This document shows, piece after piece, positions 1 to 64,000 of a stretch of 64,000 nt of DNA. How positions within the stretch are numbered: position 1 is the stretch's first letter; each line of letters begins with the position of its first letter. Under the pieces are notes generated by a model, which did no database searches, was not told where the DNA came from, and saw only the letters and a list, made by a program, of their open reading frames with translations. A program made the translations under genes and the position numbers. The DNA comes from a virus (taxonomy: Duplodnaviria > Caudoviricetes): IMG/VR virus record IMGVR_UViG_3300017716_001697, positions 160,001 through 224,000 of that record; one strand, 5' to 3'.

Positions 1-2406
1 ATGGATGTCATTGAAGACGCTGATGTGCTAAGTGGTTGGAACAGCGAAGCATACGATATCCCTTATATTGTTAATCGTATTAAACGTGTCTTGGGTAAGC
101 AGGAGACTAGACGTCTTTGCCTGTGGGATCAACAACCAAAAGTCCGTGAGTTTGAGCGCGGTGGCAAGACACAGCCTACATACGATTTAATTGGTCGTGT
201 ACACGTTGATTACATGCAATTATATAAGAAGTATAACTACGAAGAACGCCACAGTTATGCACTGAATGCAATTGCAGAAGCCGAATTAGGCGAGAGCAAG
301 TTGCAGTACGAAGGTACATTAGACGAATTGTATAACGACGATTTTAAAACATTCTTAGAATATAACATTCAAGACACACGTTTGTTAGACAGATTAGACA
401 AGAAGTTACAATTTATTGACTTAGCTAATTCTATCGCACATTCGAGCTGTGTGCTAATTCAGACGACAATGGGTGCAGTGGCAGTAACTGACCAGAATGT
501 CTTAATGGAAGCACATCACCGTAATCAAGTGTGCCCTGATAAGAAACACGGCAAGGACAGTGAGGACAACCGTGCAGCGGGTGGCTGGGTGGCAACACCA
601 CGACGCGGGTTACATAAGTGGCTAGGAAGCACCGACATGAAGTCGCTGTATCCATCTGTTATTAGAACGCTTAATATGAGTCCCGAAACAATTGTGGGAC
701 AGATTAGGCTTGATCGTACTAATGCTGCAATTGCTGCACACGAAGCCAAAGGTGGCAAATACACATTTGCATCTTGGTGGAACGATAGATTCCATGTGTT
801 AGAGATGGAAGATTTCTATAATGACGATATTGCTAACAAGCTAACGCTAGAAATGGAGAACGGTGATGTGTTTGAAGTCACTGGTGCCGAATTACGGGAG
901 TTGATTTTTAACGGTGGTAGACCTTGGTGCATAAGTGCAAACGGCACCATCTTCAGAACTGACGTTGATGGTGTAATTCCATCTCTGCTTACTCGTTGGT
1001 ATAATGAGCGTAAGACCCTACAGGGTATTATGACTAATTACACCTTCATTGAAGATAATCCTAAAATCGAAGGCGTTAAAATACCTGAAGATTTGTTCAC
1101 TTTAGCAGACATCAGCGATGTAGAAGCTAAAGCTAACCCATACCTAGAATCAGAGTCATTTAAACCTAAGAAATTGGCGGAATTAGTGACTGACGGGCAC
1201 AAAAAACGTGTGGTTCAATATATGAATCAGCACAATTTGACAGTGAAGGATGGCAAAGCAATTAGCAGAGATCAACCACTGTTAAAGCGCATTATTGGAT
1301 TCTGGGATAAACGTCAGCTTGTTAAGAAAATTAATCTTAACTCTGCTTATGGCGCTTTACTGAATGCAGGAAGCAGGTTCTTTGATCAACGACTTGGTCA
1401 ATCAACTACGCTTACCGGCCGCACAATTACAAAACATATGGCCGCCAAGACCAACGAAATGATTGTAGGGACGTATGACCACTACGGTGATTCAATTATC
1501 TATGGTGATACAGACTCGTGTTATTTCTCAGCATACCCCATGTTGAAGAGTGAAATTGATCGTGGTGAGATTATATGGACTAAGGAAAGCATTGTTGATT
1601 TGTATAACGACCTGGCTAAATCAGTGTCAGCTACATTTCCAGACTTCTTATTGAAGGCGCTAAATGTACCTGTTAAACGCTCAACCGGTGTTATTGCAAG
1701 TTCGCGTGAAGTTGTTGCTGAGAGTGGTCTATACATTGTTAAGAAACGTTACGCCGTATTGATGTATGAAAAAGATGGTATTAGACTAGACGTAGGTGGT
1801 AAGCCAGGCAAAGTAAAAGCAATGGGCCTGGACTTAAAGCGTGCTGATACTCCTAAGTTTGTGCAGAAATTCTTGTCTGACATTTTGATGGATACGCTAA
1901 CTGACAAGGGCGAGAATTACGTTGTAGATAAGATTCGTATATTCAAGCAACAGTTTGAAGATATGAAACCCTGGCAACAAGGTACACCACGTGCAGTTAA
2001 CAAGCTATCTCATTATAGAGAAAAATTGGCAGATGCAGGTATTAAGAAATTGCAAGGTATTAAGGTTGGCAATTTACATGTACCGGGCCACGTGACAGCA
2101 AGTTTAGCATGGAATCATTTGAAATCATTAAATCACGATCAGCACGCAATGAGTATTGTTGACGGTCAGAAAGTTGTTATCTGTAAACTAAAAGAAACTA
2201 CAGAAAACAGACTGACCAGCATAGCCTATCCTGTTGATGAAGCACATTTGCCAGATTGGTTCTTGAGTTTGCCATTTGACAGTGAAGGAATGCAAGACGG
2301 TATTGTTGACAAGAAAGTTGAGAACTTAGTGGGTTGTTTGAATTGGGATCTTAGCAGAACTCAGAAAGAACATGCACACTTGGCAACACTGTTTGACTTC
2401 AGCTGA
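1..2406 (+). CDS. B-family DNA polymerase (T4 gp43-like), 5' truncated by window edge
   Basis: Exo motifs (GWNSEAYD, YNIQDT), region II DMKSLYPS, region III KKINLNSAYG, catalytic YGDTDS, KKRY, GLDLKRADTP. Confidence 0.97.
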   Translation: MDVIEDADVLSGWNSEAYDIPYIVNRIKRVLGKQETRRLCLWDQQPKVREFERGGKTQPTYDLIGRVHVDYMQLYKKYNYEERHSYALNAIAEAELGESKLQYEGTLDELYNDDFKTFLEYNIQDTRLLDRLDKKLQFIDLANSIAHSSCVLIQTTMGAVAVTDQNVLMEAHHRNQVCPDKKHGKDSEDNRAAGGWVATPRRGLHKWLGSTDMKSLYPSVIRTLNMSPETIVGQIRLDRTNAAIAAHEAKGGKYTFASWWNDRFHVLEMEDFYNDDIANKLTLEMENGDVFEVTGAELRELIFNGGRPWCISANGTIFRTDVDGVIPSLLTRWYNERKTLQGIMTNYTFIEDNPKIEGVKIPEDLFTLADISDVEAKANPYLESESFKPKKLAELVTDGHKKRVVQYMNQHNLTVKDGKAISRDQPLLKRIIGFWDKRQLVKKINLNSAYGALLNAGSRFFDQRLGQSTTLTGRTITKHMAAKTNEMIVGTYDHYGDSIIYGDTDSCYFSAYPMLKSEIDRGEIIWTKESIVDLYNDLAKSVSATFPDFLLKALNVPVKRSTGVIASSREVVAESGLYIVKKRYAVLMYEKDGIRLDVGGKPGKVKAMGLDLKRADTPKFVQKFLSDILMDTLTDKGENYVVDKIRIFKQQFEDMKPWQQGTPRAVNKLSHYREKLADAGIKKLQGIKVGNLHVPGHVTASLAWNHLKSLNHDQHAMSIVDGQKVVICKLKETTENRLTSIAYPVDEAHLPDWFLSLPFDSEGMQDGIVDKKVENLVGCLNWDLSRTQKEHAHLATLFDFS

Positions 2407-2411
2407 AGTCC

Positions 2412-2440
2412 TTGACTTTCGTGGTATGCTAAGTTATACT
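2412..2440 (+). promoter_or_regulatory. sigma70-type promoter
   Basis: TTGACT-N17-TATACT upstream of ORF 2480. Confidence 0.75.
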
Positions 2441-2479
2441 GCATGTTATAAGAACCCCTGATAAAATAAAGGAACAAAA

Positions 2480-3211
2480 ATGTTATTAGACGCACTAAAA
2501 GATATTGTAAAACATACTCACACATTGGGTATTATTGAGATGGTTAAGGTAGTAGGATCTACAGCTGACCTAAAGATCGAAACCAAAGATGCAGATAATA
2601 CTGTTATTATCTACGGCAGCATGTATCAGCCAGTTGCAGGGCTCGAGTCCACTACAGGTTTTTCGCAATTAGCAGTGCTTAAAGGATTCATCGGTATGCA
2701 TGATGGTTCTGATGTAAGCCTTGAATCAGAGACACGCAATAATACGAGCACACTATCGTCTATCAAGTTCGACGATAAGGCAGAATTTATTTCGTCTTAT
2801 CGTCTTATGTCAGAGACAATGATTAACGAACAGGTTAAGGTGCCACCATTTAAGGGTGCAACATGGGACGTCACACTTACGCCAACAAAGGCAGCAGTTA
2901 CTCGTCTAAGCGAATGTTCGGGTATCATTGGTGGATTCGAAAAACGATTCACTGTGAGTGTAGACAAAGGTACATTGAAGTTTAGCGTAGGTACCGGCCC
3001 GACCAATACCACTGTGGTGCCGTTCGCAACAAACATTACAGGTACGTTAAAACATCAGTGGACATATCCATTGGCACAAGTGCTTAGTATCTTAAAGTTA
3101 ACTGAGACATCAACTGCTACAATGAGCTTTTCTGATATGGGCGCATTGAAGATTGATATCGACAGTGGTATCGGTAAGTACAGCTACATCTTACCAGCAG
3201 GCAAGTCCTAA
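2480..3211 (+). CDS. Putative sliding clamp / polymerase processivity factor (gp45-like)
   Basis: 243 aa, beta-rich, directly downstream of the polymerase, ends Y-I-L-P like phage clamps; strong AAGGA RBS. Function inferred from size and context. Confidence 0.6.
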   Translation: MLLDALKDIVKHTHTLGIIEMVKVVGSTADLKIETKDADNTVIIYGSMYQPVAGLESTTGFSQLAVLKGFIGMHDGSDVSLESETRNNTSTLSSIKFDDKAEFISSYRLMSETMINEQVKVPPFKGATWDVTLTPTKAAVTRLSECSGIIGGFEKRFTVSVDKGTLKFSVGTGPTNTTVVPFATNITGTLKHQWTYPLAQVLSILKLTETSTATMSFSDMGALKIDIDSGIGKYSYILPAGKS

Positions 3212-3483
3212 TGAGCGGCGCACTCGAACCCGGGTGCCTTGCTGTCATCATACAGTCAGTGGATGGCCATTCTACAGGCATGGTTGTACAATGTGTACGT
3301 ATAGCCGGCGAACATTTAAAGTTTGGTACAGTCTGGCATGTTCGCTGCCGCGACAAACTGATTACAGAATATGGAGCAGTAGGCAACGAAGCTGACGTGC
3401 CGGCAATTTGGCTTAAGAAAATAGAGCCCGGCAGTGACCTACTTGTAACAATAAAAGACATACTAAAAACCGAGAAGATCTAA
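3211..3483 (+). CDS. Hypothetical protein
   Basis: 90 aa ORF, start overlaps upstream stop. Confidence 0.6.
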   Translation: MSGALEPGCLAVIIQSVDGHSTGMVVQCVRIAGEHLKFGTVWHVRCRDKLITEYGAVGNEADVPAIWLKKIEPGSDLLVTIKDILKTEKI

Positions 3484-3490
3484 ATACAAT

Positions 3491-5086
3491 ATGACAAACA
3501 ACAGAACAAACTTTACGGAACGACACCTACACGGCGGTTGGGCAAAGTATCTTCCAGCAATTAGTGGATTTTACACAACACATTTAGGTAAGGATTTAGC
3601 CGATCCTGAATTCATCCCTGATTCTCGCGTACCTAAGGGATTTGAATTCGGTATGCAAGGACTGAACTTCTTTAAAGAAGACAATAATTATTTTAATTAC
3701 AAATTTGGTCTATTTTCAGCAGGTCATGCAGAAAGAAATCTTGCTAAGTGTAATGCCCGCGAACCGATGATTCACGATCGCGATCGTGAGAAGACGATCT
3801 TAATTGGTGACTCGGGTGGATTTCAAATTGCTACAGGTGTCATTAAAGTTGACTGGGCTACAGTGCAAACCCCGGCAGGTGATAAGTTGCGTGAAGAAAT
3901 TCTACGATATCTAGAGCATACATCGGATTGGTCGATGACATTAGACGTGCCGGCGTTCGCGGCAGAGCCACCGCTTAGTGCAAAAACTGGGTTAACAAAA
4001 TTCTCTGATTGTTTAGATGTTACTATGTATAATCTAGTATACTTCATGGAGAATCGTATCCCAGGTAAGACAAAGTTTTTGAATGTATTATCGGGTTCCG
4101 ACGCCGATAATTCCAAAGAGTGGTATGACTCGGTAAAAGTGTTTAGTCAACCACACATGGTCGAAGCGATGGGTTACACAAAAGACCGTACATTCGAAGG
4201 CTGGGCATTCGCTGGTATCAACATGAAACATATGCCGTCAGTGCTTAATCGTCTCTTAAACTTGCGCGATGACGGGCTATTAGCAGACAAAGATTGGATT
4301 CACTTCCTGGGCATTGGTCGACTAGATTGGGCATGTTATTTGACTTCTATTGAACGTGTATTAAGGAAACATTACAATCCCGATATCAATATTAGCTTCG
4401 ATGCAGCATCTCCCTTCGTTGCCGCTGGCGGCTATGCGTTATCGTATAACTATAACAAATTCAGCCCAGGCCAATTAACATATGCAATGGGCCGCGGAAT
4501 CGATGATAAGGGCGAGAAGGGTTCTACAGCAGCTATGCCGTTTCAGAGCCCCATTTATGATCGATTAACAGTTGGCGATATGTGTGTAATGGGGCCTAAT
4601 GATGCAAATAAACACGGCAAGATAGGAAACACAAGTTGGGATACAACGTCGTATGCATTGGTAATGGCACACAATGTTTACAATCATATTCAAGCTATAC
4701 AAGAAGTTAATAGACTTGCTGACGTCGAGTATGCCACAACTGCTAACCAAGATTTTAGACAATGGTTTGCACATCGTGGCAAGAAGATGAAGGCGCAGGA
4801 TACCAACAAAAGTGACTTTATCCCTAACGAAATAATCTTTATGAATAATTTCATTGAAGAACTGTTTGATCCTTCCACAAAAGATCCATACGGTATGATT
4901 GTTACTTATGCTGAATTATTAGAAAAGGTCAGTTTCACTAAGTTGGTAACTAAAAATAAATTAGACAGTAAACTATTTGAACTTGATGTATTTAACGGAA
5001 ATATCAATATACCCGATATTGACCAATTAGCAGTTTCAGATGATACACACTTAGTTGATAAATTAGCAGAAGACGATGAAACATGA
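3491..5086 (+). CDS. tRNA-guanine transglycosylase-fold protein, probably DNA-directed (DpdA-like)
   Basis: TGT motifs GDSGGFQ, MTLD, IHFLGIG, SFDAASP, HNV; Zn-binding Cys cluster not evident; queD and queE nearby. Confidence 0.8.
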   Translation: MTNNRTNFTERHLHGGWAKYLPAISGFYTTHLGKDLADPEFIPDSRVPKGFEFGMQGLNFFKEDNNYFNYKFGLFSAGHAERNLAKCNAREPMIHDRDREKTILIGDSGGFQIATGVIKVDWATVQTPAGDKLREEILRYLEHTSDWSMTLDVPAFAAEPPLSAKTGLTKFSDCLDVTMYNLVYFMENRIPGKTKFLNVLSGSDADNSKEWYDSVKVFSQPHMVEAMGYTKDRTFEGWAFAGINMKHMPSVLNRLLNLRDDGLLADKDWIHFLGIGRLDWACYLTSIERVLRKHYNPDINISFDAASPFVAAGGYALSYNYNKFSPGQLTYAMGRGIDDKGEKGSTAAMPFQSPIYDRLTVGDMCVMGPNDANKHGKIGNTSWDTTSYALVMAHNVYNHIQAIQEVNRLADVEYATTANQDFRQWFAHRGKKMKAQDTNKSDFIPNEIIFMNNFIEELFDPSTKDPYGMIVTYAELLEKVSFTKLVTKNKLDSKLFELDVFNGNINIPDIDQLAVSDDTHLVDKLAEDDET

Positions 5087-5291
5087 TTTACAATCCAGGA
5101 TAGACTCTGTTGAGAATATGATGCGTATTCAACAGAGTTGCTTGGAGCGTGGATATATGCACGGCATGATGAATGGGCTTATATGTGCCCATGCTGCATT
5201 TACTAATACAGATCCGGAGTTTGTTAAAATGCCGCACCGGAAGGTACAGATAAGGCACAAAGCAAGGAAATTACCTTCACGTAATGATTAA
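5076..5291 (+). CDS. Hypothetical protein
   Basis: 71 aa ORF overlapping upstream stop. Confidence 0.55.
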   Translation: MKHDLQSRIDSVENMMRIQQSCLERGYMHGMMNGLICAHAAFTNTDPEFVKMPHRKVQIRHKARKLPSRND

Positions 5292-5342
5292 ATTCTTATT
5301 AGGTGTCTTGTTTTCCACATTAATATAAGCTATAGTCACTAA

Positions 5343-5783
5343 ATGACAAAATACGCAACAAACACTAAGGAACCATCGGAGATGTTTCTTAATTCTATAA
5401 CATCGGGCGGTGGCTCACATTACATGGTCTGCGGCAACTGTGGCCGGACACATTATTGCCCTGATTCGGTTGCTGTAGGAGACGACGGATCTGATACCGA
5501 TGAAGACGATGTATACAAAAATTATCTTCAAGAGGCCCTACTTGACCAAAAGAACGACCCCGACGGTGTAGTGATACATCACGGGGTTGATTTCGTTGCT
5601 ACAAAAGATCTCCGTGGCATAGCTTTTGTATTAGAGTGTCCGTGTAATGGGCTAACAAAATACGAAGAGTTTATTTGGGACAACAAGGATCCTATTCGTC
5701 GATATTTGAAGGCACGGATTGATCAGGAACATGCATGGGCATTAGAACAGTTAACATTAAACAAACTAGCAGGAATAAAATGA
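5343..5783 (+). CDS. Hypothetical protein with CxxC motif
   Basis: 146 aa; CGNCGRTHYC and ECPC motifs. Confidence 0.65.
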   Translation: MTKYATNTKEPSEMFLNSITSGGGSHYMVCGNCGRTHYCPDSVAVGDDGSDTDEDDVYKNYLQEALLDQKNDPDGVVIHHGVDFVATKDLRGIAFVLECPCNGLTKYEEFIWDNKDPIRRYLKARIDQEHAWALEQLTLNKLAGIK

Positions 5784-6169
5784 CTAAACAAAAAGTATGG
5801 CCAACACCCGAAACAGCAGCACGTAAGTTTACGGATGAACAATTGAAAGATATGGTGGAAAGCATGACTACACCGAAGAAACATTTATTCATTGTGGATA
5901 CAATTTCCACATTCCGTCTGCGTTATGTTATCGAGGCAGAGAGTCTGGAACATGCATATGACGAAGTTACAATGGTCGACTCTGGTTGCCCTGAAGATGC
6001 ATTTGATGAAGTGACTCAGTTGCACGTAGGCGAGCAAATTATTGATGGTAGAAAAATTTCTAAGAAGAAGTTCGATAAGATGCTTGTAGAATTAGCAGCC
6101 GATGAACGAGAAAGTTGCTCGCACTGGATGGGCGATAAATTAATCCGCAAAATCGACTATACCCGTTAA
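5780..6169 (+). CDS. Hypothetical protein
   Basis: ATG at 5780 after AGGA RBS, ATGA overlap. Confidence 0.65.
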   Translation: MTKQKVWPTPETAARKFTDEQLKDMVESMTTPKKHLFIVDTISTFRLRYVIEAESLEHAYDEVTMVDSGCPEDAFDEVTQLHVGEQIIDGRKISKKKFDKMLVELAADERESCSHWMGDKLIRKIDYTR

Positions 6170-6170
6170 T

Positions 6171-6554
6171 ATGCAATTTGAAGATTTAAACCTTAAAGAA
6201 CGTCAGGCGTATGTAAAACACCGTACGCAGGCTAATATGCACATGCTACAGAGCAAGAAGGCTAAGAGCTCGCGTAGCAAATTTCACCTTAACATGGCAC
6301 AATTTCACAAGAACGCAATGTGTGAATTGTTACAACTGTTTGAAGCTGATCAAATAATTGCAAAATTACAAAGCGTAGGTGATAAGCCGAAACCAGATCC
6401 TGATTCATGGTGGTCTGCCCCAGCCGGCTTCACTGTTTTAAAACAACAGGTAATAGCACACTCCCGGACGTTGCGTGCGCAGTGGTTTTTAGAACCGACA
6501 TTAGATATAGAAATAATAGGCACATATGGGACTATAGTATGGCCAAAGAAATAA
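6171..6554 (+). CDS. Hypothetical protein
   Basis: 127 aa ORF in tightly packed operon. Confidence 0.6.
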   Translation: MQFEDLNLKERQAYVKHRTQANMHMLQSKKAKSSRSKFHLNMAQFHKNAMCELLQLFEADQIIAKLQSVGDKPKPDPDSWWSAPAGFTVLKQQVIAHSRTLRAQWFLEPTLDIEIIGTYGTIVWPKK

Positions 6555-6790
6555 TATCTCACAAAGATAAATTAGGGCAACCTATTGAAGAAGGAATGCA
6601 CGTTGTAGCATGCCATAGAAATTCTATCTACATATGCAAGGTAACAAAAGTACACCCTAAACAACTCCGAATACACAATGTATCGAAGAAAGGCTATGGC
6701 AGTGACTCGGATGGATGGTTGGTTTACCCCTTCGAAACTGTTATACTTAGTGGTCCAGATGCACTGGCCTATATTCTAAAATATGCATAA
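6539..6790 (+). CDS. Hypothetical protein
   Basis: Likely start ATG 6539; SH3/KOW-like composition (GQPIEEGMHVVA). Confidence 0.55.
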   Translation: MAKEIISHKDKLGQPIEEGMHVVACHRNSIYICKVTKVHPKQLRIHNVSKKGYGSDSDGWLVYPFETVILSGPDALAYILKYA

Positions 6791-7043
6791 TTCTATAACA
6801 AGAAAACTAACAGCAACATGGACCATCGACGAGGTGGATGTGTTCCCTGTTAGACTAACACCGGCAGAAATCAGTGAATTGTCTGAAGAAGAACAGGCTG
6901 ATCTTATTATAGATAAGCTTACAAATCCGCCTGTGAAGAAAACACTTATGGAAGAAATTGCAGACAGGATTGCAGATCAGATGGCAGCAGATATAGATAA
7001 GGCTGTAATGGATGAACTTATGGGCAATTTAGATGACGTATGA
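6783..7043 (+). CDS. Small protein with major-capsid (gp23)-like peptide segments
   Basis: TRKLTATWT and IADQMAADIDKAV flank an EEQADLIIDKL motif shared with the next two ORFs. Confidence 0.55.
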   Translation: MHNSITRKLTATWTIDEVDVFPVRLTPAEISELSEEEQADLIIDKLTNPPVKKTLMEEIADRIADQMAADIDKAVMDELMGNLDDV

Positions 7044-7230
7044 AGAAGAAGCCGATGCGATAATCGATAAGTTAAGATATGCACCTATAAAGCCTATCCC
7101 ACCTTACTTGTCATTTTCGCATTTTTCGAACACACCACCGGTAAATCCTATTGCAGGTAATTTGTGGCTCGATACAGTGTCTTATGTGACTAAAATTTAT
7201 AATGGACGCACATGGGTAATATTGTCGTGA
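7033..7230 (+). CDS. Small protein, EEEADAIIDKL motif plus virion-fibre-like motif
   Basis: PPVNPIAGNLWLDT...KIYNGRTWV resembles tail-fibre/baseplate repeats. Confidence 0.5.
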   Translation: MTYEEEADAIIDKLRYAPIKPIPPYLSFSHFSNTPPVNPIAGNLWLDTVSYVTKIYNGRTWVILS

Positions 7231-7571
7231 ACACGGTATTAACAGAAGAACAAGAGGCTGACGAAATTGTAAGAAGATTACAAACAGCTGGCAGAATAGA
7301 TAACAATGTCCTTACCGCGGAAATTTATATATACCCGGTAAAGCGCATAAGACAGGTACCGATTTATATCATGAGTGAAGCTGAAGCCGAAGCCGAAGCC
7401 GATAAGATAATTGAAAAATTAAAGGCCCCACCAAAAAAGACATTACGCACATTGGGTAGGGAATGGGGTTTTGAGATAACAGACACTATAGAATACTGCG
7501 TTGACTTCGATGCAGAAAAAGAATTAACAGCTATATTGCAAGAAGAAATTTTAAAGGGAATATTGGAATGA
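7212..7571 (+). CDS. Small protein with C-terminal gp23-like segment
   Basis: RTLGREWGFE...DAEKELTAILQEEI in register with T4 gp23 RQLKAAYSIE...DADAELSGILATEI (recalled). Confidence 0.6.
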   Translation: MGNIVVNTVLTEEQEADEIVRRLQTAGRIDNNVLTAEIYIYPVKRIRQVPIYIMSEAEAEAEADKIIEKLKAPPKKTLRTLGREWGFEITDTIEYCVDFDAEKELTAILQEEILKGILE

Positions 7572-8746
7572 GAAAACTATTTTATATGGGTCTTGAAAGT
7601 TATGAAGCAAGATACACCTTGCAATTACAAGATTGGAATGAACGTGTATTCAAGCGTCGTGGCATTGAATATGAACTTGTAACAGGTTCAGAATTAACAA
7701 CAGACAAGAAGATTGTGACAGGTAGCGTGCTCGATGCACATGGCCGTACTTATTACAGTATGATGCAGATGGCCAATCTAATTAAACTGATGAAAGAAGG
7801 CAAGGTTACATGTAACGATATTATCTTCTTTGAAGACATGTTTACACCCGGCATCGAATCGCTGCCTTACATTATGGATCAGATTCCTGTAGAATTTAGA
7901 CCACATGTATATGTGCGTTGCCTAGCTCAGAGTATTGACCCAGACGACTTTGTTAATCGCGAAGGCATGCTGCGGTGGATGCGCCCGTTTGAAAAGATGA
8001 TCGACGCATTTGTTGCAGGTATACTTGTAGCAAGTGAAGAAATGGCAGCACACCTGCGTATTGCAGGTTTCAATGCACGGATATTTGTTACCGGACTACC
8101 ATTTGGCAAAGAAGAAGTAGCTGAGCGAATTCCCGATGTTAAACCAATTGCTGATCGCACTCGTAGAGTAGGTTTTGCAGCCCGCTGGGACGACGAAAAA
8201 CAACCCGATTTTTACATGGATTTAGCTGAACATATGTACACTGTTGATCCTAGTATAGAGTTTGCTATATTCTGCGGGCATCCGGAGTTAAAGAGTAACA
8301 ATCCACGTTATGTTGAGAGAGCAAATAGCCTCGTATCTTCTGGTAAGGCAAACTTCAAGATCTATACAGGTTTGAAGAAGAATGATTATTATGCATTGCT
8401 TGCTGATAGTACCGTTTTATTTAACTGTGCGCTGCAAGACTGGGTAAGTAATACAGTTAGCGAAGCTGACACCTTTGGTACACTTACTTTGTATCCTGCA
8501 TATAGAAGCTTTCCCGAAGTGTTTGCCAATAATGCAGCCAACATGTATATTCCGTGGAGCATCAACGATGCTGCATCTAGATTAGCATCGATGTTCGCAA
8601 GACCCACCGAATACACAACAGGTGCAGTTAGCGACTGGCAGAATGGTACAATCGACAGAACGCTAGATGTGTTTGAGGGTAAAGGTGCACAGTGGGCCCG
8701 CAACACAAACGATTACAGAAAATACGTAGCAACAGCAAAATACTAG
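7568..8746 (+). CDS. GT-B fold glycosyltransferase
   Basis: 392 aa; ARWDDEKQP, EYYALL-like YYALLADS, SNTVSEA, LYPAYRSFPEV typical of GT-B C-terminal nucleotide-sugar-binding lobe. Confidence 0.75.
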   Translation: MRKLFYMGLESYEARYTLQLQDWNERVFKRRGIEYELVTGSELTTDKKIVTGSVLDAHGRTYYSMMQMANLIKLMKEGKVTCNDIIFFEDMFTPGIESLPYIMDQIPVEFRPHVYVRCLAQSIDPDDFVNREGMLRWMRPFEKMIDAFVAGILVASEEMAAHLRIAGFNARIFVTGLPFGKEEVAERIPDVKPIADRTRRVGFAARWDDEKQPDFYMDLAEHMYTVDPSIEFAIFCGHPELKSNNPRYVERANSLVSSGKANFKIYTGLKKNDYYALLADSTVLFNCALQDWVSNTVSEADTFGTLTLYPAYRSFPEVFANNAANMYIPWSINDAASRLASMFARPTEYTTGAVSDWQNGTIDRTLDVFEGKGAQWARNTNDYRKYVATAKY

Positions 8747-8753
8747 GAGCAGC

Positions 8754-8912
8754 ATGAAACAACCAGATCCAAAATTACATCAACGAATTAGTTTCGTTAA
8801 GAGCGGTTTAAGAATTTTAGCAGGTGGCGCATTCATTATGAGCACACTGTGGTTAGGCGGAGTCTTAATCATTGTTGCTGAAATTTTAGGTATTGTAGAA
8901 GAATTAGTATAA
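8754..8912 (+). CDS. Small membrane protein (52 aa, below ORF-track cutoff)
   Basis: MKQPDPKLHQRISFVKSGLRILAGG...AEILGIVEELV; GGAG RBS; two hydrophobic segments. Confidence 0.65.
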   Translation: MKQPDPKLHQRISFVKSGLRILAGGAFIMSTLWLGGVLIIVAEILGIVEELV

Positions 8913-9045
8913 TGGAGAATACACCAAAACCGTTGCCACCACCAAGCAGGTATGTGTGCGATATGTGCGGTGTATTAGCATCCCCGGATAAGCACAGAAA
9001 TTGGTTCTGTAGATTTTTTAAATGGATAGATAGTAAAGGAAAAAT

Positions 9046-9852
9046 ATGAACAGAGACGGACATAACAACGTGGCATTTTTTATCGGCCCAGAAGTAGAGA
9101 AGACACCAGCATTCGCTAAACGGACATTGTTTGTTGTAGGTAGACAAGGCAGTGCAGACATTGAAAAACAAGCCCGCGATAATAAGACACCACACATCTT
9201 TATGGGTGCAAATCATTCATTTGACATTGACCCACGCCACCCTGACGACACAGTAAAAGTTTACTGGGACAAGACAATCACAGCATTGCTAGACAAGGGA
9301 TTCTGGGTAACACTAGATTATGAAGCACACCTGCACGAAATGATGCTTACGATGCTAAATCCGGGTATTTGGCAATCTCGCTTATTTGTACCACTGTTAA
9401 GTGTACGTATTCCTAAGATTGAATCTTCTAGCCCTAACTTAACAGTTAAGATTGATGATGTAGATTTTAAAGCGACTAACCCAGGTGTTTGGTGTATGCA
9501 CTTTAAGGAAGTAACTGATAGCAACAGGTTCACTGACTGGAATGAATACGAATCTGATTCAGTTCTTGCAGAAGCGACAGCAGCGGTTGCCACAGTGGCT
9601 AAGGCACCGGCTCCTGTGCCAGCTAAGCCAGTTATTGAGGCACCGGCTCCTGTGAGCACAGTAGCAGTAAATGATACAGAACTGGGACTAGATGTTGTGC
9701 CGACAACAGCATTGAAGCCAGATGTGGTAGAAACAGTTGTAGCAGATGCAATTAAGACTCCGGAAGATGCGGCAGACGCATACGCCGAAGGTGCAAAAGT
9801 TGACCCACTAGGTGCAGAAGCATCTAAGAAGCCAAAGGCTGGTAAGAAATGA
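9046..9852 (+). CDS. Hypothetical protein between glycosyltransferase and queD; globular N-terminus, Ala/Pro/Val-rich tail
   Basis: 268 aa; stop overlaps queD start; 17-nt direct repeat AGGCACCGGCTCCTGTG at 9602 and 9638. Confidence 0.75.
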   Translation: MNRDGHNNVAFFIGPEVEKTPAFAKRTLFVVGRQGSADIEKQARDNKTPHIFMGANHSFDIDPRHPDDTVKVYWDKTITALLDKGFWVTLDYEAHLHEMMLTMLNPGIWQSRLFVPLLSVRIPKIESSSPNLTVKIDDVDFKATNPGVWCMHFKEVTDSNRFTDWNEYESDSVLAEATAAVATVAKAPAPVPAKPVIEAPAPVSTVAVNDTELGLDVVPTTALKPDVVETVVADAIKTPEDAADAYAEGAKVDPLGAEASKKPKAGKK

Positions 9853-10247
9853 GCAATGTAAAGATGATATGGGTAACTTTCCAGAAAGAAGGTATCCATA
9901 AATATCCGGCCGCATTAACTGACCCAAATCTAAATAAGGGTACAGGCGGGCCTGATAGTTGGCTTGATGTTAGCTTTCTGGGCTATCCACATAGACACAT
10001 GTTTAAATTTAAAGTGTGGATAGCAGTTACGCACGATGATCGTGATATTGAATTTATTCAGTTTAAACGGTGGCTTGAGAATTTATATACACAGTCTATT
10101 CTTGAGTTAGATTATAAGAGCTGTGAAATGATGAGTAACGACTTGTATGATGCAATATCTAAAGAATATCCTAACAGGGAAATTTGGATTGAAGTATCCG
10201 AAGACGGAGAAAATGGTTCATACACAGAGTATAGCACCGGTATTTGA
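9849..10247 (+). CDS. queD: QueD-like 6-carboxytetrahydropterin synthase
   Basis: T-fold size (132 aa), HRH metal motif, DIEF, SCE; context with queE and TGT-like gene. Confidence 0.7.
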   Translation: MSNVKMIWVTFQKEGIHKYPAALTDPNLNKGTGGPDSWLDVSFLGYPHRHMFKFKVWIAVTHDDRDIEFIQFKRWLENLYTQSILELDYKSCEMMSNDLYDAISKEYPNREIWIEVSEDGENGSYTEYSTGI

Positions 10248-10428
10248 TCCTAGATACAAGGCCGTGGTATTTGTTCCACCCAGTGATACTCCGTATTATG
10301 AAAGAGTAGACTGGGTGAGCAATAATACGTCGACTCGCATGGTGGATGTTAAATTCGAAAATCACGGAATGTATATAGCATTTGAAGACGAAAACGATGC
10401 ACTAATTTTTAAGATAAAATTCCTATGA
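10213..10428 (+). CDS. FKLRW-family small protein
   Basis: Ends FEDENDALIFKIKFL; ATG 10213 after GGAG. Confidence 0.6.
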   Translation: MVHTQSIAPVFDPRYKAVVFVPPSDTPYYERVDWVSNNTSTRMVDVKFENHGMYIAFEDENDALIFKIKFL

Positions 10429-10673
10429 CACTAAGAACACTAAAGACATCATTCTGTAAAGAAACACAGGATTGGTCGGAGGCTTACCGCAATATGTGTG
10501 TTAGCGAAGTTATACCAGTGATGGATATAGAGGACAGGTTACGTGTTGTAGAAGAGCGACTACTTATAGTAAATCCACCGGCTGGCAAATTTACTATGTA
10601 TCCTGCATTAGCAGAAGCATATAAAGAGTACAAACTAATAGAAAAACTAACATTAGGAAATAATGAAACATAA
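10425..10673 (+). CDS. Hypothetical protein
   Basis: 82 aa, ATGA-coupled. Confidence 0.55.
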   Translation: MTLRTLKTSFCKETQDWSEAYRNMCVSEVIPVMDIEDRLRVVEERLLIVNPPAGKFTMYPALAEAYKEYKLIEKLTLGNNET

Positions 10674-11631
10674 TATTCTAATCACAGGTGGTAGTGGGTT
10701 CGTAGGATCACAGGTAGCATCGGCATTGACTGATGAAGGACACACAATTACCATTGTAGATCGTGTCGATAAGAAACCGGGTGTCCCCGGTAATATTATT
10801 GTACGTGATTATCAAGAATTCTTTGCGCATAACAGAATACAGTATGATACAGTCATTCATTTAGCAGCCGAGCACCTAGTAGAACAGAGTGTGTCTGAAC
10901 CTGCAAAATATTACGTAAATAACGTGGTAAAAATGAAGGAAATGCTTGATTCTATGGTAGCTACTGGCATCAAGAATATTATGTTCAGCTCTAGCGGTAA
11001 TGTGTATGGCCGCCAAGGTGCTGCAGGATTCCCACTAAAAGAAGACATGTATTACGATCCCGAAAATGCATATGCATCTACTAAAGTTGCAGGCGAAATG
11101 TTAATTAAAGACTATTCGCGTGCATATGGATTAAACTATGTAAACTTTAGATACTTCAATGCAGCAGGTGCAGATCCATTATGCAGGTTTGGATATACCC
11201 AGCGCCCTGCAACCCATGTTATTCCTATCTTGTGCAATAAGATAATGAATAAACAGCCATTTACAATCTTCGGTGACGATTATCACACATTCGATCATAC
11301 GTGTGTTCGTGATTACGTAAACGTCTTTGACTTAGCTCAAGCACATGTTCTTGCCATTGATTTTCTAAACCGTGGCGGCAAAAATGAAACATTTAATGTA
11401 GGAGCCGGCAGTGGCGGTGTAAGTGTAAAGCAATTGGTAGATTGTGCAGGATTTGTATTAGGTGTTACGCCTGTAGTAGAATATGCACCACGCCGCGCCG
11501 GCGATCCAGCGATACTAATAGCAGATATTTCAAAAGCAGAGAAATTGCTTGGATGGAAACCACGATACACAATTAGTGATTCTATTAGACATGCATGGGC
11601 CTGGGAACATAAATTTGGAGGCACACCGTGA
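10663..11631 (+). CDS. galE: NAD-dependent NDP-sugar epimerase (GalE-like)
   Basis: TGGSGFVG, HLAA, FSSS, YxxxK (YASTK), RYFNAAG, CVRDY, RRAGDP. Confidence 0.9.
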   Translation: MKHNILITGGSGFVGSQVASALTDEGHTITIVDRVDKKPGVPGNIIVRDYQEFFAHNRIQYDTVIHLAAEHLVEQSVSEPAKYYVNNVVKMKEMLDSMVATGIKNIMFSSSGNVYGRQGAAGFPLKEDMYYDPENAYASTKVAGEMLIKDYSRAYGLNYVNFRYFNAAGADPLCRFGYTQRPATHVIPILCNKIMNKQPFTIFGDDYHTFDHTCVRDYVNVFDLAQAHVLAIDFLNRGGKNETFNVGAGSGGVSVKQLVDCAGFVLGVTPVVEYAPRRAGDPAILIADISKAEKLLGWKPRYTISDSIRHAWAWEHKFGGTP

Positions 11632-12161
11632 GCATATTTAACGGAAAGTTAACGGCCGCAGCCAGTGCTCCGGTCTATACGACAACAGCCAACACTATGG
11701 CTACCACTTTATACGGTGCTGGTGGCGGCGGAAGCTACATTACAGGTGCTGGTGGCTCAGCGAGTAACTTTACAGGAAATATCGGTACTGTCGGGACCGC
11801 TGGCCAATATATGATCTCAAACGGTACTACCGCGGCGTGGGCCAATAGCAATTATAGAGTATCGCCACTAGTGATTCATGGCAAAGATAATAAGGAGATC
11901 GTCCGGCTAAACGATGACGGCACCGTCACGTGGGCTAATGATATTGATGTCGACGAGGCCGCATTTGCGCTGGGACAATCACTGACACTTAACGTAGAAA
12001 ATTCAGCAGGCTTAACATATGCTGTAAAACAGCGTATGCGTGATACAGTGTTTGAAGAAATGATTTCTATGGCGAAAGAAAAGGGTGGCCTTACAGCCGA
12101 CGACTTGACTTATCTACATCAGGCTGCTAAAATAATGGACAAGCTCAAGGGCAAAGAATGA
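11628..12161 (+). CDS. Hypothetical protein, Gly/Thr/Ala-rich N-terminus
   Basis: 177 aa, GTG start overlapping upstream stop. Confidence 0.6.
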   Translation: MSIFNGKLTAAASAPVYTTTANTMATTLYGAGGGGSYITGAGGSASNFTGNIGTVGTAGQYMISNGTTAAWANSNYRVSPLVIHGKDNKEIVRLNDDGTVTWANDIDVDEAAFALGQSLTLNVENSAGLTYAVKQRMRDTVFEEMISMAKEKGGLTADDLTYLHQAAKIMDKLKGKE

Positions 12162-12364
12162 TAGACAAATTAATATCTGTAAATAGTAGATGGATAGATA
12201 ATGATACCGAACGTGCTACCCGTTGCATTATCGTGCGAGAGATTATATCCGAAGATGGCGAGCTATGGATAAAGTATAGTTCTCATGCACAAGATACTAT
12301 CTACGGTAGTACATACGATGCATTTCTTAAAAGATTCAAACAGGCAGGCAACAATGAAATTTAA
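12158..12364 (+). CDS. Hypothetical protein
   Basis: 68 aa, ATGA-coupled. Confidence 0.5.
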   Translation: MIDKLISVNSRWIDNDTERATRCIIVREIISEDGELWIKYSSHAQDTIYGSTYDAFLKRFKQAGNNEI

Positions 12365-12387
12365 TCAAACACAGTTAGAGGCCAAAA

Positions 12388-12591
12388 ATGTTAAAAGATA
12401 GACGAGTCCTTATCGAGCAGGAAATTAAAAAAGCTCACAATCAGGCAGCTAATATGTATCTAGATATTGTTGTCAGTGGTACCGATGATGATGCACACAG
12501 TCCAGAATACCAAGCGTTAAAGGATAAAATCATAAGTTTGCAGGTTGACCTTGATGTAATCAATACGCTAATCTCCAAAGGTTACGAATGA
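12388..12591 (+). CDS. Hypothetical protein
   Basis: 67 aa, GAGG RBS. Confidence 0.55.
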   Translation: MLKDRRVLIEQEIKKAHNQAANMYLDIVVSGTDDDAHSPEYQALKDKIISLQVDLDVINTLISKGYE

Positions 12592-12845
12592 ACGAGGAAA
12601 CAATTAAAGATCTAGCCATGCAAGCTGGATTCACGGTAACCCGAAATATGCAAGGACCGGTTGATGTTATAGAAGGTCGTGCAGTAGAAGCACGATCAGA
12701 ATGGGTACAAAACATGACATTAGCCCGATTTGTACAATACAGGTCACGATTTACACACTTTACTTTCTATACAATGGCCGCCGGCGTAGATTATACTTTC
12801 GTCCGTTCTGCTATGTTTACCCCTTGCCAAACGGAGACACAATGA
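12588..12845 (+). CDS. Hypothetical protein, MNERI-family-like N-terminus
   Basis: Starts MNEETIKDLAMQAG. Confidence 0.5.
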   Translation: MNEETIKDLAMQAGFTVTRNMQGPVDVIEGRAVEARSEWVQNMTLARFVQYRSRFTHFTFYTMAAGVDYTFVRSAMFTPCQTETQ

Positions 12846-13003
12846 TTCTAACATACGAAGAATGGATTAAGAATCACACAATAACGGTGAACCAAGAATT
12901 GTGTGATGATATGAAAAGATTACTAGGTATTGATGCCATGGCTGAAGCCGAAAGAGCACTGCGTCACGAATACCAGCTATACTTGGAACAACAAAATGTT
13001 TAA
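12842..13003 (+). CDS. 53-aa protein with gp23-like segment
   Basis: ATG 12842 after GGAG; ELCDDMKRLLGIDAMAE resembles gp23 ELAQDLRAVHGMDADAE. Confidence 0.55.
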   Translation: MILTYEEWIKNHTITVNQELCDDMKRLLGIDAMAEAERALRHEYQLYLEQQNV

Positions 13004-13193
13004 ACCTGATCCAAAATTTGGCTGGCATATATATTGGATTGCCCCATTGTTAATAATCGGTGGCATAATCGGCAAGCCATTACACTATCTTGAAAAACGT
13101 AGGCAACGTAAGCATATGGAAAAGATTATGCAGGATCCGGAGATTGTTGAATTGGCTAGACTCGCAGGATTAGTTGAACGTAAACGAAAATAA
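12996..13193 (+). CDS. Small single-pass membrane protein
   Basis: Hydrophobic IYWIAPLLIIGGIIG; ATG 12996. Confidence 0.5.
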   Translation: MFKPDPKFGWHIYWIAPLLIIGGIIGKPLHYLEKRRQRKHMEKIMQDPEIVELARLAGLVERKRK

Positions 13194-13202
13194 TGCTATA
13201 AT
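13174..13202 (+). promoter_or_regulatory. sigma70-type promoter (extended -10)
   Basis: TTGAAC-N17-TATAAT with TG at extended -10. Confidence 0.65.
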
Positions 13203-13207
13203 ATAAT

Positions 13208-13423
13208 ATGAATGAACGAATTGAAGAACTCGCCAGACATGCATTTGTGGCAGGTCTAGATACAGACCCAATTCTGTATTACGAAATAGAAAAATTTGCC
13301 GAATTACTCATTAAAGAATGCGCTTTTCAAGCATGTAATGATTTCGGCAGCGGCGGACAGTTCTATGAGGGTGCTAAGTTTGCAGCAACCCAGATTAAAG
13401 AACACTTCGGAATTAAGGAATAA
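13208..13423 (+). CDS. MNERI/KFAEL/HFG family small protein
   Basis: MNERIEELA...EKFAELLIKEC...IKEHFGIKE. Confidence 0.75.
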   Translation: MNERIEELARHAFVAGLDTDPILYYEIEKFAELLIKECAFQACNDFGSGGQFYEGAKFAATQIKEHFGIKE

Positions 13424-13576
13424 CAATGAACAATATTAATCAGCCTTGGCGCCTGTTGCCAAATCATATTAAACAGTGGGTTAGAGATAATGGATATGTT
13501 ATCCACGAATCCAGCAGTGGCGCAACGTATTACCCAGAGTGGCGCTGTGAATATATAAAATCAGTGGAGAATTAAA

Positions 13577-14467
13577 TTGTTTGGAACTAACGAAATTATC
13601 GGTAAGAAGTATTTTAAAGACGCACCAAAGGACAGCTTGTTTGTTACAAGCATGTTCTTCACGCTCCAGGGCGAAGGCCCCTATGCCGGTATGCCTGCAT
13701 TGTTCATCCGCCTAGCAAAGTGTAATCTGACTTGTTCATTCTGTGACACCTTCTTTGATGACGGCGAGTGGATGACGTTTGACCAAATTGACAATAAAAT
13801 GTTCGACACCATCCGTGAGTATTGGGTCAATCAGGGCAAAGAGGTACCTGAATGGGCTATTCCTAGATTCGACCGGCCCCAACCTAGGTTCAGCTTTCCG
13901 AATATTGTGCTGGTGATGACGGGCGGCGAACCGTTGTTGCAAGAAAACATCACGTCATTCATGCATGACCAACTAAAGACCTTCAAGGCAGTCCAAGTTG
14001 AAAGCAACGGTATCCCTGACACAGAAGTGCCATATGGTGTTACTCTCGTCTGTAGCCCAAAGTGTCTGGAAAAAGATGGCAAGGCAGTAAAGTATCTGGC
14101 GCCATCTAAGACTATCCTTCAACGTGCGGACTGTCTGAAATTTGTGATGACCGCAGAAGAAGGCAATCCATACCACACCGTACCTGATTGGGCACTTGAT
14201 TGGAAGTTTAATACTGGTCGAGAAATCTATTGCTCTCCGATGAATGTGTACAATGACTTTCCACAACAGATTAAATTGTTACGTGCTGAAAAGGGCGTAA
14301 TCACAATGGCAGAGCGCAGCACAGTTGATGAGGTTATCTCGTGGTGGGAAAAGGATTTGCTTAACATGCCAAAGAATGAAGATAATCATAAGTACGTCGG
14401 TCAATATTGTATGCAACACGGTCTGCGCATGCAGATGCAAATGCACCTTTTTGCGAGTTTAGCATGA
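13577..14467 (+). CDS. queE: 7-carboxy-7-deazaguanine synthase (radical SAM)
   Basis: TLQGEG, FIRLAKCNLTCSFCDT (CxxxCxxC), TGGEP, VESNG, CSPK, QMH. Confidence 0.92.
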   Translation: MFGTNEIIGKKYFKDAPKDSLFVTSMFFTLQGEGPYAGMPALFIRLAKCNLTCSFCDTFFDDGEWMTFDQIDNKMFDTIREYWVNQGKEVPEWAIPRFDRPQPRFSFPNIVLVMTGGEPLLQENITSFMHDQLKTFKAVQVESNGIPDTEVPYGVTLVCSPKCLEKDGKAVKYLAPSKTILQRADCLKFVMTAEEGNPYHTVPDWALDWKFNTGREIYCSPMNVYNDFPQQIKLLRAEKGVITMAERSTVDEVISWWEKDLLNMPKNEDNHKYVGQYCMQHGLRMQMQMHLFASLA

Positions 14468-14703
14468 AACTTAATTATACATACGGCCCCGGTACACTAA
14501 CAATTACTAAAATTTTTGAGCCGGGTGAAAAATATATCAGTGCTTATCTATGGGATCGTAAAGATGGCCGAGCAACCAAAGAGTTGGTCGAAAGTATGCT
14601 GCCAGGGTGTAAATTTGTAGGTGTACAACACGGCAGAGTGGCTAGCCCTATAACACTTGCACCTACGTCATGGACTAAGGTATTAGTTGAACGGACGGAG
14701 TAG
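14464..14703 (+). CDS. Hypothetical protein
   Basis: ATG 14464 overlapping queE stop. Confidence 0.5.
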   Translation: MKLNYTYGPGTLTITKIFEPGEKYISAYLWDRKDGRATKELVESMLPGCKFVGVQHGRVASPITLAPTSWTKVLVERTE

Positions 14704-14859
14704 AAGTATGAAATCAAGAATCTACGGACACTTTGGGTCTTATAGCGCAGCATACGAAGCAGTTGGTGAGAAGTTTAAGGAAAGTAGAAACTTTTCTATT
14801 CAGCGCAGCACTGACTATCGTATGTATCCTTATGTGTTAATCTATTACGGAAATTTTGT

Positions 14860-15051
14860 ATGAACGAACGACTTGCAGAACTTATTGAAAAGGCAGATAG
14901 TAAATTTGTGCGTAGAGGCGTACATCTAGTCGAGGTCGTTGATCAGGAAAAATTTGCCGAGACACTCATTCACGAATGTTTGCAGCATCTAACCAACATC
15001 GGTCAGGATTATGCCCGCGAACAATTAGAGAAACACTTTGGAATAAAATAA
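14860..15051 (+). CDS. MNERI/KFAEL/HFG family small protein
   Basis: MNERLAEL...EKFAETLIHEC...EKHFGIK. Confidence 0.75.
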   Translation: MNERLAELIEKADSKFVRRGVHLVEVVDQEKFAETLIHECLQHLTNIGQDYAREQLEKHFGIK

Positions 15052-15242
15052 TGGAACCTGATGCTAAAGACGAAAAGATATTTGAACTACAAGAAGAAAA
15101 CAGATATCTCCGTGGTCAGATAACTTATCTACAAGAACAGCTATCGAGCGCAGAAGACGAGATGGATAGAAAGGTTTTACGATTAGAAGATAAGATTGCA
15201 GACCTAGAAGAACGCCTAGGAGACGCATTATATGGAAGCTAA
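15051..15242 (+). CDS. Small coiled-coil protein
   Basis: ATG 15051; heptad-like E/L/Q-rich sequence. Confidence 0.55.
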   Translation: MEPDAKDEKIFELQEENRYLRGQITYLQEQLSSAEDEMDRKVLRLEDKIADLEERLGDALYGS

Positions 15243-15247
15243 GGTTA

Positions 15248-15463
15248 ATGTTAAAATACGATCTAGTTGAATGGATAAATGTAATACAACCAGAAATATT
15301 GCGACAGGGTTACACCGATATTCCTAATTGCAAATGCGCTAAAATTGCAGGTAACTTCGAACGTGAATTCCACGTAGAGTTCTTATCGCAAGAAGATGAA
15401 GTTTGTTTTGTCTTATTGTTTGGTCGTGGAGTAACAATGGTAAGAACAGATGAAGTTCTATAA
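15248..15463 (+). CDS. FKLRW-family-like small protein (divergent)
   Basis: VEFLSQEDEVCFVLLFG. Confidence 0.55.
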   Translation: MLKYDLVEWINVIQPEILRQGYTDIPNCKCAKIAGNFEREFHVEFLSQEDEVCFVLLFGRGVTMVRTDEVL

Positions 15464-15665
15464 TAAAAATCCTAAGTTACGCGATACGTGGGTTAAGGTA
15501 AAATTCCGATTGCCCTGGCCATTCGTACTTAAAGATGACATGAAGTCGTGGGCTCAACGCCATCCCAGCACAGGCAGATTCTACGGTAAATATAATAGTT
15601 GGCAATTCGAAAACGAGGCTGATGCATTGCTTTTCAAACTTAGATGGGGTTATAATACAGCATGA
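15450..15665 (+). CDS. FKLRW-family small protein
   Basis: WQFENEADALLFKLRWG. Confidence 0.75.
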   Translation: MKFYNKNPKLRDTWVKVKFRLPWPFVLKDDMKSWAQRHPSTGRFYGKYNSWQFENEADALLFKLRWGYNTA

Positions 15666-15877
15666 GCTATCCAGATGAATTTATACACCGAGTTTACAAA
15701 ACTCAGGCTCGAGTTTTATTTAGTATACCAAAACGTCTCGATGAGATTGTTAAATCAGAACCGGATTCTTACATAGACGTTATATACGAAAATCTGAGAC
15801 CAATAATTGTGATTGTCTTTCCTACACAAGAAGACTGTCTAGCTTTTACACTTAAAAATGGAAACAAATATGTTTAA
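15662..15877 (+). CDS. FKLRW-family-like small protein
   Basis: IVFPTQEDCLAFTLK. Confidence 0.6.
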   Translation: MSYPDEFIHRVYKTQARVLFSIPKRLDEIVKSEPDSYIDVIYENLRPIIVIVFPTQEDCLAFTLKNGNKYV

Positions 15878-16499
15878 AATGAAATATGGTTGGCTACCTG
15901 CACACTGGGGTCTTAAGGGCAAGACACGGGAAGTTGCTAAGGCTGAATATGAGTTAGCGGGATACGATCTTGAATATCGTCTTCTAGAAATTAAGAAAGA
16001 TGAACTTTCTGAAAATGATTATGCACAGAAGCAAATCGATCTTTCGTTTAAACATGGTAAGATTACCAAGGCTGAGCAGATGCGTATGCTTGTTGCCCGC
16101 ATTACCGACGAAGGACAGAAGGCATTAGCATCTTTAGAACTTGATTACAAAGAAGGTTTCATAACAGACACCGAATATCAGAAACAAGCTGCTACACTCA
16201 AAGGCGAGCCGTGGGTAACAGTAATTAGTATGGACTTCGGTGGTCGTCAATCTCTAGAAGGTAGTTTTGAATTAGACTGGAATGATTTCTTTGTTGCAAA
16301 CTTAATTAAGGATGGCTACCAGGGCCCAACACCAGACAACATTGTGAACCAGTGGTTCATGACTGTATGCAAGAATGTCGCGCTAGAGGAATTCGACGGC
16401 ACGGGCAATTTCAACGCTGACGCGGATGCCAATTTCGAAACTATGAAACGTTGGAACTCTACGGAATCCTTAGACGGTGTTAGAAAAGGTTATAAATAA
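15858..16499 (+). CDS. Hypothetical protein
   Basis: 213 aa ORF with good codon usage. Confidence 0.75.
   Translation: METNMFKMKYGWLPAHWGLKGKTREVAKAEYELAGYDLEYRLLEIKKDELSENDYAQKQIDLSFKHGKITKAEQMRMLVARITDEGQKALASLELDYKEGFITDTEYQKQAATLKGEPWVTVISMDFGGRQSLEGSFELDWNDFFVANLIKDGYQGPTPDNIVNQWFMTVCKNVALEEFDGTGNFNADADANFETMKRWNSTESLDGVRKGYK
16491..16498 (+). promoter_or_regulatory. T4-late-like promoter motif
   Basis: TATAAATA; also at 21217 and 44235 (+) and 43697 (-). Confidence 0.5.
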
Positions 16500-16771
16500 T
16501 GTGTCATATTCAAACATATTACACTATGAAACGTCGTCGCGGTGGCGAAACCCTAACACCGCGCAATAAGTTGCTATGGCATAGAATGCATTCCTGCCCC
16601 GGCAATGTACACCATAAAGTTCCGCGTGCAAAAATCATTTTCAATCGCCGAGTCAAATATGGTCATGCGTGTTACGTCATGTACTGGCGTTCACACCACG
16701 GGGAGTATCTAGCAATGAAATCCTTTACCGCTAGACCTAGAGTTAAAACTGTAGTATAATTACAACATAAG

Positions 16772-17818
16772 ATGACAAAACCACATACATTTATTCACAC
16801 TGACGGACAGAATTTATTTCATCGTCAAATTAATATGACTAATCCAGCGTTAGGATTAGACAGTGCTATCGGAATGGCACTTCATATGATTCTGTATAGC
16901 ATGAAAAAGGAGTGGAATAGATTCGGTGGAACCCACTGTGTATTCTATATGGAAGGGTATTCATGGCGTAAGCATGTGTATCCACCATACAAGGCAAATC
17001 GTGTCGTAGCTGCGCAATCACTTACAGAACAGGAACAGGAAAATAAAGAAATCCTGCAAGGTGCATTCGATGATCTGGTATCCTTTATTAACGAAGGTAC
17101 CAATATTACTGTTCTAAGGAATCCTAAGGCCGAAGCTGATGATATGATTGCAATTTTCATCGAAGCTCACCCCGATGATAATCATGTCCTGATTAGTTCA
17201 GACTCTGATTTCTATCAACTGTTGCGCTTTCCTAATCTTACAATCTATGATCCGGTGAAAGATATCAGAATTACTCGCGACGGAATCCATGACGATCACG
17301 GTAAACGTCTTGCGTTTGCTGTTGATTCCACAGCTAAGATTAAGGTAGGTAAACCAGATCCCAATTTCACTGTTGATCCGGATTGGTACAATTATGCACT
17401 ATTTCTAAAATGTGTGCGTGGTGATAAGACTGATAATATCTTTAGCGCATATCCTGGTGTTCGTGAAAAAGGTACTAAATCATCAGTGGGCATTCGTGAA
17501 TGCTACAACGACACAAACAAGGGCTATGCATGGAACAACTTCATGCGTCAGAAATGGGTAGACGAGAATTCAATTGAACAGGAAGTGAAAAATTGTTACG
17601 AACGTAACAAGCTTCTTATTGATCTTTCCCAAATTCCCACAGACGTGAAAGAAGAGTGTCTAACTGTCATTGCAGAAACAACTGATCGAAAAAATGTTCC
17701 GGCACTCACAATAGGTACTGGTTTTATGAAATTCTGCGGACGTTGGGCACTAAAGAAGATCGGCGACAATTCAGCAGATTTCATGCCAATGTTGAAATCA
17801 AAATACAGTAACGAATAA
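16772..17818 (+). CDS. rnh: T4-type RNase H / 5'-3' flap exonuclease
   Basis: TDG, WRKHVYPPYKANR, EADDMI, SSDSDFYQL, RGDKTDNI acidic motifs. Confidence 0.9.
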   Translation: MTKPHTFIHTDGQNLFHRQINMTNPALGLDSAIGMALHMILYSMKKEWNRFGGTHCVFYMEGYSWRKHVYPPYKANRVVAAQSLTEQEQENKEILQGAFDDLVSFINEGTNITVLRNPKAEADDMIAIFIEAHPDDNHVLISSDSDFYQLLRFPNLTIYDPVKDIRITRDGIHDDHGKRLAFAVDSTAKIKVGKPDPNFTVDPDWYNYALFLKCVRGDKTDNIFSAYPGVREKGTKSSVGIRECYNDTNKGYAWNNFMRQKWVDENSIEQEVKNCYERNKLLIDLSQIPTDVKEECLTVIAETTDRKNVPALTIGTGFMKFCGRWALKKIGDNSADFMPMLKSKYSNE

Positions 17819-17819
17819 A

Positions 17820-18065
17820 ATGACAACACTAAAATGGATATGCTGCTGGTTATTCTTTTATTCTGGTGACATTGCATCACGAATAATGGTGCGGCGCGCC
17901 GATGATGAGAAATGGTGCGACTTCTGGTATCAAATATATAATGAATGTATGTTGTTATCCAGCAACATACAGGATGATGCCGGTCGAGATCCAAACAAAT
18001 GTGCTGATGTCACGGGCTGGCCGTGGTCGCTGATTAACGAAAAAAAGGAAAATGAATGTCCGTGA
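17820..18065 (+). CDS. Hypothetical protein
   Basis: 81 aa. Confidence 0.45.
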   Translation: MTTLKWICCWLFFYSGDIASRIMVRRADDEKWCDFWYQIYNECMLLSSNIQDDAGRDPNKCADVTGWPWSLINEKKENECP

Positions 18066-18553
18066 AATTAAAACCTATTACCGAAACATCGTGGCTTGTT
18101 ATCGGGGACACTGACGAAATCCGTATCGGATTGTTAACTGAAATTAGAAATCAGTATGTGTTAATGGTAGCTGGCGCAAAACAACAATTCCTTGACAGGA
18201 AGGCAGTAAACAAATACTTCGAAGAAGATGTATTTGGGAATATTGCAGAACCGGTTGCTCAGACAGATACTAAGAAAGATTATTTTATTAACGGTTATCC
18301 AGTTGACTTTGATAACCCTAGTGAAGTGCTAATCAAAGGTAATACGTTACCACTGTTTAGTAAGAAATCAACCAGCGATGTATATTACAGTGCCGGGTAT
18401 TATTGCCTAAACTTCCCTAAGAATTGGATGCCTGCATATTGCCCTAAGTTGTCTACTCTAGGTACATATGAATATGCAGGGCCATTTAAAACTGAAATTG
18501 AAATGCGCTCAAGTCTTACTCGCCTACGGAAAGATAAGAATTTAAAGAAATGA
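18056..18553 (+). CDS. Hypothetical protein
   Basis: 165 aa, AAGGA RBS. Confidence 0.7.
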   Translation: MSVKLKPITETSWLVIGDTDEIRIGLLTEIRNQYVLMVAGAKQQFLDRKAVNKYFEEDVFGNIAEPVAQTDTKKDYFINGYPVDFDNPSEVLIKGNTLPLFSKKSTSDVYYSAGYYCLNFPKNWMPAYCPKLSTLGTYEYAGPFKTEIEMRSSLTRLRKDKNLKK

Positions 18554-18753
18554 GTGAAATTGCTAAACTACGACAACGCTTATCAAATGTAAATAAGCGA
18601 GTCACTGAATATAGGATGACAGTCGATGAAGCTAAAGCTTTGTTGAAGGAAATTGATACTGTCACTGAAGAACAAAAACAAGAACCACCTCAAGTGGTTG
18701 TCAATGAACCCGCTATTATAACTAGAATAATGGATGGCGGCGCTTTTGAATAA
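18550..18753 (+). CDS. Hypothetical protein
   Basis: 67 aa, ATGA-coupled. Confidence 0.6.
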   Translation: MSEIAKLRQRLSNVNKRVTEYRMTVDEAKALLKEIDTVTEEQKQEPPQVVVNEPAIITRIMDGGAFE

Positions 18754-18775
18754 GCCCTTCGGGGCTTATTTTTTG
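18752..18775. terminator. Intrinsic terminator between convergent genes
   Basis: AAGCCC-TTCG-GGGCTT followed by ATTTTT. Confidence 0.8.
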
Positions 18776-19017
18776 GCCGGTAAAACGCTTATAGAAAGTT
18801 TAGGTCTACTCTTGTGCAAGCTGTTTGCTGCAATCAATGCTGACTTTTCTGTAGCAAATGGTTTAATCTTACCACCAGATTTCCATGGATTACCGTTAAT
18901 GGTAATGTAGTAGTTAAGCGGTATCTCTGCAACAGTTGGTTTAACTTCAGCACGATTATCTTGCTGGTCTAGCCATAGCTGATTTACCCTACCTTCGGTT
19001 ATTTCTGTTAATTTCAT
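18766..19017 (-). CDS. Hypothetical (probable late) protein
   Basis: 83 aa, MKLTEI start; GATAAATA on - strand at 19023-19030. Confidence 0.65.
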   Translation of the reverse strand: MKLTEITEGRVNQLWLDQQDNRAEVKPTVAEIPLNYYITINGNPWKSGGKIKPFATEKSALIAANSLHKSRPKLSISVLPAKK

Positions 19018-19089
19018 AGTAGTATTTATCTCAATTCAATAAACTGGTATATTTGATAAATATATGTATACTTATTGGAGATACAGTAA

Positions 19090-19380
19090 ATGGCGCGTCC
19101 AAAACCCACAATAATCCTTGAACACGTTGATTCAAAGACATACAAGGCTGAACAAATTCTCGAAGCTGAATCAGTCTATGCTGTATTCTACCAGGGTAAA
19201 CCTATCAACCTACGTACACTGAGTCATCTTATTTCTTACCCTGGCCCAAAGTACAAGAAGGTCAGTTTTTCTAATTCCGGGCACGCATTTAATTTGGCAG
19301 ATCGCCTAAATAAACAATTCAAAACTGATGAATTCAAAGTATTTAGGCTTGATGTAGGTACACTGTGTATTGAGAATTAA
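19090..19380 (+). CDS. Hypothetical protein
   Basis: 96 aa MARPKPTIILEH...; GATAAATA at 19055 and GGAG RBS. Confidence 0.75.
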   Translation: MARPKPTIILEHVDSKTYKAEQILEAESVYAVFYQGKPINLRTLSHLISYPGPKYKKVSFSNSGHAFNLADRLNKQFKTDEFKVFRLDVGTLCIEN

Positions 19381-20573
19381 TTATCAACTAGTATTAATTG
19401 ATAGCTGCATGTTATGATGGTGTTGTTTGCATCTGCGAAGCAGCGTACATCGATATCCCCGCGTGCCGGAATAGCTAACGGCACGTTAAAATCATTCCTA
19501 TAATGACCGTTTACTACTTCGGCAACATGCACACCTACAAATGGTCCATTATACTGGCGTACATACATTCTTATCTGTGTACCTATATTACCTGACCCAC
19601 TGCGGAAACTAGTAGCATCGCCAAATAATATATAACCAGTCTTATTTCTAGGTATGGTATATTGACTTAATTTAGTCATTCCCATATTAGGTGCAATGTG
19701 TGCAACAACTGTTCCGCCTGCCGACGATATACGAAATAATATATCACCAATGTTGGCAACAGTGGTTACTGAACTAGTGATAACTCCCGAATATATTCTT
19801 ATCCAAGATTTAGTAGTTACTACGGTGCTAGTACCATTTAGTATGATTGTTTCTGATTGCATGTCGTAATTGGCATCTAAACCCTGTATGACAATATTTT
19901 GACTAATATCAGCGACATTATTACTTGCTATATATAACGGTGAAGCCACAGTCCATGCACCAAATGGATATAGTCCCCCTTCTACCCATATGCTTGTTTC
20001 TACATCCTGGTTTACATCGGGATTATAACCGTTTCGTGTAACGATTGCCTGTCCAGTTAGTATACCACGTGCTAGATTCATTTCATAGTCACTGTCTGCA
20101 ATTATTAAATCTGTTGTAGAACTTGCTACTGTCCACGGTCCGGATTGAGTTACTGCGAGTGTACCATTTACTGTTTGGGTGGCAGGAAAATTACTTACTG
20201 ATACCGCTCCACTAATGGGCTGTGTTGCTTGCCAGAATGTACCAGTGACTGCTTGGGTAGCAGGGAAATTGCTTATCGATAGTGCCCCATTTACTGTCTG
20301 TGTAGCAGGGAAATTGCTTATCGATACTGATCCACCGATAGGCATATATGGGACAGCCAATATTCCACTTGTACCTATCTCACTAACATGAGTATGTACA
20401 GGATTAGTAGGTGTGCTTTCAACTTGAACTACTGTGCCTACATTGACACTGCCCGTAATGGTAATGGCATCACTACCCAGATTGACACGTAATTCTGGCT
20501 CCCCTGTTGTTACATTAAATTGTAATGCACTATGTATATTATCGGGGCGGTTAAATGTAGGCGATGTTGCCAT
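19377..20573 (-). CDS. Probable virion/fibre-associated protein with SISNFPATQ repeats
   Basis: 398 aa, T/V/G/S-rich; three S(I/V)SNFPATQ(T/A)V repeats. Confidence 0.6.
   Translation of the reverse strand: MATSPTFNRPDNIHSALQFNVTTGEPELRVNLGSDAITITGSVNVGTVVQVESTPTNPVHTHVSEIGTSGILAVPYMPIGGSVSISNFPATQTVNGALSISNFPATQAVTGTFWQATQPISGAVSVSNFPATQTVNGTLAVTQSGPWTVASSTTDLIIADSDYEMNLARGILTGQAIVTRNGYNPDVNQDVETSIWVEGGLYPFGAWTVASPLYIASNNVADISQNIVIQGLDANYDMQSETIILNGTSTVVTTKSWIRIYSGVITSSVTTVANIGDILFRISSAGGTVVAHIAPNMGMTKLSQYTIPRNKTGYILFGDATSFRSGSGNIGTQIRMYVRQYNGPFVGVHVAEVVNGHYRNDFNVPLAIPARGDIDVRCFADANNTIITCSYQLILVDN
20257..20326. repeat. 25-nt direct repeat at 45-nt spacing inside ORF 19377-20573
   Basis: GTAGCAGGGAAATTGCTTATCGATA at 20257 and 20302. 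Confidence 0.9.
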
Positions 20574-20582
20574 GCTATTCTC

Positions 20583-20936
20583 CTAGAGTGTAAAACATTC
20601 CGGATGGGCCTTCCCGAAGCGTCTCATAATCACGCCAGCTATCGCATTGGCTTGATTTTCTGTCTCGGATCCGTCTGATCCATCCATTTCTTGATTTTCT
20701 AATCTTTGTTTCCAGTGCACAAGTTCGTGGGCAAGTGTTCTGTAGATATCCATTGGGTGCCTGCCTGCAGTTACTACCTGCAAGGAATCGCCTGCAAATT
20801 CACCAAAAGATGATCCGCCACCAACTGGCTCGCTAACAAACTCAATGGACGGTAATTCGTTGATGTCTAACTCGTCCTTGCACAGTTCAAGGAATCGTGA
20901 TGTCATATTTTCTAATAGTACTTCTTTTAATTTCAT
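20583..20936 (-). CDS. Zincin-like HExxH protein
   Basis: RTLAHELVHWKQ with downstream ENQAN; GATAAATA on - strand at 20942. Confidence 0.65.
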   Translation of the reverse strand: MKLKEVLLENMTSRFLELCKDELDINELPSIEFVSEPVGGGSSFGEFAGDSLQVVTAGRHPMDIYRTLAHELVHWKQRLENQEMDGSDGSETENQANAIAGVIMRRFGKAHPECFTL

Positions 20937-20962
20937 ACACGTATTTATCCTAAATTTGATTA

Positions 20963-20991
20963 TTGACTTGTATTTTGTAACATGCTATACT
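20963..20991 (+). promoter_or_regulatory. sigma70-type promoter
   Basis: TTGACT-N17-TATACT with TG. Confidence 0.75.
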
Positions 20992-20996
20992 ACAGC

Positions 20997-21221
20997 ATGA
21001 GTATATTCTTAGAGCAGGTTTCATTTTTTGGTGCAATAATAGGTTCTTTGTTGATAGCACTGAACTTGCCTATTAGTGGATGGGCATTCGTCCCATTTAT
21101 GTTATCCAATGTAGCATCTATAATTATTTTGAAGAGTACAGATGCACCAAAGGTAATAACATATCAGGCCTGGTGGTTTGTAGTGATTAACTGTGTCGGT
21201 ATATTTCGATGGCTGGTATAA
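20997..21221 (+). CDS. Small multi-pass membrane protein
   Basis: Three hydrophobic segments; ATG 20997. Confidence 0.6.
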   Translation: MSIFLEQVSFFGAIIGSLLIALNLPISGWAFVPFMLSNVASIIILKSTDAPKVITYQAWWFVVINCVGIFRWLV

Positions 21222-21228
21222 ATAACAT

Positions 21229-21579
21229 ATGGGATCGCTAAAAGCTGCTATATTTGACGAAGTCAGGGCGCATCACGAAAAGTCTGCGAACCATACTGAT
21301 GAGCAACTTAATCAGTTGATATTTCATCATGGTAGTGGTTTAAGATTAACATTCCCTGGCTTCTTAATTTTAAAGAATATATTTACTGTCTATAGCTTTG
21401 AGATGGACTGTGAATTAAAGGCTAGGCACCAAATTGGTATGTCCAAAATGGAATATCCATATTATATGACTTCGAAGCGTTTAATATTGTTTTCAGAAAT
21501 GGATTCAATGGTTATAAAATTGCACGGTGGCATAAAAGGATTCTTAGAGACATGTTTTAACATGGATAGAGATGAGTAA
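21229..21579 (+). CDS. Hypothetical protein
   Basis: 116 aa; TATAAATA at 21217. Confidence 0.7.
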   Translation: MGSLKAAIFDEVRAHHEKSANHTDEQLNQLIFHHGSGLRLTFPGFLILKNIFTVYSFEMDCELKARHQIGMSKMEYPYYMTSKRLILFSEMDSMVIKLHGGIKGFLETCFNMDRDE

Positions 21580-22027
21580 AGAAGACACACGCGACATTGA
21601 TAGATTTTACGAAGCACTTACGGAGAATAAACAATATGTTCATCACCGTGGCCCACCTACGCTATCGCGGTATGGGAAGACTGTACAATCTAACTGGTAC
21701 TGTGCCTATAGAAAGACTGGTCAGGATATTGAATACAGAAATGCCGAGGGTGAATTACACAGAATATATGGCCCTGCTTATATCGGTGTGGCGTACAAAT
21801 TTGAAGAATGGTACAAAGACGGCGAATATCATAGAGAAGGTGGCCCAGCAGTAACCACAACAGATGCGCAGTATTGGTTCTATGAAGGCAATTTTCATAG
21901 ACTAGATGGACCTGCGGTTGTTAAGAAAGGTCATCCTAAATTATTCTTCATCCACGGGCAGAAATTATCACCTAAAGAATACAAGAAAGAAATTGACCGC
22001 AGAAGGCGGCGTGGCTTAATTAAATGA
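21572..22027 (+). CDS. HRxxGPA-repeat (MORN-variant-like) protein
   Basis: GELHRIYGPA, GEYHREGGPA, GNFHRLDGPA. Confidence 0.75.
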   Translation: MSKEDTRDIDRFYEALTENKQYVHHRGPPTLSRYGKTVQSNWYCAYRKTGQDIEYRNAEGELHRIYGPAYIGVAYKFEEWYKDGEYHREGGPAVTTTDAQYWFYEGNFHRLDGPAVVKKGHPKLFFIHGQKLSPKEYKKEIDRRRRRGLIK

Positions 22028-22242
22028 TTAACGAAGAAATGACCGTGATGGGACTGAAATACAATGTTAGAAAGAATTTCCACGGGTATACGTACTTCAA
22101 GGACAGCGGCTGGAGAATGATTGCAATGTATGATGAATATGGTCAGCCTGTCCCGGAAGACCTGTGGAACAGCATAATGACAGCATCAATAATTGCATCT
22201 CAGTCAGCATATCAACAAAAGAAGAATGAAAAATTCACTTAA
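22024..22242 (+). CDS. Hypothetical protein
   Basis: 72 aa. Confidence 0.5.
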   Translation: MINEEMTVMGLKYNVRKNFHGYTYFKDSGWRMIAMYDEYGQPVPEDLWNSIMTASIIASQSAYQQKKNEKFT

Positions 22243-23158
22243 AACATTAGAACCAAATTTAGTTGGCAGAGATTTTGTCATAGGCGATCTTCACGGCTGC
22301 TTTTCTGCATTTAAAAATCTGACCAGGAACCTTAATTTTAATCCTGAGGTTGACCGCATTATTTCTGTAGGTGATTTAGTTGATAGAGGGCACGATAGTG
22401 TGAGTTGTTTATCGCTTATACGCGAGCCATGGTTTCATTCTGTGTTGGCCAATCACGAAATGATGATGCTTGACTGTTTCTTCGGTGATGGTTCCAATGG
22501 CGGCGATATGTGGTTTTCCAATGGCGGCGATTGGGCAATGGAGGCACACAATGATTACCAATCTACATATGTAACACGTAATGGCAGAATACCCACAGAC
22601 AAGAGCATGGAGATAATTGATCTACTACCGCTTGTGAATCAATTACCATATCTCATCACAGTTAATACTAAGTCTGGGAAAAAGTTTCATATCATCCATG
22701 CTGAATTTATGCCAACAGCAACAATAACTGATGAATTACTAACGGATCCTGCACAGGTTATAAAATTTGCAAACATGGTAGATATAGAGGGGCCGTGTAT
22801 ATTGTGGGCAAGGAAGATGTTTGACGCATTCAATTACGAAAATCTTCAAGAAACAAAGTGGATTAAACGTGTGGTAAAGCGGACACCACATCCGTATAAC
22901 GATAAACTATCACATATTATTTCGGGACACACTATATTGCAGCGGCCAATGACCATTTTGGGTCAAACCAATATAGATACAGCAGCAACAGATTCGTACT
23001 GGGGTCCTATAATCCCGTACGGTCGGAATCGTACAAAACCACGCAACTGGGCAGCATTAACATGTGTGGAACTCGATACATGGAAATTCTATCAGGCCAC
23101 AGAAACTACGTTTAAAGAAGTGGAACCACTTGTAATTAACGAAGAAGATATAGTATGA
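22226..23158 (+). CDS. Calcineurin-like metallophosphoesterase (lambda PP/PphA-like)
   Basis: GDLHG, GDLVDRG, ANHE, HA, GHT, NIDT motifs. Confidence 0.9.
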   Translation: MKNSLKTLEPNLVGRDFVIGDLHGCFSAFKNLTRNLNFNPEVDRIISVGDLVDRGHDSVSCLSLIREPWFHSVLANHEMMMLDCFFGDGSNGGDMWFSNGGDWAMEAHNDYQSTYVTRNGRIPTDKSMEIIDLLPLVNQLPYLITVNTKSGKKFHIIHAEFMPTATITDELLTDPAQVIKFANMVDIEGPCILWARKMFDAFNYENLQETKWIKRVVKRTPHPYNDKLSHIISGHTILQRPMTILGQTNIDTAATDSYWGPIIPYGRNRTKPRNWAALTCVELDTWKFYQATETTFKEVEPLVINEEDIV

Positions 23159-23370
23159 CGGAATCCATGGTGACCGATTATGTTCATATAGGTTTTACAG
23201 GTACCTTGTATCATCCTCTATATCTGCGTACTCCTGGTGCGTGGGTTCTTGCCAACGCAGAAGATCCCGAAATACACCTCTCCGGTTTCTATACCACTGA
23301 CCAGATGGCAAGAATATGTAAAATTGATGACGAAGAGCTTGTTTTCATTAAGTTAAAATATAGCTGCTAA
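23155..23370 (+). CDS. Hypothetical protein, weak FKLRW-like C-terminus
   Basis: Ends IDDEELVFIKLKYSC. Confidence 0.5.
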   Translation: MTESMVTDYVHIGFTGTLYHPLYLRTPGAWVLANAEDPEIHLSGFYTTDQMARICKIDDEELVFIKLKYSC

Positions 23371-23374
23371 CCTG

Positions 23375-23402
23375 TTGACTGTATCCCTGCACCTGTTATA
23401 AT
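23375..23402 (+). promoter_or_regulatory. sigma70-type promoter
   Basis: TTGACT-N16-TATAAT with TG. Confidence 0.7.
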
Positions 23403-23419
23403 ACAGTATAGGAGCATAT

Positions 23420-23626
23420 ATGCAAGTAGATAAAGTCCGTGGTGTGCAGGTTGCCGAAGTAACTCCTGTGCATGTCATTCATAAATTAGCAACAAACGAT
23501 CCACGCGATGAATGGAAGAAGGCGCTGAGTCTCCCCGTCATTCATCCAAAGATTGTACACGACGATTTCTACGGACCAAACGGCAAATTAATTCGTACCT
23601 CATCTTCATTTAGCGTAACTGTATAG
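23420..23626 (+). CDS. Hypothetical protein
   Basis: 68 aa, AGGAG RBS. Confidence 0.6.
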   Translation: MQVDKVRGVQVAEVTPVHVIHKLATNDPRDEWKKALSLPVIHPKIVHDDFYGPNGKLIRTSSSFSVTV

Positions 23627-23633
23627 GAATATC

Positions 23634-24596
23634 ATGATCTGGGAAAATGTAAAGGTAGTGCAGAGCACTGATGAAAATGTAAAGAAGTTTATCTTTACGA
23701 ATGAACTTAATGACAAAGGCGTCGCAGAAGCGGTGCTGTACAAGTATCCTACATATGCAGACCGCACTGTAATTTGTTGCAGCACACAATCCGGCTGTCC
23801 TGTCGGATGTCGTTTCTGCGGCACCGGCAACTTTTTCATCCGCTCACTGACAGCAGATGAAATTGTAGACCAAGTTAAAACATTAATGGATACAACTGGT
23901 GTCAAATCCGAAGATATGGGTCGCCTGCAAATCATGTTCATGAGCATGGGTGAACCACTGTTGAATAAACAAGGGCTCGTAGGGGCACTGCGCCAACTGC
24001 ATGCCTTGTACCCAACCGCGGCATTGTTAATTAGTACATCAGCACCAGATGTCGACTATTCATGGGTACGTCGTATTTCGGCAGAGATTCCTACAGTCGG
24101 ATTACAATTCAGTGTTCACGAGAGCACAGATGCCGCTCGTGACGAACTGGTCCCATTCAAGGCTAAACTCAATCTTGAGCAAATTGCTGAAGAAGGTGAT
24201 TTGTGGTATGGCGCAACCGGTCGTCAACCATTCTTCAATTACTGCGCACACGACAAAAATACATCCGACGAAGATGCACTGCGTTTAGTTGAATTGTTTG
24301 ACCCAAAGATTTGGCAAGCAACAGTTTCTGTTATCTGTGAGCAGGACGAATCCGTTGCCGCAGCAAATCAGCGCCAACGAGAACTTGCCAACACATTCAT
24401 GGGAAAATTGTTGAATCATGGATTCTCAGTTCGTTGTTTTGACCCGGCAGGGCAAGATGACATTGGTGGTGGTTGCGGACAACTGTGGTATGTGCAAGAC
24501 TACGCTAAAAATCACCCGGAAATCACTAAGAAATCGTGTGGCTCGGGTAAGAATAAGGTGCATGCACCACGTGTTATCGAGATTGTACCGGTGTAG
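23634..24596 (+). CDS. RlmN/Cfr-family radical SAM RNA methyltransferase
   Basis: CCSTQSGCPVGCRFCGTG, FMSMGEP, FSVH, C-terminal DIGGGCGQL. Confidence 0.88.
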   Translation: MIWENVKVVQSTDENVKKFIFTNELNDKGVAEAVLYKYPTYADRTVICCSTQSGCPVGCRFCGTGNFFIRSLTADEIVDQVKTLMDTTGVKSEDMGRLQIMFMSMGEPLLNKQGLVGALRQLHALYPTAALLISTSAPDVDYSWVRRISAEIPTVGLQFSVHESTDAARDELVPFKAKLNLEQIAEEGDLWYGATGRQPFFNYCAHDKNTSDEDALRLVELFDPKIWQATVSVICEQDESVAAANQRQRELANTFMGKLLNHGFSVRCFDPAGQDDIGGGCGQLWYVQDYAKNHPEITKKSCGSGKNKVHAPRVIEIVPV

Positions 24597-24597
24597 C

Positions 24598-24855
24598 ATG
24601 ACATATTATGTCTATATAGTTAAAGCGACACGCAAACCGTATCTGGTAAAGGAGGTTAATCCAGCGGATAACCCACATGCAGAAGCAGATAAAGTATATG
24701 CATCGTATAAGCTAATGTATGATGCAGGTATGGCAGTACCCGGTGTATCCGTTCAACTCATTACAGATGAGCATATCGAGCGTGTTAAGAATATAACAGT
24801 GGGTGGATTTGAAATTCACGGTATTAAAGTTATATACCAATGTGGAGGATGGTAA
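24598..24855 (+). CDS. Hypothetical protein
   Basis: ATG 24598. Confidence 0.5.
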   Translation: MTYYVYIVKATRKPYLVKEVNPADNPHAEADKVYASYKLMYDAGMAVPGVSVQLITDEHIERVKNITVGGFEIHGIKVIYQCGGW

Positions 24856-24856
24856 C

Positions 24857-25198
24857 ATGACAATAGGCTATCAATCAATTCTACGCATTCGCAGAGTAGA
24901 AGAGCATGCAAATAAATTAGGATTTAGATTCGCATATTGCAGACACGGATCCAGGGAAAATGATGTGATTGCATTGTATCCCAAGGATGATGCAATGCCA
25001 GATTACCACCGAGATGCCGAATTGTTTATAGGCGATTTAGATAACGTGGAATCATTTTTGCGCGGTATGGATTTTACGACAAATTATTATAAGATACTTC
25101 GCGTAGTGTCTGATAAGAAAGTAACACATGCGGAAAATTTAACACGGCAGCGACAGTTAATCGATAAGCTAAAAGGCGAAGAACCTAAGGTAATATGA
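24857..25198 (+). CDS. Hypothetical protein
   Basis: ATG 24857 after GGAGG. Confidence 0.65.
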   Translation: MTIGYQSILRIRRVEEHANKLGFRFAYCRHGSRENDVIALYPKDDAMPDYHRDAELFIGDLDNVESFLRGMDFTTNYYKILRVVSDKKVTHAENLTRQRQLIDKLKGEEPKVI

Positions 25199-25647
25199 AG
25201 ACTATTTTCTATAAGAAGGATGGTAGGAAATATATTCCTGTCTCTGAATACGACTCCAAGTTTCCTGACAGCTATAGATACGGAAGCTATCTTGTATCAT
25301 CTTCTCCAAATTCATTATCACGTCGCCAGGTTGACCCGGCGTTTGTATTAATGTATGCTGCGACATATTATAGCGAAGATGCAATTGCTAAGGTATTGCG
25401 TGATGCATCAGCTGTAAGACCGAACCGTGCTCCTTTGACACAAGAACAATTAGATGCGTGGAATGCACTAAATGCAGCATTCGGCGAAGATGCCCAAGCT
25501 CTAACATGGCCTGCCGCATATGATGCCGTACGTGCAGCAGGTGACGAAATGGTTAAACAGGCCACTGAAATGTTAGAAAATCCGGCAGTTAAGAATGCGT
25601 ACGACGAATTTATGTTAATATGTAAACTAGTAAAGGAAACAAAATGA
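25195..25647 (+). CDS. Hypothetical protein
   Basis: 150 aa. Confidence 0.65.
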   Translation: MKTIFYKKDGRKYIPVSEYDSKFPDSYRYGSYLVSSSPNSLSRRQVDPAFVLMYAATYYSEDAIAKVLRDASAVRPNRAPLTQEQLDAWNALNAAFGEDAQALTWPAAYDAVRAAGDEMVKQATEMLENPAVKNAYDEFMLICKLVKETK

Positions 25648-25832
25648 TTACAGCAGAAATTAAAATGGGTAAAGAGCACTCGACCCAAGTTCACGGCAAG
25701 ACAATCAATGAAGTACTGAAGAAAATTCAGGAGTTTCATACCATGTCTGAATTTGAACGTGAGCATTACGACAAGAAGGGCTCACTGGCAAAACAGTTGC
25801 GCACCGGTTGGTATTACAAGGAAACAAAATGA
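25644..25832 (+). CDS. Hypothetical protein
   Basis: 62 aa, ATGA-coupled. Confidence 0.55.
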   Translation: MITAEIKMGKEHSTQVHGKTINEVLKKIQEFHTMSEFEREHYDKKGSLAKQLRTGWYYKETK

Positions 25833-26350
25833 CAATTACAGTTAAAGACTTCATGGAATGCACTCAGCATAGAATTTCTGAGACAGCAAAATATATGTGG
25901 GCATGCTACGGCAACCACGCACAACACATGGATTATTGGAATGGTAAGCATGATGAAACAGGCTTCAGTATCAGCATCGTGTATGATACTGTTACTCAGG
26001 TAGTCTACGAAATGGAAGCATGGGACTACCGGCACGAACGTGAATATCGTTGGATCAATCCTGATTATGCTAAGTTGGCAAAGAAAGAAGCCAAGTCCCG
26101 CGTAGTTAAGTATAAACAATCAGCAGATGGTCGCAAATACATTGATCTCGATGTTGCAGGTGATATGCTTAAGAAAGCAACAGCTATTGTTTTGGGCGAA
26201 GAATACGACGACCGTGTGGAAGTTGAGCTCGATCTCGAAGAAGCCCTGTTATTCGAAATGATGAAAATGGCTCACACCAAGGACATGACTCTCAATCAAT
26301 TTGTTGAGTATATTCTTGTACAGGCAATTGCACAACACAAAGTCGATTGA
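25829..26350 (+). CDS. Hypothetical protein, possible C-terminal ribbon-helix-helix
   Basis: ATG 25829; ends MAHTKDMTLNQFVEYIL. Confidence 0.65.
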   Translation: MTITVKDFMECTQHRISETAKYMWACYGNHAQHMDYWNGKHDETGFSISIVYDTVTQVVYEMEAWDYRHEREYRWINPDYAKLAKKEAKSRVVKYKQSADGRKYIDLDVAGDMLKKATAIVLGEEYDDRVEVELDLEEALLFEMMKMAHTKDMTLNQFVEYILVQAIAQHKVD

Positions 26351-26375
26351 TCTATATAGGATTATATAGTATAAT
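26347..26375 (+). promoter_or_regulatory. sigma70-type promoter
   Basis: TTGATC-N17-TATAAT. Confidence 0.6.
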
Positions 26376-26380
26376 AAGTT

Positions 26381-27022
26381 ATGGACAACATACATAACTT
26401 CACAAATCGCACCATGTGCGAGTATGCCAGCATATTTCCTACTGTTGCCTCTGTATTAGACCATCAGTTGTTTACAATAGGTAACGGTTTCGAAATGCAT
26501 GCAGGAATGCCGAAAGAATCTGACGCCATCCACACAATTGACCGTAATGCCGTTATGGATGATAAGGCATGGGGTGAATTGCTAAATCATTGTAAGGAAA
26601 AAGAGCGTAAATGGCAACAGCAGAGCGGCATCGAAAATAATGCCGCTCTGCAAGAGAAATGCAAGAAGTATCGCAGAATCGATGTCGCTGATGCAGACTT
26701 TTCTGAAGCCTCATTGTATAACGATTTACTAAACATGAAGGCAACGTCGAATGAAACATTTGGTGAGGATTGTTTCTTTGTAAGGCCTTATCCCCTAAGT
26801 ATTCAATACAGTAAGATTTATAAGCTCGATAAAGTCACACCACAGTGGTTTATACAGATTGCAATTAATGTGTGTAATGCATGGATTCGATTTTTGTCTG
26901 AATCCATTGATATAGGATATGTTAGCAGTGAACCGGGGTGGGAAGACAAAGAGCATACTGCTAAACATCGCGATATGCTCATTGAGCAGGTTAAGCATTT
27001 ACGCGGAATACATGCTACGTAA
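26381..27022 (+). CDS. Hypothetical protein
   Basis: 213 aa. Confidence 0.65.
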   Translation: MDNIHNFTNRTMCEYASIFPTVASVLDHQLFTIGNGFEMHAGMPKESDAIHTIDRNAVMDDKAWGELLNHCKEKERKWQQQSGIENNAALQEKCKKYRRIDVADADFSEASLYNDLLNMKATSNETFGEDCFFVRPYPLSIQYSKIYKLDKVTPQWFIQIAINVCNAWIRFLSESIDIGYVSSEPGWEDKEHTAKHRDMLIEQVKHLRGIHAT

Positions 27023-27072
27023 TGTGGCATGTCATAAATAGTATTACATTATTATACTCACGGAGACCACAC

Positions 27073-27807
27073 ATGAAAACAGTATCCATTCTTCTAGCAT
27101 CATTGCTAGTATTAGCAGGCTGTGCTAATACCGAATATTCACAATATGTCGAAGCACAGTCGAAAATTGAAGCACAGATTGCAACAGTTAAATCGAACGA
27201 AGCAGTAGCAAGATACAATGCCGAGGCGGCAAAATACAAGGCAATGGCTGATATCGCAGCATCGGGCACCGAAAGTGCAAAAGTTGCCGCAGTAATGGCA
27301 TTGGCGCTAGGTGGCCAACAAAATTCGGCACCAGTGACTGCACCACGTACACAATTGCAAGCACCACCACCAAACCAAGCCTTGGCCTGGGCTAGCGTAT
27401 TAGTACCTAGTACCGTTCAATTGTTTGGTATAGCAGCTAATGCTCGTGTCGCTATGTCGCAGAGCGACAATGCTAGAGATGTTGCATTATCCACTAACAA
27501 TACATTCGCAGGGATGGGCAATAGTATCCAAGCTGCAGGCACTGCAGGGTTAACATCTACAGAGAATGTGGCAATCGCCGGTTTAACATCTAATCAAACA
27601 ATCGCTAATTATGGGTTGACGGCAACGCAGAACACGGCTACAGCCGGCTTGACAGCAACGCAGAATACGGCAACAGCTGGTTTGGCTGCAACACAGGCAG
27701 TAGCAACAACTGGAATGTCATCGTTAGTGACTGTGGCTAATGCACCACCTCAAACTGCTAAGATTTGCTCTGTTAATCCAGTCACAAGTGTAATGACTTG
27801 TAATTAA
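27073..27807 (+). CDS. Lipoprotein with 11-aa tandem repeats
   Basis: GGAG RBS; lipobox LAGC; repeats GLTSTENVAIA/GLTSNQTIANY/GLTATQNTATA x2/GLAATQAVATT. Confidence 0.75.
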   Translation: MKTVSILLASLLVLAGCANTEYSQYVEAQSKIEAQIATVKSNEAVARYNAEAAKYKAMADIAASGTESAKVAAVMALALGGQQNSAPVTAPRTQLQAPPPNQALAWASVLVPSTVQLFGIAANARVAMSQSDNARDVALSTNNTFAGMGNSIQAAGTAGLTSTENVAIAGLTSNQTIANYGLTATQNTATAGLTATQNTATAGLAATQAVATTGMSSLVTVANAPPQTAKICSVNPVTSVMTCN

Positions 27808-27820
27808 GCACCACAATATC

Positions 27821-27847
27821 AAAAAACCCCGCGTGTCGGGGTTTTTT
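27821..27847. terminator. Intrinsic terminator (bidirectional form)
   Basis: AAAAAACCCCG-CGTGT-CGGGGTTTTTT. Confidence 0.85.
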
Positions 27848-27848
27848 G

Positions 27849-27877
27849 TTGACTTTTTAATCAGGATATGTTATAAT
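27849..27877 (+). promoter_or_regulatory. sigma70-type promoter
   Basis: TTGACT-N17-TATAAT with TG. Confidence 0.8.
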
Positions 27878-27897
27878 ATAGTAAGAAAGTAACTAAT

Positions 27898-28197
27898 ATG
27901 CCTAAATTGGAAATTCTTACTGTTGCAGAAAATAGATACAACTCTGACGAATATGCTGCTAAATGGGATGGCAGTGATAGTAAGTGGCGACCTCAATCTC
28001 TACAAGTAAGTATAGGTAAGGATCGCACTTTAAAATTGACGCCCGGAAATCACAGCATGAGTCAGATCAGGATTGAGCGATTTGATATTGATTCAATTGA
28101 TTCGCTAATAGAATATCTGCAAGAAGCTAAGGTATTTCTAAGAGAGCAGGATTTGGTAGATATGTTGACACACGGTAAACGAACTAGGGCATGGTAA
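27898..28197 (+). CDS. Hypothetical protein
   Basis: 99 aa. Confidence 0.6.
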   Translation: MPKLEILTVAENRYNSDEYAAKWDGSDSKWRPQSLQVSIGKDRTLKLTPGNHSMSQIRIERFDIDSIDSLIEYLQEAKVFLREQDLVDMLTHGKRTRAW

Positions 28198-28421
28198 TGG
28201 CAGTACACTTTGATTTTATCGTCGACGATGTTGATGCCGAAAATATCTTCTTCTCTATCCGTAATGATGCACTCCGTAATGATGAACGCATTATGGATCT
28301 CATGACTCAGAAAGATATATCAGATGATTATCGTGCGGCAATGATCGCCGCATGTGAGCGAAGTAAAGAATACACCCTGAGTCTTCTGGAATTAATGAAG
28401 AACACACAAGTGAAGGAATAA
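28191..28421 (+). CDS. Hypothetical protein
   Basis: 76 aa. Confidence 0.55.
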   Translation: MVMAVHFDFIVDDVDAENIFFSIRNDALRNDERIMDLMTQKDISDDYRAAMIAACERSKEYTLSLLELMKNTQVKE

Positions 28422-28423
28422 AA

Positions 28424-28735
28424 ATGGCAGTAAATCGTGAACGTAAAATGGTTCCTAAAGAAGTTTCTACCTTAGATGTAAGCTATACTAATTTGGGATC
28501 ACTACTGAAAGAAGTATCGGAACTGATTGAAGAATATGGCAAAGATGCCGCTGTCAACAAGCAGACGTATCAATATGACGATGGGGAGTATATTGCAGTG
28601 ACTATTATGGTGCCAGAGACTGACACGCAATATGCTGCACGGTTGGCATATGAAGAGAAGTGGGCAAAAGAAGCCGAAGATCGTGACACAGCAGAGTTTA
28701 AACGGTTGCAAGCAAAATTCGGAGCAGCAAGGTGA
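28424..28735 (+). CDS. Hypothetical protein
   Basis: 103 aa, AAGGA RBS. Confidence 0.65.
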   Translation: MAVNRERKMVPKEVSTLDVSYTNLGSLLKEVSELIEEYGKDAAVNKQTYQYDDGEYIAVTIMVPETDTQYAARLAYEEKWAKEAEDRDTAEFKRLQAKFGAAR

Positions 28736-29025
28736 ACGAAGAACGAATTAGGGCTATTGCTAATGCAGCATCGGAGCATGCAGAAAGCACGGTATCGTAT
28801 TACAACGATACTGACGATGGATTAGATTATCCTGCTAAAATGCTTAAGGTAAGAGACTTGAAGTTTGCAGAATTGCTGGTGCGTGAATGCACTGAAGTTA
28901 TTCAACGAGAAGTTAGCTTGAAATATAAAGACGGAGTAGGCGAGACAGAAGAATTTATGGGCGGGCATTATGCAGGTTCTGTGTTGTCACGCGTCAAAAT
29001 CAAAACACATTTTGGAGTTGAATGA
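28732..29025 (+). CDS. MNERI/KFAEL/HFG family small protein
   Basis: NEERIRAIA...KFAELLVREC...IKTHFGVE. Confidence 0.75.
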   Translation: MNEERIRAIANAASEHAESTVSYYNDTDDGLDYPAKMLKVRDLKFAELLVRECTEVIQREVSLKYKDGVGETEEFMGGHYAGSVLSRVKIKTHFGVE

Positions 29026-29183
29026 TGATCGAATCTTTAGAGAGACAAAAGTATAATCGCCCAAGTGACTTTAGCCCTGAGTGGATTACTTTTGGATTTT
29101 ATGAAAATGCTCGGGCCGCAAAACAAATTGGATACGGACATTATCCGATAGCATTTTACGAAGAACTATTAATGAGTAATTAA
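29022..29183 (+). CDS. Hypothetical 53-aa protein (below cutoff)
   Basis: MMIESLERQKYNRPSDFSPEW...; ATGA-coupled, fills gap exactly. Confidence 0.5.
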   Translation: MMIESLERQKYNRPSDFSPEWITFGFYENARAAKQIGYGHYPIAFYEELLMSN

Positions 29184-29185
29184 TT

Positions 29186-29431
29186 ATGAACGAACGAATT
29201 AAAGAATTTTTAGAACAGGCTATCAGTGACGTTGACTACATACGGTTTACTGACAGTGGCGAAATTGATGAATTGCTAAATGATGAGTTATCAAATATGT
29301 ACATTCCGAATTGTTTCGCTGAAAAGTTTGCCGAGCTAATTGTAAAGGAATGTCTTAGTGTGCAGAATAAGTGCCCGCATGATATTGCTGTTGGCAAATT
29401 TGTTAGAGACCATTTCGGCATAGAAAAATGA
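29186..29431 (+). CDS. MNERI/KFAEL/HFG family small protein
   Basis: MNERIKEFLEQA...EKFAELIVKEC...DHFGIEK. Confidence 0.75.
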   Translation: MNERIKEFLEQAISDVDYIRFTDSGEIDELLNDELSNMYIPNCFAEKFAELIVKECLSVQNKCPHDIAVGKFVRDHFGIEK

Positions 29432-29634
29432 CTGGATTTCCGTTTTGCTCTTTATTACCTACACGCCCTGATACAAGGGCTGAGCATAAAATATGGGTAG
29501 ATGCATATATGTCTATGTCAATATGGTGTGCGAAGAATATTGTAGACCATTGGGGAGCAGATGACAAGTCTTTCTACTTTTCGTTTGAGAACGATTTAAA
29601 CCGATTTAATAAACACTTTGGGATCAAGGAATGA
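29428..29634 (+). CDS. Small protein combining FKLRW-like and HFG-like termini
   Basis: FYFSFENDLNRF followed by NKHFGIKE. Confidence 0.6.
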   Translation: MTGFPFCSLLPTRPDTRAEHKIWVDAYMSMSIWCAKNIVDHWGADDKSFYFSFENDLNRFNKHFGIKE

Positions 29635-29861
29635 GAGACGCATACAATCCGTATAATCCATACGCTACTACACAATTTCCACCAATCGACCTATTGTGTG
29701 GCAATGTAGCATACTTTGATCACGAAAGTGGGATGAGCCACCGCTGTAATTACTGTGGCGCTGTCCTGCACAGTATTGGCATGCCAAAGCGTTGCAAAGA
29801 TCTATACGATATGGAAGATGTAGTTAAGAAGTTAAAAGGCACGGTGGATTGGGATGACTGA
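29631..29861 (+). CDS. Hypothetical protein with CxxC
   Basis: HRCNYCGAVLHSIGMPKRC. Confidence 0.6.
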   Translation: MRDAYNPYNPYATTQFPPIDLLCGNVAYFDHESGMSHRCNYCGAVLHSIGMPKRCKDLYDMEDVVKKLKGTVDWDD

Positions 29862-30060
29862 ATCTGAAATTACCCAATTGCGGCTTGCATTAAACACTGC
29901 TATACTTGCATTAGACGACTGGACAAACACATACGCATCGGATTTTTGCGACGAACAACGTGTAGTCGAGGCGTGGAAACGTATAAAAGATAACGGTGGA
30001 ACAGTTGCATATATTTGCGATGCTGTAACACAATGTAAAGAAGCAAGGGATTTATTATGA
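29854..30060 (+). CDS. Hypothetical protein
   Basis: 68 aa. Confidence 0.55.
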   Translation: MTESEITQLRLALNTAILALDDWTNTYASDFCDEQRVVEAWKRIKDNGGTVAYICDAVTQCKEARDLL

Positions 30061-30284
30061 CATATTTTGTAATTCATGTATCGGACAATGGCGCGTCAAT
30101 TAGCTCAATGTGCAAAGAGGAATTGGAGCAAAGCCTGGTCGAGGGATATTGGGGTGGCTCTAACGAAGTATTTAATAAGATGCCTTGCTCCGACATTTCT
30201 GAATGGCCAGAGGGTATGCTGATTATCAGAGGCGATGTTGTAGTTCCTAGAGTAGTCGAAGTAGCAACAAAGTACGAACTATGA
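30057..30284 (+). CDS. Hypothetical protein
   Basis: 75 aa. Confidence 0.55.
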   Translation: MTYFVIHVSDNGASISSMCKEELEQSLVEGYWGGSNEVFNKMPCSDISEWPEGMLIIRGDVVVPRVVEVATKYEL

Positions 30285-30469
30285 ACAAATTTAACATCGG
30301 TGATGTCGTTGCTTTACATAGCACATCCGATCTAGAGCTCGACAGGGCAACAGGTACTGTCGAGGGTTTCCATGACAAAGATGGCGTAATTGTTACGTTC
30401 TTGCCGCCTAGGCCATTAGGCTATAATCCGGCCATTGTAATCACACAATATTGTATTAAGAAAGTTTAA
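30281..30469 (+). CDS. Hypothetical protein (KOW/SH3-like)
   Basis: KFNIGDVV start. Confidence 0.55.
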   Translation: MNKFNIGDVVALHSTSDLELDRATGTVEGFHDKDGVIVTFLPPRPLGYNPAIVITQYCIKKV

Positions 30470-30470
30470 A

Positions 30471-30929
30471 ATGAAAATCGTAACTAAAGTTGGTAACTTG
30501 CTCAATGTGAAGCGAGGACACATTGTACATGGATGCAATGCACAAGGGGTAATGGGCAGTGGTGTAGCACTTGCTGTCAAAAACATGTATCCAGCAGCAT
30601 TCGAAGATTACAGAGGTATCTTCGAAGACGAGGGACTTGAGCTCGGTTGGGCATATCCTTTTATGCCAGATACGGAACCGTTAGTAATATGGAATGCAAT
30701 TACGCAAGAAGGATTTGGCCAACCAACCCGCAATTGTAGTTACGATGCCATTCAGACATGTTTTCAACAAATCAACGAAGCTGTGGCAAACACGGCAGAT
30801 TTGGGTATTCCGCAGGAGATTCATATTCCTGCTATCGGTGCAGGACTTGGCGGTGGTAACTGGGAAATTATCCGCGAGATTATTGAACAGACAGTCACCT
30901 TCCCAACTACTTTGTGGGTTTTGCAATAG
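30471..30929 (+). CDS. Macro domain protein (ADP-ribose processing)
   Basis: GNLL, IVHGCNAQGVMGSGVA, PAIGAGLGGGNW. Confidence 0.88.
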   Translation: MKIVTKVGNLLNVKRGHIVHGCNAQGVMGSGVALAVKNMYPAAFEDYRGIFEDEGLELGWAYPFMPDTEPLVIWNAITQEGFGQPTRNCSYDAIQTCFQQINEAVANTADLGIPQEIHIPAIGAGLGGGNWEIIREIIEQTVTFPTTLWVLQ

Positions 30930-30941
30930 AGATAGATTTCT

Positions 30942-31145
30942 ATGTACGATCGACCATATTATGTTAGTCCGGCGGATATACGTATATTAGATGTCGGACA
31001 GCTCCTTACAGAGGAAATTAAAACTTGGTGTAACGAAACATATGGTCCGGATAACTGGTATGGATCAAATGAATGGAATTCAGCAAGATATATTTTTAAT
31101 AACGAAGAAGATTTAATAATTTTTAAATTAAGATGGCCAACATGA
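30942..31145 (+). CDS. FKLRW-family small protein
   Basis: WCNETYG...YIFNNEEDLIIFKLRWP. Confidence 0.78.
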   Translation: MYDRPYYVSPADIRILDVGQLLTEEIKTWCNETYGPDNWYGSNEWNSARYIFNNEEDLIIFKLRWPT

Positions 31146-31384
31146 ATACAATCTATACACCTAAACTTACCGAGCTAAAGGCTAAGAAGCGTAAGTTTGG
31201 TTTCAAGCTAGACGGTATCGGTATGGGCAGCTTCATCTTTATGGGTGAAGTTATGAAGTTCCTGCAAAATGTACCCGATGACGAATATATTGCTGAAATG
31301 GTCGGATACGGAAGTAGTCACGATTTCCGTCTCTATACAGATGTTGAGGAATTGGCAACACACATCCGCACAAAGTTCTGCTAA
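31133..31384 (+). CDS. Hypothetical protein
   Basis: 83 aa; start lies in the RW codons of the upstream gene. Confidence 0.55.
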   Translation: MANMNTIYTPKLTELKAKKRKFGFKLDGIGMGSFIFMGEVMKFLQNVPDDEYIAEMVGYGSSHDFRLYTDVEELATHIRTKFC

Positions 31385-31389
31385 ACATC

Positions 31390-31695
31390 ATGCGAATCAA
31401 CCTCAATAATCGGTGGTCAACTAACAGCGATACAGATAAACGCCTTATGTACTCGCTTATAGTTGAAATGTTAACAGATTGGAATATCAAACACGAGTCG
31501 ACTGCGGTTAGTAGTTTGATAGAGGGTGTTGCTACCACAGAGTTTCTATCCTGGTTACTAGAGAAGAAAAAGATAACAGCTAAGTATTATAAGATAGAAA
31601 CAATATTTGTTGGCTTTGATGTCGTTGAGGATGAGAATCTGACAGCATATAAGTTGTCAGTTGATTTATCTAATCCAGTTCAATTCTACAAATAA
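31390..31695 (+). CDS. Hypothetical protein
   Basis: 101 aa. Confidence 0.55.
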   Translation: MRINLNNRWSTNSDTDKRLMYSLIVEMLTDWNIKHESTAVSSLIEGVATTEFLSWLLEKKKITAKYYKIETIFVGFDVVEDENLTAYKLSVDLSNPVQFYK

Positions 31696-31755
31696 TCCTG
31701 TTGTATTATGTTGTGCCATACTGTACAATTGCAACACATTAACTAAAGGACTAAC

Positions 31756-32376
31756 ATGTTTCGTAAACTACTCGCAGGAGTAATCCTGTCTGTCTGCGCA
31801 ATGACAGCAATCGCTGGTACAACAGTAATTGACACAAAAGGCCTTAGTGAGGCACAAGTGGCTGAATTGAAGTCTATTGCAGCAAAGGCAGTAGCCGATG
31901 TTGCTAAAACCGCCGAAGTACCTATTGTTCCATCAACACCATCTGCTGTAATGACAATTGCTGCTACGTGGGGTACACAGGCCGCACAAGCTGCCGAAGG
32001 CTTCGCTAAGGCAATCAACATTGCAGCAAAGGAACTGGGTGTAACTGTAAATGATTTCCTACACACAGACGCAGGTAAACTTACCGCTGCGCTGATTGTA
32101 TGGAAAGTGGCCGGTGCTGCAATTTCACATATGTTGTACGGATTTATATTCCTTACAGTCGGTCTTACGTGCATTCGTGTATTGTATGTACGTCTATTCA
32201 CTAATGAATATAAGGAAGTACCTTTTAGTCATCTGTTCGGGCTCTGGTCCGGGGTGAAACTGGTTCGTATTCCTAAAACAATTGGCCAGTTTCGGACAGA
32301 CGGTGAATGGTTTGCATTCTGGGTTCTTATGCTTGCTACGATTGGCGTATTATGGATAGGTGGAGCATTCTTCTAA
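31756..32376 (+). CDS. Membrane protein with signal peptide
   Basis: N-terminal signal (VILSVCAMTAIA) and C-terminal TM helices; AAGGA RBS. Confidence 0.75.
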   Translation: MFRKLLAGVILSVCAMTAIAGTTVIDTKGLSEAQVAELKSIAAKAVADVAKTAEVPIVPSTPSAVMTIAATWGTQAAQAAEGFAKAINIAAKELGVTVNDFLHTDAGKLTAALIVWKVAGAAISHMLYGFIFLTVGLTCIRVLYVRLFTNEYKEVPFSHLFGLWSGVKLVRIPKTIGQFRTDGEWFAFWVLMLATIGVLWIGGAFF

Positions 32377-32380
32377 TCAG

Positions 32381-32408
32381 TTGACAATTACTGTAGTAAT
32401 AGTATAAT
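32381..32408 (+). promoter_or_regulatory. sigma70-type promoter
   Basis: TTGACA-N16-TATAAT. Confidence 0.75.
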
Positions 32409-32430
32409 TAGGGTAACAGAGTTTGCCCTA

Positions 32431-32799
32431 ATGCCATTTAAGGAGTTTATAATGGGTTCAGTAAAATATGAAAAATATCTGCAGACAGATATTGGACGCA
32501 GCCTTATCAGTAAGCATACATGTGATGAAATAAGTCTGTGGAGAATTAGAAGTGAAGGTGACGTCGATTTTGGTGGCGTCGATTTAGGGATTGTTAATGG
32601 TAAGCTAGACGATGTAATTGAATATGCTGTAAATCTGCCCGAATTTTGGTCCTGGGGTAGCGGTGGCTCAATAGACCCTTACGGCCCTATACCGACAATT
32701 ACGGCCGCCAACAATGAAGCAAAAATTGCAAAGCAACGTGAGGTTGTAGAGCTAGAAAAACGGTTACTGATTGCAAAGGCAGAATTGGAGAACATGTGA
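32431..32799 (+). CDS. Hypothetical protein
   Basis: 122 aa; true start probably the ATG after AAGGAG. Confidence 0.65.
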   Translation: MPFKEFIMGSVKYEKYLQTDIGRSLISKHTCDEISLWRIRSEGDVDFGGVDLGIVNGKLDDVIEYAVNLPEFWSWGSGGSIDPYGPIPTITAANNEAKIAKQREVVELEKRLLIAKAELENM

Positions 32800-32972
32800 T
32801 AATTCGTGTACCCAATGATAACTGTGGACCGGAAATTGATACATGGCTGGTTGCAAATGCAGGGTACGGTGGCTACAAAGAATGGCTCAATCCATTCGTT
32901 AGACAGCCATACAGATGCTTCGAAATTTTTGATGAAGAACTTGCAATCATATTCAAACTTATGTGGTTATGA
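32796..32972 (+). CDS. FKLRW-family small protein missed by the ORF track (58 aa)
   Basis: Manual translation from GTG: IIRVPNDNCGPEIDTWLVANAG...FEIFDEELAIIFKLMWL; coupled at both ends. Confidence 0.7.
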   Translation: MIIRVPNDNCGPEIDTWLVANAGYGGYKEWLNPFVRQPYRCFEIFDEELAIIFKLMWL

Positions 32973-33169
32973 ATACAAGAGCCTACTATGCATTATACAA
33001 ATATCATGTACCGTATAAACGGACTAATGATTGGTATCCCACAGTATGGAGAGAATTGAGTGGGTGGTGTGATACTGCATTTGGAACCGGGCATTGGGAA
33101 TATTTTAATGAAAATTTTATGTTCGAAACCGAAGAACAGAAACTCTTATTTAAACTAAGGTGGTTGTAA
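32969..33169 (+). CDS. FKLRW-family small protein
   Basis: WCDTAFG...FMFETEEQKLLFKLRWL. Confidence 0.78.
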   Translation: MNTRAYYALYKYHVPYKRTNDWYPTVWRELSGWCDTAFGTGHWEYFNENFMFETEEQKLLFKLRWL

Positions 33170-33498
33170 TGGCACAAGAATTCGGATTCATTGGTTGGTG
33201 TAAAGAAGATAATCACGATAAGGTCTGGGGATACTTTTATCGCCCTACACCAGATGCAAGCACCTGGGCCCGTAAGAGTAGCGGCTGGAATTGCTGTGTT
33301 TTTTGGGCAAAGCGCGGTGCCGCTATGCGATTTAAAGCTGATGTTACCGGCTGGGAACTCGATAAGTTAGTTAATTCTAAACTTAAGAAAGGATACAGCA
33401 GAATTTATGAACCAAGGCTTTTCGAAATTTGGCCAACCTTTGTCGAAGAGGCAGAAGCTAAATTAATGTGGGACGTTCTTGCAGGAAAGATAAAATGA
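33160..33498 (+). CDS. WGR-domain-like protein
   Basis: DKVWG...VFWAKRG...KLKKGY pattern. Confidence 0.55.
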   Translation: MVVMAQEFGFIGWCKEDNHDKVWGYFYRPTPDASTWARKSSGWNCCVFWAKRGAAMRFKADVTGWELDKLVNSKLKKGYSRIYEPRLFEIWPTFVEEAEAKLMWDVLAGKIK

Positions 33499-33872
33499 AT
33501 GAGTTACAACTGTTTGGTAAGAAAGTGTTTGCTAGGATGAAAATGCGCCGCGGCAAAGAAAGTCTACGCACACGGCTTTGGTGGAGATTTATGCCCGGTA
33601 CCTACATACATATGAATTGGCCTACAGGCCCTGTAAATGTTAAAAATCCATGCGGAGAAATTTTCCTACACATGCCCGGTCCAGACTCAGCTGACCCAAA
33701 TGATCACTGGCGTGCATGGTTAGAACGAGAAGTAGGTAAACAGGGCATGGCGTGGGACTGGGAGGTTGGTTCAATAGGCGGGCCACAAACACATGGTCAG
33801 GATACCGTAGTGATTAAGTTTAGATTCGATAAAGGGAGTGTTGCAACAGCATTCAAACTAATATATGGATGA
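33495..33872 (+). CDS. FKLRW-family protein with N-terminal extension
   Basis: WLEREVGKQG...KGSVATAFKLIYG. Confidence 0.65.
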   Translation: MNELQLFGKKVFARMKMRRGKESLRTRLWWRFMPGTYIHMNWPTGPVNVKNPCGEIFLHMPGPDSADPNDHWRAWLEREVGKQGMAWDWEVGSIGGPQTHGQDTVVIKFRFDKGSVATAFKLIYG

Positions 33873-34227
33873 AGAATTTAGAAAAATAATGCTCCCTATG
33901 ATTCGGAGGATAGCGCCTGCCCTAATTGCGCAAGATATGCTCGGTGTGCAGCCAATGGCGTATCCGACTAAATTATCGTATACTACTGGTGCAGATTATT
34001 CAATTGAAAATCCATTTGAAATAGAGTGGCACTGGGTCCAAACAAGATCGCCATTTATTTTCAGTCTAAAGTTTGGAAAGAAGCCACCACTCACCGATAT
34101 GGAAGACTGGTGTAACGAAGCGTTTGGCGCGGACCAGACAACATGGAAAACGCATCTGTCAAAATACTATTTTAAAGAAGAAGAAATGCGCACCATGTTT
34201 ATTCTAAGGTGGTCAAATGAGTTATAA
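33865..34227 (+). CDS. FKLRW-family protein with N-terminal Gol-like capsid peptide
   Basis: IMLPMIRRIAPALIAQDMLGVQPM plus WCNEAFG...YFKEEEMRTMFILRW. Confidence 0.7.
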   Translation: MDEEFRKIMLPMIRRIAPALIAQDMLGVQPMAYPTKLSYTTGADYSIENPFEIEWHWVQTRSPFIFSLKFGKKPPLTDMEDWCNEAFGADQTTWKTHLSKYYFKEEEMRTMFILRWSNEL

Positions 34228-34453
34228 ATTCGAATTAGAACATTCGTGGTCACATTGTCCAGTCTCGTGGAAAAACTTCATAAGTTCTTTGGATCATCAA
34301 CCAGGCGAAAATGGCGTAAGTATAGAAACCATAAATGGTGCATTGCAACCCTATGATGCTAATTACGTAAAGATGGGAGATATCAATGGTCCATATGTCG
34401 AGTTCAGAGACGAAGCTGACTTACTGATGTTTATACTGAAATATACTACTTAA
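34217..34453 (+). CDS. FKLRW-family small protein
   Basis: WKNFI...VEFRDEADLLMFILKY. Confidence 0.75.
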   Translation: MSYKFELEHSWSHCPVSWKNFISSLDHQPGENGVSIETINGALQPYDANYVKMGDINGPYVEFRDEADLLMFILKYTT

Positions 34454-34470
34454 CAAATTACAGGATTTAT

Positions 34471-35118
34471 ATGCCACAAATTATCGCATGGCAATGTGCT
34501 AACACAAAAAAGGTGTTTGTTGAAAAAGATGATTACACTAAACATCTTCGTAAACTTGCTAATGAGCGTAGAAAAGACAAACGGTATGCAGACCTAAAGA
34601 CCAATTTTTATAATTGGCTTACAGCAGAAAAAGAGAATATTCATTCTGTTACTGAAATTGCATCCTGGGTGTTGCTAAATCAGAAGAAGTTGATGGACGC
34701 ATCTAATGCTCTTAAAATCGGAACATTCACCAATGACAAATATTTTGACGATGATGAATTTATAAAATTCATGTTAGTTGATATGCGTTACTCGCAATCT
34801 GTAAGTAACACTCATTCATGCCCACACAACGGTGTGCAGAACTGGCGTGGTGACACTAAATTAAAAGATGGGACACCTGCACCAAATGGTTATCCCGGAT
34901 GGGCCGGAAACATTAAAGGCGCATTGAGCCGCAACAAGAACAGAATGGGGTCTTATCCATATGACAACATACTAAAATTGATTAGACTACACACCGGCAC
35001 CGGTGGCGGCGGAAATGAAAGTTGGGGATACGATTGCAAGATTTTTCTTGCCGATTGGCCAGGACTCTCAAATCAAGTGTTATTTGACAAATTAAAGGGC
35101 GTAAAAATAACCAATTGA
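34471..35118 (+). CDS. Hypothetical protein
   Basis: 215 aa. Confidence 0.7.
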   Translation: MPQIIAWQCANTKKVFVEKDDYTKHLRKLANERRKDKRYADLKTNFYNWLTAEKENIHSVTEIASWVLLNQKKLMDASNALKIGTFTNDKYFDDDEFIKFMLVDMRYSQSVSNTHSCPHNGVQNWRGDTKLKDGTPAPNGYPGWAGNIKGALSRNKNRMGSYPYDNILKLIRLHTGTGGGGNESWGYDCKIFLADWPGLSNQVLFDKLKGVKITN

Positions 35119-35143
35119 CGTTACCCTGGTATTAACATACAAT
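35115..35143 (+). promoter_or_regulatory. sigma70-type promoter
   Basis: TTGACG-N17-TACAAT. Confidence 0.7.
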
Positions 35144-35183
35144 ACATACATAGCAACTTTTTAACAACTGGAGAAAACACACA

Positions 35184-36278
35184 ATGGCTACACTTGATAC
35201 TTCCCGCGTTGAACGTCCCCGTGATGTACGCACACTTTTGACACGCTGCATGAAGGTGGGTCGTCCTGCAATGATCTGGGGTCCTCCCGGCATTGGCAAG
35301 TCTGAACTGATTGCAGAAATTGGTTTGGAAACCGGGCGCCCTGTTATCGACATGCGTTTGCTGTTGTTGGAACCAACTGACATTAAGGGCATCCCATACT
35401 TCGACGTTGACACAAAGACAATGAAGTGGGCTCAACCTGCAGATTTGCCAACAGATACGCATCTGGCTGACGCAATCCTGTTCCTGGACGAAATTAACGC
35501 TGCCGCTCCTAGCGTGCAGGCTGCTGCGTATCAGTTGATTCTGAATCGCCGAGTTGGTGAATATCACCTGCCTAAGGGTGTTAGCATGGTGTGTGCAGGT
35601 AACCGTGACAGCGACAAGGGTGTTACATATCGTATGCCAAGCCCGCTGGCAAATCGTTTGGTGCACATCGAAATGACTGCTAACTTCGAAGACTGGCAGA
35701 AATGGGCGATCGGTGCAAAGATTCACGCAGACGTGGTTGGCTTCTTGTCGCACCACAAGCAAAAGCTGTTTAACTTCGACAGCAAGAGCCCAGACAAGGC
35801 ATTTGCTACACCGCGTAGCTGGGTGTTCGTTTCGCAACTGATTAGCGACGACATGCCAGAATCGATGAATACATCGCTGGTCGCTGGTACAGTTGGTGAT
35901 GGTCTGGCTACTGAGTTTGCATCGCACCGCAAGGTTGCATCTAAGATGCCTAAGTCGGAAGACGTGCTGTTGGGCAAGGAAAAGACGCTCAATGTCAAGG
36001 ACCTGAGTGCTATGTACTCGCTGACGATCTCTATGTGCTACACACTCCAAGAGTGGGTTGCAAAGGCTAAAGCCAAGGAAGATGGCTTCGACGTTAAGGC
36101 GTGGCACGAATGTGTCGACCGGTTCTTTGAATTCATGATGGACAACTTCCAGACTGAAATGATTGTGCTGGGTGCTAAGACTGCGCTGCGTGACTATCAG
36201 CTGCCAATCAACCATCGTGAACTGAAGAAGTTTAAGGCCTTCCACGACAAGTTCGGTAAGTACATCCTGGAAGATTAA
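35184..36278 (+). CDS. MoxR-like AAA+ ATPase
   Basis: Walker A GPPGIGKS, Walker B LFLDEIN, AGNR, PLANR. Confidence 0.92.
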   Translation: MATLDTSRVERPRDVRTLLTRCMKVGRPAMIWGPPGIGKSELIAEIGLETGRPVIDMRLLLLEPTDIKGIPYFDVDTKTMKWAQPADLPTDTHLADAILFLDEINAAAPSVQAAAYQLILNRRVGEYHLPKGVSMVCAGNRDSDKGVTYRMPSPLANRLVHIEMTANFEDWQKWAIGAKIHADVVGFLSHHKQKLFNFDSKSPDKAFATPRSWVFVSQLISDDMPESMNTSLVAGTVGDGLATEFASHRKVASKMPKSEDVLLGKEKTLNVKDLSAMYSLTISMCYTLQEWVAKAKAKEDGFDVKAWHECVDRFFEFMMDNFQTEMIVLGAKTALRDYQLPINHRELKKFKAFHDKFGKYILED

Positions 36279-36290
36279 TAACAGGCAACA

Positions 36291-36320
36291 ATAAAACCCG
36301 CCTGGTGCGGGTTTTATTTT
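36291..36320 (+). terminator. Intrinsic terminator
   Basis: ATAAAACCCGC-CTGGT-GCGGGTTTTATTTT. Confidence 0.85.
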
Positions 36321-36339
36321 GGTTTAAATTAAGGTAGAT

Positions 36340-36603
36340 ATGAGTTTTGATTTTGGATCGATGCCAACAAAATTCCTTAACCTAACAGGTAGAACGTGGA
36401 ATTATAGTGGCAATAACGATATAAACGGACTGGCTAGACTGACTACTGAAGTAGTTGTCAATATACCGATAGCGGACGTAGCATTTCTCTCAATAAGAGA
36501 TTGGTGCCAGGATAATTTTGGTGACGACTGGATTTATAATTGGAATGAATTCTACTTTAAGCATAAAGAAGATGCACTACTGTTTAGGCTAAGATATCCA
36601 TGA
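36340..36603 (+). CDS. FKLRW-family small protein
   Basis: WCQDNFG...FYFKHKEDALLFRLRYP. Confidence 0.78.
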   Translation: MSFDFGSMPTKFLNLTGRTWNYSGNNDINGLARLTTEVVVNIPIADVAFLSIRDWCQDNFGDDWIYNWNEFYFKHKEDALLFRLRYP

Positions 36604-36830
36604 AATATATAATCACAACAGGTGATGTCGAAGGAAGAGCACACCATTGGTTTGCTGTGTTCCTGGCATACGCATATGATCATACTATAGATGGTGATTA
36701 CAATCTTCAACATCTTCTCGATCGTCATATTTCTAATGCAACATTATCTGTTGACTATTTTAAGATCGGCGACTCGATTGAATTTAAGTCCGAAGCTGAC
36801 TTCTTGGTATTTAAACTAAAATGGTCATAA
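36600..36830 (+). CDS. FKLRW-family small protein
   Basis: IEFKSEADFLVFKLKWS. Confidence 0.78.
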   Translation: MKYIITTGDVEGRAHHWFAVFLAYAYDHTIDGDYNLQHLLDRHISNATLSVDYFKIGDSIEFKSEADFLVFKLKWS

Positions 36831-37042
36831 AGTTTGATCAGGCTGTGACTGATTTGCAGAACAAGTTCTGGATGCAGCCAGTTGATGCATATATATGGGC
36901 AGAGATTAAAAGATTATTGCAAGAAGATTATCCAGGTGAATATGACGTTAACTTGGGATATGATCAGCATGATTATCTACACATTAGTATTGACTTCGGA
37001 AGCCCAGAATATGAAACATACTTTAGGTTAAAATACTCATGA
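36821..37042 (+). CDS. FKLRW-family small protein
   Basis: IDFGSPEYETYFRLKYS. Confidence 0.7.
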   Translation: MVIKFDQAVTDLQNKFWMQPVDAYIWAEIKRLLQEDYPGEYDVNLGYDQHDYLHISIDFGSPEYETYFRLKYS

Positions 37043-37242
37043 TATCATTCAAATACCCTAATGGCCCGTACACACTTCTGTGGCAAGCATATGTTGATGC
37101 TGGCTGGGCAAAAGACGGATTTAAGGGGTTTACTTCTAGACTAATCCCATACGCTACAGTAGAGGGCACAACACAAAAGGGTCTGATCCTGCATTTCGAC
37201 AATGAAGAAGATTTCATTGCATTTAAATTGGGGTGGCTATGA
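37039..37242 (+). CDS. FKLRW-family small protein
   Basis: LHFDNEEDFIAFKLGWL. Confidence 0.78.
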   Translation: MISFKYPNGPYTLLWQAYVDAGWAKDGFKGFTSRLIPYATVEGTTQKGLILHFDNEEDFIAFKLGWL

Positions 37243-37511
37243 GACCAGATTATGTTGTCATGTTAGATTTCAGGTCCAGGGCCGATGATGAAGAAAAAAG
37301 CAAATGGTGCATGAAAAATGTAGGGAAACCATTTACTGTAGTCGATCATCCGTACGAGGGTGTGCCATACGGATTTAATTATGAAAACGATGACGGTAAA
37401 TGGTGTGCATATGTTAATAACACATATGTCTATGGACCCGAGCGGCCAGTTAATACATGGTGTTTTGTTGATAGCATCGATGCAGATGCCTTTAAACTGA
37501 GGTGGATATGA
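37233..37511 (+). CDS. FKLRW-family small protein
   Basis: WCMKNVG...WCFVDSIDADAFKLRWI. Confidence 0.75.
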   Translation: MAMRPDYVVMLDFRSRADDEEKSKWCMKNVGKPFTVVDHPYEGVPYGFNYENDDGKWCAYVNNTYVYGPERPVNTWCFVDSIDADAFKLRWI

Positions 37512-37732
37512 GATCTCACGAAAAGGTGCAATGTGTATACCTAGACGAGGTATTCTACGCAATAGAAGATCTAGGGTGGCAAGGTGTATTTCTTAAATAC
37601 ATGGATTATAAATTTAACAAATTGGTTGCATGGCTGAATGACAACTGTGTCGACCGTGTAGTATTTCATGCCGCAGGATTTGCATTCGAAAACAAAGAGG
37701 ATGCGATATTCTTTAAACTAAAGTGGGCTTGA
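37502..37732 (+). CDS. FKLRW-family small protein
   Basis: WLNDNC...FAFENKEDAIFFKLKWA. Confidence 0.78.
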   Translation: MDMRSHEKVQCVYLDEVFYAIEDLGWQGVFLKYMDYKFNKLVAWLNDNCVDRVVFHAAGFAFENKEDAIFFKLKWA

Positions 37733-37757
37733 CACCTGACATCGATTAGTATATAAT
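37729..37757 (+). promoter_or_regulatory. sigma70-type promoter
   Basis: TTGACA-N17-TATAAT; -35 overlaps the stop codon of ORF 37502. Confidence 0.8.
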
Positions 37758-37763
37758 ATAAGA

Positions 37764-38003
37764 ATGTCAAGATATACACTAAAAACTTTTTGCAATGATA
37801 AGGTGCTAGAGGTGTTCGAACATCGCAACCCGTCTAAACTCCGGGTAATCTTATCACACGATAGATTCCATCATGCAGGTAAAACAGGCCCATTTGGGGA
37901 ACCATCGGCCCATCCAGACAAATTTATTATTGTTGATTCTCAACGATACAGGCTATTCGAAGGCAGCATTGTCGACGCAATAGCATTCTTAAAGAAATTG
38001 TAA
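37764..38003 (+). CDS. Hypothetical protein
   Basis: 79 aa. Confidence 0.6.
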   Translation: MSRYTLKTFCNDKVLEVFEHRNPSKLRVILSHDRFHHAGKTGPFGEPSAHPDKFIIVDSQRYRLFEGSIVDAIAFLKKL

Positions 38004-38015
38004 ATAAGGTAAACT

Positions 38016-38192
38016 ATGGAAGATATTGACAAGACACATGCTATCTTGGTACACGGATTATGTGAAAGATGTAATATAGAACCGGGGACAGATGTGCATA
38101 CATGCCCGTACTCCGAAGAAATAAATGGTGACTACCTCTCTGAGTGCAATTGTTGTAATGATTGCTGTGGGCAATGTTCAGACGACATTTGA
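38016..38192 (+). CDS. Cys-rich 58-aa protein (below cutoff)
   Basis: CERC...HTCPYSEEINGD...CNCCNDCCGQC. Confidence 0.6.
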   Translation: MEDIDKTHAILVHGLCERCNIEPGTDVHTCPYSEEINGDYLSECNCCNDCCGQCSDDI

Positions 38193-38201
38193 ATTTAGTA
38201 G

Positions 38202-38230
38202 TTGACTAACCATCAGCATTGTATTATAAT
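38202..38230 (+). promoter_or_regulatory. sigma70-type promoter
   Basis: TTGACT-N17-TATAAT. Confidence 0.8.
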
Positions 38231-38253
38231 TACTGTAACACATAGGAGTTTAC

Positions 38254-39453
38254 ATGGCAGACAACAGTCCAGAAGCAGTACTAGAACAACTTACACGAGC
38301 ACGAATTTCGTTGTTGCTCCAACAACCATTTTGGGGCACATTGGCCACACGTCTTATTCTGCGTGACAAGACCGACGACGAATGGTGCAAGACCGCAGCA
38401 ACTGATGGTCGCTATTTTTACTACAATCGCGATTTCATTTCTAAGCTGAACAAGCAGGAATGTATTTTCTTGATGGCACACGAAGTTGAGCATTGCGTGT
38501 ATGATCACATGGATCGTCGTGGTAGCCGCAAGCCTAAATTGTGGAATGCAGCCGCAGACTATGTTATCAACTGGGAGTTGCACGAACATAACATCGGCAA
38601 ATTGCCAGACGCAAAGACATCCGGTGTGCAGGCATGTTTTGATCCAAAGTACAAAGGCATGTTTGCTGAAGAAGTGTACGAATTGTTGATGCAAGACCCG
38701 GACAAACAATATCCGGAATTTGATATTCACCTCGAACCAGGTGATGGCAAGGGCGAACCTATGTCGTCCGAAGAACAACGTGTACTCAGCGACGAAATTC
38801 GTAATGCTGTTATGCAAGCCGCTAAAGGCGCATCCGGTGGTAATGTACCGGCTGGTGTAAAGCGCATGTTGAAGGACTTAACTGATCCACAGATGGATTG
38901 GCGCGAAATCTTGAACATGAAATTGCAGTCCATGGTTAAGTCTGATTTTACATGGGAGCGTTGCTCGCGTAAAATGCAAGCAAGCGGTATCTATCTGCCA
39001 GCAACCAAGAATGATTTCAAGGTTAAAGCAGCAGTGGCAATCGATTGTTCCGGGTCAATGGGCGACGATATGTTGCGTGATTTGCTGTCTGAAACCAAAG
39101 GCATTATGCAACAGTTTATGGACTTTGAACTCGAAGTGTGGTGCTTTGATACAAAGGTGTATAGTTACGAAAAATATACACCAGACAACCTCGATGACAT
39201 TGACAGTTACGAAATCAAGGGTGGTGGCGGCACTGACTTTGTGTGTAACTTCGACTTCATGAAAGAGAAGGGTATCGAACCAGAACGCTTCATTATGATG
39301 ACAGACGGTTATCCATGTGGTAGCTGGGGTGATGAAAATTACTGCGATACGTTGTTCCTGATTCACGGTGATCCTGGTCGCAGGTTAGTAGCACCGTTTG
39401 GTATGACAGCATGGTACGAGCCAGATAGTCATTCTCCTGGTAAGAAAAAATAA
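38254..39453 (+). CDS. Putative metallopeptidase + VWA-like domain protein (MoxR partner)
   Basis: TAATDG, HEVEH (HExxH), LWNAAADYVIN; C-terminal IDCSGSM, GGGGTDF, MTDGY. Confidence 0.88.
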   Translation: MADNSPEAVLEQLTRARISLLLQQPFWGTLATRLILRDKTDDEWCKTAATDGRYFYYNRDFISKLNKQECIFLMAHEVEHCVYDHMDRRGSRKPKLWNAAADYVINWELHEHNIGKLPDAKTSGVQACFDPKYKGMFAEEVYELLMQDPDKQYPEFDIHLEPGDGKGEPMSSEEQRVLSDEIRNAVMQAAKGASGGNVPAGVKRMLKDLTDPQMDWREILNMKLQSMVKSDFTWERCSRKMQASGIYLPATKNDFKVKAAVAIDCSGSMGDDMLRDLLSETKGIMQQFMDFELEVWCFDTKVYSYEKYTPDNLDDIDSYEIKGGGGTDFVCNFDFMKEKGIEPERFIMMTDGYPCGSWGDENYCDTLFLIHGDPGRRLVAPFGMTAWYEPDSHSPGKKK

Positions 39454-39461
39454 GGACTAAT

Positions 39462-39704
39462 ATGAAGAAAGTATTATTGGCACTAGTTGCCGTGGCAATG
39501 TTAGCTGGATGTACACAGCGCACCGAACACGGTGCATGCATTGGTGTCACTGAAGATAAAGATCCTGCACTTACATACAAGGTAAGTGCGTGGAATGTAT
39601 TCTTAGGTATTATCTTTGTCGAGACAATTATTGTGCCGTTGGTTGTGGTATTTGATAATATTCAATGCCCATCCGGCAAGAAAATGTCTGCACCGAAGGA
39701 GTAA
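39462..39704 (+). CDS. Small lipoprotein
   Basis: MKKVLLALVAVAMLAGC lipobox plus TM segment. Confidence 0.7.
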   Translation: MKKVLLALVAVAMLAGCTQRTEHGACIGVTEDKDPALTYKVSAWNVFLGIIFVETIIVPLVVVFDNIQCPSGKKMSAPKE

Positions 39705-39705
39705 G

Positions 39706-39984
39706 ATGAATATATTGTTACCAGTTGACGATCAATTTATTGAGCATGTAGCCAAGGCTGTAGGAAAAGATCGTTTGCACAGGGAGGCAGCGGAAATTCT
39801 ACAGGAGGCTGCTGGGCTCGATATTAATGCCACACCGGCACTTGATGCTAAATTTGATCGTGAATTTGACCGTCTGTGGAAGAGTGACGAAGAAGAGTGC
39901 GTGTGGAATAGAGAACATTACAGGGCCGATGCACGTGCCGCTGTCAACCACATTAATTTTCTTTTACTGACAATGATGACTTGA
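39706..39984 (+). CDS. Hypothetical protein
   Basis: ATG 39706 after AAGGAG. Confidence 0.65.
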   Translation: MNILLPVDDQFIEHVAKAVGKDRLHREAAEILQEAAGLDINATPALDAKFDREFDRLWKSDEEECVWNREHYRADARAAVNHINFLLLTMMT

Positions 39985-40009
39985 GGATAAATACATTAAG
40001 GGCAACTTA

Positions 40010-40279
40010 ATGTATCAAACATCACTCTTCTTTAAATTAAAAGATTCGGTTACTTTAGAAAAACATCGGATACTCGAGATATTTTTTAAATCTTGGGTAG
40101 ACGATGTTTGCAACAATGATGTAGATTACACATTAGTGGATGTTTCAGAGGCGCCGCCTGGATCTTTTCAGTGGGAAGAAACATACCGGGTAGACTTCGA
40201 ATATCTAGAAGATGCTTTAGCATTAAAACTCAGAGATGTTCCTTTAGAATTCAAAAGTTATATAGAAATGGTCCATTAG
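40010..40279 (+). CDS. Hypothetical protein, FKLRW-like motif
   Basis: VDFEYLEDALALKL; GATAAATA at 39986. Confidence 0.55.
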   Translation: MYQTSLFFKLKDSVTLEKHRILEIFFKSWVDDVCNNDVDYTLVDVSEAPPGSFQWEETYRVDFEYLEDALALKLRDVPLEFKSYIEMVH

Positions 40280-40285
40280 GACTGC

Positions 40286-40314
40286 TTGACATACCTTGTT
40301 ATACAGTATATAAT
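40286..40314 (+). promoter_or_regulatory. sigma70-type promoter
   Basis: TTGACA-N17-TATAAT. Confidence 0.8.
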
Positions 40315-40358
40315 GTAGGTACGGATTATAAATCCAAAACAAATAAACATAAATTATC

Positions 40359-40967
40359 ATGGCTGATTGCTTATTACTCAACGCTGACGGAATGCCGTTA
40401 TCCCTTGTCCCACTATCTGTGGTAGACTGGACTGTAGCCATGCGTCTGTTGTTTACAGACAAGGTTAAGGTACTTAAAAGCTACGATGATTGGATTGTAA
40501 GATCACAGCATCTGGAAATGCCGGTACCGTCAATCATCATTATGAGTGAACAAGTCAAGTGGACAAAGACGCTGAAGTACAGCAGAACAAACGTCTATTT
40601 ACGTGATGATTTCACCTGTCAGTTGCAGATCACTAGCAGATGCCGTGACAGGCACGGCAAGTCACATATCGACGAATTAACACTCGATCACGTGGTACCG
40701 AGATCGCACGGTGGTAAGACCGTGTGGAATAACGTCACTACATGCTGCAAGGCATGCAATGGTGAAAAAGGTGACGATAAGACTATTGTGCCAAAGAAGG
40801 TACCAGTCAAACCGACCTATTACCAGATTCTTGCAAAGCGTAAGACTTTACCTATTCATATTAAAGATGAAGATTGGAAATTTTACATACAGTGGCCGGA
40901 ACATTTGGTTAAGGTTGTGCCGCACATGCAGGGCACAAAACCAAAACCATTAACTGATGATGAATAA
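40359..40967 (+). CDS. HNH endonuclease
   Basis: NVYLRDDFTCQ, LTLDHVVPRSHGGKTVWNNVTTCCKACN. Confidence 0.9.
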   Translation: MADCLLLNADGMPLSLVPLSVVDWTVAMRLLFTDKVKVLKSYDDWIVRSQHLEMPVPSIIIMSEQVKWTKTLKYSRTNVYLRDDFTCQLQITSRCRDRHGKSHIDELTLDHVVPRSHGGKTVWNNVTTCCKACNGEKGDDKTIVPKKVPVKPTYYQILAKRKTLPIHIKDEDWKFYIQWPEHLVKVVPHMQGTKPKPLTDDE

Positions 40968-40969
40968 AC

Positions 40970-40995
40970 AAAAGGGCTATATGCCCTTTTGTTTT
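40970..40995 (+). terminator. Intrinsic terminator
   Basis: AAAAGGGC-TATAT-GCCCTTTTGTTTT. Confidence 0.7.
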
Positions 40996-41116
40996 GGCCG
41001 TTTTCTGCATACTTAATGGTTAAAATGTCCAATAAAAGGCCGTATTTTTGTGTACGATGGTAAATAATATTAGCATTTAAACATGTTAACAAACCATTTT
41101 TATACGGAGAATTACA

Positions 41117-41416
41117 ATGGCAAAACCAAACAAGAAACAAGTATCGGCACCAGTTGCAGCACCAGTGACAGAGGCCACAGAGGCACCAACTACTACGCTA
41201 GAACCAGTGCAATTAACAATTGCTGATCTACAGTTGTTGGCTCGCATCATTGACCTAGCTTCGCGTCGTGGCGCATTCCAGGCCGGCGAATTGTCGCAAG
41301 TCGGTGATACATACAACAAGCTGTCTAGCTTCCTTACTTATGTTGAAAGCACACAGGCTAAAGATGCAGCTACTGAAGAAGCTGAATCACCAGCGGTTAC
41401 CGAAACAGCAGCATAA
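41117..41416 (+). CDS. Hypothetical protein
   Basis: GGAG RBS; LTIADLQ...IIDLASRRGAF core. Confidence 0.75.
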   Translation: MAKPNKKQVSAPVAAPVTEATEAPTTTLEPVQLTIADLQLLARIIDLASRRGAFQAGELSQVGDTYNKLSSFLTYVESTQAKDAATEEAESPAVTETAA

Positions 41417-41460
41417 ACATCGGGGGTATTATCCCCCTTTGTTTTCTTAAGGAAAATATC

Positions 41461-42219
41461 ATGGCTTTAGAAAATCTAAAGAAGCACCAAGGGCTTCTTA
41501 AAAATACAGGAGTGCGTGTTGCTGTCGTCTTTAGAAAATTACCTAATGATGATAAGACATGTTTGATTGTCGAAACTGAGAGGCTACCCGATAGCTATCA
41601 TGACTATGTTATGCAAGTCCTTAGTTCACGCGAAGCTTCTGAAACAAACGAATTTTACGAAATTCTTAATCGCAGAACATTCCCAGATGGAACTAACTGC
41701 CTTACATCTTTGCACCAACGCGGATTCTTACGTAGGGAACCTGTTACGAATGTAACAATGGTACCACTACCAGGCCAATCGGTCCCACTAGAACTCATTA
41801 ATGCAACTATTGATAAGAAAGTTGACGAATATGTAGCCCGTCAGAAGGCAGAGAGCGAAGCAGCTAATCCAGTAGCCGATCTTATTGCTAGCACGGTAGC
41901 TAGTGCATCGCCATCTGCCAATGCAGAGTCTATTGCTAAGGGATTAATTGTCCAGGCTGAAATGTTAGAAGCAGATGCTGCTGCAAAGCGTGAAGAAGCA
42001 TACACACTGTATCCTGATTCACGCCCGGGAAGAGGCCGCCCAGCATTGCCAGAAGACACGAAAGCTGTCAAGCTTGAAGAACGTAAGGCAAAGCGTAGAG
42101 AGCGTGATCAACGCAAGGCTGCTGAAGCTAAAGTCGAAAAGAAGGACTCAGCAATCGACGCCAAGGTAAAAGCAAAACTAGTTAGAGATGCATCTCCTAC
42201 TCGTAAGACTGCTATCTAA
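41461..42219 (+). CDS. Hypothetical protein with basic C-terminus
   Basis: 252 aa; AAGGA RBS; GRGRP AT-hook-like motif. Confidence 0.75.
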   Translation: MALENLKKHQGLLKNTGVRVAVVFRKLPNDDKTCLIVETERLPDSYHDYVMQVLSSREASETNEFYEILNRRTFPDGTNCLTSLHQRGFLRREPVTNVTMVPLPGQSVPLELINATIDKKVDEYVARQKAESEAANPVADLIASTVASASPSANAESIAKGLIVQAEMLEADAAAKREEAYTLYPDSRPGRGRPALPEDTKAVKLEERKAKRRERDQRKAAEAKVEKKDSAIDAKVKAKLVRDASPTRKTAI

Positions 42220-42286
42220 CCGTGTTAAGTTAGCCGGTATCATTCCGGCTAACTTACATAAATACTTGTAACTGGGAGATACAAGT

Positions 42287-42619
42287 ATGGCAAAAAAAGT
42301 AACAAGTTTCAGTTTCGATAAAGCTATTAATCGAATAGCACGCCCCTCGGTATTCGATCGCATCGTGAAGGAAATAGATGCAAAAGAAATACCAGCGAAG
42401 TATGTAGAACAGATACTTGTTCAGTATTACGACGGTAATGTTGTTGAGCTAAGTGGTAACGAAATAACACATCCTATCCCAATGAACAGAAATGCGCAAT
42501 GGGCAAAGATGGAAGAATCGTTTAAGCGTATGCGCGATGTGAAAGTCTTTATCAACACAGATGTGTTAGAAGAAGACATAAATGAGTTAGTAGAGAAATA
42601 TCTAGGATCATATTGCTAA
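42287..42619 (+). CDS. Hypothetical protein
   Basis: 110 aa; CATAAATA at 42257. Confidence 0.7.
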   Translation: MAKKVTSFSFDKAINRIARPSVFDRIVKEIDAKEIPAKYVEQILVQYYDGNVVELSGNEITHPIPMNRNAQWAKMEESFKRMRDVKVFINTDVLEEDINELVEKYLGSYC

Positions 42620-43695
42620 TCAGCAAATTTAGACTCCAACCAGGCATAGTTATTAATCAACCCGAGCATATCGGGTTGATTCTTATGTGATGTACCAAAC
42701 ATAACGCCAGCCTTTGCACCAGCGATTGCGAAATCACCAAATTCGCGATCATGCCCTTTTTCACACCATATTGCTAAACGTTCTTCTGTTTCGACATCAA
42801 CGCCGTTAGATATTAGTTTAGCAGACAGTTTAGTGCATTCTCTAAACCCGCTTCTCCAAGCAGAGAATGGGTCAACGTTAAACTTAGTGACATTACTTAC
42901 TTCCGGCATAACTTTGAAATGTGGTGATACCGTTGTAGTGAAATCTATTGGTGCACCAGAATATTCCAGCACCATCTGTCTAGGGAACAGCTTGACACCA
43001 CCATATCCGTAAATAAGATCGTTTACTGGATTTCTGGAATACCATACGTGTGTAGAATCTTCATTATATCCGTTGGGCTTATAATCGAAATTAAACGAAG
43101 GTTCGATTTCTGCGTCTGCATCAACAACAAAGAACATATGTGATTCGGCTTTTCTTGCTGCGGCCTTGTGTGCTTCAAGAATACCCTTAACACCGTGAGA
43201 CCGTTTTGCTAAAGGAAATCTATCCTTTAATTTAGCATAGCTATCATCTGCATTGCTTTCATCAAAACTTATGAATACAATGTCTAGTGGCATGTACTCA
43301 AATATCTTACCATACATTACCTTGATAGGCACATTACCTAATTTCATTTGACTGTCGGTATATTTTTCTGCATCGGCCAACACCAAATCTTTATTAAATA
43401 ATCTAACGTTAGAATTGTTATTCCATAGGTGAACCAATTTACTATCCCAGGCCGGTGGCTTGAATGAGAAATCGAACATAGGGAATTTTATTTCTATGTC
43501 ACTGTTTATGACATAGAAGAATTCAGTAGTACTTAATAACGCCATACGATACAGTTCAGCGGCCGATATTTCATCTGACTCTAACTGTATTTTGGCATTA
43601 AAGAATGTGTGACTACCTATTGCATCTGCTACTCGTTTTAATAGATTGGTATATGTTATGAATACGTGTTGTGACATGATGTTATTATAATGCAT
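42616..43695 (-). CDS. Glycosyltransferase-like protein (GT-A, DxD)
   Basis: DIVFIS, HGVKG...AH, FFVVDADA, YGYGGVKLF; internally duplicated domain; TATAAATA on - strand at 43697-43704. Confidence 0.65.
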   Translation of the reverse strand: MHYNNIMSQHVFITYTNLLKRVADAIGSHTFFNAKIQLESDEISAAELYRMALLSTTEFFYVINSDIEIKFPMFDFSFKPPAWDSKLVHLWNNNSNVRLFNKDLVLADAEKYTDSQMKLGNVPIKVMYGKIFEYMPLDIVFISFDESNADDSYAKLKDRFPLAKRSHGVKGILEAHKAAARKAESHMFFVVDADAEIEPSFNFDYKPNGYNEDSTHVWYSRNPVNDLIYGYGGVKLFPRQMVLEYSGAPIDFTTTVSPHFKVMPEVSNVTKFNVDPFSAWRSGFRECTKLSAKLISNGVDVETEERLAIWCEKGHDREFGDFAIAGAKAGVMFGTSHKNQPDMLGLINNYAWLESKFAD

Positions 43696-43714
43696 TTATT
43701 TATAGTATATCAAG

Positions 43715-43743
43715 TTGACAAGGATCAAAAGTGACATTATAAT
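43715..43743 (+). promoter_or_regulatory. sigma70-type promoter
   Basis: TTGACA-N17-TATAAT. Confidence 0.8.
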
Positions 43744-43750
43744 TTAATGT

Positions 43751-44239
43751 ATGAATATACTTCTTGCCCTTGTCATTGCATTATCGTGTACCACAACATT
43801 TGCTGCCGATAACTGGAAGCTTACTGCGGTATTGGGTAACGATAAACCCGTAGGATATGTGTATCACACATCGTCTATGGGTACGCAGACAAATCCAGTA
43901 AACAAGTCATACAGTGGCCTAAGATTAATATGTTCGTTAAAGGGTGGTGAACCAGTTGTTGCATTATATTGGAACAACGGAATGAACATCCGTGAAGAAA
44001 TTCTGGTCACTGTTATAGCAGATAATAAGGCAACAGTACATCCTACACTCTGGGGCTCAGAGGGGGATCTATTGTTTAGAAATGTTGCTGAATCAAAGGA
44101 ACTGTTAGCATTGATTAAAACCAGTAAGGTTGTAAAATTTCAATGGATGGCAGGTGCTGCATCCCAGTACACAACTGCATTCAATGTGGCAGGTATAAAT
44201 CTTAGTGATTTTAACGCAAAATGTAAGACAGAGTTATAA
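43751..44239 (+). CDS. Secreted/periplasmic protein
   Basis: Signal peptide ending TFA-ADNW. Confidence 0.65.
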   Translation: MNILLALVIALSCTTTFAADNWKLTAVLGNDKPVGYVYHTSSMGTQTNPVNKSYSGLRLICSLKGGEPVVALYWNNGMNIREEILVTVIADNKATVHPTLWGSEGDLLFRNVAESKELLALIKTSKVVKFQWMAGAASQYTTAFNVAGINLSDFNAKCKTEL

Positions 44240-44255
44240 ATAGGGGTATAATATA

Positions 44256-44609
44256 TTGGAGCTCTCTATGAGGCATGGTCTAGTGACAGTTGGCATTTCT
44301 TTGGCAGTTGCAGCAGTTGGCGCAGTGTTGGTACTCAATTGGTTAGTTAACGACGACATCGCTAAGTCGTTTTTAATTCATGCTACTGTCGAGCATAGGC
44401 AGAGTGGCATTGGCGAGATGAATGTTGCATTTGAGGACAACGACATCCTGTTAAATGTCAATCTGACTAGACCAATGTCGTGCTACGATGTTATAGACTT
44501 GTTAGGAGTAGAAGATCTCCCTTTGCGTGGAAGAATCTATGTGCCAACATGCAAGATTGTTAAACCGGAATATGTGGTTATTACATATAAGAAACAGGAT
44601 TTGATGTGA
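44256..44609 (+). CDS. Membrane-anchored hypothetical protein
   Basis: N-terminal TM helix. Confidence 0.6.
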   Translation: MELSMRHGLVTVGISLAVAAVGAVLVLNWLVNDDIAKSFLIHATVEHRQSGIGEMNVAFEDNDILLNVNLTRPMSCYDVIDLLGVEDLPLRGRIYVPTCKIVKPEYVVITYKKQDLM

Positions 44610-44869
44610 ATGAATTTGTATTGGCAGAATTCACATTTACACGCGACGGATTAATTGATGGATATAAACTGTTAGGTGAACTAGGTGATGATTTTGTTCT
44701 TATAGGGTCAGCAATAGACATCGAGGCGTACCCGTCATCTACCTTAATCGTATCTGGTAAGTTAAGTTCCTCTATGGCGACTGTGATTAAATTAGGTAAT
44801 ACGGTGCTGGCCGATGCAATGCATGTCTCGTATATCTCAGACGATTTAAAGAATAAGTATCGGCGATGA
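44606..44869 (+). CDS. Hypothetical protein
   Basis: 87 aa. Confidence 0.55.
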   Translation: MNEFVLAEFTFTRDGLIDGYKLLGELGDDFVLIGSAIDIEAYPSSTLIVSGKLSSSMATVIKLGNTVLADAMHVSYISDDLKNKYRR

Positions 44870-45168
44870 AACATTATTGGTCGTGTTGGTTCACTAAAGA
44901 TGAACTGAAAGCTGCTGGAGCATTTGATATTCATCCTGCATCTTTTTGCGGGTCAGGCCTGGTACCATATCAGCCGTCTGGGTATGAACATAATTGGGTG
45001 TTTAAGGCAGATACAGAGTTCGCCACTTTTGTAAAATTAATGAAAGATAAATCTGTAGCAGAAATATCGAACAAACAATTCATGCTATTATATCGAAACG
45101 AATGTGCTACCATTGGGCGTAGATCAAAAACATTCGATGCATTAAACAGTTGCCACCTAGATTTTTAA
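44866..45168 (+). CDS. Hypothetical protein
   Basis: 100 aa. Confidence 0.5.
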   Translation: MKHYWSCWFTKDELKAAGAFDIHPASFCGSGLVPYQPSGYEHNWVFKADTEFATFVKLMKDKSVAEISNKQFMLLYRNECATIGRRSKTFDALNSCHLDF

Positions 45169-45169
45169 A

Positions 45170-45484
45170 ATGCTATTCTACACTGATGCTGTATACTACA
45201 ACCTATTAGAAAGTATGGGGTGCCTATTTCTGGAACAGGTGAATGTAAAACTCCACGGGTGCTCTACACTAAAGTTATCACGCTGGCCCACAGGGTTTAT
45301 CGTCGAGTCAGATGATCAATTTGACGTATATTGCACTATGATGAAAGGCTTTGCTCCTGCTAAAGTCATGGAGGAGGAATATTACGAACTCGTGGAAAAT
45401 GGCATCGTGTTCCTTAGTAAACCACGCAGTAAAGAATTAAGAGAAGGTGTGCTCAAACTTAGGAACCGGCTAAATAATAGATGA
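45170..45484 (+). CDS. Hypothetical protein
   Basis: 104 aa. Confidence 0.5.
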   Translation: MLFYTDAVYYNLLESMGCLFLEQVNVKLHGCSTLKLSRWPTGFIVESDDQFDVYCTMMKGFAPAKVMEEEYYELVENGIVFLSKPRSKELREGVLKLRNRLNNR

Positions 45485-45867
45485 CTATATCTATTACTGG
45501 CATTATTGCTCTCCCTACAAGCCCTTTTCAGGGCACTGGCATAAACGGAATTGTTATTACACCGGGTGTCCCAAGCTACTTCAAAGTTGAGGGCGCTGAA
45601 TTAGATAAGATAGTTGATGTGAATTGGTACCCTATAGATCCTGCGTCAGTTGAGTTTGAAACACGTAAACTGATATTAATGGGTACCACAGTAGGAACAT
45701 TCATGATTAAGGTAACTAACAATTTCTTATCGACCGCCGATCGTGGTGGGAAGATAAGTTTCCGGTTAGACACAGGGGAAACACTAGCATTTCCTGTTAG
45801 GACATATGGCCCTGTATCCTATCAGCCATTGTGGCAGAGTCCGTACGAAGGCCTAAACACCGGTTGA
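45481..45867 (+). CDS. Hypothetical protein, possibly virion-associated
   Basis: 128 aa, beta-rich T/G/V/P composition; CTAAATA immediately upstream. Confidence 0.55.
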   Translation: MTISITGIIALPTSPFQGTGINGIVITPGVPSYFKVEGAELDKIVDVNWYPIDPASVEFETRKLILMGTTVGTFMIKVTNNFLSTADRGGKISFRLDTGETLAFPVRTYGPVSYQPLWQSPYEGLNTG

Positions 45868-45908
45868 GCATGTTAGCATAACTGTGTATAATTACACAAA
45901 GGATTAAT

Positions 45909-46109
45909 ATGCACTTCGATTTTAAATCATTCTGGGATTCGAGCACTGTAGTTGATCAACAACGCCGTGCAGAAGCAATGGCCAACGGCCTTGTGGCAAT
46001 TGGCTATAGCCCTGCTGAGGCAAAAGCCACAGTAGAAATATTTCAGCAGACTGCGTTCTATGATGGGGAGATGGAAGAGTCGTTCAACAATTGTGGCGAA
46101 GACGCATGA
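45909..46109 (+). CDS. Hypothetical protein
   Basis: 66 aa, AAGGA RBS. Confidence 0.55.
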   Translation: MHFDFKSFWDSSTVVDQQRRAEAMANGLVAIGYSPAEAKATVEIFQQTAFYDGEMEESFNNCGEDA

Positions 46110-46891
46110 ATAGGTTGATTCTTACCTTACTCTGCATGTCAGTTGCTACCAGTGTATATGCACGACAACCAGTAAAGAAGAAAATTAGGGCTGTTGTGGC
46201 AGTGTCGGCATTTACTACAGAAAGTTATCTTATAGCTGATAACCAAGGTCTAATACTTCAGGAACGCGACAGCGACCTGCAACGACCAATCGCGTCAATA
46301 TCAAAATTAATGGTAGGGTTACTAGCATCTGAGCAAGATCTCGATGAACAGTTATTGATACCGAAAAAGCGTACAGTTCAAAGCGGCATTCCTTACCGGC
46401 ATGTTAGCATGTCTCGAAAAGAATTGCTAACACTTGCATTAGTGAAGTCTGATAATTTCGCAGCGCAGATACTCTGTGAAAATTTAGATAACTGTGTTGA
46501 ATTAATGAATTCAAAGGCAACCGAACTAGGCATGACACATACTCGCTATGTTGAGCCTACGGGGCTCAGTAAAGAGAATGTAAGCACAGCATCTGACCTG
46601 CTGAAACTAATGCTCAACGTTGCGTCAAACCAAACAATAACATCATTGTCAAGTCTTGCTAGCGCGGAAATTCTGGTGGGTAAGACTACTATGAGAATTA
46701 GGAATACAAACCCGTTGACCGCAAAATTAGACGTATTTTTGTCTAAGACAGGTTTCACCAACCCTGCTGGCGGGTGTTTAGTTATGGCTGTAAATTCGCC
46801 GATTGGGCAACGATTTTTAGTGTTACTAGGCAGTCGCAATGCACATACTCGTATCCCGTCTATGGAAAAATTGTACAAAGAGATGATCTAA
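46106..46891 (+). CDS. Serine D-Ala-D-Ala peptidase (peptidase S11, PBP5/PBP7-like)
   Basis: Signal peptide; intact SxxK (SISK), SxN (SDN), KTG triad; EPTGL. Confidence 0.9.
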   Translation: MNRLILTLLCMSVATSVYARQPVKKKIRAVVAVSAFTTESYLIADNQGLILQERDSDLQRPIASISKLMVGLLASEQDLDEQLLIPKKRTVQSGIPYRHVSMSRKELLTLALVKSDNFAAQILCENLDNCVELMNSKATELGMTHTRYVEPTGLSKENVSTASDLLKLMLNVASNQTITSLSSLASAEILVGKTTMRIRNTNPLTAKLDVFLSKTGFTNPAGGCLVMAVNSPIGQRFLVLLGSRNAHTRIPSMEKLYKEMI

Positions 46892-46931
46892 ACTCGGTTG
46901 ATATAATTACGATTATAGTGTATAATATATT

Positions 46932-47150
46932 ATGATTACGCTAATATACATGGTAGAGCCAGAGAAAGAATTAGCTGAGCGAGCTTGGCTGAAAGAACTG
47001 AAGATTTATCCTTCTACCCAAAAATATTATGATCCAACACACGACTACAAATTAATGACTAGATTTGCAGCCATTGTTTCGCCGGATGCTGCCGTAACAA
47101 TAAAGTTACGTCATCCACTGCAATTCCAGGGCGAGTACAAGCCGCGATGA
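46932..47150 (+). CDS. Hypothetical protein, weak FKLRW-like motif
   Basis: IVSPDAAVTIKLRHP. Confidence 0.55.
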   Translation: MITLIYMVEPEKELAERAWLKELKIYPSTQKYYDPTHDYKLMTRFAAIVSPDAAVTIKLRHPLQFQGEYKPR

Positions 47151-47371
47151 TAGCACTTACATTATATGTAGATGAATATGAAGATCAACAACCATACATA
47201 GATTATGTGAAAGGGCTGGCAGGGGTAACATTCAGGCCATTCAGTCCTGTGTATGTATACGGCGAAGATGAGCCGTTAGGGTTCACGATGATAATTTTTG
47301 CGATAGATGATGAAGTAGCAACAATGCTATCATTGAGATACGGTGACAAGATTGAAACAAGGTCAGCATAA
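47147..47371 (+). CDS. Hypothetical protein, weak FKLRW-like motif
   Basis: FAIDDEVATMLSLRYG. Confidence 0.55.
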   Translation: MIALTLYVDEYEDQQPYIDYVKGLAGVTFRPFSPVYVYGEDEPLGFTMIIFAIDDEVATMLSLRYGDKIETRSA

Positions 47372-47384
47372 ACAAAATAACAAA

Positions 47385-47630
47385 ATGGTAAAGAACTATT
47401 ATATCAGAGTTGATCGAGAGATATTACCTGCATTCTTTGATTTCTGTGCTAGGACAAAATTAGAAGAGCATCACCACTCGACAGGGTTTGTTACAAAGCA
47501 TGCAGGCACTACTTTATTCAGATTGACAATGACTGAATCAGATAGAACAGCAATGGCACTGGCGGTTCCGGTAAGTATAATGCTTGATCCGAACAGCGAC
47601 CGAAATATTAAACAACCCGTAGGAGCATAA
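47385..47630 (+). CDS. Hypothetical protein
   Basis: ATG 47385. Confidence 0.5.
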   Translation: MVKNYYIRVDREILPAFFDFCARTKLEEHHHSTGFVTKHAGTTLFRLTMTESDRTAMALAVPVSIMLDPNSDRNIKQPVGA

Positions 47631-47631
47631 G

Positions 47632-47973
47632 ATGGAAGAAGATCGTACACAGTATACATTCACATTCAACCCGAATGATGAAAAATCATTCAATCGAATT
47701 AAAAGTAGATTGGATCCAGAAGAATATACAGTTGACGAAGAAATTCGCAAGGTTGATGAAGAGCAAGGCAAATATAGCGACCTAACTACCAAAATGACTA
47801 TGGTGCCGGAAGCAGCATCAACATTCCGCTTTGGGATGAAGGAAGTTAAGATCCGTCGGTATCGCACAGAAGCAGAAGAAGCCGAAATTAAGGCCCAGGA
47901 AGAAAAGAACAAGATCTCAATCACCATTAAGGTCGACGGGTGGGATGGTACAGGGCCACTACCTAAGATTTAA
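47632..47973 (+). CDS. Hypothetical protein
   Basis: 113 aa, AGGAG RBS. Confidence 0.65.
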   Translation: MEEDRTQYTFTFNPNDEKSFNRIKSRLDPEEYTVDEEIRKVDEEQGKYSDLTTKMTMVPEAASTFRFGMKEVKIRRYRTEAEEAEIKAQEEKNKISITIKVDGWDGTGPLPKI

Positions 47974-48476
47974 TGGGCTTAACTGAAGAGCAAATCTGCG
48001 AACTTATAGCGTGTAAGGATTTGGATACATTCTGTGCTAAAATAGGGCATCATCCTCTTAAGATGGTGTTCGATCTTAAACAGATTATGTATCCAACCAG
48101 AGCGGACATAATTGTCTATATGCTGTGGTCAGTGATATACAATTTCGATAAAACGTATTTCATTATAGAAAATTCTATAACACAATGCAGAGAGACAATG
48201 CGGCAATTTTATCAGCTAGCTGCTAGACTGCCTATGTGGATGCAACCCGAACCTTGGAAAATGCAAAGTGCATGCATTGATTTTGCAAACGGGTGTAAAT
48301 TAAGGACAATCAGTAATAGCACAAATTTAAGAGGATGGACAATATCCGGTGCTATGATATCCACTGACATTGTTGGTGAGAAGTCACAGAAACTTTGTCA
48401 CGATCTAATACCTGCTATAATATCTAACCGACCTATAATAGAATTCAACAATGGAGCAGAAATATGGGACACATAA
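47973..48476 (+). CDS. Degenerate terminase large-subunit ATPase-like fragment
   Basis: YNFDK...LPMWMQP...IDFANG...LRG...LIPAIISNR parallels T4 gp17 FNKDK...LPDFLQP...IELDNG...VRG...IQPVISSGR (recalled); no Walker A. Confidence 0.6.
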   Translation: MGLTEEQICELIACKDLDTFCAKIGHHPLKMVFDLKQIMYPTRADIIVYMLWSVIYNFDKTYFIIENSITQCRETMRQFYQLAARLPMWMQPEPWKMQSACIDFANGCKLRTISNSTNLRGWTISGAMISTDIVGEKSQKLCHDLIPAIISNRPIIEFNNGAEIWDT

Positions 48477-48745
48477 TGAATAACCGACTTAAAACACTTG
48501 CCGCTGAAGCACATGTTATTGTATATGCAGACAGCCCGGGTAAAGGTCCCGTGGATGTTGCACTCAATCTAAAAGCTTTGGAAAAATTTGCTGAACTGAT
48601 TATCGCAGATTGTTCTAATGCAATAGGTAAGAATATTGTCGGTAGTGTACACAGTGCAGCAGGACCGTGGAATAGTGCGGTTGCAAAATGTCAACAGGTA
48701 TTGCGCGATCATTATACCGGGCACGGAGGTGTAGAGAATGAATAA
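48476..48745 (+). CDS. MNERI/KFAEL family small protein
   Basis: MNNRLKTLA...EKFAELIIADC...LRDHY. Confidence 0.7.
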   Translation: MNNRLKTLAAEAHVIVYADSPGKGPVDVALNLKALEKFAELIIADCSNAIGKNIVGSVHSAAGPWNSAVAKCQQVLRDHYTGHGGVENE

Positions 48746-48880
48746 ACCTAGGGAGCGAATTGGCTACTATATAGGAAGTTTTTTCCTATTGCCGTTAGCA
48801 CTGGTACTAAACATTCTTCGATATATAGAACATGCTAACTATAAACGCAACGAAGCAAGAGAGAATAAGAAGAGACTAAA

Positions 48881-49144
48881 ATGAGTAATCTACACAACAA
48901 TATTAAGAACCCGATAATTAGACAGATAGCAGATGAATGTACGCATCGTAGCGTAGGTGACTTTGGATTAATAATTGTTGGTGGCGTTAAGATTGAAGAG
49001 TTTGCACAAGCAATTATCAAGGAATGTGTTAAACGTATCCTAGATGATTGTAATGCACAGCTTAATTCTGGTGCTACAATTAACCTTGGTGGAATAACGC
49101 AGGCAAAGAAATCAATCAAGAATCATTTTGGTGTAGATGTATGA
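48881..49144 (+). CDS. MNERI/KFAEL/HFG family small protein
   Basis: EEFAQAIIKEC...IKNHFGV. Confidence 0.7.
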   Translation: MSNLHNNIKNPIIRQIADECTHRSVGDFGLIIVGGVKIEEFAQAIIKECVKRILDDCNAQLNSGATINLGGITQAKKSIKNHFGVDV

Positions 49145-49335
49145 ACACGCGAATTAACGAACTGCTGGTAAAGTGTACTCAACCATCCATTGATGGTATA
49201 GGCAACTGGGTTGATCAGGATAAACTTATCAAACTGATTATTGCTGAATGTGCAGATACAATTGATACATGGGGAGATTCTGGGCGGTTTAAAACTTTCG
49301 GCCAAAGGTTGAAAGCACACTTTGACGAAAATTGA
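49141..49335 (+). CDS. MNERI family small protein
   Basis: MNTRINEL...LIIAEC...LKAHF. Confidence 0.7.
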   Translation: MNTRINELLVKCTQPSIDGIGNWVDQDKLIKLIIAECADTIDTWGDSGRFKTFGQRLKAHFDEN

Positions 49336-49354
49336 CACTATTGGTAAATATAGT

Positions 49355-49804
49355 ATGCTTAAATTATTTGTTAAATTACTGTTACTTGTATCTTGCGTAG
49401 CCTATGCACAGCAACCTATAAGAGAAATACAATGGGTTAAGATACACGATCTTACGCATCCAGAATTTACTACATACTTCGATGCTAAGACATTAAATCG
49501 TACAGTTGATAAGGACGGTGATTTTGGTGTAGGTGTTATTGCATATCACAGAGCTGAACCTATTACTGTGGATTTTGGGTTAGGTAAGAAAACTGTTACT
49601 ACGTTTGCTAGACACTATATGGTCGATTGTAAACATGCAAGAATAACTCCGATGGAAGATTTCTATTTCAACAATGCTAATAGATTACCTACAGCACTGG
49701 ACCGCCCAGTGGGTGCAGTTAATTACGAAAGTGCTACCGCTGAGCCAACAAAGATATCAAGAGACAATCCGGTATTTAAAACCTTGTGTCCGACATACAT
49801 CTGA
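49355..49804 (+). CDS. Secreted protein, surface-adhesin-E-like
   Basis: Signal peptide (VSCVAYA); YFD...T...YMVDC pattern. Confidence 0.55.
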   Translation: MLKLFVKLLLLVSCVAYAQQPIREIQWVKIHDLTHPEFTTYFDAKTLNRTVDKDGDFGVGVIAYHRAEPITVDFGLGKKTVTTFARHYMVDCKHARITPMEDFYFNNANRLPTALDRPVGAVNYESATAEPTKISRDNPVFKTLCPTYI

Positions 49805-49810
49805 TTTACA

Positions 49811-49897
49811 ATCTCAGTTTTCGATCTCAGATTTGTATCTCAGATTTGGATTTTAAAATAGGAAAGTTGCACGGGAATCGTGCACGAAAATCGCACG
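49811..49897. repeat. Two sets of 13-nt-phased short direct repeats in an intergenic region
   Basis: ATCTCAG at 49811, 49824, 49837; GCACG at 49869, 49882, 49893. Confidence 0.75.
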
Positions 49898-49950
49898 TAT
49901 AGACACACCCGCTATTTGACTTGTGTACGCATATCGTGTATTATACGTGT

Positions 49951-50478
49951 ATGAATAATAAAGAAGACAACGGCGAACAACTGTTCGAAGAGCTGGCGAA
50001 GTCATACCCAGAATTGATGCAGAAATCGACTATAGGTGAGCACTTAGGTGTCGACGATGGTTGGTTTAATATCATCAATGCATTATGTTCCTGTATCTAC
50101 AGTAAATTGTACCAAGCAAAAAGTAGACTGGCGGGTGCTACAGAATACCCGCGTGATGATGGCGGTGCCTATTTGCAAGAGACTACCGCAGCAGTAGAAG
50201 CCGAGTTAGAAGCATTGCCAGAGATTGTGCAGATAAAAGAAAAATACGGAACGCTGAGATTCTATGTACATAATGGATCAGATCGGGTATATGACTTAAT
50301 CGACTTTGCTGAGACAATGTCCGAAACCACATGCGAGGTTTGTGGTAAGCCCGGTGAAGCAGACCACGGAAGTGGATGGGTTAAGACGCATTGCATCGAT
50401 CATAGGCATCCAGAAAAAAACAGTAAAATGCAGGCTGACGGAAAGGTTTTCGCGGCTATCGACGACGAAAATGCTTAA
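49951..50478 (+). CDS. Hypothetical protein with C-terminal zinc ribbon
   Basis: QIKEKYGTLRFY, TCEVCGKPG, GWVKTHC. Confidence 0.75.
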   Translation: MNNKEDNGEQLFEELAKSYPELMQKSTIGEHLGVDDGWFNIINALCSCIYSKLYQAKSRLAGATEYPRDDGGAYLQETTAAVEAELEALPEIVQIKEKYGTLRFYVHNGSDRVYDLIDFAETMSETTCEVCGKPGEADHGSGWVKTHCIDHRHPEKNSKMQADGKVFAAIDDENA

Positions 50479-50602
50479 AGAATTTCGCGTGTTGCGAATA
50501 CCTGATTCCAATCCTTACAATTGTTGGGTTTAGACAACACCGATCAACTTGACATTGGTCATTTCAAAAAGTTTAATTATTACATCTTGTTACAACTATC
50601 AG

Positions 50603-50631
50603 TTGACAAGTTTCAAGTTTTACTATATAAT
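50603..50631 (+). promoter_or_regulatory. sigma70-type promoter
   Basis: TTGACA-N17-TATAAT. Confidence 0.8.
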
Positions 50632-50912
50632 AAAGGCTTACGGGAGATACTATGCTAGAAGACGAAAACGAAGACTGGTACGACGCTGACGGAAACTGTG
50701 ATGAAAACGGTTGCTTCGACGCTGGTGGCCACTTCTATAGTGAGCGTGGTGCGGCAGCAGGTGATGATTACAAAGATCGCATGCAAGACAGGGATATGGG
50801 GCTCTAATGATTGAGCTTCTGCTGATTGTCTGTGTGACAATTGTCATTCTACCATTAGCGCATGCTAAAGCAGAAGAAATTCACGAACGTGCAAGAAAAA
50901 TGGAAATAGAAA

Positions 50913-51209
50913 ATGACCGTGCCGAACTCGAATAGTATGAAAGAACAGATTGCACGATTTGCCGATATGGCCGGGTGGTATGTGTCAGACGAAGGTGTGA
51001 TATTCTCGAACAATCGTAGCGGCATTGTTAACAATGAGCTAGAAAAGTTTGCCAATCTCATTATCTTGCAGTGTATATCGTCTTGCCGTACTGTAGGTAA
51101 CGTGGCCGAGATTACTAACGACGGCGAAATGGCACGCAAGACTAAGGCTACCGCTAACAGTTGTGAAATGTTAATCAAGCAATATTTTGGAATTACAAAT
51201 GAAGACTGA
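50913..51209 (+). CDS. MNERI/KFAEL/HFG family small protein
   Basis: MKEQIARFADMAG...EKFANLIILQC...KQYFGI. Confidence 0.7.
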   Translation: MTVPNSNSMKEQIARFADMAGWYVSDEGVIFSNNRSGIVNNELEKFANLIILQCISSCRTVGNVAEITNDGEMARKTKATANSCEMLIKQYFGITNED

Positions 51210-51579
51210 ACAATTCATCGACCCTGTCGAAGCACTAGACCGTTTAAAAGTGCTCACCGAAGGGGACAACACCATTGAGGTCTATAAAACCGATGATGGG
51301 TTATATCAGTTGTCGTGGGTGGAAAACGTAAAATACACGGCATTCGATGGTACAGAATACACTGATGAGGTGTGGACTAAAGAAGATGGCACTATGATGC
51401 CCGTCCAAACTATCGAATTAGCCCATGCTCATAACATCATTCGTATGATGCTCAGGAACGAGCGGCTACAGAATATGGATGATTCACTCGTAATCGACCA
51501 ATTAGAGGCACTACTAGACAGCGCAGAGGATGTGATATCTACTGTGCTGACAACTGACTCTAATCGGGTGCTTCATTAA
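51199..51579 (+). CDS. Hypothetical protein
   Basis: WTKEDG...IELAHAHNII. Confidence 0.65.
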   Translation: MKTEQFIDPVEALDRLKVLTEGDNTIEVYKTDDGLYQLSWVENVKYTAFDGTEYTDEVWTKEDGTMMPVQTIELAHAHNIIRMMLRNERLQNMDDSLVIDQLEALLDSAEDVISTVLTTDSNRVLH

Positions 51580-51603
51580 TTTGATAAATAAATAATATAA
51601 CAG

Positions 51604-51632
51604 TTGACAGCATTGTCAAACACTGTTACAAT
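51604..51632 (+). promoter_or_regulatory. sigma70-type promoter
   Basis: TTGACA-N17-TACAAT upstream of tRNA-Arg. Confidence 0.75.
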
Positions 51633-51744
51633 ACATACATCGCAACAAGGAGTCTATTATGCTTAATCAAATTGCAATGTATGTTAACTGGGAATTCATG
51701 GCTTCAGTCGTCATCCCGGTTCTGACTCGACTGTTTTAAACACT

Positions 51745-51820
51745 TCTGGCGTTAGTACAATGGATAGTACAGGGGATTTCTACTCCCTAGATAGGGGTTC
51801 GATTCCTCTACGCCGGACCA
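51745..51820 (+). tRNA. tRNA-Arg(UCU)
   Basis: 76 nt; acceptor TCTGGCG/CGCCGGA, anticodon arm GGGGA-TT-TCT-AC-TCCCT, GGTTCGATTCC, encoded CCA. Confidence 0.93.
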
Positions 51821-51837
51821 CCTAATTGAGAATACAA

Positions 51838-52095
51838 ATGACTATTTTACAAGAAACCAAACGTGTTGATTTCGACCCCGCTATTACCGAGCATCGTCAT
51901 GCTGTGGTAGCGTTCATGAAGCGTACAGCGTGGATGGACTCGCCTTTGCGATTCAATTACGACCCTGACTACGGCAGCGTTGCCGACCAAGTTCGCATTA
52001 AGATGCTGGACTGGTACATCGAGCAAGACACAGGCTTCAAGCCAGCGCCACACAAGAATCTCCCGGTGTTCGAACGCAGGCACGAAGATGTTTAG
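51838..52095 (+). CDS. Hypothetical protein
   Basis: ATG 51838. Confidence 0.6.
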   Translation: MTILQETKRVDFDPAITEHRHAVVAFMKRTAWMDSPLRFNYDPDYGSVADQVRIKMLDWYIEQDTGFKPAPHKNLPVFERRHEDV

Positions 52096-52372
52096 TCCAC
52101 GTAACAAAATTGAAACTGTGACAATGATGGCATCCGAAGTTGAGACAGTGGACACACTGTACGAACTTTGCGATGCTGAATTCAACAGCAGAAGTGATGT
52201 GCATAACAGCTTCCAATCCGCACGTGGTGCAGCGAGCTGGGCACGATACTTCCTATTGCACGAAGTGCGTAAGGTAGCGGCTCGTGAAGATATCTTCTGT
52301 AGCTATCACATGGCATTTGTGGTTGCATCTAAGCTGTCAGAAGTCTGGTTTGAACAGAAAGAAACAGCGTGA
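52088..52372 (+). CDS. Hypothetical protein
   Basis: ATG 52088. Confidence 0.55.
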   Translation: MFSPRNKIETVTMMASEVETVDTLYELCDAEFNSRSDVHNSFQSARGAASWARYFLLHEVRKVAAREDIFCSYHMAFVVASKLSEVWFEQKETA

Positions 52373-52566
52373 CATACGAAAGCAGAAAAGAGCAAGCAGA
52401 ACAAATTCTTGCGCTAACTCTGCTGGATATATCAGTACTCCGGCATGCCGCAGCACGCCAACAATCCATTACACACGAAAAGCATATTGATCATCATTAT
52501 CGCGACGCAATTGATGTGTTAGAAAAGAAAGCTGTGAGCGACAGAGCATATCTTGCTAGGTTTTAG
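52369..52566 (+). CDS. Hypothetical protein
   Basis: 65 aa, GTG start. Confidence 0.5.
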   Translation: MTYESRKEQAEQILALTLLDISVLRHAAARQQSITHEKHIDHHYRDAIDVLEKKAVSDRAYLARF

Positions 52567-52746
52567 GATACGGTATGATTTGTCCGAAATGTGATACACT
52601 GATGGGTGCAATGGGGTATGGTGATGAACGGTGTCCTGCTTGTGGACACACATCATATTCTGAATCTGATGAAGAATTTAATCTTCGCATATACGGTACA
52701 ACATTCCGTGAAGGCGAAGATATTGACACTGAACAAAGAGAATAAT

Positions 52747-53940
52747 ATGGAAATCGAAAATGTAAAAATGTGGGTAGGTGATATGGAAGTAGAGCAAGCA
52801 GCTCTATCCCAAATCCTAAACATTTCCCAACTACCTATCCTTGCTGGACACATGGCTATCATGCCAGACGTACACATGGGTAAAGGTGCCACTGTGGGTT
52901 CTGTTATCCCTACACGTTCTGCAATTATTCCTGCGGCTGTGGGTGTGGATATCGGCTGTGGTATGATTGCAGCAATGACCAACCTTACTGCCGATGATCT
53001 TCCTGACTCATTGTTTTCGTTGCGTAATGCAATTGAAAAGGTAGTACCTGTAGGATTCAACGAACACGCAAAGGGCATCCCTTCTGTATCGGGACCTTAC
53101 GCAGATATCCTGCGCAAGAATTTGCACAAGACAATGGATCAATGGGATCACTTGGCAATGAAGCAGCACCTTGGTCGTGCTGACGAAAAGCGCATTGCTC
53201 GCCAAATCGGTACGCTAGGTGGTGGTAACCACTTTATCGAAATCTGTCTCGATACATCTAACCGTGTGTGGATTATGTTACACAGTGGTTCACGCGGTAT
53301 CGGCAATCAAATCGGCACTGTTGCAATCGAAATGGCTAAAGAACAGGCTGCTAAACGTGCATGGGGTCTCCCTGATGCTGATCTTGCATGGCTGGACGAA
53401 GGCACAACCGAATTCGATGCATACATTGAGGCAATGCATTGGGCACAGGACTATGCAAAATTCAACCGCGATACAATGCTGAATTTGGTTATTTCTGCAA
53501 TGAAGGTAAAGTTTCCTACAATGAAGATTGTTGGCGAAGTTGTAAACTGCCACCATAATTTTACAAGCGTGGAAGAGCACTTCAATGAAAAGATCTGGGT
53601 GACACGTAAGGGTGCAGTTTCTGCGCAGTATGGGCAAATGGGTATTATTCCCGGCTCAATGGGTGCAAAGTCATTCATTGTTCGCGGTAAAGGTAATCCT
53701 GATTCCTACTGCTCGTGTTCGCATGGTGCTGGTCGTAAGATGAGCCGCAACCAAGCTAAGAAGTTGTTCACATCACTTGATCTAGAACAACAAACAGCCG
53801 GTGTTGAGTGCCGTAAGGATGCAGACGTAGTTGATGAAATTCCGGGTGCATATAAGGATATTGATCAGGTAATGGCAGCGCAGGCTGATTTGGTTGATAT
53901 TGTACACACGTTGAAGCAAGTTCTTTGTATTAAGGGGTAA
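52747..53940 (+). CDS. rtcB: RtcB RNA 3'-phosphate/5'-OH ligase
   Basis: MPDVH, AVGVDIGCG, GTLGGGNHF, LHSGSRG, HHNF, PGSMG, SCSHGAGR, DEIPGAYK; likely start ATG 52747. Confidence 0.97.
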   Translation: MEIENVKMWVGDMEVEQAALSQILNISQLPILAGHMAIMPDVHMGKGATVGSVIPTRSAIIPAAVGVDIGCGMIAAMTNLTADDLPDSLFSLRNAIEKVVPVGFNEHAKGIPSVSGPYADILRKNLHKTMDQWDHLAMKQHLGRADEKRIARQIGTLGGGNHFIEICLDTSNRVWIMLHSGSRGIGNQIGTVAIEMAKEQAAKRAWGLPDADLAWLDEGTTEFDAYIEAMHWAQDYAKFNRDTMLNLVISAMKVKFPTMKIVGEVVNCHHNFTSVEEHFNEKIWVTRKGAVSAQYGQMGIIPGSMGAKSFIVRGKGNPDSYCSCSHGAGRKMSRNQAKKLFTSLDLEQQTAGVECRKDADVVDEIPGAYKDIDQVMAAQADLVDIVHTLKQVLCIKG

Positions 53941-53942
53941 TC

Positions 53943-54995
53943 ATGGGATCATGGAACGGAACATGTGCAGTATCTAACCTGCACGTACGAAGCGGGCAAG
54001 AGGTAGCAGTATTCATGCTGCTCGAAAACAAAAGATCAAAATCCTTCTGTTATGGTAATGCATTGTACGATGTATGCCCGTTACCATTCTATGGCAAGTA
54101 TAATGATTACGGTGCAGTAGAAGACTGCCAAGGCCCGGTGTTGCCCATTGTGGTTGACGAAATCAAGCGCCAGCTGTACGAATTTGGCCAAGGCCCGAAC
54201 AGTAGCCACGACATGGTAGTACGCAGGGCCGATTTTGACATTGATCTGTTATTTGAAGCCGACCACGAAGATCGTCTCGGTATTCAATATACACCCTTCT
54301 TCGACGAAGATGATTATGATCTTCGCGAATTGCGTAAAGACGGTGAAAAAGATCAACTTACACCAGATCAGCAATTCGAGCTTGACAGACTAGCCAACAA
54401 ACTCAAACAGGTAGATACATTTAGACGTGTTACACACGTAATTATTCATGGTGATATTTTCCGTGATATCATGAATAAATATTACATCGATGAATATGTT
54501 GGTGACAGCAAAGGTACAACAGGTTATGGAAATAACTATAACCGTGTATTCTTTAAGGATATTCTTGCATCTATTCCTGCATACATCGATGCCTGCAAGT
54601 CTGAAGCGGCAAGAATTAATGCTATGACTGACCCGCATGAACAATGGGCAGAACGAAACATTCCTAAGGATGAATGGAAGAATCCTAATCTTGCAGCAAG
54701 ATGGCTAAACAGCTTCAGTAATAGCAGCGAAGGATTCGGGCTTCTTCGTGTCGACGAATACATTCGCGAATATAAGAATGACGGCCGGTGGGACGAGCTG
54801 ACAGACTTTGTTACAGAAGCGTTAAAGGGTGCATGGGTAAATAGATATATGTCATCCATCCGTAAGCTGTGGTCGAAGCAGACAGGTGCCGGCTCTCAGA
54901 ATGATGAACATGATGGATACAATATCCTGATCCAATCAATGACAGACGTATTGGCGGCCGAGAAGAAGGCGTGGGATGACGAGAACGGGGAGTAG
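53943..54995 (+). CDS. Hypothetical protein
   Basis: 350 aa, directly coupled to rtcB. Confidence 0.75.
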   Translation: MGSWNGTCAVSNLHVRSGQEVAVFMLLENKRSKSFCYGNALYDVCPLPFYGKYNDYGAVEDCQGPVLPIVVDEIKRQLYEFGQGPNSSHDMVVRRADFDIDLLFEADHEDRLGIQYTPFFDEDDYDLRELRKDGEKDQLTPDQQFELDRLANKLKQVDTFRRVTHVIIHGDIFRDIMNKYYIDEYVGDSKGTTGYGNNYNRVFFKDILASIPAYIDACKSEAARINAMTDPHEQWAERNIPKDEWKNPNLAARWLNSFSNSSEGFGLLRVDEYIREYKNDGRWDELTDFVTEALKGAWVNRYMSSIRKLWSKQTGAGSQNDEHDGYNILIQSMTDVLAAEKKAWDDENGE

Positions 54996-55006
54996 TTGGT
55001 AATCAG

Positions 55007-55035
55007 TTGACATTGTTGCTGTGATAGTATATAAT
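55007..55035 (+). promoter_or_regulatory. sigma70-type promoter
   Basis: TTGACA-N17-TATAAT. Confidence 0.8.
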
Positions 55036-55054
55036 TTGTTAACAGGAGAAATTT

Positions 55055-55297
55055 ATGATTTTTACCGAAGACGAGCTTGCTCAAATAGATAAGTTGTTGC
55101 GCTGCAATGCGCCAGATTTGCCAGAGACTGTTGCAGCGGCCAGTAAGTTGGGAGCCGAGTTGAAAGCAAAATACGGGAATGATTTGCGAATACAAGGTAT
55201 GAATGAAGCTAGTGCTTTCTTCAAGGAAGCTCATGCTGCTGCCCGTCCGCAAGAAGAGGCAATAAAGTGGATTAAGAAGAATTCGAAGATTCACTAA
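55055..55297 (+). CDS. Hypothetical protein
   Basis: 80 aa, AGGAG RBS. Confidence 0.65.
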   Translation: MIFTEDELAQIDKLLRCNAPDLPETVAAASKLGAELKAKYGNDLRIQGMNEASAFFKEAHAAARPQEEAIKWIKKNSKIH

Positions 55298-55317
55298 ATA
55301 GTTTGTAAGAATATCGT

Positions 55318-55395
55318 GCGATGGTAGCTTAGATGGCCTAAAGCCCTCGACTCATAATCGAGATATCGTGGGTTCGACTCCCACCCGTCGCACCA
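55318..55395 (+). tRNA. tRNA with CAU anticodon (elongator Met or Ile2)
   Basis: Acceptor GCGATGG/CCGTCGC, CTCGA-CT-CAT-AA-TCGAG, GTGGG-TTCGACT-CCCAC, ACCA. Confidence 0.92.
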
Positions 55396-55715
55396 TTTAA
55401 TAAGGTAATAACAATGTTGTTCATTACGGACAATGGAAATATATAGAGACTCCTGATCACAGTAGCTTGCTATATTTCGCGATTGTTGAATCCTCGACGC
55501 GGATTCGTCTGTGGGTCAATGAGGACTGGTTGCGTGTGACCGGCGCAACAGGTAATAGATATATTTGTGTACGAGACGCTTCAATAATCGTGATTACCAA
55601 CCTTTAAGGTGTATAGCGGTCGTTCCGTTATGTACTGGTAGTGGAAGTATCTCTGCCTACAATCGTTGAGAGACGCCCTAGGCACATCTCTACATCGCGA
55701 CTGCCAACTATTATA
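55396..55715 (+). ncRNA. Candidate structured non-coding RNA after the CAU tRNA
   Basis: No long ORF; hairpins GAAATAT/ATATTTC, GAATCC/GGATTC, TTGCG/CGCAA, GGTAAT/ATTACC. Confidence 0.3.
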
Positions 55716-55759
55716 AAATAGTGCTTGCCCTGATTCCTGTTATATTGTATAATAGGGTT

Positions 55760-56272
55760 ATGAAGCACATACTATTACTACTGGCATTAATCCCTACCAC
55801 TGTAGAATTAGGTAAAGACATCATCTGCCGACGTGACCCACCTAAGATTGATGCTGCACAAGCAAAATGTTTGGCCACTACCATTTACGGCGAAGCTCGC
55901 GGGGAGAGCGAGAAGGGTCAGGTAGCAGTAGCATATACTGTCATGAATCGTGCTGTAAACCGCACATTATGCCAGGTTGCACTAGCACCTAAGCAGTACA
56001 GCATCTTTAACAATAACCCTGAATTACGAGCTGCGGCTACAAGCATGCATATCGAGCCAAAGCAGAAAAATGTCATCGATCAGAAAAGTTGGGATCGTGC
56101 TGTTAAGGTTGCTAACATGGTAATCCAACGTGCAGTCAAGGACCCAACTAACGGTGCAACACATTATCTTGCACCAATCGTAATGAAGGCTAAAAACTAT
56201 CGTTATCCGCGCTGGTCTAGGGAATACAAATTGGTCGCAGTGATTGACGGGCACAAATTCTTCAAAGCATAA
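55760..56272 (+). CDS. Cell wall hydrolase, SleB/Hydrolase_2 family
   Basis: CLATTIYGEARGES...VAVAYTVMNR, KQYS, DPTNGATHY, IDGHKFF; signal/TM N-terminus. Confidence 0.9.
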   Translation: MKHILLLLALIPTTVELGKDIICRRDPPKIDAAQAKCLATTIYGEARGESEKGQVAVAYTVMNRAVNRTLCQVALAPKQYSIFNNNPELRAAATSMHIEPKQKNVIDQKSWDRAVKVANMVIQRAVKDPTNGATHYLAPIVMKAKNYRYPRWSREYKLVAVIDGHKFFKA

Positions 56273-56273
56273 C

Positions 56274-56546
56274 ATGGCTATTAAACCAACTGACTATGTT
56301 GTCAACGTGAGTAAACTGCCAAATATACCTATGGATATGTGGCCCGCGTTCTGGATGAATTTCCAGAGACATATTGAGAAGAATATAAACTGGTCTGTCC
56401 GATATAACGGCGATCGTGTCGGGGACGAAATTAACAAATATCTTAGAAATATCGACGCCGAAATGAAACATAATAAGAAGAATGAAATCATTGTGAAATT
56501 TAAATCCGAAGCTGATTTCTTAATCTTCAAAATGAGATGGCTATGA
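56274..56546 (+). CDS. FKLRW-family small protein
   Basis: FWMNF...VKFKSEADFLIFKMRWL. Confidence 0.78.
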   Translation: MAIKPTDYVVNVSKLPNIPMDMWPAFWMNFQRHIEKNINWSVRYNGDRVGDEINKYLRNIDAEMKHNKKNEIIVKFKSEADFLIFKMRWL

Positions 56547-56794
56547 GTGGATATAGGGTTAACTTCGAAACACTCGAGCCCGATTTACCTACCTATCCTA
56601 CATGTTGGATTAATTTCTGCGACAAAGTACGAGAAGATGATGATTTTGTATCTAGGAGCGGCGGAATGCATTGCGCACTTACTGAGCGTCTCAAATCAAT
56701 TGGTATCAAACGCATAAAAGACCCCGCGCAGTGGGTTATACTTGAGTTCGAATCAGAGGCAGATTTTCTTGTCTTTAAACTAAGGTGGGGTTGA
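56537..56794 (+). CDS. FKLRW-family small protein
   Basis: CWINF...LEFESEADFLVFKLRWG. Confidence 0.78.
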   Translation: MAMSGYRVNFETLEPDLPTYPTCWINFCDKVREDDDFVSRSGGMHCALTERLKSIGIKRIKDPAQWVILEFESEADFLVFKLRWG

Positions 56795-56795
56795 T

Positions 56796-57080
56796 ATGTA
56801 TCGCGTAAACATACAGGAGGTATCCGAAATTGTTGATCACGGTGATGCGTATATTCCTCCGCAGTGGTGGATTAATTTTGAAAAATATGCGAATACGCTT
56901 GTTGACTGGACCGAAGCATGGCGTCGCGATCCTCATGCATTTAATGAATGCTCGCCAGGATTTTATGCAATGAAGGGGTTACTTAGGGGATTAGGTGCAG
57001 ACATTATCGCAGATGGCAGCTATACTCTCTTGTTCGCAGATGAGGCTGACTTCTTGGTATTTAAACTAAAGTGGGGCTAA
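56796..57080 (+). CDS. FKLRW-family small protein
   Basis: WWINF...LLFADEADFLVFKLKWG. Confidence 0.78.
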   Translation: MYRVNIQEVSEIVDHGDAYIPPQWWINFEKYANTLVDWTEAWRRDPHAFNECSPGFYAMKGLLRGLGADIIADGSYTLLFADEADFLVFKLKWG

Positions 57081-57092
57081 TTCATAAACCTG

Positions 57093-57120
57093 TTGACATT
57101 ACTGTGTAAGACTGTATAAT
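57093..57120 (+). promoter_or_regulatory. sigma70-type promoter
   Basis: TTGACA-N16-TATAAT. Confidence 0.75.
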
Positions 57121-57176
57121 TAACTTCTTAGCAAGTAAAAACGTTTAATTTTATTAACACACATAGGAATTAACAA

Positions 57177-57506
57177 ATGACACAACTGAACGCAAAATCC
57201 AATCCTATCGAGTACATGCATTTCCGACCGATCTTCCGTGATGTGTCCGGTGGCGCAACTGTTGCCATCATGCCACGTGCAAGTTTGGGCACTGCATTGA
57301 TCTCTGTTGCTCGCTGCGGCCCAATGGACAACTTCAACAAGAAGATTGGCCGCGATGTTGCTACTGGTCGTCTGAGTGCATACCTGGCAGGTCGCCAATC
57401 TGTTGCAGGCCACGTGCGCGAAATTGCTGTGCCAGACATGCTCAAACTCAAAGAGACTGTTGCGATGGCCCTTGAAAACGAAATGGCTGACAACGATCTG
57501 GCGTAA
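57177..57506 (+). CDS. Hypothetical protein
   Basis: 109 aa; ARC...DNFNKKIGR; AGGA RBS. Confidence 0.7.
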   Translation: MTQLNAKSNPIEYMHFRPIFRDVSGGATVAIMPRASLGTALISVARCGPMDNFNKKIGRDVATGRLSAYLAGRQSVAGHVREIAVPDMLKLKETVAMALENEMADNDLA

Positions 57507-57663
57507 GGCAGTTGACATTGTACGCAAAATAGCGTACAATTAATAGGCAGTGTGAGTGCAGACCCAGAGGGGGCGGTGTTTAATTACATCGCCCTTTCTT
57601 TTTGGCTCTGTTTTAAGTTAAAAATTGCGTATACCAGATAAATAAGTGTAGGAGACTACACTT

Positions 57664-58290
57664 ATGATATGCGAATACGGATGTAATGGGGAGGCCAATC
57701 ATCAATTACTAAACGGTAAATGGTGTTGCAGTAAACGGCCCGCTGGTTGCAAGGTGCTAAAGGCAGTTAACTCGGCAGGTCTGAAGAAAGCGCATAGTGA
57801 GGGTAGGGGCGGATATATTTACAAAGATCTATCTGACGAAACCAAAGCCCGAATGAATTGGGCTAAGGGTAAGACTATTACACCCGATAGCGAAATATTT
57901 ACAGAAAATAGCACATACTCTAACGAGATGGTTAAACATAGAATTGTTAAAGGTGATCTATTAGAATACAAATGCTCTAATCCGAAATGTGGAATAACCG
58001 AATGGTGCGACGAATCTATTGTGTTAGATTTGGATCATATAAATGGTAACAACACAGATAACAGATTATCTAATTTACGATACTTATGCCCAAATTGCCA
58101 TTCTCAGACAGACACATACAAGGGCAGAAATAAGAATACAGGTAAGTTGAAAGTAACCGACACTGAATTGTTGGCAGCATATAAGGAATGCAATAATATT
58201 AGGCAAGCATTAATCAGCGTAGGAATTGCTGCAAAGGGTGGCAATTATGAAAGATTAAAAAAATTAATTAGCAAAACGCTTGCCCTATAG
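57664..58290 (+). CDS. Free-standing HNH endonuclease (homing-type)
   Basis: YKCSNPKC, LDLDHINGNNTDNRLSNLRYLCPNCHS; GATAAATA at 57637 and AGGAG RBS. Confidence 0.9.
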   Translation: MICEYGCNGEANHQLLNGKWCCSKRPAGCKVLKAVNSAGLKKAHSEGRGGYIYKDLSDETKARMNWAKGKTITPDSEIFTENSTYSNEMVKHRIVKGDLLEYKCSNPKCGITEWCDESIVLDLDHINGNNTDNRLSNLRYLCPNCHSQTDTYKGRNKNTGKLKVTDTELLAAYKECNNIRQALISVGIAAKGGNYERLKKLISKTLAL

Positions 58291-58308
58291 CTAAATATGT
58301 TGTATAAT
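58280..58308 (+). promoter_or_regulatory. Promoter for tRNA/ncRNA cluster
   Basis: TTGCCC-N17-TATAAT, with a CTAAATA late-like motif in the spacer. Confidence 0.6.
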
Positions 58309-58358
58309 TAATGCATAGCAGCTGATTACAGTAGCTTGTAGAGATCATTAATAAATTA

Positions 58359-58648
58359 GCGGGTATGGAGAAATTGGTAAACTCACCAGACTTAGAGAAA
58401 TAAAATTTGAGTGCCCGGTCGGAAACGATCGGAGTAGAACCTGTCAAATTCGGCGAACACTTTAACATGTCAACGCCGAGCGAAGCCCGAAAGGGAACGT
58501 GTAGAGACTTGACGGCAGGTACCTAACGCAGAAATGCTACGGTAAAGACAAAGTCCAGACTATCAAACCGAGAGGGTAGCGAAAGCTATAGTAGTAAGAA
58601 AATCTGGCGCCGCAAGGCTTGACGGTTCAAGTCCGTCTACCCGCACCA
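58359..58648 (+). tRNA. tRNA-Leu(UAA), intron-split (exons 58359-58393 and 58599-58648)
   Basis: Acceptor GCGGGTA/TACCCGC; joined exons give CCAGA-CT-TAA-AA-TCTGG; long variable arm; GACGG-TTCAAGT-CCGTC; ACCA. Confidence 0.93.
58394..58598 (+). mobile_element. Group I intron (IC3-like), 205 nt, no ORF
   Basis: P1 ACUU|AGA:UUUGAGU with U-G at splice site; P2 GAAA hairpin; P3 ACCUGUC/GGCAGGU; P4 UUCGGCG/CGCCGAG; P7 G-A-GACUU/AAGUC-C; P8; P9; terminal G. Confidence 0.93.
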
Positions 58649-58743
58649 TATTAGGATACATTGTGCAGACGCGGTAGCTAGCCCAAAAGGGACTTTACTA
58701 GCGACAATGGTGAATGCAGGTACAACAGTGTATCCCAATATGG
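58646..58743 (+). ncRNA. Helix-closed RNA module H1
   Basis: CCATATTAGGATACATTGT / ACAGTGTATCCCAATATGG (18/19 paired). Confidence 0.6.
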
Positions 58744-58744
58744 T

Positions 58745-58927
58745 GCCATATTAAAACGCATAAATGCATTAGTTGCATTGGTAATCTGAATGACGTGGAT
58801 AGCTGCATCTTACCCACTGTCAAACAGAGGACATTGCAGGTGATAGCAAATGTAATGGTTTACAGCTAGGCGATTAGAGTCTGGTAGGTGGGTTCAACTC
58901 CTGCTAATGCGGTTTAACATGGCACCA
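58745..58927 (+). ncRNA. Helix-closed RNA module H2 with T-arm and ACCA end
   Basis: GCCATATTAAAACGCAT / ATGCGGTTTAACATGGC then ACCA; GTGGG-TTCAACT-CCTGC at 58888-58904. Confidence 0.6.
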
Positions 58928-59017
58928 TATCGAAGTACATTAACTGAGTACAAGGCTCAGCGTGCGAATTTTAGTAACTAAGCCTCAAGAGGAAGCTATA
59001 GTGTACTTCGATATGGT
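58924..59017 (+). ncRNA. Helix-closed RNA module H3
   Basis: ACCATATCGAAGTACATTA / TAGTGTACTTCGATATGGT; internal hairpins CTGAG/CTCAG, TTAG/CTAA, CCTC/GAGG. Confidence 0.65.
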
Positions 59018-59031
59018 ATAATGTAGACGTA

Positions 59032-59132
59032 TATTGTAACATACACGGAAGGTAATTGGTCCGTGAAACTCGACTGTGGTGTAATGGTAGCACTCAAAAG
59101 TTCCTGGTTCGAATCCAGGCCCGCAATAACCA
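59032..59132 (+). ncRNA. Anticodon-less tRNA-like element
   Basis: D-arm GTGT-AATGGTA-GCAC, T-arm CCTGG-TTCGAAT-CCAGG only 9 nt later, TATTGT/GCAATA helix then ACCA. Confidence 0.45.
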
Positions 59133-59138
59133 AAGGGG

Positions 59139-59182
59139 GTTCGGCACAACGAGTAGGAGAGATGGTTCGATTCCGTCCGAAT
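59139..59182 (+). pseudogene. tRNA remnant (T-arm plus short helix)
   Basis: GATGG-TTCGATT-CCGTC with GTTCG/CGAAT flanks; no D or anticodon arm. Confidence 0.35.
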
Positions 59183-59190
59183 AGAGTTTG

Positions 59191-59269
59191 CATATTAGAG
59201 GGCATTATGCTTCTATTTAAAAAGGGAGCCTGTGCTGGCACATTGGCACATCTAATGTCCTCTAATATG
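59191..59269 (+). ncRNA. Helix-closed RNA module H4
   Basis: CATATTAGAGGGCATTA / TAATGTCCTCTAATATG (17 bp incl. 1 G-U). Confidence 0.6.
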
Positions 59270-59423
59270 ATGCAGGTAGGCAAATGTGGTAAAGCCGCCG
59301 GTTCGGTCCGGTGAGAGATATGTTGAAGTCTTACATGATGACGGGTAGCTGGGTCGACACAGTCCGTACAGTGGCAGGAGCGATATATTTCGTTTATGGG
59401 TTCGATTCCCATCTTGTATCCCA
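59269..59423 (+). ncRNA. tRNA-like RNA with 83-nt variable-arm insertion
   Basis: Acceptor (G)ATGCAGG/CTTGTAT(C)+CCA, D-arm GGC/GCC, GCCGG-TTCGGT-CCGGT arm, T-arm ATGGG-TTCGATT-CCCAT. Confidence 0.7.
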
Positions 59424-59428
59424 GAATA

Positions 59429-59628
59429 GCCAGGGTAGCTCAGTCAGGCACGAAACTTAAAGGGAAGATGTTGCAACATTCAACGGAGAGAAGTAATGAC
59501 TTAGGAAGGTTAAGTAGTAAGCATCTTATGATACGCGGTGTAAGGTGTGTAGGTGATAGCCAACTATTAAGTAGAGCAACCAGTATCTAACTGGAAGGTC
59601 GTTGGTTCAATTCCATCCGCTGGCACCA
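59429..59628 (+). ncRNA. tRNA-like RNA with ~123-nt D-loop insertion
   Basis: GCCAGGG/CGCTGGC+ACCA, D-stem GCTC/GAGC 132 nt apart, CCAG-TATCTAA-CTGG, GTTGG-TTCAATT-CCATC. Confidence 0.72.
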
Positions 59629-59634
59629 AATTAT

Positions 59635-59749
59635 GCGATGATAGCTTCAGGTTGGTAGAGCGCGTCATTGAATGCCCTATTTATTCTACGTTATGGTATA
59701 TAGGCGAGTGGTCAGGACGAGGTCGCAGGTTCAACGCCTGCTCATTGTA
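59635..59749 (+). ncRNA. tRNA-like RNA with ~40-nt anticodon-loop insertion
   Basis: GCGATGA/TCATTGT, D-arm GCTT/GAGC, CGTC/GACG enclosing 49 nt, AGGTC, GCAGG-TTCAACG-CCTGC; no adjacent CCA. Confidence 0.68.
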
Positions 59750-59753
59750 TAAG

Positions 59754-59861
59754 CCATATGAGAATACACTGTGGAGAGCACTGCGTATGACTGGGAAGGT
59801 TTGAACCCGACTCACATCGTCACTCGGTATCCTGCGGCCGCAACAGTGTATTCCCATATGG
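59754..59861 (+). ncRNA. Helix-closed RNA module H5
   Basis: CCATATGAGAATACACTGT / ACAGTGTATTCCCATATGG (18/19). Confidence 0.65.
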
Positions 59862-59863
59862 TA

Positions 59864-60180
59864 CGAAGGGTAGAAGATGATATCAAAGGCTATTTCCTTT
59901 TTTGATAGACGAAACGCTGTGGCCACGGTGTTAGACTACTTATTGGTTAACCATTGTACCGCCAGATTCCGAAGCCTGTAATCAGGCCTGCCAAACAGTA
60001 AATTGGAGTGTGGGAGGACGCACTTAAAACCATCTCCCGCAGGGTCACCATGTGTTATGAGCGGTGATAGTTTAGCGAACCGGAGTCCTAAAAACCGGAA
60101 GGGTAAAGCAAACTTACCTACAAGTAGCGAAAGGTCTGCTATAGCAGTCAAGCCATCCTAGTCTGGAAAACTAGGGTGCA
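59864..60180 (+). ncRNA. Candidate ~320-nt multi-hairpin RNA
   Basis: No + strand ORF; hairpins TATCAA/TTGATA, GCCTG/CAGGC, TGTGGGAG/CTCCCGCA, TCACC/GGTGA, CCGG/CCGG, GGTAA/TTACC, CCTAGT/ACTAGG. Confidence 0.45.
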
Positions 60181-60348
60181 TTTATTTTAGAAAGATATCC
60201 ATATGTACACTTATGCATGGACCATATTTGGTTATTACGGTGGACCTACTATGACAACAAATTATCAACAACACTGTTCGTGGTACACTGTTGACGATTT
60301 TGGTGATCTCGTACCTGCCACATACAAAATGGATTATTTGGAGACAAC

Positions 60349-60558
60349 ATGACACAGAAAATTTACGGATTAATTGCTGACGGCGGTGACGGAAGTTCTA
60401 GCATGCGTTGGTTTCGATCTTTTGATAAGGTTAACGAATTGCTCGACGAAGAGAATGGGCACGAGGAATATTGGGCGAACGAAGGCGGACCTGCCGAAAG
60501 ACTTACCTTCCCCGATGATCTTAATCTTGAGGAGTGCGGATTCTACTTTAGTGACTGA
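60349..60558 (+). CDS. Hypothetical protein
   Basis: 69 aa, GGAG RBS. Confidence 0.65.
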   Translation: MTQKIYGLIADGGDGSSSMRWFRSFDKVNELLDEENGHEEYWANEGGPAERLTFPDDLNLEECGFYFSD

Positions 60559-60563
60559 AACGT

Positions 60564-60797
60564 ATGACGTACAAATACGTGATTACTGTAGACTATCCTG
60601 AGCGAAGGCATATCTGGGATTGGTGTGTAGAACACATAGGTAAGTCAGCGCATGATACATTTTACTATGATCCGGGACAAGGGCAGTGGCCCAATATTCC
60701 GAAATTCATAATTTATAATCCAGAACATGCTACATTGTTTAAATTAGTATGGGGTGAATATATAAAGGGCAACGTGAAGGCCCCGTGCAGTATATAG
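60564..60797 (+). CDS. FKLRW-family small protein
   Basis: WCVEHIG...IYNPEHATLFKLVWG. Confidence 0.7.
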   Translation: MTYKYVITVDYPERRHIWDWCVEHIGKSAHDTFYYDPGQGQWPNIPKFIIYNPEHATLFKLVWGEYIKGNVKAPCSI

Positions 60798-60874
60798 CGG
60801 CATACCCGTATCTACTGCATAAAGGTATAGACTAGTAATACCACGGCTCTTGGTTGTTATCGGACTAAACAACC

Positions 60875-61011
60875 ACCATATCAAATCATATTGCCCTACC
60901 CATTGGGTAGCAGACAGTGGTTGGAAGGATCTGCTCGTTACTCGCCGCGTTGGATGCACTCGGGTTGCACCGATGCCAACAGACAGTGATTGCAGTATGA
61001 TTTGATATGGT
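60875..61011 (+). ncRNA. Helix-closed RNA module H6
   Basis: ACCATATCAAATCATATTG / CAGTATGATTTGATATGGT (19 bp, 1 G-U); internal CTACCC/GGGTAG, GCAGA/TCTGC, GTTGG/CCAAC. Confidence 0.65.
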
Positions 61012-61120
61012 CATTATATAGAAACAGAATTCTATGTTACAGGCGTGGGGGGTACGAACCACATTAAATAAATAAGTAACTGAAAATCCTGTGCCCCTCG
61101 AGTATGTTTCTATATGGTGA
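61011..61120 (+). ncRNA. Helix-closed RNA module H7
   Basis: TCATTATATAGAAACA / TGTTTCTATATGGTGA (16 bp, 2 G-U). Confidence 0.55.
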
Positions 61121-61248
61121 TGTAGTGTCCTCGAAAGGGACTGTGGCGGGGCGGAACGGATCGTTATACGGTGATGCCCATGAGAATTCAATCCACACGG
61201 AGCAAGAGTAAGTGAACGTGAGTAGCCGACTACCAATCACCATAACCA
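61113..61248 (+). ncRNA. Helix-closed RNA ending in ACCA, overlapping H7
   Basis: TATGGTGAT / ATCACCATA then ACCA; GTAGT/ACTAC; GTCC-TCGAAAG-GGAC hairpin. Confidence 0.45.
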
Positions 61249-61334
61249 TTAGACAGCGGCGGCGCCGGGTGTTATAATATGCTGAGCCTAGTACAAAGGG
61301 TCGACACGCAAGATACATAATTCGCAGCATATTT

Positions 61335-61462
61335 CTTATTGAAGTACATTTTTGTCCACATTTCTCCAGGGAGCGACTGTGGGTGCGTTGTCACTAAACT
61401 ATACGACGCCAACCATCCCTAGACTGTACGTAAGACACACAGTTGGAATGTGCTTCAATAAG
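61335..61462 (+). ncRNA. Helix-closed RNA module H8
   Basis: CTTATTGAAGTACATT / AATGTGCTTCAATAAG; internal CCACA/TGTGG, GCGTTGT/ACGACGC, ACTGT/ACAGT. Confidence 0.65.
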
Positions 61463-61480
61463 ATTTAACACATAAATTAT

Positions 61481-61750
61481 ATGTCACACTCAATGCAACT
61501 TAACATACCAGACCGAGTTTTCGGTAATTGTCATTACCTTGTGGCTCCTCGCATCAGAGAATGGATGGATGAATATAAGTTGCATATCTCGTACTGTGGA
61601 TCTAATTTATCGGGTACAGGATACAACAAGAACGGGGAATCTAATAAAGAATGGTCCTACATGGTGTACAATATCAAAGAAGAAGATGCATCCATGTTTA
61701 AAATCCGATTCCCGGATTGCAAAGTGTATCTTAGTGAACAGGTTGCATAA
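61481..61750 (+). CDS. FKLRW-family small protein
   Basis: IREWMDE...IKEEDASMFKIRFP. Confidence 0.65.
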   Translation: MSHSMQLNIPDRVFGNCHYLVAPRIREWMDEYKLHISYCGSNLSGTGYNKNGESNKEWSYMVYNIKEEDASMFKIRFPDCKVYLSEQVA

Positions 61751-61965
61751 TGGTAACATTTGAGCGTGGTACACACTATTGGCGTCAGATACGTAGGGAA
61801 TTCATTATGACACCAATGAATGCAAGAGCATACAAAGATGGATATGCAACGTATGGAGACTGGCTATTTAAACTAGGTGCAATGGAAGATAAGGCAACTA
61901 ATATAATTTTCGTTAACGACGAAGATGCCACATTAATCAAGCTACAGCATGGTTGGTGTGGATAA
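61750..61965 (+). CDS. FKLRW-family-like small protein
   Basis: IIFVNDEDATLIKLQHG. Confidence 0.6.
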   Translation: MVTFERGTHYWRQIRREFIMTPMNARAYKDGYATYGDWLFKLGAMEDKATNIIFVNDEDATLIKLQHGWCG

Positions 61966-62061
61966 GCTGTGAGGGTCGGCCACCGGGAACCGTAAATACC
62001 AAAGCAGAGGCAATGGAAGTATGTTCGACAAAATAACTATCTACAATCGCGATTGCCAACC

Positions 62062-62310
62062 ATGACTGAAGACGATACATTTCGTAAGTTAACTCAACGC
62101 CCATTTAAGGAAGTTCAGAGACGGATAATAAATGAACAGTTTGGGCGCATTGGCGGCGTTCGTGGATGGTCTGTTAGCAAGGATGGCACTACCCAGGCGG
62201 TAATACTAAAAGAATGCGGATGGACACGCGAAGAATATAACAAAGCTGAAGAACTATCAAATCCGTTATTGTACAAATATTTGAAAATGATTAAAGCTAT
62301 TCAAGTATAA
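62062..62310 (+). CDS. Hypothetical protein (paralogue of next ORF)
   Basis: MTEDDTFRKL...GWTREEY...NPLL. Confidence 0.7.
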   Translation: MTEDDTFRKLTQRPFKEVQRRIINEQFGRIGGVRGWSVSKDGTTQAVILKECGWTREEYNKAEELSNPLLYKYLKMIKAIQV

Positions 62311-62312
62311 TT

Positions 62313-62555
62313 ATGACTGAAGACGATACATTCCGTTTACTAAAGCGAACACCATATAGTGAAGTCCGTAGACTTATATACAAAGCAGAATATAATGTGT
62401 TGATGGGCATTGGCCGCACGTCTGTTACAAAGTCATCTCATATCTTAGCAGCCAATGGTTGGACAAGGGACGAGTACGACAATACAACACGGGACGAAAA
62501 CCCGTTGTTACATGCTTATCTCGATTCCATTAAAGATCTCAAACGGCTTGACTAA
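62313..62555 (+). CDS. Hypothetical protein (paralogue of previous ORF)
   Basis: MTEDDTFRLL...GWTRDEY...NPLL. Confidence 0.7.
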   Translation: MTEDDTFRLLKRTPYSEVRRLIYKAEYNVLMGIGRTSVTKSSHILAANGWTRDEYDNTTRDENPLLHAYLDSIKDLKRLD

Positions 62556-62576
62556 TGTTGTTGCTCGCGTTATAAT
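62548..62576 (+). promoter_or_regulatory. sigma70-type promoter
   Basis: TTGACT-N17-TATAAT. Confidence 0.8.
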
Positions 62577-62582
62577 ATACAC

Positions 62583-63029
62583 ATGGCAAAACCTAAACTA
62601 ACCACAGAAGAACGCGCAATGCGTAAGGCATTGAAACTTGCAGAAGAAGCTAATGCTCGCATGACCTATGAAGCAGAGAAAGCTGCGGCCGATGCAGTAT
62701 ATAAAGCTGGTCTACCAAAACGCTTAATGGATGCACAAGCATTGGCAGGTAGTTGTGGTGTCGCAACACATGTCGAACTTACTGCCACAGGCCCATCAGT
62801 TCGATTCGAATATGAGGATCATTCTCATAAATCATACATCGACGAGACACTAACGTACAAAAGCGAAGAATGGGAAGTTGAGTTCCTCGAGGGTAAGCTT
62901 CGTGACCTAAAGGCTCTACGTGATGCTGCTGCTGCACGATTACTCCTTGCCAAAACAGTCTTCGCCAAGTTAACTGATGATGAGAAGATTGCACTAAAAG
63001 AAAACATCATGTGGCTGCGGCTAACATAA
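62583..63029 (+). CDS. Hypothetical helical protein
   Basis: 148 aa. Confidence 0.7.
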   Translation: MAKPKLTTEERAMRKALKLAEEANARMTYEAEKAAADAVYKAGLPKRLMDAQALAGSCGVATHVELTATGPSVRFEYEDHSHKSYIDETLTYKSEEWEVEFLEGKLRDLKALRDAAAARLLLAKTVFAKLTDDEKIALKENIMWLRLT

Positions 63030-63032
63030 ATG

Positions 63033-63061
63033 TTGACCTAGATTGATATCTGTCGTATAAT
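63033..63061 (+). promoter_or_regulatory. sigma70-type promoter
   Basis: TTGACC-N17-TATAAT. Confidence 0.7.
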
Positions 63062-63091
63062 ACATTTAACGTAACAAAGAAGGATACTAAA

Positions 63092-63265
63092 ATGGCTGGT
63101 AAAGCAAAATCAATCTACCTTACAGTTTGCCCAAAAGGCAATCACAAAAGCGTATTGAAGAAGGTGTTCTTCGAAGCCAAGGCTTACAACGAGTTTGTGG
63201 GCACCGAAGAATTCAAAGCCCAATATCCTAAAGAAGAATTTGACATCATCAAAGAGACATACTGA
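63092..63265 (+). CDS. Hypothetical 57-aa protein (below cutoff)
   Basis: MAGKAKSIYLTVCPKG...YPKEEFDIIKETY; AAGGA RBS. Confidence 0.7.
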   Translation: MAGKAKSIYLTVCPKGNHKSVLKKVFFEAKAYNEFVGTEEFKAQYPKEEFDIIKETY

Positions 63266-63266
63266 A

Positions 63267-63545
63267 ATGGACAACTGTGAAATCTGCAAGGGTGCCAGCG
63301 GTGGGGTTCTCGGCAACGAGAACATCATTGAAGGTGTTGTGATGTGTGATTATTGCAGTGCAGATTTCAAAGGTCCATATCTGATTGGTGGAACTACTAA
63401 ACCATCACCCGGCAAATACAACGTGGTTGTTGAGGGTGTACATACTTTCCTCCCAATATTTGCAACATATGACGGAGAGAATTGGAGTAAGATTCCTTTC
63501 TACGGCACGGGAAAGAAGGCATACTGGTATCCTAACAAGGAATGA
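63267..63545 (+). CDS. Hypothetical protein with two CxxC motifs
   Basis: CEICKG...GNEN...MCDYC. Confidence 0.6.
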   Translation: MDNCEICKGASGGVLGNENIIEGVVMCDYCSADFKGPYLIGGTTKPSPGKYNVVVEGVHTFLPIFATYDGENWSKIPFYGTGKKAYWYPNKE

Positions 63546-63546
63546 G

Positions 63547-63813
63547 ATGAAAGATATTGTATTTGAAATAAATTCACCCGAATATATTACACGGCACCGT
63601 GATGATGACCGTGTAAATGTTGGGAGAATAGGCCCCGGTGGCAATCTGCAAATTGATTACTGGAATACAAAAAAGAAATGGTATATTTCTGCATACCATG
63701 CATATGACAATTGGTCAGCATATGTGGAAATCCCGGGCTCCCCATCAATTGATGAGTTTATTGAAAAATACAAAGTGGGCGATACGGTAGAATCAACAGT
63801 TATTCGGAACTAA
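63547..63813 (+). CDS. Hypothetical protein
   Basis: Likely start ATG 63547. Confidence 0.55.
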   Translation: MKDIVFEINSPEYITRHRDDDRVNVGRIGPGGNLQIDYWNTKKKWYISAYHAYDNWSAYVEIPGSPSIDEFIEKYKVGDTVESTVIRN

Positions 63814-63819
63814 TACAAG

Positions 63820-64000
63820 ATGTCACATAAACTACTCGCAGAAATCGCAGCCGACAATGGTAAGCTGTACAAGATTGCTGTTATCAACCGCGAAGCCATT
63901 AAGGGCAACAATGAATTCTTTGCTGGTCTGCGTTATGCATTGGACAATATTGATACCTTTGGTGTAAAGAAGATTCCGGTTCGCGCTGGCTACGATGGTG
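63820..64000 (+). CDS. Probable ATP-dependent DNA ligase N-terminus, truncated by window edge
   Basis: MSHKLLAEIAA...YALDNIDTFGVKKIP resembles the start of T4-type gp30 ligases; catalytic motifs outside window. Confidence 0.5.
   Translation, partial: MSHKLLAEIAADNGKLYKIAVINREAIKGNNEFFAGLRYALDNIDTFGVKKIPVRAGYDG

Follow-up and report, generated by a model that had tools for sequence, protein, structure and literature searches.

The DNA of Cellulophaga phage phiST is proven to contain 2'-deoxy-7-deazaguanosine (dDG), with complete replacement of G (Cui, Hutinet et al., NAR 2023, PMC10516641). Its DpdL/DpdA3 system comprises FolE, QueD, QueE, a DpdL bearing the LxxxHRHxF motif and a divergent TGT-superfamily protein, lacks a convincing QueC, and is encoded within the replication region. 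All of these gene features are shared by an uncultured freshwater phage with a 365-kb genome, of which we analyzed a stretch of 64 kb (the window). The two systems differ in that phiST has no glycosyltransferase (GT), GalE or P3 protein, and in that phiST DpdA3 has 259 aa compared to 531 aa for its counterpart in the source phage, their pairwise match being marginal. Furthermore, unlike in phiST, the que genes of the source phage are found at two loci 46 kb apart. An earlier note on this DNA had reported six co-oriented ORFs and read them as a possible route to a sugar-decorated deazaguanine. All six ORFs are present, all on the + strand, and the TGT, GT-B, GalE and QueE calls stood, whereas the queD call had to be replaced by DpdL.

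The first ORF (3491-5086, 531 aa) encodes a divergent TGT-fold protein that is a candidate DNA guanine transglycosylase (DpdA-like). The best 50 PDB matches of its AF2 model (mean pLDDT 82.5, pTM 0.84) in Foldseek were all tRNA-guanine transglycosylases (probability 1.00, TM by target of about 0.5). The protein carries the motifs GDSGGFQ (106-112; DSGGFQ, 107-112), HFLGIG (271-276) and SFDAAS (302-307), and hhalign related it to the DpdA-like proteins of BUDD, ACP17, BCSR5 and BUCT-ZZ01 (89.5% probability, E 2e-6). It gave no match to the Pfam TGT model, and a zinc site could not be made out. More than 5000 metagenomic homologues were found.

The ORF at 9849-10247 encodes DpdL, a QueD paralogue and proposed decarboxylase of 7-carboxy-7-deazaguanine (CDG). 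Its assignment as QueD was rejected because it does not match Pfam PTPS, aligns with phiST DpdL, apart from the true QueDs (CxxxHGY), and contains the motif LGYPHRHMF, which matches the LxxxHRHxF signature of DpdL (Cui et al. 2023, PMC10516641). This PTPS-fold protein also matched PHROG 17812 (3.7e-31) and shares 31-61% identity with DpdL of phiST, ACP17, PA5oct and Phosso. The decarboxylation of CDG to 7-deazaguanine by DpdL is itself a prediction only (Cui et al., PMC10516641). Given the identity of DpdL, the expected base is 7-deazaguanine and not, as had been suggested, a CDG derivative. The ORF at 13577-14467 encodes a QueE-like radical SAM enzyme (7-carboxy-7-deazaguanine synthase) with a CxxxCxxC cluster motif (CNLTCSFC), a match to PHROG 2076 (3.2e-46) and 41% identity to ACP17 QueE; its top four NCBIfam matches are all QueE models, all under their cut-offs. 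FolE and QueC are missing from the 64-kb window, as previously noted. In the rest of the genome, which the note had proposed to search, we found FolE (genome positions 112875-113603, score 2.8e-64) and a true QueD (PTPS; 113905-114381, score 7.1e-15) about 46 kb upstream of the window, while QueC is represented just by a weak QueC-like PP-loop ORF. With FolE, QueD, QueE, DpdL and the TGT-like protein, the deazaguanine pathway is complete in this genome.

The ORF at 7568-8746 encodes a GT-B glycosyltransferase (GT4-like, retaining type) of a DpdL-associated 'LExxExRYT' subfamily. Its AF2 model (pLDDT 76.8) aligned with GT4 enzymes at VIA-align Z scores of 22.7 to 18, and an alignment of seven lineages revealed that R206, E210, K211 and E299 of the donor site are invariant and that D291-x7-E299 is kept. 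The best BFVD matches were an unnamed 370-aa protein and the ACP17 GT. GalE (10663-11631) is a UDP-glucose 4-epimerase that passed the TIGR01179 cut-off (292.9 vs 262.3 bits), as did one distant GalE copy, matched Pfam Epimerase (7.8e-50) and had PDB matches exclusively to GalE (best, 6.4e-70). The distance from the GT start to the GalE end is 4.06 kb, consistent with the approximately 4 kb first reported for GT, P3, DpdL and GalE. P3 (9046-9852), a conserved accessory protein to which no function is assigned, consists of a 170-aa N-terminal domain and an Ala/Pro/Val-rich tail that is Lys-rich at its end; neither Pfam nor PDB profiles gave an assignment, and the Atlas gave none that was usable. 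Directly 3' of GalE lies a 177-aa ORF (11628-12161) whose membership in the system is uncertain; it weakly matched PHROG 12721 and is restricted to the closest relatives. In 34 related loci, GalE is followed by a purine phosphoribosyltransferase, also found in the BUCT-ZZ01 and PA5oct clusters. The 177-aa ORF was rejected as a phosphoribosyltransferase and is not the one occupying that slot in other lineages.

The GT subfamily adjoins a DpdL or DpdA-like gene in seven lineages, namely the source clade, BUCT-ZZ01, Phosso, BUDD, PA5oct, BCSR5 and ACP17. GT homologues of the six named lineages share 20-58% identity, and their gene orders vary. Among 80 IMG/VR loci holding GT, we found DpdL in 77, GalE in 78, P3 in 63 (with homologues also in PA5oct and within the ACP17 que cluster), the TGT-like protein in 62 and FolE in 59, in at least four gene orders, although this count overstates independence as most of the loci come from related aquatic phages that have their replication-module synteny in common. 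The gene immediately preceding GT is most often DpdL, and GalE mostly follows GT directly, starting 1.1-1.2 kb past the GT start. GT is conserved at 58-83% identity compared to 33-75% for the TGT-like protein of the same loci. Occurrence of GT and galE in relatives independently of dpdA/que genes, which the earlier note had named as the outcome that would speak against it, was thus not what we observed. There is good support for a functional link of both GT and the epimerase with the deazaguanine pathway.

Co-location in the replication-gene block could nevertheless result from shared early expression and inheritance alone, with plain 7-deazaguanine in DNA and GT and GalE serving another target, for which a different DNA base, a protein of the virion or host, and glycans of the host envelope are candidates. 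Non-DNA glycosyltransferases are frequent in phage genomes, and many of the 80 loci come from related phages with a conserved Pol/TGT-like/GT neighbourhood. Furthermore, Xanthomonas phage PhiXhv-12, which has no DpdL, encodes a sister GT alongside GlmS and a deacetylase. However, the PhiXhv-12 protein scored 101 bits on the family model vs 430-515 for members and is missing the N-terminal ExRYT motif, and was therefore assigned to another subfamily. In addition, adjacency is maintained in seven deeply diverged lineages with differing gene orders, most of which have just 20-25% GT identity, and persists in T4-like cyanophage-type loci devoid of the source TGT-like family. The sole thymidylate-synthase homologue of the genome passes the ThyA model and retains the dUMP-specifying Asn, and the genome yielded no evidence of a pyrimidine hydroxymethylase (including dCMP hydroxymethylase) as an acceptor source; hence, no alternative acceptor pathway was found. 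We consider service to another target unlikely.

Comparison of the GT model with individual enzymes gave VIA-align Z scores of 22.7 for SPS, 22.3 for PimA, 19.7 for a pterin glucosyltransferase and 19.2 for T4 AGT. Since small-molecule GT4 enzymes (MshA, BshA, SenB, PimA and the pterin glucosyltransferase) score equal to or above the DNA enzyme T4 AGT, the fold match is generic. The seven GT homologues all have an acidic pI (5.4-6.2), a property that does not point to DNA binding, and glycosyl-queuosine tRNA enzymes are absent from the top 30 Swiss-Prot fold matches. GT might act on a free pterin or deazapurine intermediate, masking or activating the base ahead of the transglycosylase or a phosphoribosyltransferase, so that no sugar would be kept in DNA and only plain dDG or another non-glycosylated deazaguanine would be found. 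This would agree with the finding that two tetrahydrobiopterin glucosyltransferases, 5zer (Z 19.7) and 9v0l, are among the best structural matches, with a pathway that runs via pterins, with the PTPS fold of DpdL and its usual position immediately upstream of GT, and with the phosphoribosyltransferase of the 34 related loci, BUCT-ZZ01 and PA5oct, which makes free-base or nucleotide chemistry part of many clusters. Conversely, phiST makes dDG without GT, indicating that GT is no obligatory biosynthetic step, and a dedicated GalE in 78 of the 80 loci suggests bulk use of sugar rather than a catalytic intermediate. We know of no benefit that a free pterin glycoside would bring to a phage, and regard a role limited to small molecules as rather improbable. 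Five DpdL lineages, phiST among them, lack GT, and GT-bearing and GT-less lineages interleave in the DpdL tree, suggesting that GT is an optional add-on. Together with the plain dDG of phiST, this pattern is consistent with GT decorating dDG.

Our preferred reading, to which we give an even chance, is that a DpdL-type system for 7-deazaguanine modification of DNA has an additional glycosylation step and yields hexosylated 7-deazaguanine in DNA. Our data show the gene identities, by fold, motif or family score, and the conserved linkage of GT and GalE with DpdL and the DpdA-like gene; from these we infer all of the reactions, the sugar donor, the atom that accepts the sugar and the arrival of the sugar in DNA. 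FolE and QueD, encoded 46 kb upstream, would together with QueE convert GTP to CDG, from which DpdL would remove the carboxyl to give 7-deazaguanine. The TGT-like protein would put the deazapurine in place of guanine in the phage DNA, and GT would transfer a hexose to the deazapurine before or after insertion, while the phage GalE would supply or balance UDP-galactose and UDP-glucose. Sugar-bearing 7-deazaguanine in virion DNA could block restriction and other DNA-sensing defences. The interpretation first given to this locus is thereby kept as to the link of GT and GalE with the deazaguanine pathway, and abandoned as to a CDG-derived product. Counting against hexosylation, 7-deazaguanine has neither a hydroxyl nor a carboxyl, so the sugar would need C7, C8, N2 or O6. 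To our knowledge, no GT4 enzyme glycosylates any of these positions of such a base, and substitution at N2 or O6 would disturb base pairing. In its favour, GT and P3 lie between dpdL and dpdA in ACP17, and dDG was not obtained from ACP17 dpdL and dpdA alone, further enzymes being suggested (Cui et al., PMC10516641).

Alternatively, the deazapurine might enter before replication, from base to nucleotide to dNTP to polymerase, with the TGT-like protein and GT acting on a nucleotide or precursor. In tubercidin and toyocamycin biosynthesis, phosphoribosyltransferases make deazapurine nucleotides from CDG or preQ0. The phosphoribosyltransferase of many related clusters, the MazG-like pyrophosphatase of the phiST cluster and the complete G replacement in phiST point the same way. 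However, the source genome has no PF00156 phosphoribosyltransferase, and such an enzyme could equally salvage guanine freed by base exchange. The genome also encodes a TGT-fold enzyme, and so did all deazaguanine phages studied by Cui et al. (PMC10516641), who took this to favour post-replicative insertion. We deem entry as a dNTP very unlikely. If the hexosyl-deazaguanine reading is true, phage DNA contains a sugar-bearing purine absent from the searchable literature, which, in line with the earlier note, holds no report of a sugar-bearing 7-deazaguanine DNA base. This reading is testable in cultured phages.

The module of P3-like protein, DpdA-like protein, GT, DpdL and QueE is common to the source phage, Acidovorax phage ACP17 and the Pseudomonas phage PA5oct group (Wroclawvirus). 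In ACP17 it is contiguous with QueD and FolE, whereas in PA5oct a TGT-like homologue (47% identical) is directly followed by GT and DpdL. The source GT shares just 21-22% identity with theirs, and both lack a full GalE, in place of which PA5oct has a Rossmann fragment of 172 aa as well as a phosphoribosyltransferase. PA5oct DNA resists cleavage at G-containing restriction sites and contains a modified G of unreported identity; nothing in the searchable literature connects the ACP17 or PA5oct GT to DNA modification. The T4 alpha- and beta-glucosyltransferases are likewise phage GT-B enzymes and put the sugar of a UDP-hexose on a modified DNA base after replication. However, T4 AGT matches the GT model (Z 19.2) no closer than dozens of GT4 enzymes do, and in T4 the sugar is accepted by a hydroxymethyl group (5-hmC) that comes from dCMP hydroxymethylase, an enzyme of which the source genome gives no evidence. 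Animal tRNA contains glycosylated queuosine as mannosyl-Q and galactosyl-Q. Although the acceptor is there a cyclopentenediol hydroxyl in RNA, and the source phage has no preQ1 or queuosine genes, both systems would share the same concept, a sugar on a 7-deazaguanine derivative placed in nucleic acid by a TGT.

The six ORFs described in the earlier note, all on the + strand, were found at the positions described: a TGT-like, candidate DpdA-like gene (3491-5086), a glycosyltransferase gene (GT, 7568-8746), a gene for an accessory protein termed P3 here (9046-9852), the gene read as queD (9849-10247), galE (10663-11631) and a queE-like gene (13577-14467). The phage genome, which probably derives from a freshwater metagenome, is 364,576 bp long with direct terminal repeats (IMG/VR), and the window covers its bases 160001-224000. 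The sequencing runs listed for it comprise that probable source sample, in the form of contigs, and one run with a small share, with no RNA run among them. G+C amounts to about 41%, and in the first 19 kb of the window almost every gene lies on the + strand. When the region was compared by megablast with 50,697 deposited phage records, no relative emerged at the DNA level; by protein, the cultured phages closest to this one are the Pseudomonas PA5oct group (Wroclawvirus), Sinorhizobium phage Phosso and Vibrio phage 2.275.O. The deazaguanine and GT genes follow a family-B DNA polymerase (ORF 1-2406) and precede a 5'-3' exonuclease (16772-17818), which places them within the replication module. 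Homologues of virion structural proteins are interspersed among these replication and modification genes (15858-16499 and 2480-3211; PHROG 13349, PHROG 12062), an arrangement also seen in PA5oct, in which the PHROG 12062 homologue is a "structural protein". Farther along the window (51746-55395), an RtcB-type tRNA/RNA ligase (52606-53940, PHROG 1075, 7e-147) lies between tRNA-Arg(TCT) and tRNA-Met(CAT) in what looks like a tRNA-repair module.

The earlier note had found neither folE nor queC in the window. FolE is encoded elsewhere in the genome (genome 112875-113603), 46 kb upstream of the window and downstream of thymidylate synthase, and a genuine QueD (genome 113905-114381) belongs to the same upstream block. 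This second block (genome 111657-114381) comprises thymidylate synthase, a 107-aa unassigned ORF, FolE and QueD, and is located 46 kb upstream of the block carrying DpdL (see below) and the GT. Therefore, the deazaguanine pathway is split between two loci, and the genome as a whole encodes FolE, QueD, QueE-like and TGT-like proteins. No convincing QueC was found in the genome. A 202-aa PP-loop ATPase (genome 38477-39085; L003:1090-1698 in the set of compared loci) matches only the C-terminal, zinc-site quarter of QueC, with 30.9 bits to Pfam QueC, 6e-10 to PHROG 1550 ("QueC-like") and 24.9 bits to TIGR00364 against a cut-off of 150. If this ORF functions in the manner of QueC, an ADG or preQ0 derivative could be the base instead of 7-deazaguanine (DG).

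The gene taken for queD (9849-10247) proved to be dpdL. Its product has no PTPS match and carries LGYPHRHMF, which fits LxxxHRHxF, in place of the CxxxHGH motif of QueD. LxxxHRHxF is the signature of DpdL, a QueD paralogue proposed to decarboxylate 7-carboxy-7-deazaguanine (CDG) to DG (Cui, Hutinet et al. NAR 2023, PMC10516641). In our alignment the protein grouped with 11 DpdLs (phiST and ten others) and separately from three true QueDs; it is 31% identical to DpdL of phiST (CGPG_00067) and 54% identical to that of ACP17. In Vibrio phage Bakedbeans, DpdL seemingly forms one protein (gp176, L012:9182-10363) with a preceding stretch of about 268 aa, which has no similarity to anything in the compared clusters and no detectable relatives; this fusion could be an annotation artefact. 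The QueE-like protein (13577-14467) bears the radical SAM CxxxCxxC motif as CNLTCSFC and matches the QueE-like PHROG 2076 (3.2e-46), and its four best NCBIfam models are all QueE, at 46-66 bits, far under cut-offs of 200-300. GalE (10663-11631) scores 292.9 bits to TIGR01179, above the equivalog cut-off of 262.3, every PDB match below 1e-30 is a GalE, and one distant copy from a related locus likewise passes the equivalog model; the substrate may be of the hexose or of the N-acetylhexosamine class.

The relation of the 531-aa TGT-like protein (3491-5086) to transglycosylases was seen only by fold and by profile-profile comparison, and searches of Pfam, NCBIfam, PHROG and PDB sequences gave no match. 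The Pfam TGT model (PF01702) matched neither this protein nor any other in the genome, and a profile of the protein found no TGT among PDB sequences. PF01702 also misses the DpdA-like proteins of ACP17, BUDD and BUCT-ZZ01 as well as DpdA3 of phiST, and reaches a sub-threshold 13.4 bits (cut-off 26.3) with that of BCSR5. An AlphaFold2 model based on 29 homologues (pLDDT 82.5) predicts the (beta/alpha)8 barrel of TGTs, and tRNA-guanine transglycosylases make up all of its 50 best PDB matches (probability 1.00, TM by target about 0.5). DpdA and TGT proteins are recognised by a catalytic Asp in DSGG(F/L)Q and a second Asp in (F/Y)D after an HxLGxG strand. The corresponding motifs GDSGGFQ (residues 106-112), HFLGIG (271-276) and SFDAAS (302-307) are invariant in the 29 homologues, and the Asp would be equivalent to the TGT nucleophile. 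Furthermore, hhalign against the DpdA-like family of ACP17, BUDD, BCSR5 and BUCT-ZZ01 gave 89.5% probability (E 2e-6, 190 columns) and aligned the DSGGxQ, HxLGxG and IS(F/Y)D motifs of the two; pairwise BLASTP was weak (0.005 to ACP17, 0.001 to phiST DpdA3). Over 5000 metagenomic homologues of this protein were found, and nearly 8000 of the GT.

The predicted model of the GT (7568-8746; pLDDT 76.8) has a two-Rossmann GT-B fold (Foldseek probability 1.00) and aligns with about 30 GT4 enzymes at VIA-align Z values of 22.7 to 18 over 300-345 residues. The donor site of such enzymes is marked by a C-terminal Arg/Lys for the diphosphate and an Ex7E-type motif. Residues R206, E210, K211 and E299 are invariant across seven lineages, and D291-x7-E299 aligns with the Ex7E of the ACP17 homologue. 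All GTs of the cultured lineages also keep LExxExRYT, a distinctive motif in the N-terminal part. The window GT does not match Pfam Glycos_transf_1, and some homologues at 77-81% identity have a precomputed PF00534 match. In a library of viral structures, the GT matched an unnamed protein of 370 aa and its ACP17 homologue best, with generic viral GTs far behind. MshA, BshA, SenB, PimA and two pterin glucosyltransferases match the GT model as well as T4 alpha-glucosyltransferase does, so that fold matches fit DNA and small-molecule acceptors alike, and the enzyme may act on a free intermediate, whether a pterin or the free base. Other indications were neutral: the pI values of the GTs were uninformative as a hint of DNA binding, a predicted complex with DpdL scored 0.00 and counts neither for nor against, and, when Swiss-Prot was searched by fold for a specific connection with the tRNA queuosine glycosyltransferases, the matches listed were all generic GT4 enzymes.

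The same fold matches leave room for a GT that may serve an unrelated target. Gene neighbourhoods bear on this point, as the earlier note had tied the GT and GalE to the deazaguanine genes, and the tie held in relatives. Homologues of the GT adjoin DpdL, a DpdA-like gene or both in six other, cultured lineages (PA5oct, ACP17, Phosso, BUCT-ZZ01, BUDD and BCSR5). The PA5oct group has TGT-like, GT and DpdL genes with QueE 1.3 kb on, ACP17 a contiguous series of QueD, FolE, P3-like, DpdA-like, GT, DpdL and QueE, and Phosso DpdL and GT with FolE and QueE within 5 kb. The T4-like cyanophage BUCT-ZZ01 has QueE, a phosphoribosyltransferase (PRTase), QueD, FolE, a second weak GT, DpdA-like, DpdL and GT, and BUDD has GT, DpdA-like, DpdL and QueE. 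The BUCT-ZZ01 GT is 58% identical to the window GT, and those of the other cultured lineages 20-25%. Furthermore, 574 stretches in IMG/VR encode relatives of the GT, and the best 80 of these (58-83% identity) include DpdL in 77, GalE in 78, P3 in 63, the TGT-like family in 62 and FolE in 59, missing genes mostly going with short flanks. GalE starts 1.1-1.2 kb past the GT start, directly downstream, in most of the 80 loci, which show at least four gene orders. PA5oct EST35_0320 (L001:17392-17910, 172 aa), at the position of full GalE in relatives, matches the NAD-binding N-terminus of GalE weakly (18.8 bits) and may be a GalE remnant. The idea that EST35_0321 supplies the C-terminal part of a GalE split in two was rejected, as this protein has a PRPP-binding motif.

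A purine PRTase (PF00156, nearest the XPRT/HGPRT models; representative L024:12094-12627) directly follows GalE in 34 related IMG/VR loci and also occurs in the que clusters of PA5oct (L001:17922-18356) and BUCT-ZZ01 (L008:5447-5908). This distribution suggests that the deazapurine pathway may operate at the nucleotide level, with the PRTase making a deazapurine nucleotide; it could equally salvage guanine freed by base exchange, and no PF00156 member is encoded anywhere in the present genome. The ORF at 11628-12161 (+) was rejected as a counterpart of the PRTase of relatives. The PRTase is a frequent but dispensable member of these clusters. Some related clusters carry still other genes: a DegT-type aminotransferase-like gene (28 loci), a methyltransferase (28 loci), a HIT-domain gene (18 loci) or a second weak GT (Glyco_trans_1_4), such as UTS52035 of BUCT-ZZ01 (L008:7364-8707); further examples of such extra genes in the compared loci are L087:13496-14122, L060:3515-4552 and L088:16427-16855. 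Therefore, the sugar or further decoration may differ between lineages.

A GT relative in Xanthomonas phage PhiXhv-12 (L096:8740-9843) and in its relatives Ep026 and Ep032 has GlmS and a BshB-like deacetylase as neighbours; the genomes of these phages measure 227 kb and lack DpdL. Against the family model this GT relative reaches 101 bits, versus 430-515 for members, and it has no ExRYT motif. We treat it, from its sequence, as a sister family outside the DpdL-linked one, and its cluster may encode a different amino-sugar modification system.

P3 (9046-9852) has 1234 homologues, all without names, and its profile matched nothing in the PDB. Its Atlas model is poor (pLDDT 0.33), with meaningless structural neighbours, and an Atlas feature search lead to PHP_C (0.90) was weak, had few shared features and was not trusted. 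In this clade, residues ~176-268 extend the protein by a low-complexity stretch of about 95 residues that is rich in Ala, Pro and Val, ends in KKPKAGKK and is absent from most relatives (~170 aa).

DpdL systems also occur without the GT. With a positive control run, the GT family was absent from all records of five DpdL lineages (phiST and relatives, RHph_I1_18, Bakedbeans, Ahp1 and D479). Experiment showed that the DNA of phiST is all 2'-deoxy-7-deazaguanosine (dDG) (PMC10516641). GT-bearing and GT-less rows interleave in the DpdL tree, in which Ahp1 (without GT) is sister to PA5oct (with GT); the most parsimonious history requires four changes, at least two of them forced by well-supported branches of a tree that is weak, having been built on a 130-residue protein. 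DpdL active-site motifs are alike in the GT-bearing and GT-less sets. Given the GT-less dDG of phiST and the interleaved rows, the GT fits better as a decoration on a working dDG pathway than as an obligatory biosynthetic step.

From gene identities and linkage, which are what we observed, we infer the following pathway. FolE, QueD and QueE would convert GTP to CDG, DpdL would decarboxylate CDG to DG, and the TGT-fold protein would exchange guanine in DNA for DG. The GT would then add a hexose from the UDP-sugar pool, which the phage GalE would keep balanced. We tentatively propose, at somewhat less than an even chance, that this phage, PA5oct, ACP17, BUDD, BCSR5, BUCT-ZZ01 and Phosso carry in their virion DNA a hexosylated DG made by a dedicated GT4 subfamily. 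Of the earlier note's reading, the gene linkage stands, and the reactions keep their conditional form. The main weakness of this mechanism is that DG has no hydroxyl. The sugar would therefore go on C7 or C8, as a C-glycoside of the electron-rich pyrrole ring, or on N2 or O6, implying C- or N-glycosylation of a deazapurine. We know of no GT4 enzyme that glycosylates C7, C8, N2 or O6 of such a base. Because the chemistry is conjectural and the fold matches are blind to the acceptor, we retain action on a free intermediate, an unrelated target and a nucleotide-level pathway beside glycosylation of DG in DNA.

To our knowledge, the glycosylated DNA bases known are all pyrimidines (glucosyl-hmC, arabinosyl-hmC and base J), and the 7-deazaguanines known in phages are all small C7 derivatives. 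In the full-text literature searched, mostly outside subscription journals, nothing described a glycosylated deazaguanine in DNA, which by itself does not prove novelty. If true, the proposal would describe, as far as could be found, the first sugar-bearing purine in natural DNA and a new class of DNA hypermodification requiring new glycosyltransferase chemistry. It would have consequences for the recognition of such genomes by restriction, glycosylase and END-type defences, and for the sequencing and cloning of such DNA. The GT and TGT-like families are abundant in metagenomes, and cultured hosts exist. What this window adds is a pathway split between loci, a count of GalE linkage, the P3 family, a dispensable PRTase and an interleaved DpdL tree.

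Compared with known systems, T4-type DNA glucosyltransferases differ in using 5-hydroxymethylpyrimidines supplied by a phage hydroxymethylase. The sole thymidylate synthase-family gene here passes the ThyA equivalog model (242.6 bits, cut-off 108.35) and keeps the dUMP-specifying Asn of PFN, with a small residual chance, on sequence alone, of a dUMP hydroxymethylase. A DNA acceptor other than deazaguanine therefore seems unlikely. The DNA of PA5oct is resistant to enzymes whose sites include G; it contains a modified G of unidentified nature and is a target of defences that sense modified G. Expression of ACP17 dpdL and dpdA in E. coli gave no dDG, and missing enzymes were suspected (Cui et al., PMC10516641). 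Both observations are consistent with an unrecognised extra step; if true, hexosylation might be what modifies G in therapeutic jumbo phages of the PA5oct type, and might explain why the two ACP17 genes alone yielded no product. The closest system described is the dDG system of phiST, which shares FolE, QueD, QueE, DpdL and a divergent TGT-family protein with this phage. Overall, with one gene renamed and the linkage of GT and GalE supported, the earlier proposal is partly supported, and the locus appears as a variant of this known type of deazaguanine system, to which the present phage adds the GT, GalE and P3.

Follow-up and report, generated by a model that had tools for sequence, protein, structure and literature searches.

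The closest described system is that of the Gol stretch of gp23, the capsid protein of bacteriophage T4. The isolated Gol peptide binds domains II/III of EF-Tu and lets the Lit protease cut EF-Tu (PMC3014915). This stretch is sufficient for function and is the most conserved part of gp23, 13 of its residues were found to be needed for activity by scanning mutagenesis, and, in view of its conservation, EF-Tu binding was proposed to be a property of every T4-type capsid protein (PMC3014915). For bacterial anti-phage systems, Lit, CapRel, Thoeris and CBASS variants among them, the capsid protein is one of the most frequent triggers; in addition to the capsid protein, CapRel-SJ46 responds to a second trigger, Bas11 Gp54, which is described as an activator (PMC13728456). 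Our literature searches revealed no description of a phage countermeasure that copies a defense trigger, and no account of small phage proteins resembling Gol or of capsid decoys encoded by phages.

The T4 internal proteins IPI-IPIII are small polymorphic accessory proteins in which a conserved peptide at the N-terminus is followed by a separate body; one of them, IPI, is an injected anti-restriction protein. The CpmB protein of SaPI copies the C-terminus of the scaffolding protein of the helper phage.

In this work we analyzed a DNA window of 64,000 nucleotides that spans bases 160001-224000 in the genome (364,576 bp, with direct terminal repeats) of a giant freshwater phage. One of its genes (the mimic gene, Table 1) encodes P0001, which, as judged from its sequence, appears to be a phage accessory protein of the mimicry type, with a capsid motif that is already known as its building block.

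P0001 shares with the T4 Gol/EF-Tu/e14 Lit system the homologous stretch, and the conserved block of the P0001 family ends about where the Gol core ends; in T4 the peptide works alone, outside the capsid protein. Unlike Gol, which is internal to a late structural protein of 521 aa, the stretch in P0001 is N-terminal, in a probably early protein of 120 aa, and is joined to an unrelated domain. With the capsid N-arm of the PF07068 family, P0001 has in common a score above the gathering cut-off and the R-R...P..IA..I.GVQPM signature, but it is devoid of profile positions 45-376. Since the HK97-type body located there (E-loop, spine helix, P and A domains) is missing in P0001, the latter is not a capsid protein. 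The internal proteins IPI-IPIII resemble P0001 in this two-part layout and in being accessory, whereas their targeting sequence has another origin than the capsid protein and is cleaved off by the prohead protease, for which P0001 has no evident site. In CpmB, as is proposed for P0001, a short peptide of a morphogenetic protein is grafted on a small unrelated protein and competes for a binding site; however, CpmB is encoded by a phage parasite and copies a scaffold, while P0001 would represent a phage copying its own capsid protein. Bas11 Gp54 is, like P0001 in our proposal, a small non-structural phage protein that meets a capsid sensor, but no capsid similarity is reported for it in PMC13728456, in contrast to the direct copy of a capsid motif in P0001.

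Table 1. Features of the mimic-gene locus and capsid-like segments on other small proteins (positions are those of the window unless otherwise indicated)
Feature	Position	Strand	Gp23 profile positions	E-value	Remarks
Mimic gene (protein P0001)	33865..34227	+			Intact ORF, 120 aa plus stop
Capsid N-arm/Gol-like module, P0001 residues 7-31	33883..33957	+			Aligns with T4 gp23 93-117 and own capsid protein 59-83
'FKLRW' domain, β-β-α-β-β-α (predicted), P0001 residues 38-117	33976..34215	+			W82-C...F-G...W94...F103...F112-x-L-R-W116
Upstream gene, 134 aa	33468..33872	+			C-terminus ...AFKLIYG; stop overlaps mimic-gene start by 8 nt
Downstream gene, 78 aa	34217..34453	+			Chassis family; C-terminus ...MFILKYTT; overlaps mimic-gene end by 11 nt
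215-aa gene	34471..35118	+			No assigned function; neighbor of the mimic gene in orthologous loci; slot marker in mimic-less relatives
σ70-type promoter, TTGACA-16 nt-TATAAT	32381..32408	+			12/12; heads the operon containing the mimic gene
Intrinsic-terminator-like hairpin	36290..36318	+			After the AAA ATPase gene
True major capsid gene of the phage, 390 aa	genome 341179-342351				Separate gene, about 147 kb from the mimic gene
Window ORF	6171-6554		129-163	0.007	Below Pfam cut-off
Small protein of G002	L148:231-488	-	164-197	1.6e-4	Below Pfam cut-off
Small protein of G001	L147		170-198	4.5e-3	Below Pfam cut-off
Chassis-family protein of another phage (Pfam search of L141:320-586)	L141:317-586	-	170-197	4.3e-3	Below Pfam cut-off
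Chassis-like protein of G004	L149:231-494	-	298-324	7.4e-3	Below Pfam cut-off

The capsid-like module, its carrier domain and the family

Orthologues of P0001 were revealed in two other metagenomes, with only 61-73% identity. Gene finders had called both of them too short; when read from stop to stop, they have the same M-D start, the same overlap and the complete N-terminal peptide. The start codon of P0001 is thus supported by both orthologues, in which this ATG is retained and likewise overlaps the 3' end of the preceding gene. The 134-aa upstream gene adjoins the mimic gene in two related phages too.

An initial annotation of the window had described a Gol-like peptide at the N-terminus of this ORF, detached from the capsid and carried on a mini-protein. 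The peptide is real and corresponds to residues 8-35 of P0001, and its parallel with T4 Gol proved significant in four comparisons. Pfam PF07068 (Gp23) matched residues 4-45 with an E-value of 1.9e-9 and 37.9 bits (gathering cut-off 24.4), and PHROG 138 (major head protein) matched P0001 with an E-value of 5e-8. Alignment to Gol and to the phage's own capsid protein, proposed as a check of the annotation, gave by BLASTP 17/37 identical residues between P0001 9-45 and T4 gp23 95-131 (E 1e-7) and 18/40 between P0001 7-46 and own capsid 59-98 (E 6e-11). The Gol sequence cited in the annotation is indeed found in gene 23 of NC_000866. The detachment from the capsid body also holds true. The PF07068 match covers only positions 3-44 of the 376 profile positions. 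When the PDB was searched with the profile of 80 family members, T4 gp23 chains were the sole matches (E about 2e-6).

The consensus of the module is K-[VI]-[LI]-[IL]-P-x-I-R-[KR]-x-x-P-x-x-I-A-x-x-I-x-G-V-Q-P-M. Eleven of its residues (R14, R15, P18, I21, A22, I25, G27, V28, Q29, P30 and M31) are common to T4, the own capsid protein and the mimic consensus, while positions 16, 17, 19, 20, 23 and 26 are variable. At the sequence level P0001 is homologous to gp23 in the region of about 93-122, which we take to be the Gol region. By the BLASTP offset, the conserved block 7-31 of the family corresponds to gp23 93-117 and would essentially be this 29-residue region. Scanning mutagenesis of Gol was reportedly the work of Copeland and Kleanthous in 2005.

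The own capsid protein of the phage shares 77% identity with its counterpart in Pseudomonas phage PA5oct. The P0001 peptide has 45% identity to the own capsid protein and 54% to the capsid protein of Xanthomonas phage XacN1; in terms of these identities, its own and distant capsid proteins are at roughly equal distance from it. The idea that it was captured once and recently from the own capsid gene was rejected, given the 371 clusters of the family (see below) and the identity of only 45% to the own capsid. A BLAST match between the own capsid protein and ORF 264761-265144 was low-complexity noise.

The remaining part of P0001 forms the carrier. When AlphaFold2 was supplied with 80 sequences, most 10-residue blocks of residues 38-117 were predicted at pLDDT above 90, with strands at 40-45 and 53-59, a helix at 76-87, strands at 94-97 and 100-103 and a helix at 106-116; with 3 sequences only, the pLDDT was 45. 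Residues 1-37 were modeled as a low-confidence helix (pLDDT about 60) unpacked against the domain. Thus, according to the predictions, the peptide is exposed and not packed on its own domain, and the domain 38-117 is unrelated to the capsid fold. Fold searches with the domain returned only generic two-layer α/β matches (ACT, SUI1, DCoH-like) with Z up to 5.9, and the functional leads that these might have offered were dropped as too generic at Z ≤ 5.9. None of Pfam, PHROG and NCBIfam contains a named family for this domain, and the nearest Atlas clusters are viral hypothetical proteins.

P0001 carries the C-terminal motif ...MFILRW and the signature W-C-x2-[TA]-F-G ... W ... [YF]-x-F-x2-E-x-[DM]-R-T-x-F-x-L-[RK]-W, and paralogues exist in the genome, where the C-terminal half of the profile has eleven more matches. 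P0001 belongs to an uncatalogued chassis family of jumbo phages, for which we use 'FKLRW' as a working name. The signature and the paralogues bear out the initial assignment of the peptide to an FKLRW mini-protein chassis. Arrays of chassis-family genes occur in other phages as well; one of them (L141:317-3027) comprises about nine such genes including a local Gol-type mimic at 1303-1716.

An exhaustive profile search over 1.84 billion representative proteins at E ≤ 0.001 revealed 371 clusters (50% identity), of which 51 reached E ≤ 1e-10; most of the 371 align over the whole query. In total, 152 proteins from this search were scored with separate profiles for the module and domain halves. Both halves were present in 117 of them, always with the capsid-like module at the N-terminus; in these two-part proteins the module starts at a median residue of 9, and the median length is 123 aa. 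The module alone was found in 31 of the 152 proteins, which are true capsid N-terminal fragments or other designs, and the carrier domain alone in four. Among 50 members, 47 match Pfam Gp23 through the N-terminus alone, and no other family was matched by any of them. The mimic family is old and widespread, and hundreds of uncultivated phages appear from these profile matches to carry the same two-part design. Among 50,697 records of isolated phages, tblastn with three family members matched only genuine capsid genes. A word-index search with P0001 returned its two orthologues only, and the same search with the peptide alone returned nothing.

In the alignment of 80 members, the near-invariant columns are P11, P18, A22, Q29, P30 and M31 in the module and W82, W94, F103, F112 and W116 in the domain. 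The information content of the columns is high only at positions 7-31 and drops abruptly after M31 of GVQPM. In the three orthologues, the module is conserved at least as strongly as the remaining protein. Because conservation is confined to 7-31 and collapses after M31, coinciding with the T4 Gol core, the pattern is that of a putative autonomous binding peptide.

Operon, genomic setting and distribution among relatives

The mimic gene belongs to an operon in which a perfect promoter is followed by overlapping small genes including that of P0001, the 215-aa gene, a gene for a MoxR-like AAA ATPase and a terminator; the hairpin is likely the end of the transcription unit. Near-consensus σ70-type sites (≥ 11/12) are present genome-wide in 80 copies on the + strand vs 7 on the - strand, with about 7 per strand in shuffled sequences; they are thus ten times over-represented on the coding strand and are clustered in small-gene regions. 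No site of this quality is found in the region 300-340 kb of the genome, just upstream of the capsid gene. The T4 late-promoter motif TATAAATA is not enriched in the genome, and none is located near the capsid gene. The perfect promoter and the genome-wide distribution of the sites, that is, consensus and not expression, suggest that the P0001 operon is probably transcribed early by the host polymerase. The early-type character that had been ascribed to the operon is supported in the same consensus-based way, by the 12/12 promoter and the enrichment on the coding strand. The strand-biased sites can serve as a usable map of likely early transcription units.

The mimic operon lies outside the structural-gene region. 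In other contigs, family members are located in small-gene arrays or beside replication and recombination genes.

It should be mentioned that the window contains further near-consensus σ70-type promoters at 23375, 27849, 37729, 38202, 40286, 43715 and other positions. The MoxR-like AAA ATPase is encoded at 35184-36278, directly downstream; a DUF2201 protein (putative metallopeptidase plus VWA-like domain) is encoded 2 kb beyond it, at 38254-39453, and a Macro-domain protein 3 kb upstream, at 30471-30929. The ORF at 47973-48476 gave no Pfam match at E ≤ 1, and its reading as a dead terminase-ATPase fragment is not supported by Pfam.

To compare close relatives, we searched 16 related IMG/VR records with capsid proteins 80-97% identical, three complete genomes (G002, G004 and G005) among them. 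The capsid gene is present in all three complete relatives, while the mimic gene is lacking in two. G002 and G005, whose capsid proteins are 95-96% identical, contain no second copy of the module. G004 contains a 138-codon frame (L126:1546-1962, - strand) with a Gol-like module (Pfam Gp23, E 3.9e-9). This frame consists of a capsid-propeptide-like start, the acidic segment E-E-I-E-A-E-K-I-I-E-K-L, the Gol-like module, the first E-loop strand and a stop, and is a second way to express the capsid N-terminus alone.

The slot of the mimic gene was compared using the conserved 112-aa and 215-aa neighbors as markers. Where three genes are found here, G004 has a single, different one of the chassis type; the G002 region has undergone rearrangement, and its 112-aa orthologue is next to yet another chassis gene. 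Since the slot holds other genes in relatives and two complete relatives are without the mimic, the mimic gene is an exchangeable cassette rather than a core gene. With an early promoter (by consensus) and a patchy distribution in variable arrays, it has the features of an anti-defense-type gene.

Proposed function of P0001

We tentatively propose that P0001 may be a competitive capsid mimic that blunts capsid-sensing abortive infection, a reading that in our estimate falls short of an even chance. It is favored because of the significant homology to gp23, the family-wide two-part build, the confined conservation, the predicted exposure of the peptide, the ability of the isolated T4 Gol peptide to bind EF-Tu, the early-type operon, the accessory distribution with orthologues of only 61-73% identity, as in a fast-evolving cassette, and the other capsid motifs suggested on small proteins. 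Both the binding partner of P0001 and its action as an antagonist instead of an activator are what we infer. According to this proposal, P0001 would be an accessory, probably early protein displaying a free flexible copy of the N-arm/Gol on a compact carrier of 80 residues. It would occupy, before the capsid protein appears, a cellular factor recognizing the linear motif on new capsid protein; in T4 this factor is EF-Tu and, via EF-Tu, the Lit suicide protease. The bulky domain right after GVQPM would make the complex non-productive, and the capsid-sensing abortive-infection system would be blunted, not triggered. The main weakness of this reading is that the free Gol peptide is an activator in T4. 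Because free Gol activates Lit there (PMC3014915), P0001 acting as a mere decoy would do harm, were it not converted into an antagonist by the attached domain.

A morphogenetic role fits the sequence equally well, because the same T4 segment contacts the portal and putatively the scaffold core and holds capsid-length mutations (PMC9546572). P0001 would then be an internal injected protein or a tuner of assembly or size, whose N-arm copy binds the scaffold core, the portal whiskers or neighboring subunits. The copied stretch includes the sites of the T4 capsid-length mutations A94V and G97S and of M98, which contacts the portal; in the unexpanded T4 head, the gp23 N-terminus as far as residue 105 is disordered and presumably contacts the scaffold core (PMC9546572). 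A capsid-propeptide-like N-terminus is kept in some family members and in the G004 variant. The T4 internal proteins are likewise polymorphic accessories with a conserved N-terminal address. We nevertheless hold this role to be unlikely: the capsid gene is about 147 kb away from the mimic gene, whose operon has a σ70-type promoter and consists of small accessory genes, the mimic gene is missing in two of three complete close relatives with nearly the same capsid protein, and P0001 has by eye no [LI]-x-E site, a motif that is that of the T4 prohead protease and may not be that of this phage. It is quite unlikely, in our opinion, that the module takes over EF-Tu independently of defense, binding it like Gol and modulating translation or recruiting EF-Tu/GroEL-directed folding. 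The gp23 N-terminus is said to direct proteins to GroEL, as Snyder and Tarkowski reportedly found in 2005, which would agree with such a take-over. So would the preference of Gol for EF-Tu:GDP and its inhibition of the EF-Tu GTPase (PMC3014915). However, the other capsid motifs on small proteins are left unexplained in this way, sequestration of EF-Tu would hurt phage translation too, and the patchy distribution speaks against a core function.

The remaining two explanations appear still less probable. The copied motif is the most conserved part of T4-type capsids, the mimic is as near to distant capsids as to its own, and expression is probably early, all of which would suit a dominant-negative capsid interface that poisons the assembly of co-infecting or superinfecting T4-type relatives. 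Yet this motif is also that of the own capsid protein, so that the phage's own assembly would be poisoned, and we regard such interference as very unlikely; we know of no precedent for it. Finally, the peptide could be a functionless by-product of a recombination event within a cassette array that fused the 5' end of a capsid gene to a chassis gene. Chassis genes do sit in fast-turning arrays, but the peptide has been kept over 371 clusters with six near-invariant residues, is conserved like the hydrophobic core of the domain, and in the three orthologues does not fall behind the rest of the protein, so that this origin is hardly credible.

A complex prediction for E. coli EF-Tu with GDP and residues 1-45 with the family alignment gave a score of 0.00; being without controls, it is evidence neither way. 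The family is a natural set of hundreds of variants presenting the conserved T4-type capsid motif alone. It makes testable the questions of why Gol is the most conserved part of gp23 and whether EF-Tu binding is common to all T4-type capsid proteins. For the very abundant small 'FKLRW' proteins of jumbo phages, it also provides a first clue to function, namely that they carry short interaction peptides. If P0001 is an antagonist, as the capsid-mimic proposal has it, it would represent a new anti-defense class, which could be found as short capsid-motif matches in small early genes.

Possible other capsid motifs on small proteins

If conserved capsid epitopes are copied, other capsid motifs would be expected on small proteins, and such motifs were seen in weak matches (the last five rows of Table 1). 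Gp23 is the best or near-best Pfam match for all five proteins, and the same Pfam search in 14 control bacterial genomes gave no match at E ≤ 0.05. In a profile-profile comparison, the L148 and L147 proteins together with window ORF 6783-7043 matched the capsid spine helix 183-212 with a probability of 78% and an E-value of 1.9e-5. Besides the capsid protein, the window ORFs at 6171 and 6783 are the only places in the genome with the strand motif R-x-L-x-A-x-W-[TSF]-x-[ED]. Each of these matches is weak alone; taken together, they point to the display of several conserved capsid motifs on small proteins. The claim of the initial annotation that the FKLRW chassis can carry other captured payloads receives weak support: Gp23 matches do occur on the chassis proteins of L141 and L149, but they lie below the cut-off.

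A broader reading, which we consider doubtful, is that jumbo phages of this group possess a panel of early mini-proteins that antagonize capsid-sensing immunity, each displaying one conserved linear motif of their own capsid protein on a common small carrier. The panel might include the N-arm/Gol, the E-loop strand R-K-L-x-A-x-W-T-x-E, the spine helix A-x-E-I-x2-E-I-D-x-E and the motif Y-Y-C-P-Y-I-P. If true, this would amount to a general counter-defense strategy of 'epitope display'.

A cluster of small ORFs composed of recurring short modules is located at 6171-7571 of the window (6171-6554, 6783-7043, 7033-7230 and 7212-7571). One module is a strand like the capsid R-K-L-S-A-R-W-T-F-E and another a helix like the capsid spine helix, while the third is the acidic E-E-E-A-D-x-I-I-x-K-L-x2-P-P, present once or twice per protein. 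An acidic segment is also found directly before the Gol-like module in P0121, P0126, P0139 and G004, the pattern in the G004 region being E-E-x-E-A-E-x-I-I-x-K-L-x2-P-P.

The L148 mini-ORF, which has the capsid-strand/spine-helix segments, starts right after an upstream stop codon and lacks an ATG, GTG or TTG there; an unusual start, read-through or decay may account for this. The L141:317-586 protein, encoded about 1 kb from the local mimic, has the N-terminus L-A-D-E-I-R-K-E-I-D-F-E-I-M, which resembles the capsid spine helix; a word-index search found no relatives of it. The C-terminal tail of the L149 protein contains Y-Y-C-P-Y-I-P, which is identical to a conserved motif near the capsid C-terminus.

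What the first reader, a model, noticed from the sequence alone, without database searches (positions are those of the whole stretch)
58359..58648. Self-splicing group I intron in a phage tRNA-Leu(UAA)
Seen: removing 58394-58598 restores a perfect tRNA-Leu(UAA), and all core helices P1-P9, the U-G splice-site wobble, the G-binding site and the terminal G are present. The insertion is after U34, the site of the cyanobacterial/plastid tRNA-Leu(UAA) intron (established). The core (UGUCAAAUUCGGCGAA, CAACGCCGAGC, GUGUAGAGACU-GACGGCA, AGUCCAG) closely resembles the minimal 205-nt Azoarcus tRNA-Ile IC3 ribozyme as I recall it. Phage group I introns are mostly known in protein genes, so a phage tRNA intron points to phages as vectors of bacterial tRNA introns. 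It is also a very compact new ribozyme.
Basis: partly seen in the sequence, partly recalled or inferred. Interest (0 to 1): 0.85.

Follow-up and report, generated by a model that had tools for sequence, protein, structure and literature searches.

The report
Group I intron splitting phage tRNA-Leu
A leucine-tRNA gene of a complete 365-kb freshwater jumbo phage is interrupted in its anticodon by a well-formed 205-base group I intron of the classic bacterial tRNA-Leu type, with a related DNA-cutting "homing" enzyme gene right beside it; this phage-borne arrangement is common in public data but I found no paper describing it.

Summary
Window 58359-58648 (+) is tRNA-Leu(UAA) split between U34 and A35 by a 205-nt intron (58394-58598). 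ARAGORN in intron mode and Rfam RF00028 (53 bits, cut-off 50) both call it. All 59 pairs of a hand-derived P1-P9 fold are canonical. Across 53 diverse relatives 95% of pair cells hold, against 31-44% in slid controls, with 490 compensatory cells against 135 in shuffles.

The host genome is a complete phage: 364,576 bp, terminal repeats, terminase, PolB, 45 tRNAs.

The intron is not unique. At least 73 viral contigs, two published huge phages and cultured Agrobacterium phage Atu_ph07 (unannotated) carry the same split tRNA-Leu. The window's intron falls in an all-viral clade distinct from the bacterial copies.

Such neighbours occur in 21 of 67 viral loci and 0 of 74 bacterial loci, which suggests collaborative homing.

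Splicing itself is inferred; public RNA runs gave no exon-exon joint. A 2014 review says phage introns lie only in protein genes, and I found no later report. This scan has already met the same phenomenon on other genomes.

The parts
57664..58290 (+). Free-standing HNH homing-type endonuclease gene (208 aa), ending 68 nt upstream of the split tRNA
   Evidence: PHROG 10822/14736 'HNH endonuclease', E 7e-33 and 2e-30. Pfam HNH_3 gives only 19.6 bits, below its cut-off of 24.8. The C-x4-C ... DH-INGN ... N ... CPNCH motif is intact in the alignment. It is homologous to HNH ORFs encoded inside tRNA-Leu(UAA) introns: L205 38% over 198 aa at 126 bits, plus L003, L209 and L243.
58280..58308 (+). Sigma-70-like promoter candidate (TTGCCC, 17 nt, TATAAT) overlapping the HNH 3' end, 51 nt before the tRNA
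   Evidence: Consensus scan, 10 of 12 matches. This is a pattern match only, not evidence of function.
58359..58393 (+). 5' exon of tRNA-Leu(UAA): acceptor arm, D arm and 5' anticodon stem, ending C32 U33 U34
   Evidence: ARAGORN on the spliced and unspliced sequence.
58394..58598 (+). 205-nt group I (IC3-type) intron without an ORF
   Evidence: RF00028 at 53 bits; full fold; covariation.
58391..58411 (+). P1 hairpin: exon C-U-U plus intron A-G-A (58391-58396) pairs with the internal guide UUUGAG (58406-58411). U58393.G58409 is the splice-site wobble. UUU of the guide can pair with the first three A of the 3' exon (P10).
   Evidence: The U.G wobble is present in 53 of 53 sequences, and the extension pairs covary (helix 1).
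58412..58436 (+). P2 (10 bp, one bulged A) closed by a GAAA tetraloop (58422-58425)
   Evidence: 9 of 10 pairs show changes on both sides. The loop's first G and last A are invariant and the two middle A are at least 90% conserved.
58440..58500 (+). P3 5' strand (58440-58445), J3/4 AAA (58446-58448), P4 (58450-58455 with 58474-58479), P5 (58459-58460 with 58469-58470), P6 (58480-58482 with 58498-58500), P6a (58486-58488 with 58493-58495)
   Evidence: Helices 3-7 are 96-100% paired with compensatory changes. J3/4 is invariant.
58504..58556 (+). P7 (58504-58510 with 58551-58556, a pseudoknot with P3) including the candidate guanosine-binding pair G58506-C58555 beside bulged A58505; P3 3' strand (58514-58519); P8 (58521-58529 with 58536-58543) with a receptor-like CCUAA...UACGG internal loop
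   Evidence: P7 was held invariant by the search motif, so covariation leaves it largely untested (1 of 6 pairs varies).
58559..58598 (+). P9 (58559-58563 with 58591-58595), P9a mini-hairpin (58568-58575), P9b with a GAAA loop (58576-58589), then UAAG ending in omega-G at 58598
   Evidence: All five P9b pairs covary, P9 has 2 covarying pairs, and omega-G is invariant in 53 sequences. P9a is poorly aligned and not supported.
58599..58648 (+). 3' exon of tRNA-Leu(UAA): A35 A36, 3' anticodon stem, long variable arm, T arm, acceptor, A73 and encoded CCA
   Evidence: ARAGORN.

Best explanation
The element is a genuine group I intron of the bacterial tRNA (IC3) type, sitting between U34 and A35 of a phage-encoded tRNA-Leu(UAA). 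The proposed mechanism has five steps. (1) The gene is transcribed, possibly from the promoter-like site at 58280-58308. (2) The intron folds into the P1-P9 architecture, stabilised by the L2 and L9b GAAA tetraloops. (3) A free guanosine bound at the P7 G-C pair attacks after U58393, which is held in the U.G wobble of P1. (4) Omega-G (58598) replaces it, and the freed 5' exon attacks the 3' splice site, aligned by P10 and by pairing of the two anticodon-stem halves. (5) The result is an 85-nt tRNA that reads UUA, the phage's commonest leucine codon.

Step 2 is supported by covariation among homologues. Steps 1 and 3-5 are inferred from established group I chemistry.

A second, less certain part (about 50%) concerns mobility. 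The intact HNH gene directly upstream would be the intron's partner: it would cut intron-less tRNA-Leu(UAA) genes at or near the insertion site, while the intron disrupts that site in its own genome. Gene conversion would then spread HNH and intron together ('collaborative homing'). The confidence figure given here refers to the first part.
For: Identity: ARAGORN finds the split tRNA and the spliced tRNA, and RF00028 scores 53 bits against a cut-off of 50.

Structure: all 59 pairs are canonical. On 53 sequences 95.0% of cells pair, against 31-44% for slid partners. There are 490 double-sided changes against 135 +/- 9 in shuffles, reached by 0 of 500 shuffles. Compensatory changes occur in P1, P2, P3, P4, P5, P6, P6a, P8, P9 and P9b. 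U-1, its G partner, the J3/4 AAA and omega-G are invariant. The first G and last A of the L2 GAAA loop are invariant and its two middle A are at least 90% conserved. In the L9b GAAA loop the last A is invariant.

Phage context: the genome is an IMG/VR record of 364,576 bp with terminal repeats and 100% completeness. It has Terminase_6N at 66 bits, PolB and endolysin PHROGs, and 45 tRNAs plus a tmRNA. TTA is the top Leu codon at 24.7 per 1000.

Family: the same split gene occurs in huge phages LR756501 and LR756511, in 73 viral contigs and in Atu_ph07. The window lies in a clade of 28 viral rows plus itself, SH-aLRT 93.

HNH: it is intact with catalytic motifs and homologous to intron-encoded HNHs at the same site. 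A homologue lies within 600 nt in 21 of 67 viral ORF-less loci and 0 of 74 bacterial ones (Fisher p 2e-8). The upstream, same-strand layout is confined to a 19-tip all-viral intron clade that includes the window. In six relatives the ORF overlaps the tRNA 5' end by 18-21 nt. Intron-less phage tRNA-Leu(UAA) genes with the identical 21-nt anticodon stem-loop exist.
Against: There is no direct evidence of splicing. No contig in eight public runs joins 58393 to 58599, although those runs are stored as contigs and mature tRNAs are poorly captured.

The RF00028 score is only 3 bits above the cut-off. P7 and part of J8/7 could not be tested by covariation because my search motif fixed them. P9a is not supported.

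The phage has a second UAA-anticodon tRNA (genome 15366-15442), so the split gene may be dispensable.

For the homing part, cleavage specificity is unknown. The loci in the Fisher test are related, not independent. The closest RtcB-anchored relatives lack the whole cassette, so no clean pair of intron-plus and intron-minus genomes was found. 34 viral loci with full flanks have no HNH nearby.
Confidence: 0.85

Rival explanations
1. The HNH gene is an independent selfish free-standing endonuclease that merely tends to land beside tRNA genes. It plays no part in moving the intron or being protected by it, and the intron is now immobile and inherited vertically.
For: 34 of 55 viral ORF-less loci with complete flanks have no HNH within 600 nt. 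HNH genes are very common in phage genomes generally (one search reports hundreds in Jug phages). No cleavage data exist.
Against: The HNH is homologous to endonucleases encoded inside this very intron at the same site. Each HNH arrangement tracks a particular intron subclade. In six loci the ORF physically overlaps the tRNA 5' end. There are no such neighbours in 74 bacterial loci.
Confidence: 0.3
2. The intron needs a protein to be removed. It might fold and splice only with a phage or host cofactor, or the exons might be joined by the nearby RtcB ligase after endonucleolytic cuts, rather than by true self-splicing.
For: An RtcB RNA ligase gene lies 4.4 kb upstream (427 bits). Many group I introns need chaperones in vivo (review). 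The intron is small, with few peripheral stabilising elements.
Against: The complete catalytic core, U.G wobble, omega-G and both GAAA tetraloops are conserved. I saw no bulge-helix-bulge motif at the junctions when reading them, though this was not formally searched. From my own knowledge, equally small IC3 tRNA introns (Azoarcus, Anabaena) self-splice in vitro. The closest RtcB homologues in related phages have no tRNA intron nearby.
Confidence: 0.08
3. The intron is a decayed relic that no longer splices, so this tRNA-Leu gene is a pseudogene made redundant by the phage's other UAA-anticodon tRNA.
For: A second UAA tRNA exists at genome 15366-15442. RNA-library contigs cover unspliced sequence only.
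Against: All 59 pairs and all invariant core positions are intact in the window. The spliced tRNA is flawless. The other UAA tRNA is an atypical 77-nt molecule without the long variable arm typical of tRNA-Leu. The clade shows compensatory rather than random change.
Confidence: 0.05
4. The DNA is bacterial (a chromosome fragment or a recently captured host tRNA gene), so the intron is just the ordinary bacterial tRNA-Leu intron.
For: The same intron type is widespread in bacteria. IMG/VR can contain misclassified contigs.
Against: The record is a complete 364.6-kb genome with terminal repeats, a large terminase, phage PolB and an endolysin-like gene, and a 45-tRNA complement. The 22 best intron matches are all viral. 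The intron sits in an all-viral clade.
Confidence: 0.02

Closest known systems
[quoted passage not shown]
   Same: The insertion point is identical (CUU / intron ...G / AAAA). It has the same core strings and the same P1-P9 layout with no large peripheral domains. 84 bacterial examples sampled here share the exact core motif.
   Different: It resides in a phage genome. It belongs to an all-viral clade separate from most bacterial copies. Viral copies are shorter, with a median of 202 nt against 234 nt. It is accompanied by a free-standing HNH gene, which was never seen beside the bacterial ORF-less copies sampled.
Azoarcus tRNA-Ile and Agrobacterium tRNA-Arg(CCU) IC3 introns
   Same: They are small (about 200 nt) tRNA anticodon-loop introns. 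tRNA-Arg(CCU) introns in my bacterial sample carry the same core motif (for example L135, L200, L217). L2 and L9 GAAA tetraloops are recalled for Azoarcus, from my own knowledge.
   Different: They have a different tRNA and a different position in the loop. The Azoarcus sequence itself was not available to compare, so that likeness rests on recall only.
Collaborative homing: cyanophage S-PM2 psbA intron plus free-standing F-CphI (Zeng, Bonocora & Shub 2009, as described in PMC6083498); T4 mobE / I-TevIII trans-homing (PMC2790892)
   Same: An ORF-less group I intron in a phage gene sits immediately beside a free-standing homing endonuclease gene. The published logic is that the intron blocks self-cleavage and the nuclease gives the intron mobility.
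   Different: The target here would be a tRNA gene, not a protein gene. The nuclease is an HNH, not an Endo VII-type enzyme, and it has intron-encoded homologues at the same site. Nothing has been tested biochemically.
'Enigmatic' tRNA introns of Lak megaphages (Devoto et al. 2019, PMC6784885)
   Same: They are phage-encoded tRNA genes interrupted in the anticodon loop, in very large phage genomes.
   Different: The Lak inserts were not classified as group I and some may themselves encode tRNAs. The element here is an unambiguous group I intron.

Membership tests
Group I intron (Rfam RF00028) | Scores at or above the curated gathering threshold of the covariance model | tested here: met
   53.0 bits against 50, E 1.2e-10. 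This is only just above threshold. Relatives L002 and L003 and Atu_ph07 (48.9 bits) fall below it.
Group I intron (Rfam RF00028) | P1 helix in which the last exon nucleotide is U in a U.G wobble with the internal guide sequence | tested here: met
   U58393.G58409. The U.G pair is present in 53 of 53 aligned homologues.
Group I intron (Rfam RF00028) | Terminal guanosine (omega-G) at the 3' end of the intron | tested here: met
   G58598, invariant in alignment A1.
Group I intron (Rfam RF00028) | Conserved core: P3-P8 and P4-P6 domains with a P3/P7 pseudoknot, supported by covariation | tested here: met
   P3, P4, P5, P6, P6a and P8 are 96-100% paired with compensatory changes. P7 is 100% paired, but the search motif made it invariant, so covariation for P7 is uninformative.
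Group I intron (Rfam RF00028) | Guanosine-binding site: a G-C pair in P7 next to a bulged nucleotide | tested here: met
   G58506-C58555 lies beside bulged A58505 in the fold. This rests on sequence only; binding was not tested.
Group I intron (Rfam RF00028) | Guanosine-dependent self-splicing | not testable with these tools
   Needs an in vitro transcript with GTP and Mg2+. Public RNA runs gave no exon-exon joint.
IC3-type bacterial tRNA introns, tRNA-Leu(UAA) class | Insertion between U34 and A35 of tRNA-Leu(UAA) (CUU/...g/AAAA) | tested here: met
IC3-type bacterial tRNA introns, tRNA-Leu(UAA) class | Shares the core sequence with established bacterial tRNA-Leu(UAA) and tRNA-Arg(CCU) introns | tested here: met
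   The same 17 + 9 nt core motif occurs in at least 120 bacterial contigs, 84 of them confirmed as Leu(UAA) after re-derivation of junctions.
IC3-type bacterial tRNA introns, tRNA-Leu(UAA) class | Compact architecture: P2 present; no P2.1, P5abc or P7.1/7.2 extensions; GAAA loops on P2 and P9 | tested here: met
   Fold. The GAAA loops are invariant or at least 90% conserved, position by position. Tetraloop-receptor docking was not tested.
   No Azoarcus sequence could be obtained from the tools or from PMC13168695. The likeness is recalled only.
Collaborative-homing cassette (free-standing homing endonuclease plus ORF-less intron) | An intact homing-type endonuclease gene directly adjacent to the intron-containing gene | tested here: met
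   HNH at 57664-58290, 68 nt from the tRNA, with motifs intact.
Collaborative-homing cassette (free-standing homing endonuclease plus ORF-less intron) | The endonuclease recognises the intron insertion site of intron-less alleles, and the intron protects its own genome | not testable with these tools
   Support is indirect only. Homologues are encoded inside the same intron at the same site, and intron-less phage alleles with an identical anticodon stem-loop exist.
Collaborative-homing cassette (free-standing homing endonuclease plus ORF-less intron) | Presence/absence polymorphism of the cassette among otherwise closely related genomes | tested here: inconclusive
   RtcB-anchored relatives (80-92% identity) lack tRNA, HNH and intron within 9 kb, but synteny is not otherwise established. 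One wastewater relative keeps the cassette at about 96% identity and diverges right after the tRNA.
HNH endonuclease superfamily | Profile match and the His-Asn-His / zinc-cysteine motif | tested here: met
   PHROG 10822, E 7e-33, and the motif in the alignment. The Pfam HNH_3 match is below its curated cut-off (19.6 against 24.8 bits).

The most novel reading that the evidence does not exclude
Phages maintain their own lineages of compact tRNA-Leu(UAA) group I introns. These move as two-gene cassettes together with a free-standing HNH endonuclease that cuts intron-less tRNA-Leu(UAA) genes. The targets would be competing phages and possibly the host chromosome, so the cassette would act both as a selfish element and as a weapon in co-infection. 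On this reading phages are the reservoir and vehicle behind the long-debated patchy distribution of this intron across bacteria.
Probability: 0.3. Interest if true: 0.75.

Novelty: new variant of a known kind. Interest (0 to 1): 0.55.

Why it matters
The tRNA-Leu(UAA) intron is a long-studied group I intron, and whether it spread vertically or horizontally has been debated for decades. A 2014 review states that phage group I introns occur only in protein genes (PMC3984707). This window, together with at least 73 other sampled viral contigs, two published huge phages and a cultured Agrobacterium phage, shows that statement no longer holds.

It also shows that phages hold distinct lineages of this intron. 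A third of the sampled viral copies have a neighbouring HNH endonuclease related to the intron-encoded ones. That makes two questions directly testable: whether phages ferry tRNA introns between bacteria, and whether a nuclease and an intron cooperate on a tRNA gene.

There is a practical point as well. The family scores at or just below the Rfam cut-off, and bacterial-mode tRNA finders skip split genes. As a result these tRNAs go unannotated, and phage tRNA inventories are undercounted.

Tried and rejected
1. Megablast of 56000-61000 against GenBank phages found no match.
2. RNA evidence: two run searches and two read layings found no 58393-to-58599 joint. All runs are stored as contigs, so this is uninformative. 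Contigs of cDNA libraries cover unspliced sequence only. Apparent junction-like loose ends belong to other organisms' tRNA-Leu(UAA) and tRNA-Leu(UAG) genes.
3. I looked for intron-minus sister genomes through the neighbouring RtcB gene. Close RtcB homologues have no tRNA, HNH or intron nearby, so no clean presence/absence pair emerged.
4. I scanned for the spliced junction in viral contigs. It found four intron-less phage tRNA-Leu(UAA) genes with the same 21-nt anticodon stem-loop, but they are otherwise unrelated to this phage.
5. Azoarcus comparison: no sequence was found in PMC13168695, so the claim is left untested.
6. Literature: six searches found no report of a group I intron in a phage tRNA gene. 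The nearest are the unclassified Lak phage tRNA introns. A 2026 jumbo-phage survey repeats that observation. The Jug phage paper reports thousands of introns in protein genes but never mentions tRNA.
7. I considered that this phage might be an intron-rich Jug-type phage and rejected the idea, because the genome has only one RF00028 match.
8. I considered RtcB-mediated protein splicing and judged it unlikely (see rival explanations).

Counts are therefore lower bounds, and cyanobacterial copies that differ in the motif are absent from the tree.

Full report
OBSERVATION

Window 58359-58648 (+) reads as a tRNA gene in two pieces. The 5' piece (58359-58393, 35 nt) ends C32-U33-U34. The 3' piece (58599-58648, 50 nt) begins A35-A36 and ends with A73 and an encoded CCA. 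Joining them gives an 85-nt tRNA-Leu(UAA) with a normal cloverleaf and a long variable arm. Default ARAGORN misses it. Rfam RF00028 (group I intron) matches 58339-58574 at 53.0 bits, just above its gathering score of 50.

STRUCTURE

From the sequence I derived a complete group I fold.
- P1 pairs exon C-U-U and the first three intron bases with the guide UUUGAG, with U58393.G58409 as the splice-site wobble. The UUU of the guide can also pair with the first three A of the 3' exon (P10).
- P2 is 10 bp and is closed by GAAA.
- P3, the J3/4 AAA, P4, P5 and P6/P6a follow.
- P7 forms the usual pseudoknot and contains a G-C pair (58506-58555) next to a bulged A, the arrangement of the guanosine-binding site.
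- P8 has a receptor-like CCUAA...UACGG internal loop.
- A three-way P9/P9a/P9b junction has P9b closed by GAAA, and the intron ends in G58598.

All 59 pairs are canonical.

I aligned the window with 52 diverse homologues, 16 viral and 36 bacterial, chosen below about 86% similarity by a sequence-matching ratio, and counted pairs.
- 95.0% of pair cells are standard pairs, against 31-44% when partners are slid by 1-3 columns.
- There are 490 cells with changes on both sides, against 135 +/- 9 in shuffles.
- No shuffle out of 500 reached any observed measure.
- Compensatory changes occur in P1, P2 (9 of 10 pairs), P3 (4 of 6), P4, P5, P6, P6a, P8, P9 and P9b (5 of 5).

Two limits apply. P7 was held invariant by the motif used to collect sequences, so it is not tested by covariation. 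The small P9a hairpin is poorly aligned and not supported. The MFE fold of the window alone is also more stable than shuffles (z = -3.6).

IS IT A PHAGE?

The window is bases 160001-224000 of an IMG/VR virus record of 364,576 bp, classed as having direct terminal repeats and 100% complete. The genome encodes:
- a large terminase (Terminase_6N, 66 bits);
- a family-B DNA polymerase and an endolysin-like protein (PHROGs);
- RtcB;
- 45 tRNAs and a tmRNA.

The source is a freshwater metagenome. The refutation 'bacterial chromosome' fails.

HOW COMMON IS IT?

The pre-tRNA matches two published huge-phage assemblies. LR756501 (735 kb) has tRNA-Leu(UAA) with a 205-nt intron at the same site. LR756511 (595 kb) has a 700-nt version containing an HNH ORF.

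An exact-motif scan of IMG/VR returned at least 119 stretches. Of the 122 motif occurrences (these plus copies in phage records fetched earlier), 99 lie inside intron-split tRNA genes. After re-deriving junctions, 73 are tRNA-Leu(UAA) split at the same point. Others are in tRNA-Arg(UCU), Lys, Pro, Ser, Thr, Ala, Asn and Met.

The same motif occurs in at least 120 bacterial contigs (Alpha- and Gammaproteobacteria, Acidobacteriota, Bacteroidota and others), 84 of them tRNA-Leu(UAA). This is in line with the thousands of bacterial cases mapped by Williams.

Cultured Agrobacterium phage Atu_ph07 carries an unannotated tRNA-Leu(UAA) with a 278-nt intron at MF403008.1 complement(112890..113251). It scores 48.9 bits on RF00028, just below the cut-off, and its genome paper does not mention introns. 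L002 and L003 also fall below the Rfam cut-off. This helps explain why the family has escaped annotation.

RELATIONSHIP OF PHAGE AND BACTERIAL COPIES

The 22 best BLAST matches to the window's intron are all viral; the best is 81% over 198 nt, and the first bacterial hit ranks 23rd. Viral introns are shorter, with a median of 202 nt against 234 nt.

In a maximum-likelihood tree of 129 non-identical ORF-less introns:
- the window lies in a clade of 28 viral rows plus itself (SH-aLRT 93);
- a second clade of 17 rows is purely viral;
- 60 of 61 rows of the main bacterial clade are bacterial;
- the viral/bacterial label needs 7-8 changes, against about 42 for shuffled labels.

A few strongly supported mixed clades exist, for example two viral rows with a Bacillota row at support 100, and three viral rows with two Acidobacteriota rows at 99. 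So transfer between phages and bacteria has happened, or some MAG contigs are really phage. The direction is unknown.

THE NEIGHBOURING ENDONUCLEASE

ORF 57664-58290 (208 aa) ends 68 nt before the tRNA and is an HNH endonuclease (PHROG E 7e-33). Its Pfam HNH_3 match is below cut-off. It is full-length relative to its homologues and keeps the zinc-cysteine and DH...N...CPNCH motifs.

It is homologous to endonucleases encoded inside tRNA-Leu(UAA) introns:
- 38% over 198 aa (126 bits) to the ORF in an 847-nt bacterial intron (L205);
- 36% over 139 aa to the LR756511 intron ORF;
- 45% over 84 aa to L209.

A homologue lies within 600 nt of the ORF-less split tRNA-Leu in 21 of 67 viral loci. Of these, 8 are upstream on the same strand as in the window, 8 are downstream on the same strand and 5 are downstream on the opposite strand. 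The count in bacterial loci is 0 of 74; there the HNH occurs only inside long introns. Fisher p is 2e-8, but the loci are related and not independent.

The upstream layout is confined to a 19-tip all-viral intron clade that includes the window. In six of those loci the ORF overlaps the tRNA 5' end by 18-21 nt. L008 has a 67%-identical HNH in the same position. A wastewater DNA contig carries HNH plus split tRNA at about 96% identity and diverges right after the tRNA 3' end.

This matches the published 'collaborative homing' arrangement. In cyanophage S-PM2 a free-standing nuclease next to the intron-containing psbA cuts intron-less alleles while the intron protects its own genome. Intron-less phage tRNA-Leu(UAA) genes with the identical 21-nt anticodon stem-loop exist and would be candidate targets. 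Cleavage specificity is untested, so I rate this part at about 50%.

FUNCTION OF THE tRNA

TTA is the phage's most used leucine codon (24.7 per 1000 in long ORFs). The only other UAA-anticodon tRNA in the genome is an atypical 77-nt molecule without a long variable arm. The split gene is therefore probably the phage's canonical tRNA-Leu(UAA), which argues that splicing must work.

EXPRESSION

A promoter-like TTGCCC-17-TATAAT lies at 58280-58308. This is a pattern match only. No public run shows the exon-exon joint. One cDNA-library contig covers the whole unspliced gene with 4 differences. A freshwater metatranscriptome contig, 95% identical, spans the 3' splice site. Both are compatible with precursor RNA or with DNA carry-over. 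Splicing remains inferred.

LITERATURE

Hausner, Hafez & Edgell (2014) write that all phage group I introns observed to date are in protein-coding genes despite many phage tRNA genes. Devoto et al. (2019) reported 'enigmatic' unclassified introns in Lak phage tRNAs as the first phage tRNA introns. Williams (2020) mapped group I introns in bacterial tRNAs only. Six full-text searches found no report of a group I intron in a phage tRNA gene. Subscription-only papers are not covered. Earlier follow-ups in this scan reached similar conclusions on other genomes. I treat those as leads, not as evidence.

VERDICT

This is a real group I intron of the classic tRNA-Leu(UAA) kind, almost certainly functional, in a bona fide jumbo phage. 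The ribozyme itself is ordinary. What is new relative to the accessible literature has three parts: its residence in phage tRNA genes, the existence of phage-specific lineages, and the recurrent pairing with a free-standing HNH homologous to the intron-encoded ones. I class it as a new variant of a known kind, of moderate interest.

Noticed in passing
window 52606-53940 (+), with 53943-54995 (+): An RtcB RNA ligase gene (Pfam 427 bits) lies between tRNA-Arg(UCU) (51746-51820) and tRNA-Met (55318-55395). It is followed by a 350-aa ORF of unknown function (phrog_5960). This is probably a tRNA-repair module rather than part of intron removal.
   Followed up: partly
genome G000:C1:15366-15442 (outside the window); also 8754-8830 and 10631-10707: Three 77-nt tRNAs have leucine anticodons (UAA, UAG, CAA) but no long variable arm, so they are class-I-shaped 'Leu' tRNAs. 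Their amino-acid identity is unclear. The UAA one duplicates the anticodon of the split gene.
   Followed up: partly
window 58765-58912 and 59270-59423 (+): Just downstream of tRNA-Leu, ARAGORN in intron mode calls two tRNA-like genes with short anticodon-loop inserts: 'Ile(aat)' with 52 nt and 'Pyl(cta)', an amber-suppressor-like anticodon, with 62 nt. They lie inside an ORF-poor stretch (about 58.65-61.5 kb) that other first-stage notes describe as an array of RNA modules. They are not group I introns.
   Followed up: no
L330 (Agrobacterium phage Atu_ph07, MF403008.1 complement 112890..113251): This is an unannotated tRNA-Leu(UAA) split by a 278-nt group I intron in a cultured jumbo phage. 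A small 'hypothetical protein' CDS is annotated across the intron's 3' end, the 3' exon and the sequence downstream. The published count of 33 tRNAs therefore misses at least one.
   Followed up: partly
L265:4787-5065 and 5332-5502; many loci: Related introns of about 200 nt split other phage tRNA genes: Thr(UGU) with an HNH just downstream, and also Arg(UCU), Lys(UUU), Pro(UGG), Ser(UGA), Ala(UGC), Asn(GUU) and Met(CAU). ARAGORN's 'Tyr(ata)', 'Phe' and 'Ser(aga)' calls are boundary miscalls of Leu(UAA).
   Followed up: partly
window 57664-58290 compared with L003, L033, L063, L014 and L209 ORFs: The HNH relatives come in two domain orders. A 'GGNY' helix module is C-terminal in the upstream free-standing type (and in intron-encoded L205), but N-terminal in the downstream and most intron-encoded types. 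In several bacterial and viral introns the HNH ORF is antisense to the intron.
   Followed up: partly
window 58648-58924: Related contigs from a wastewater DNA run (X2) and a same-habitat run labelled cDNA but probably DNA (X3) match up to the tRNA 3' end. They then replace the next 275 nt by 104 unrelated letters before matching again. This marks a recombination boundary exactly at the tRNA end.
   Followed up: no
genome G000:C1:30533-30892 and 33705-33780: The phage encodes a tmRNA (tag ANADTFALVA) and a CUA-anticodon (amber-reading) tRNA.
   Followed up: no
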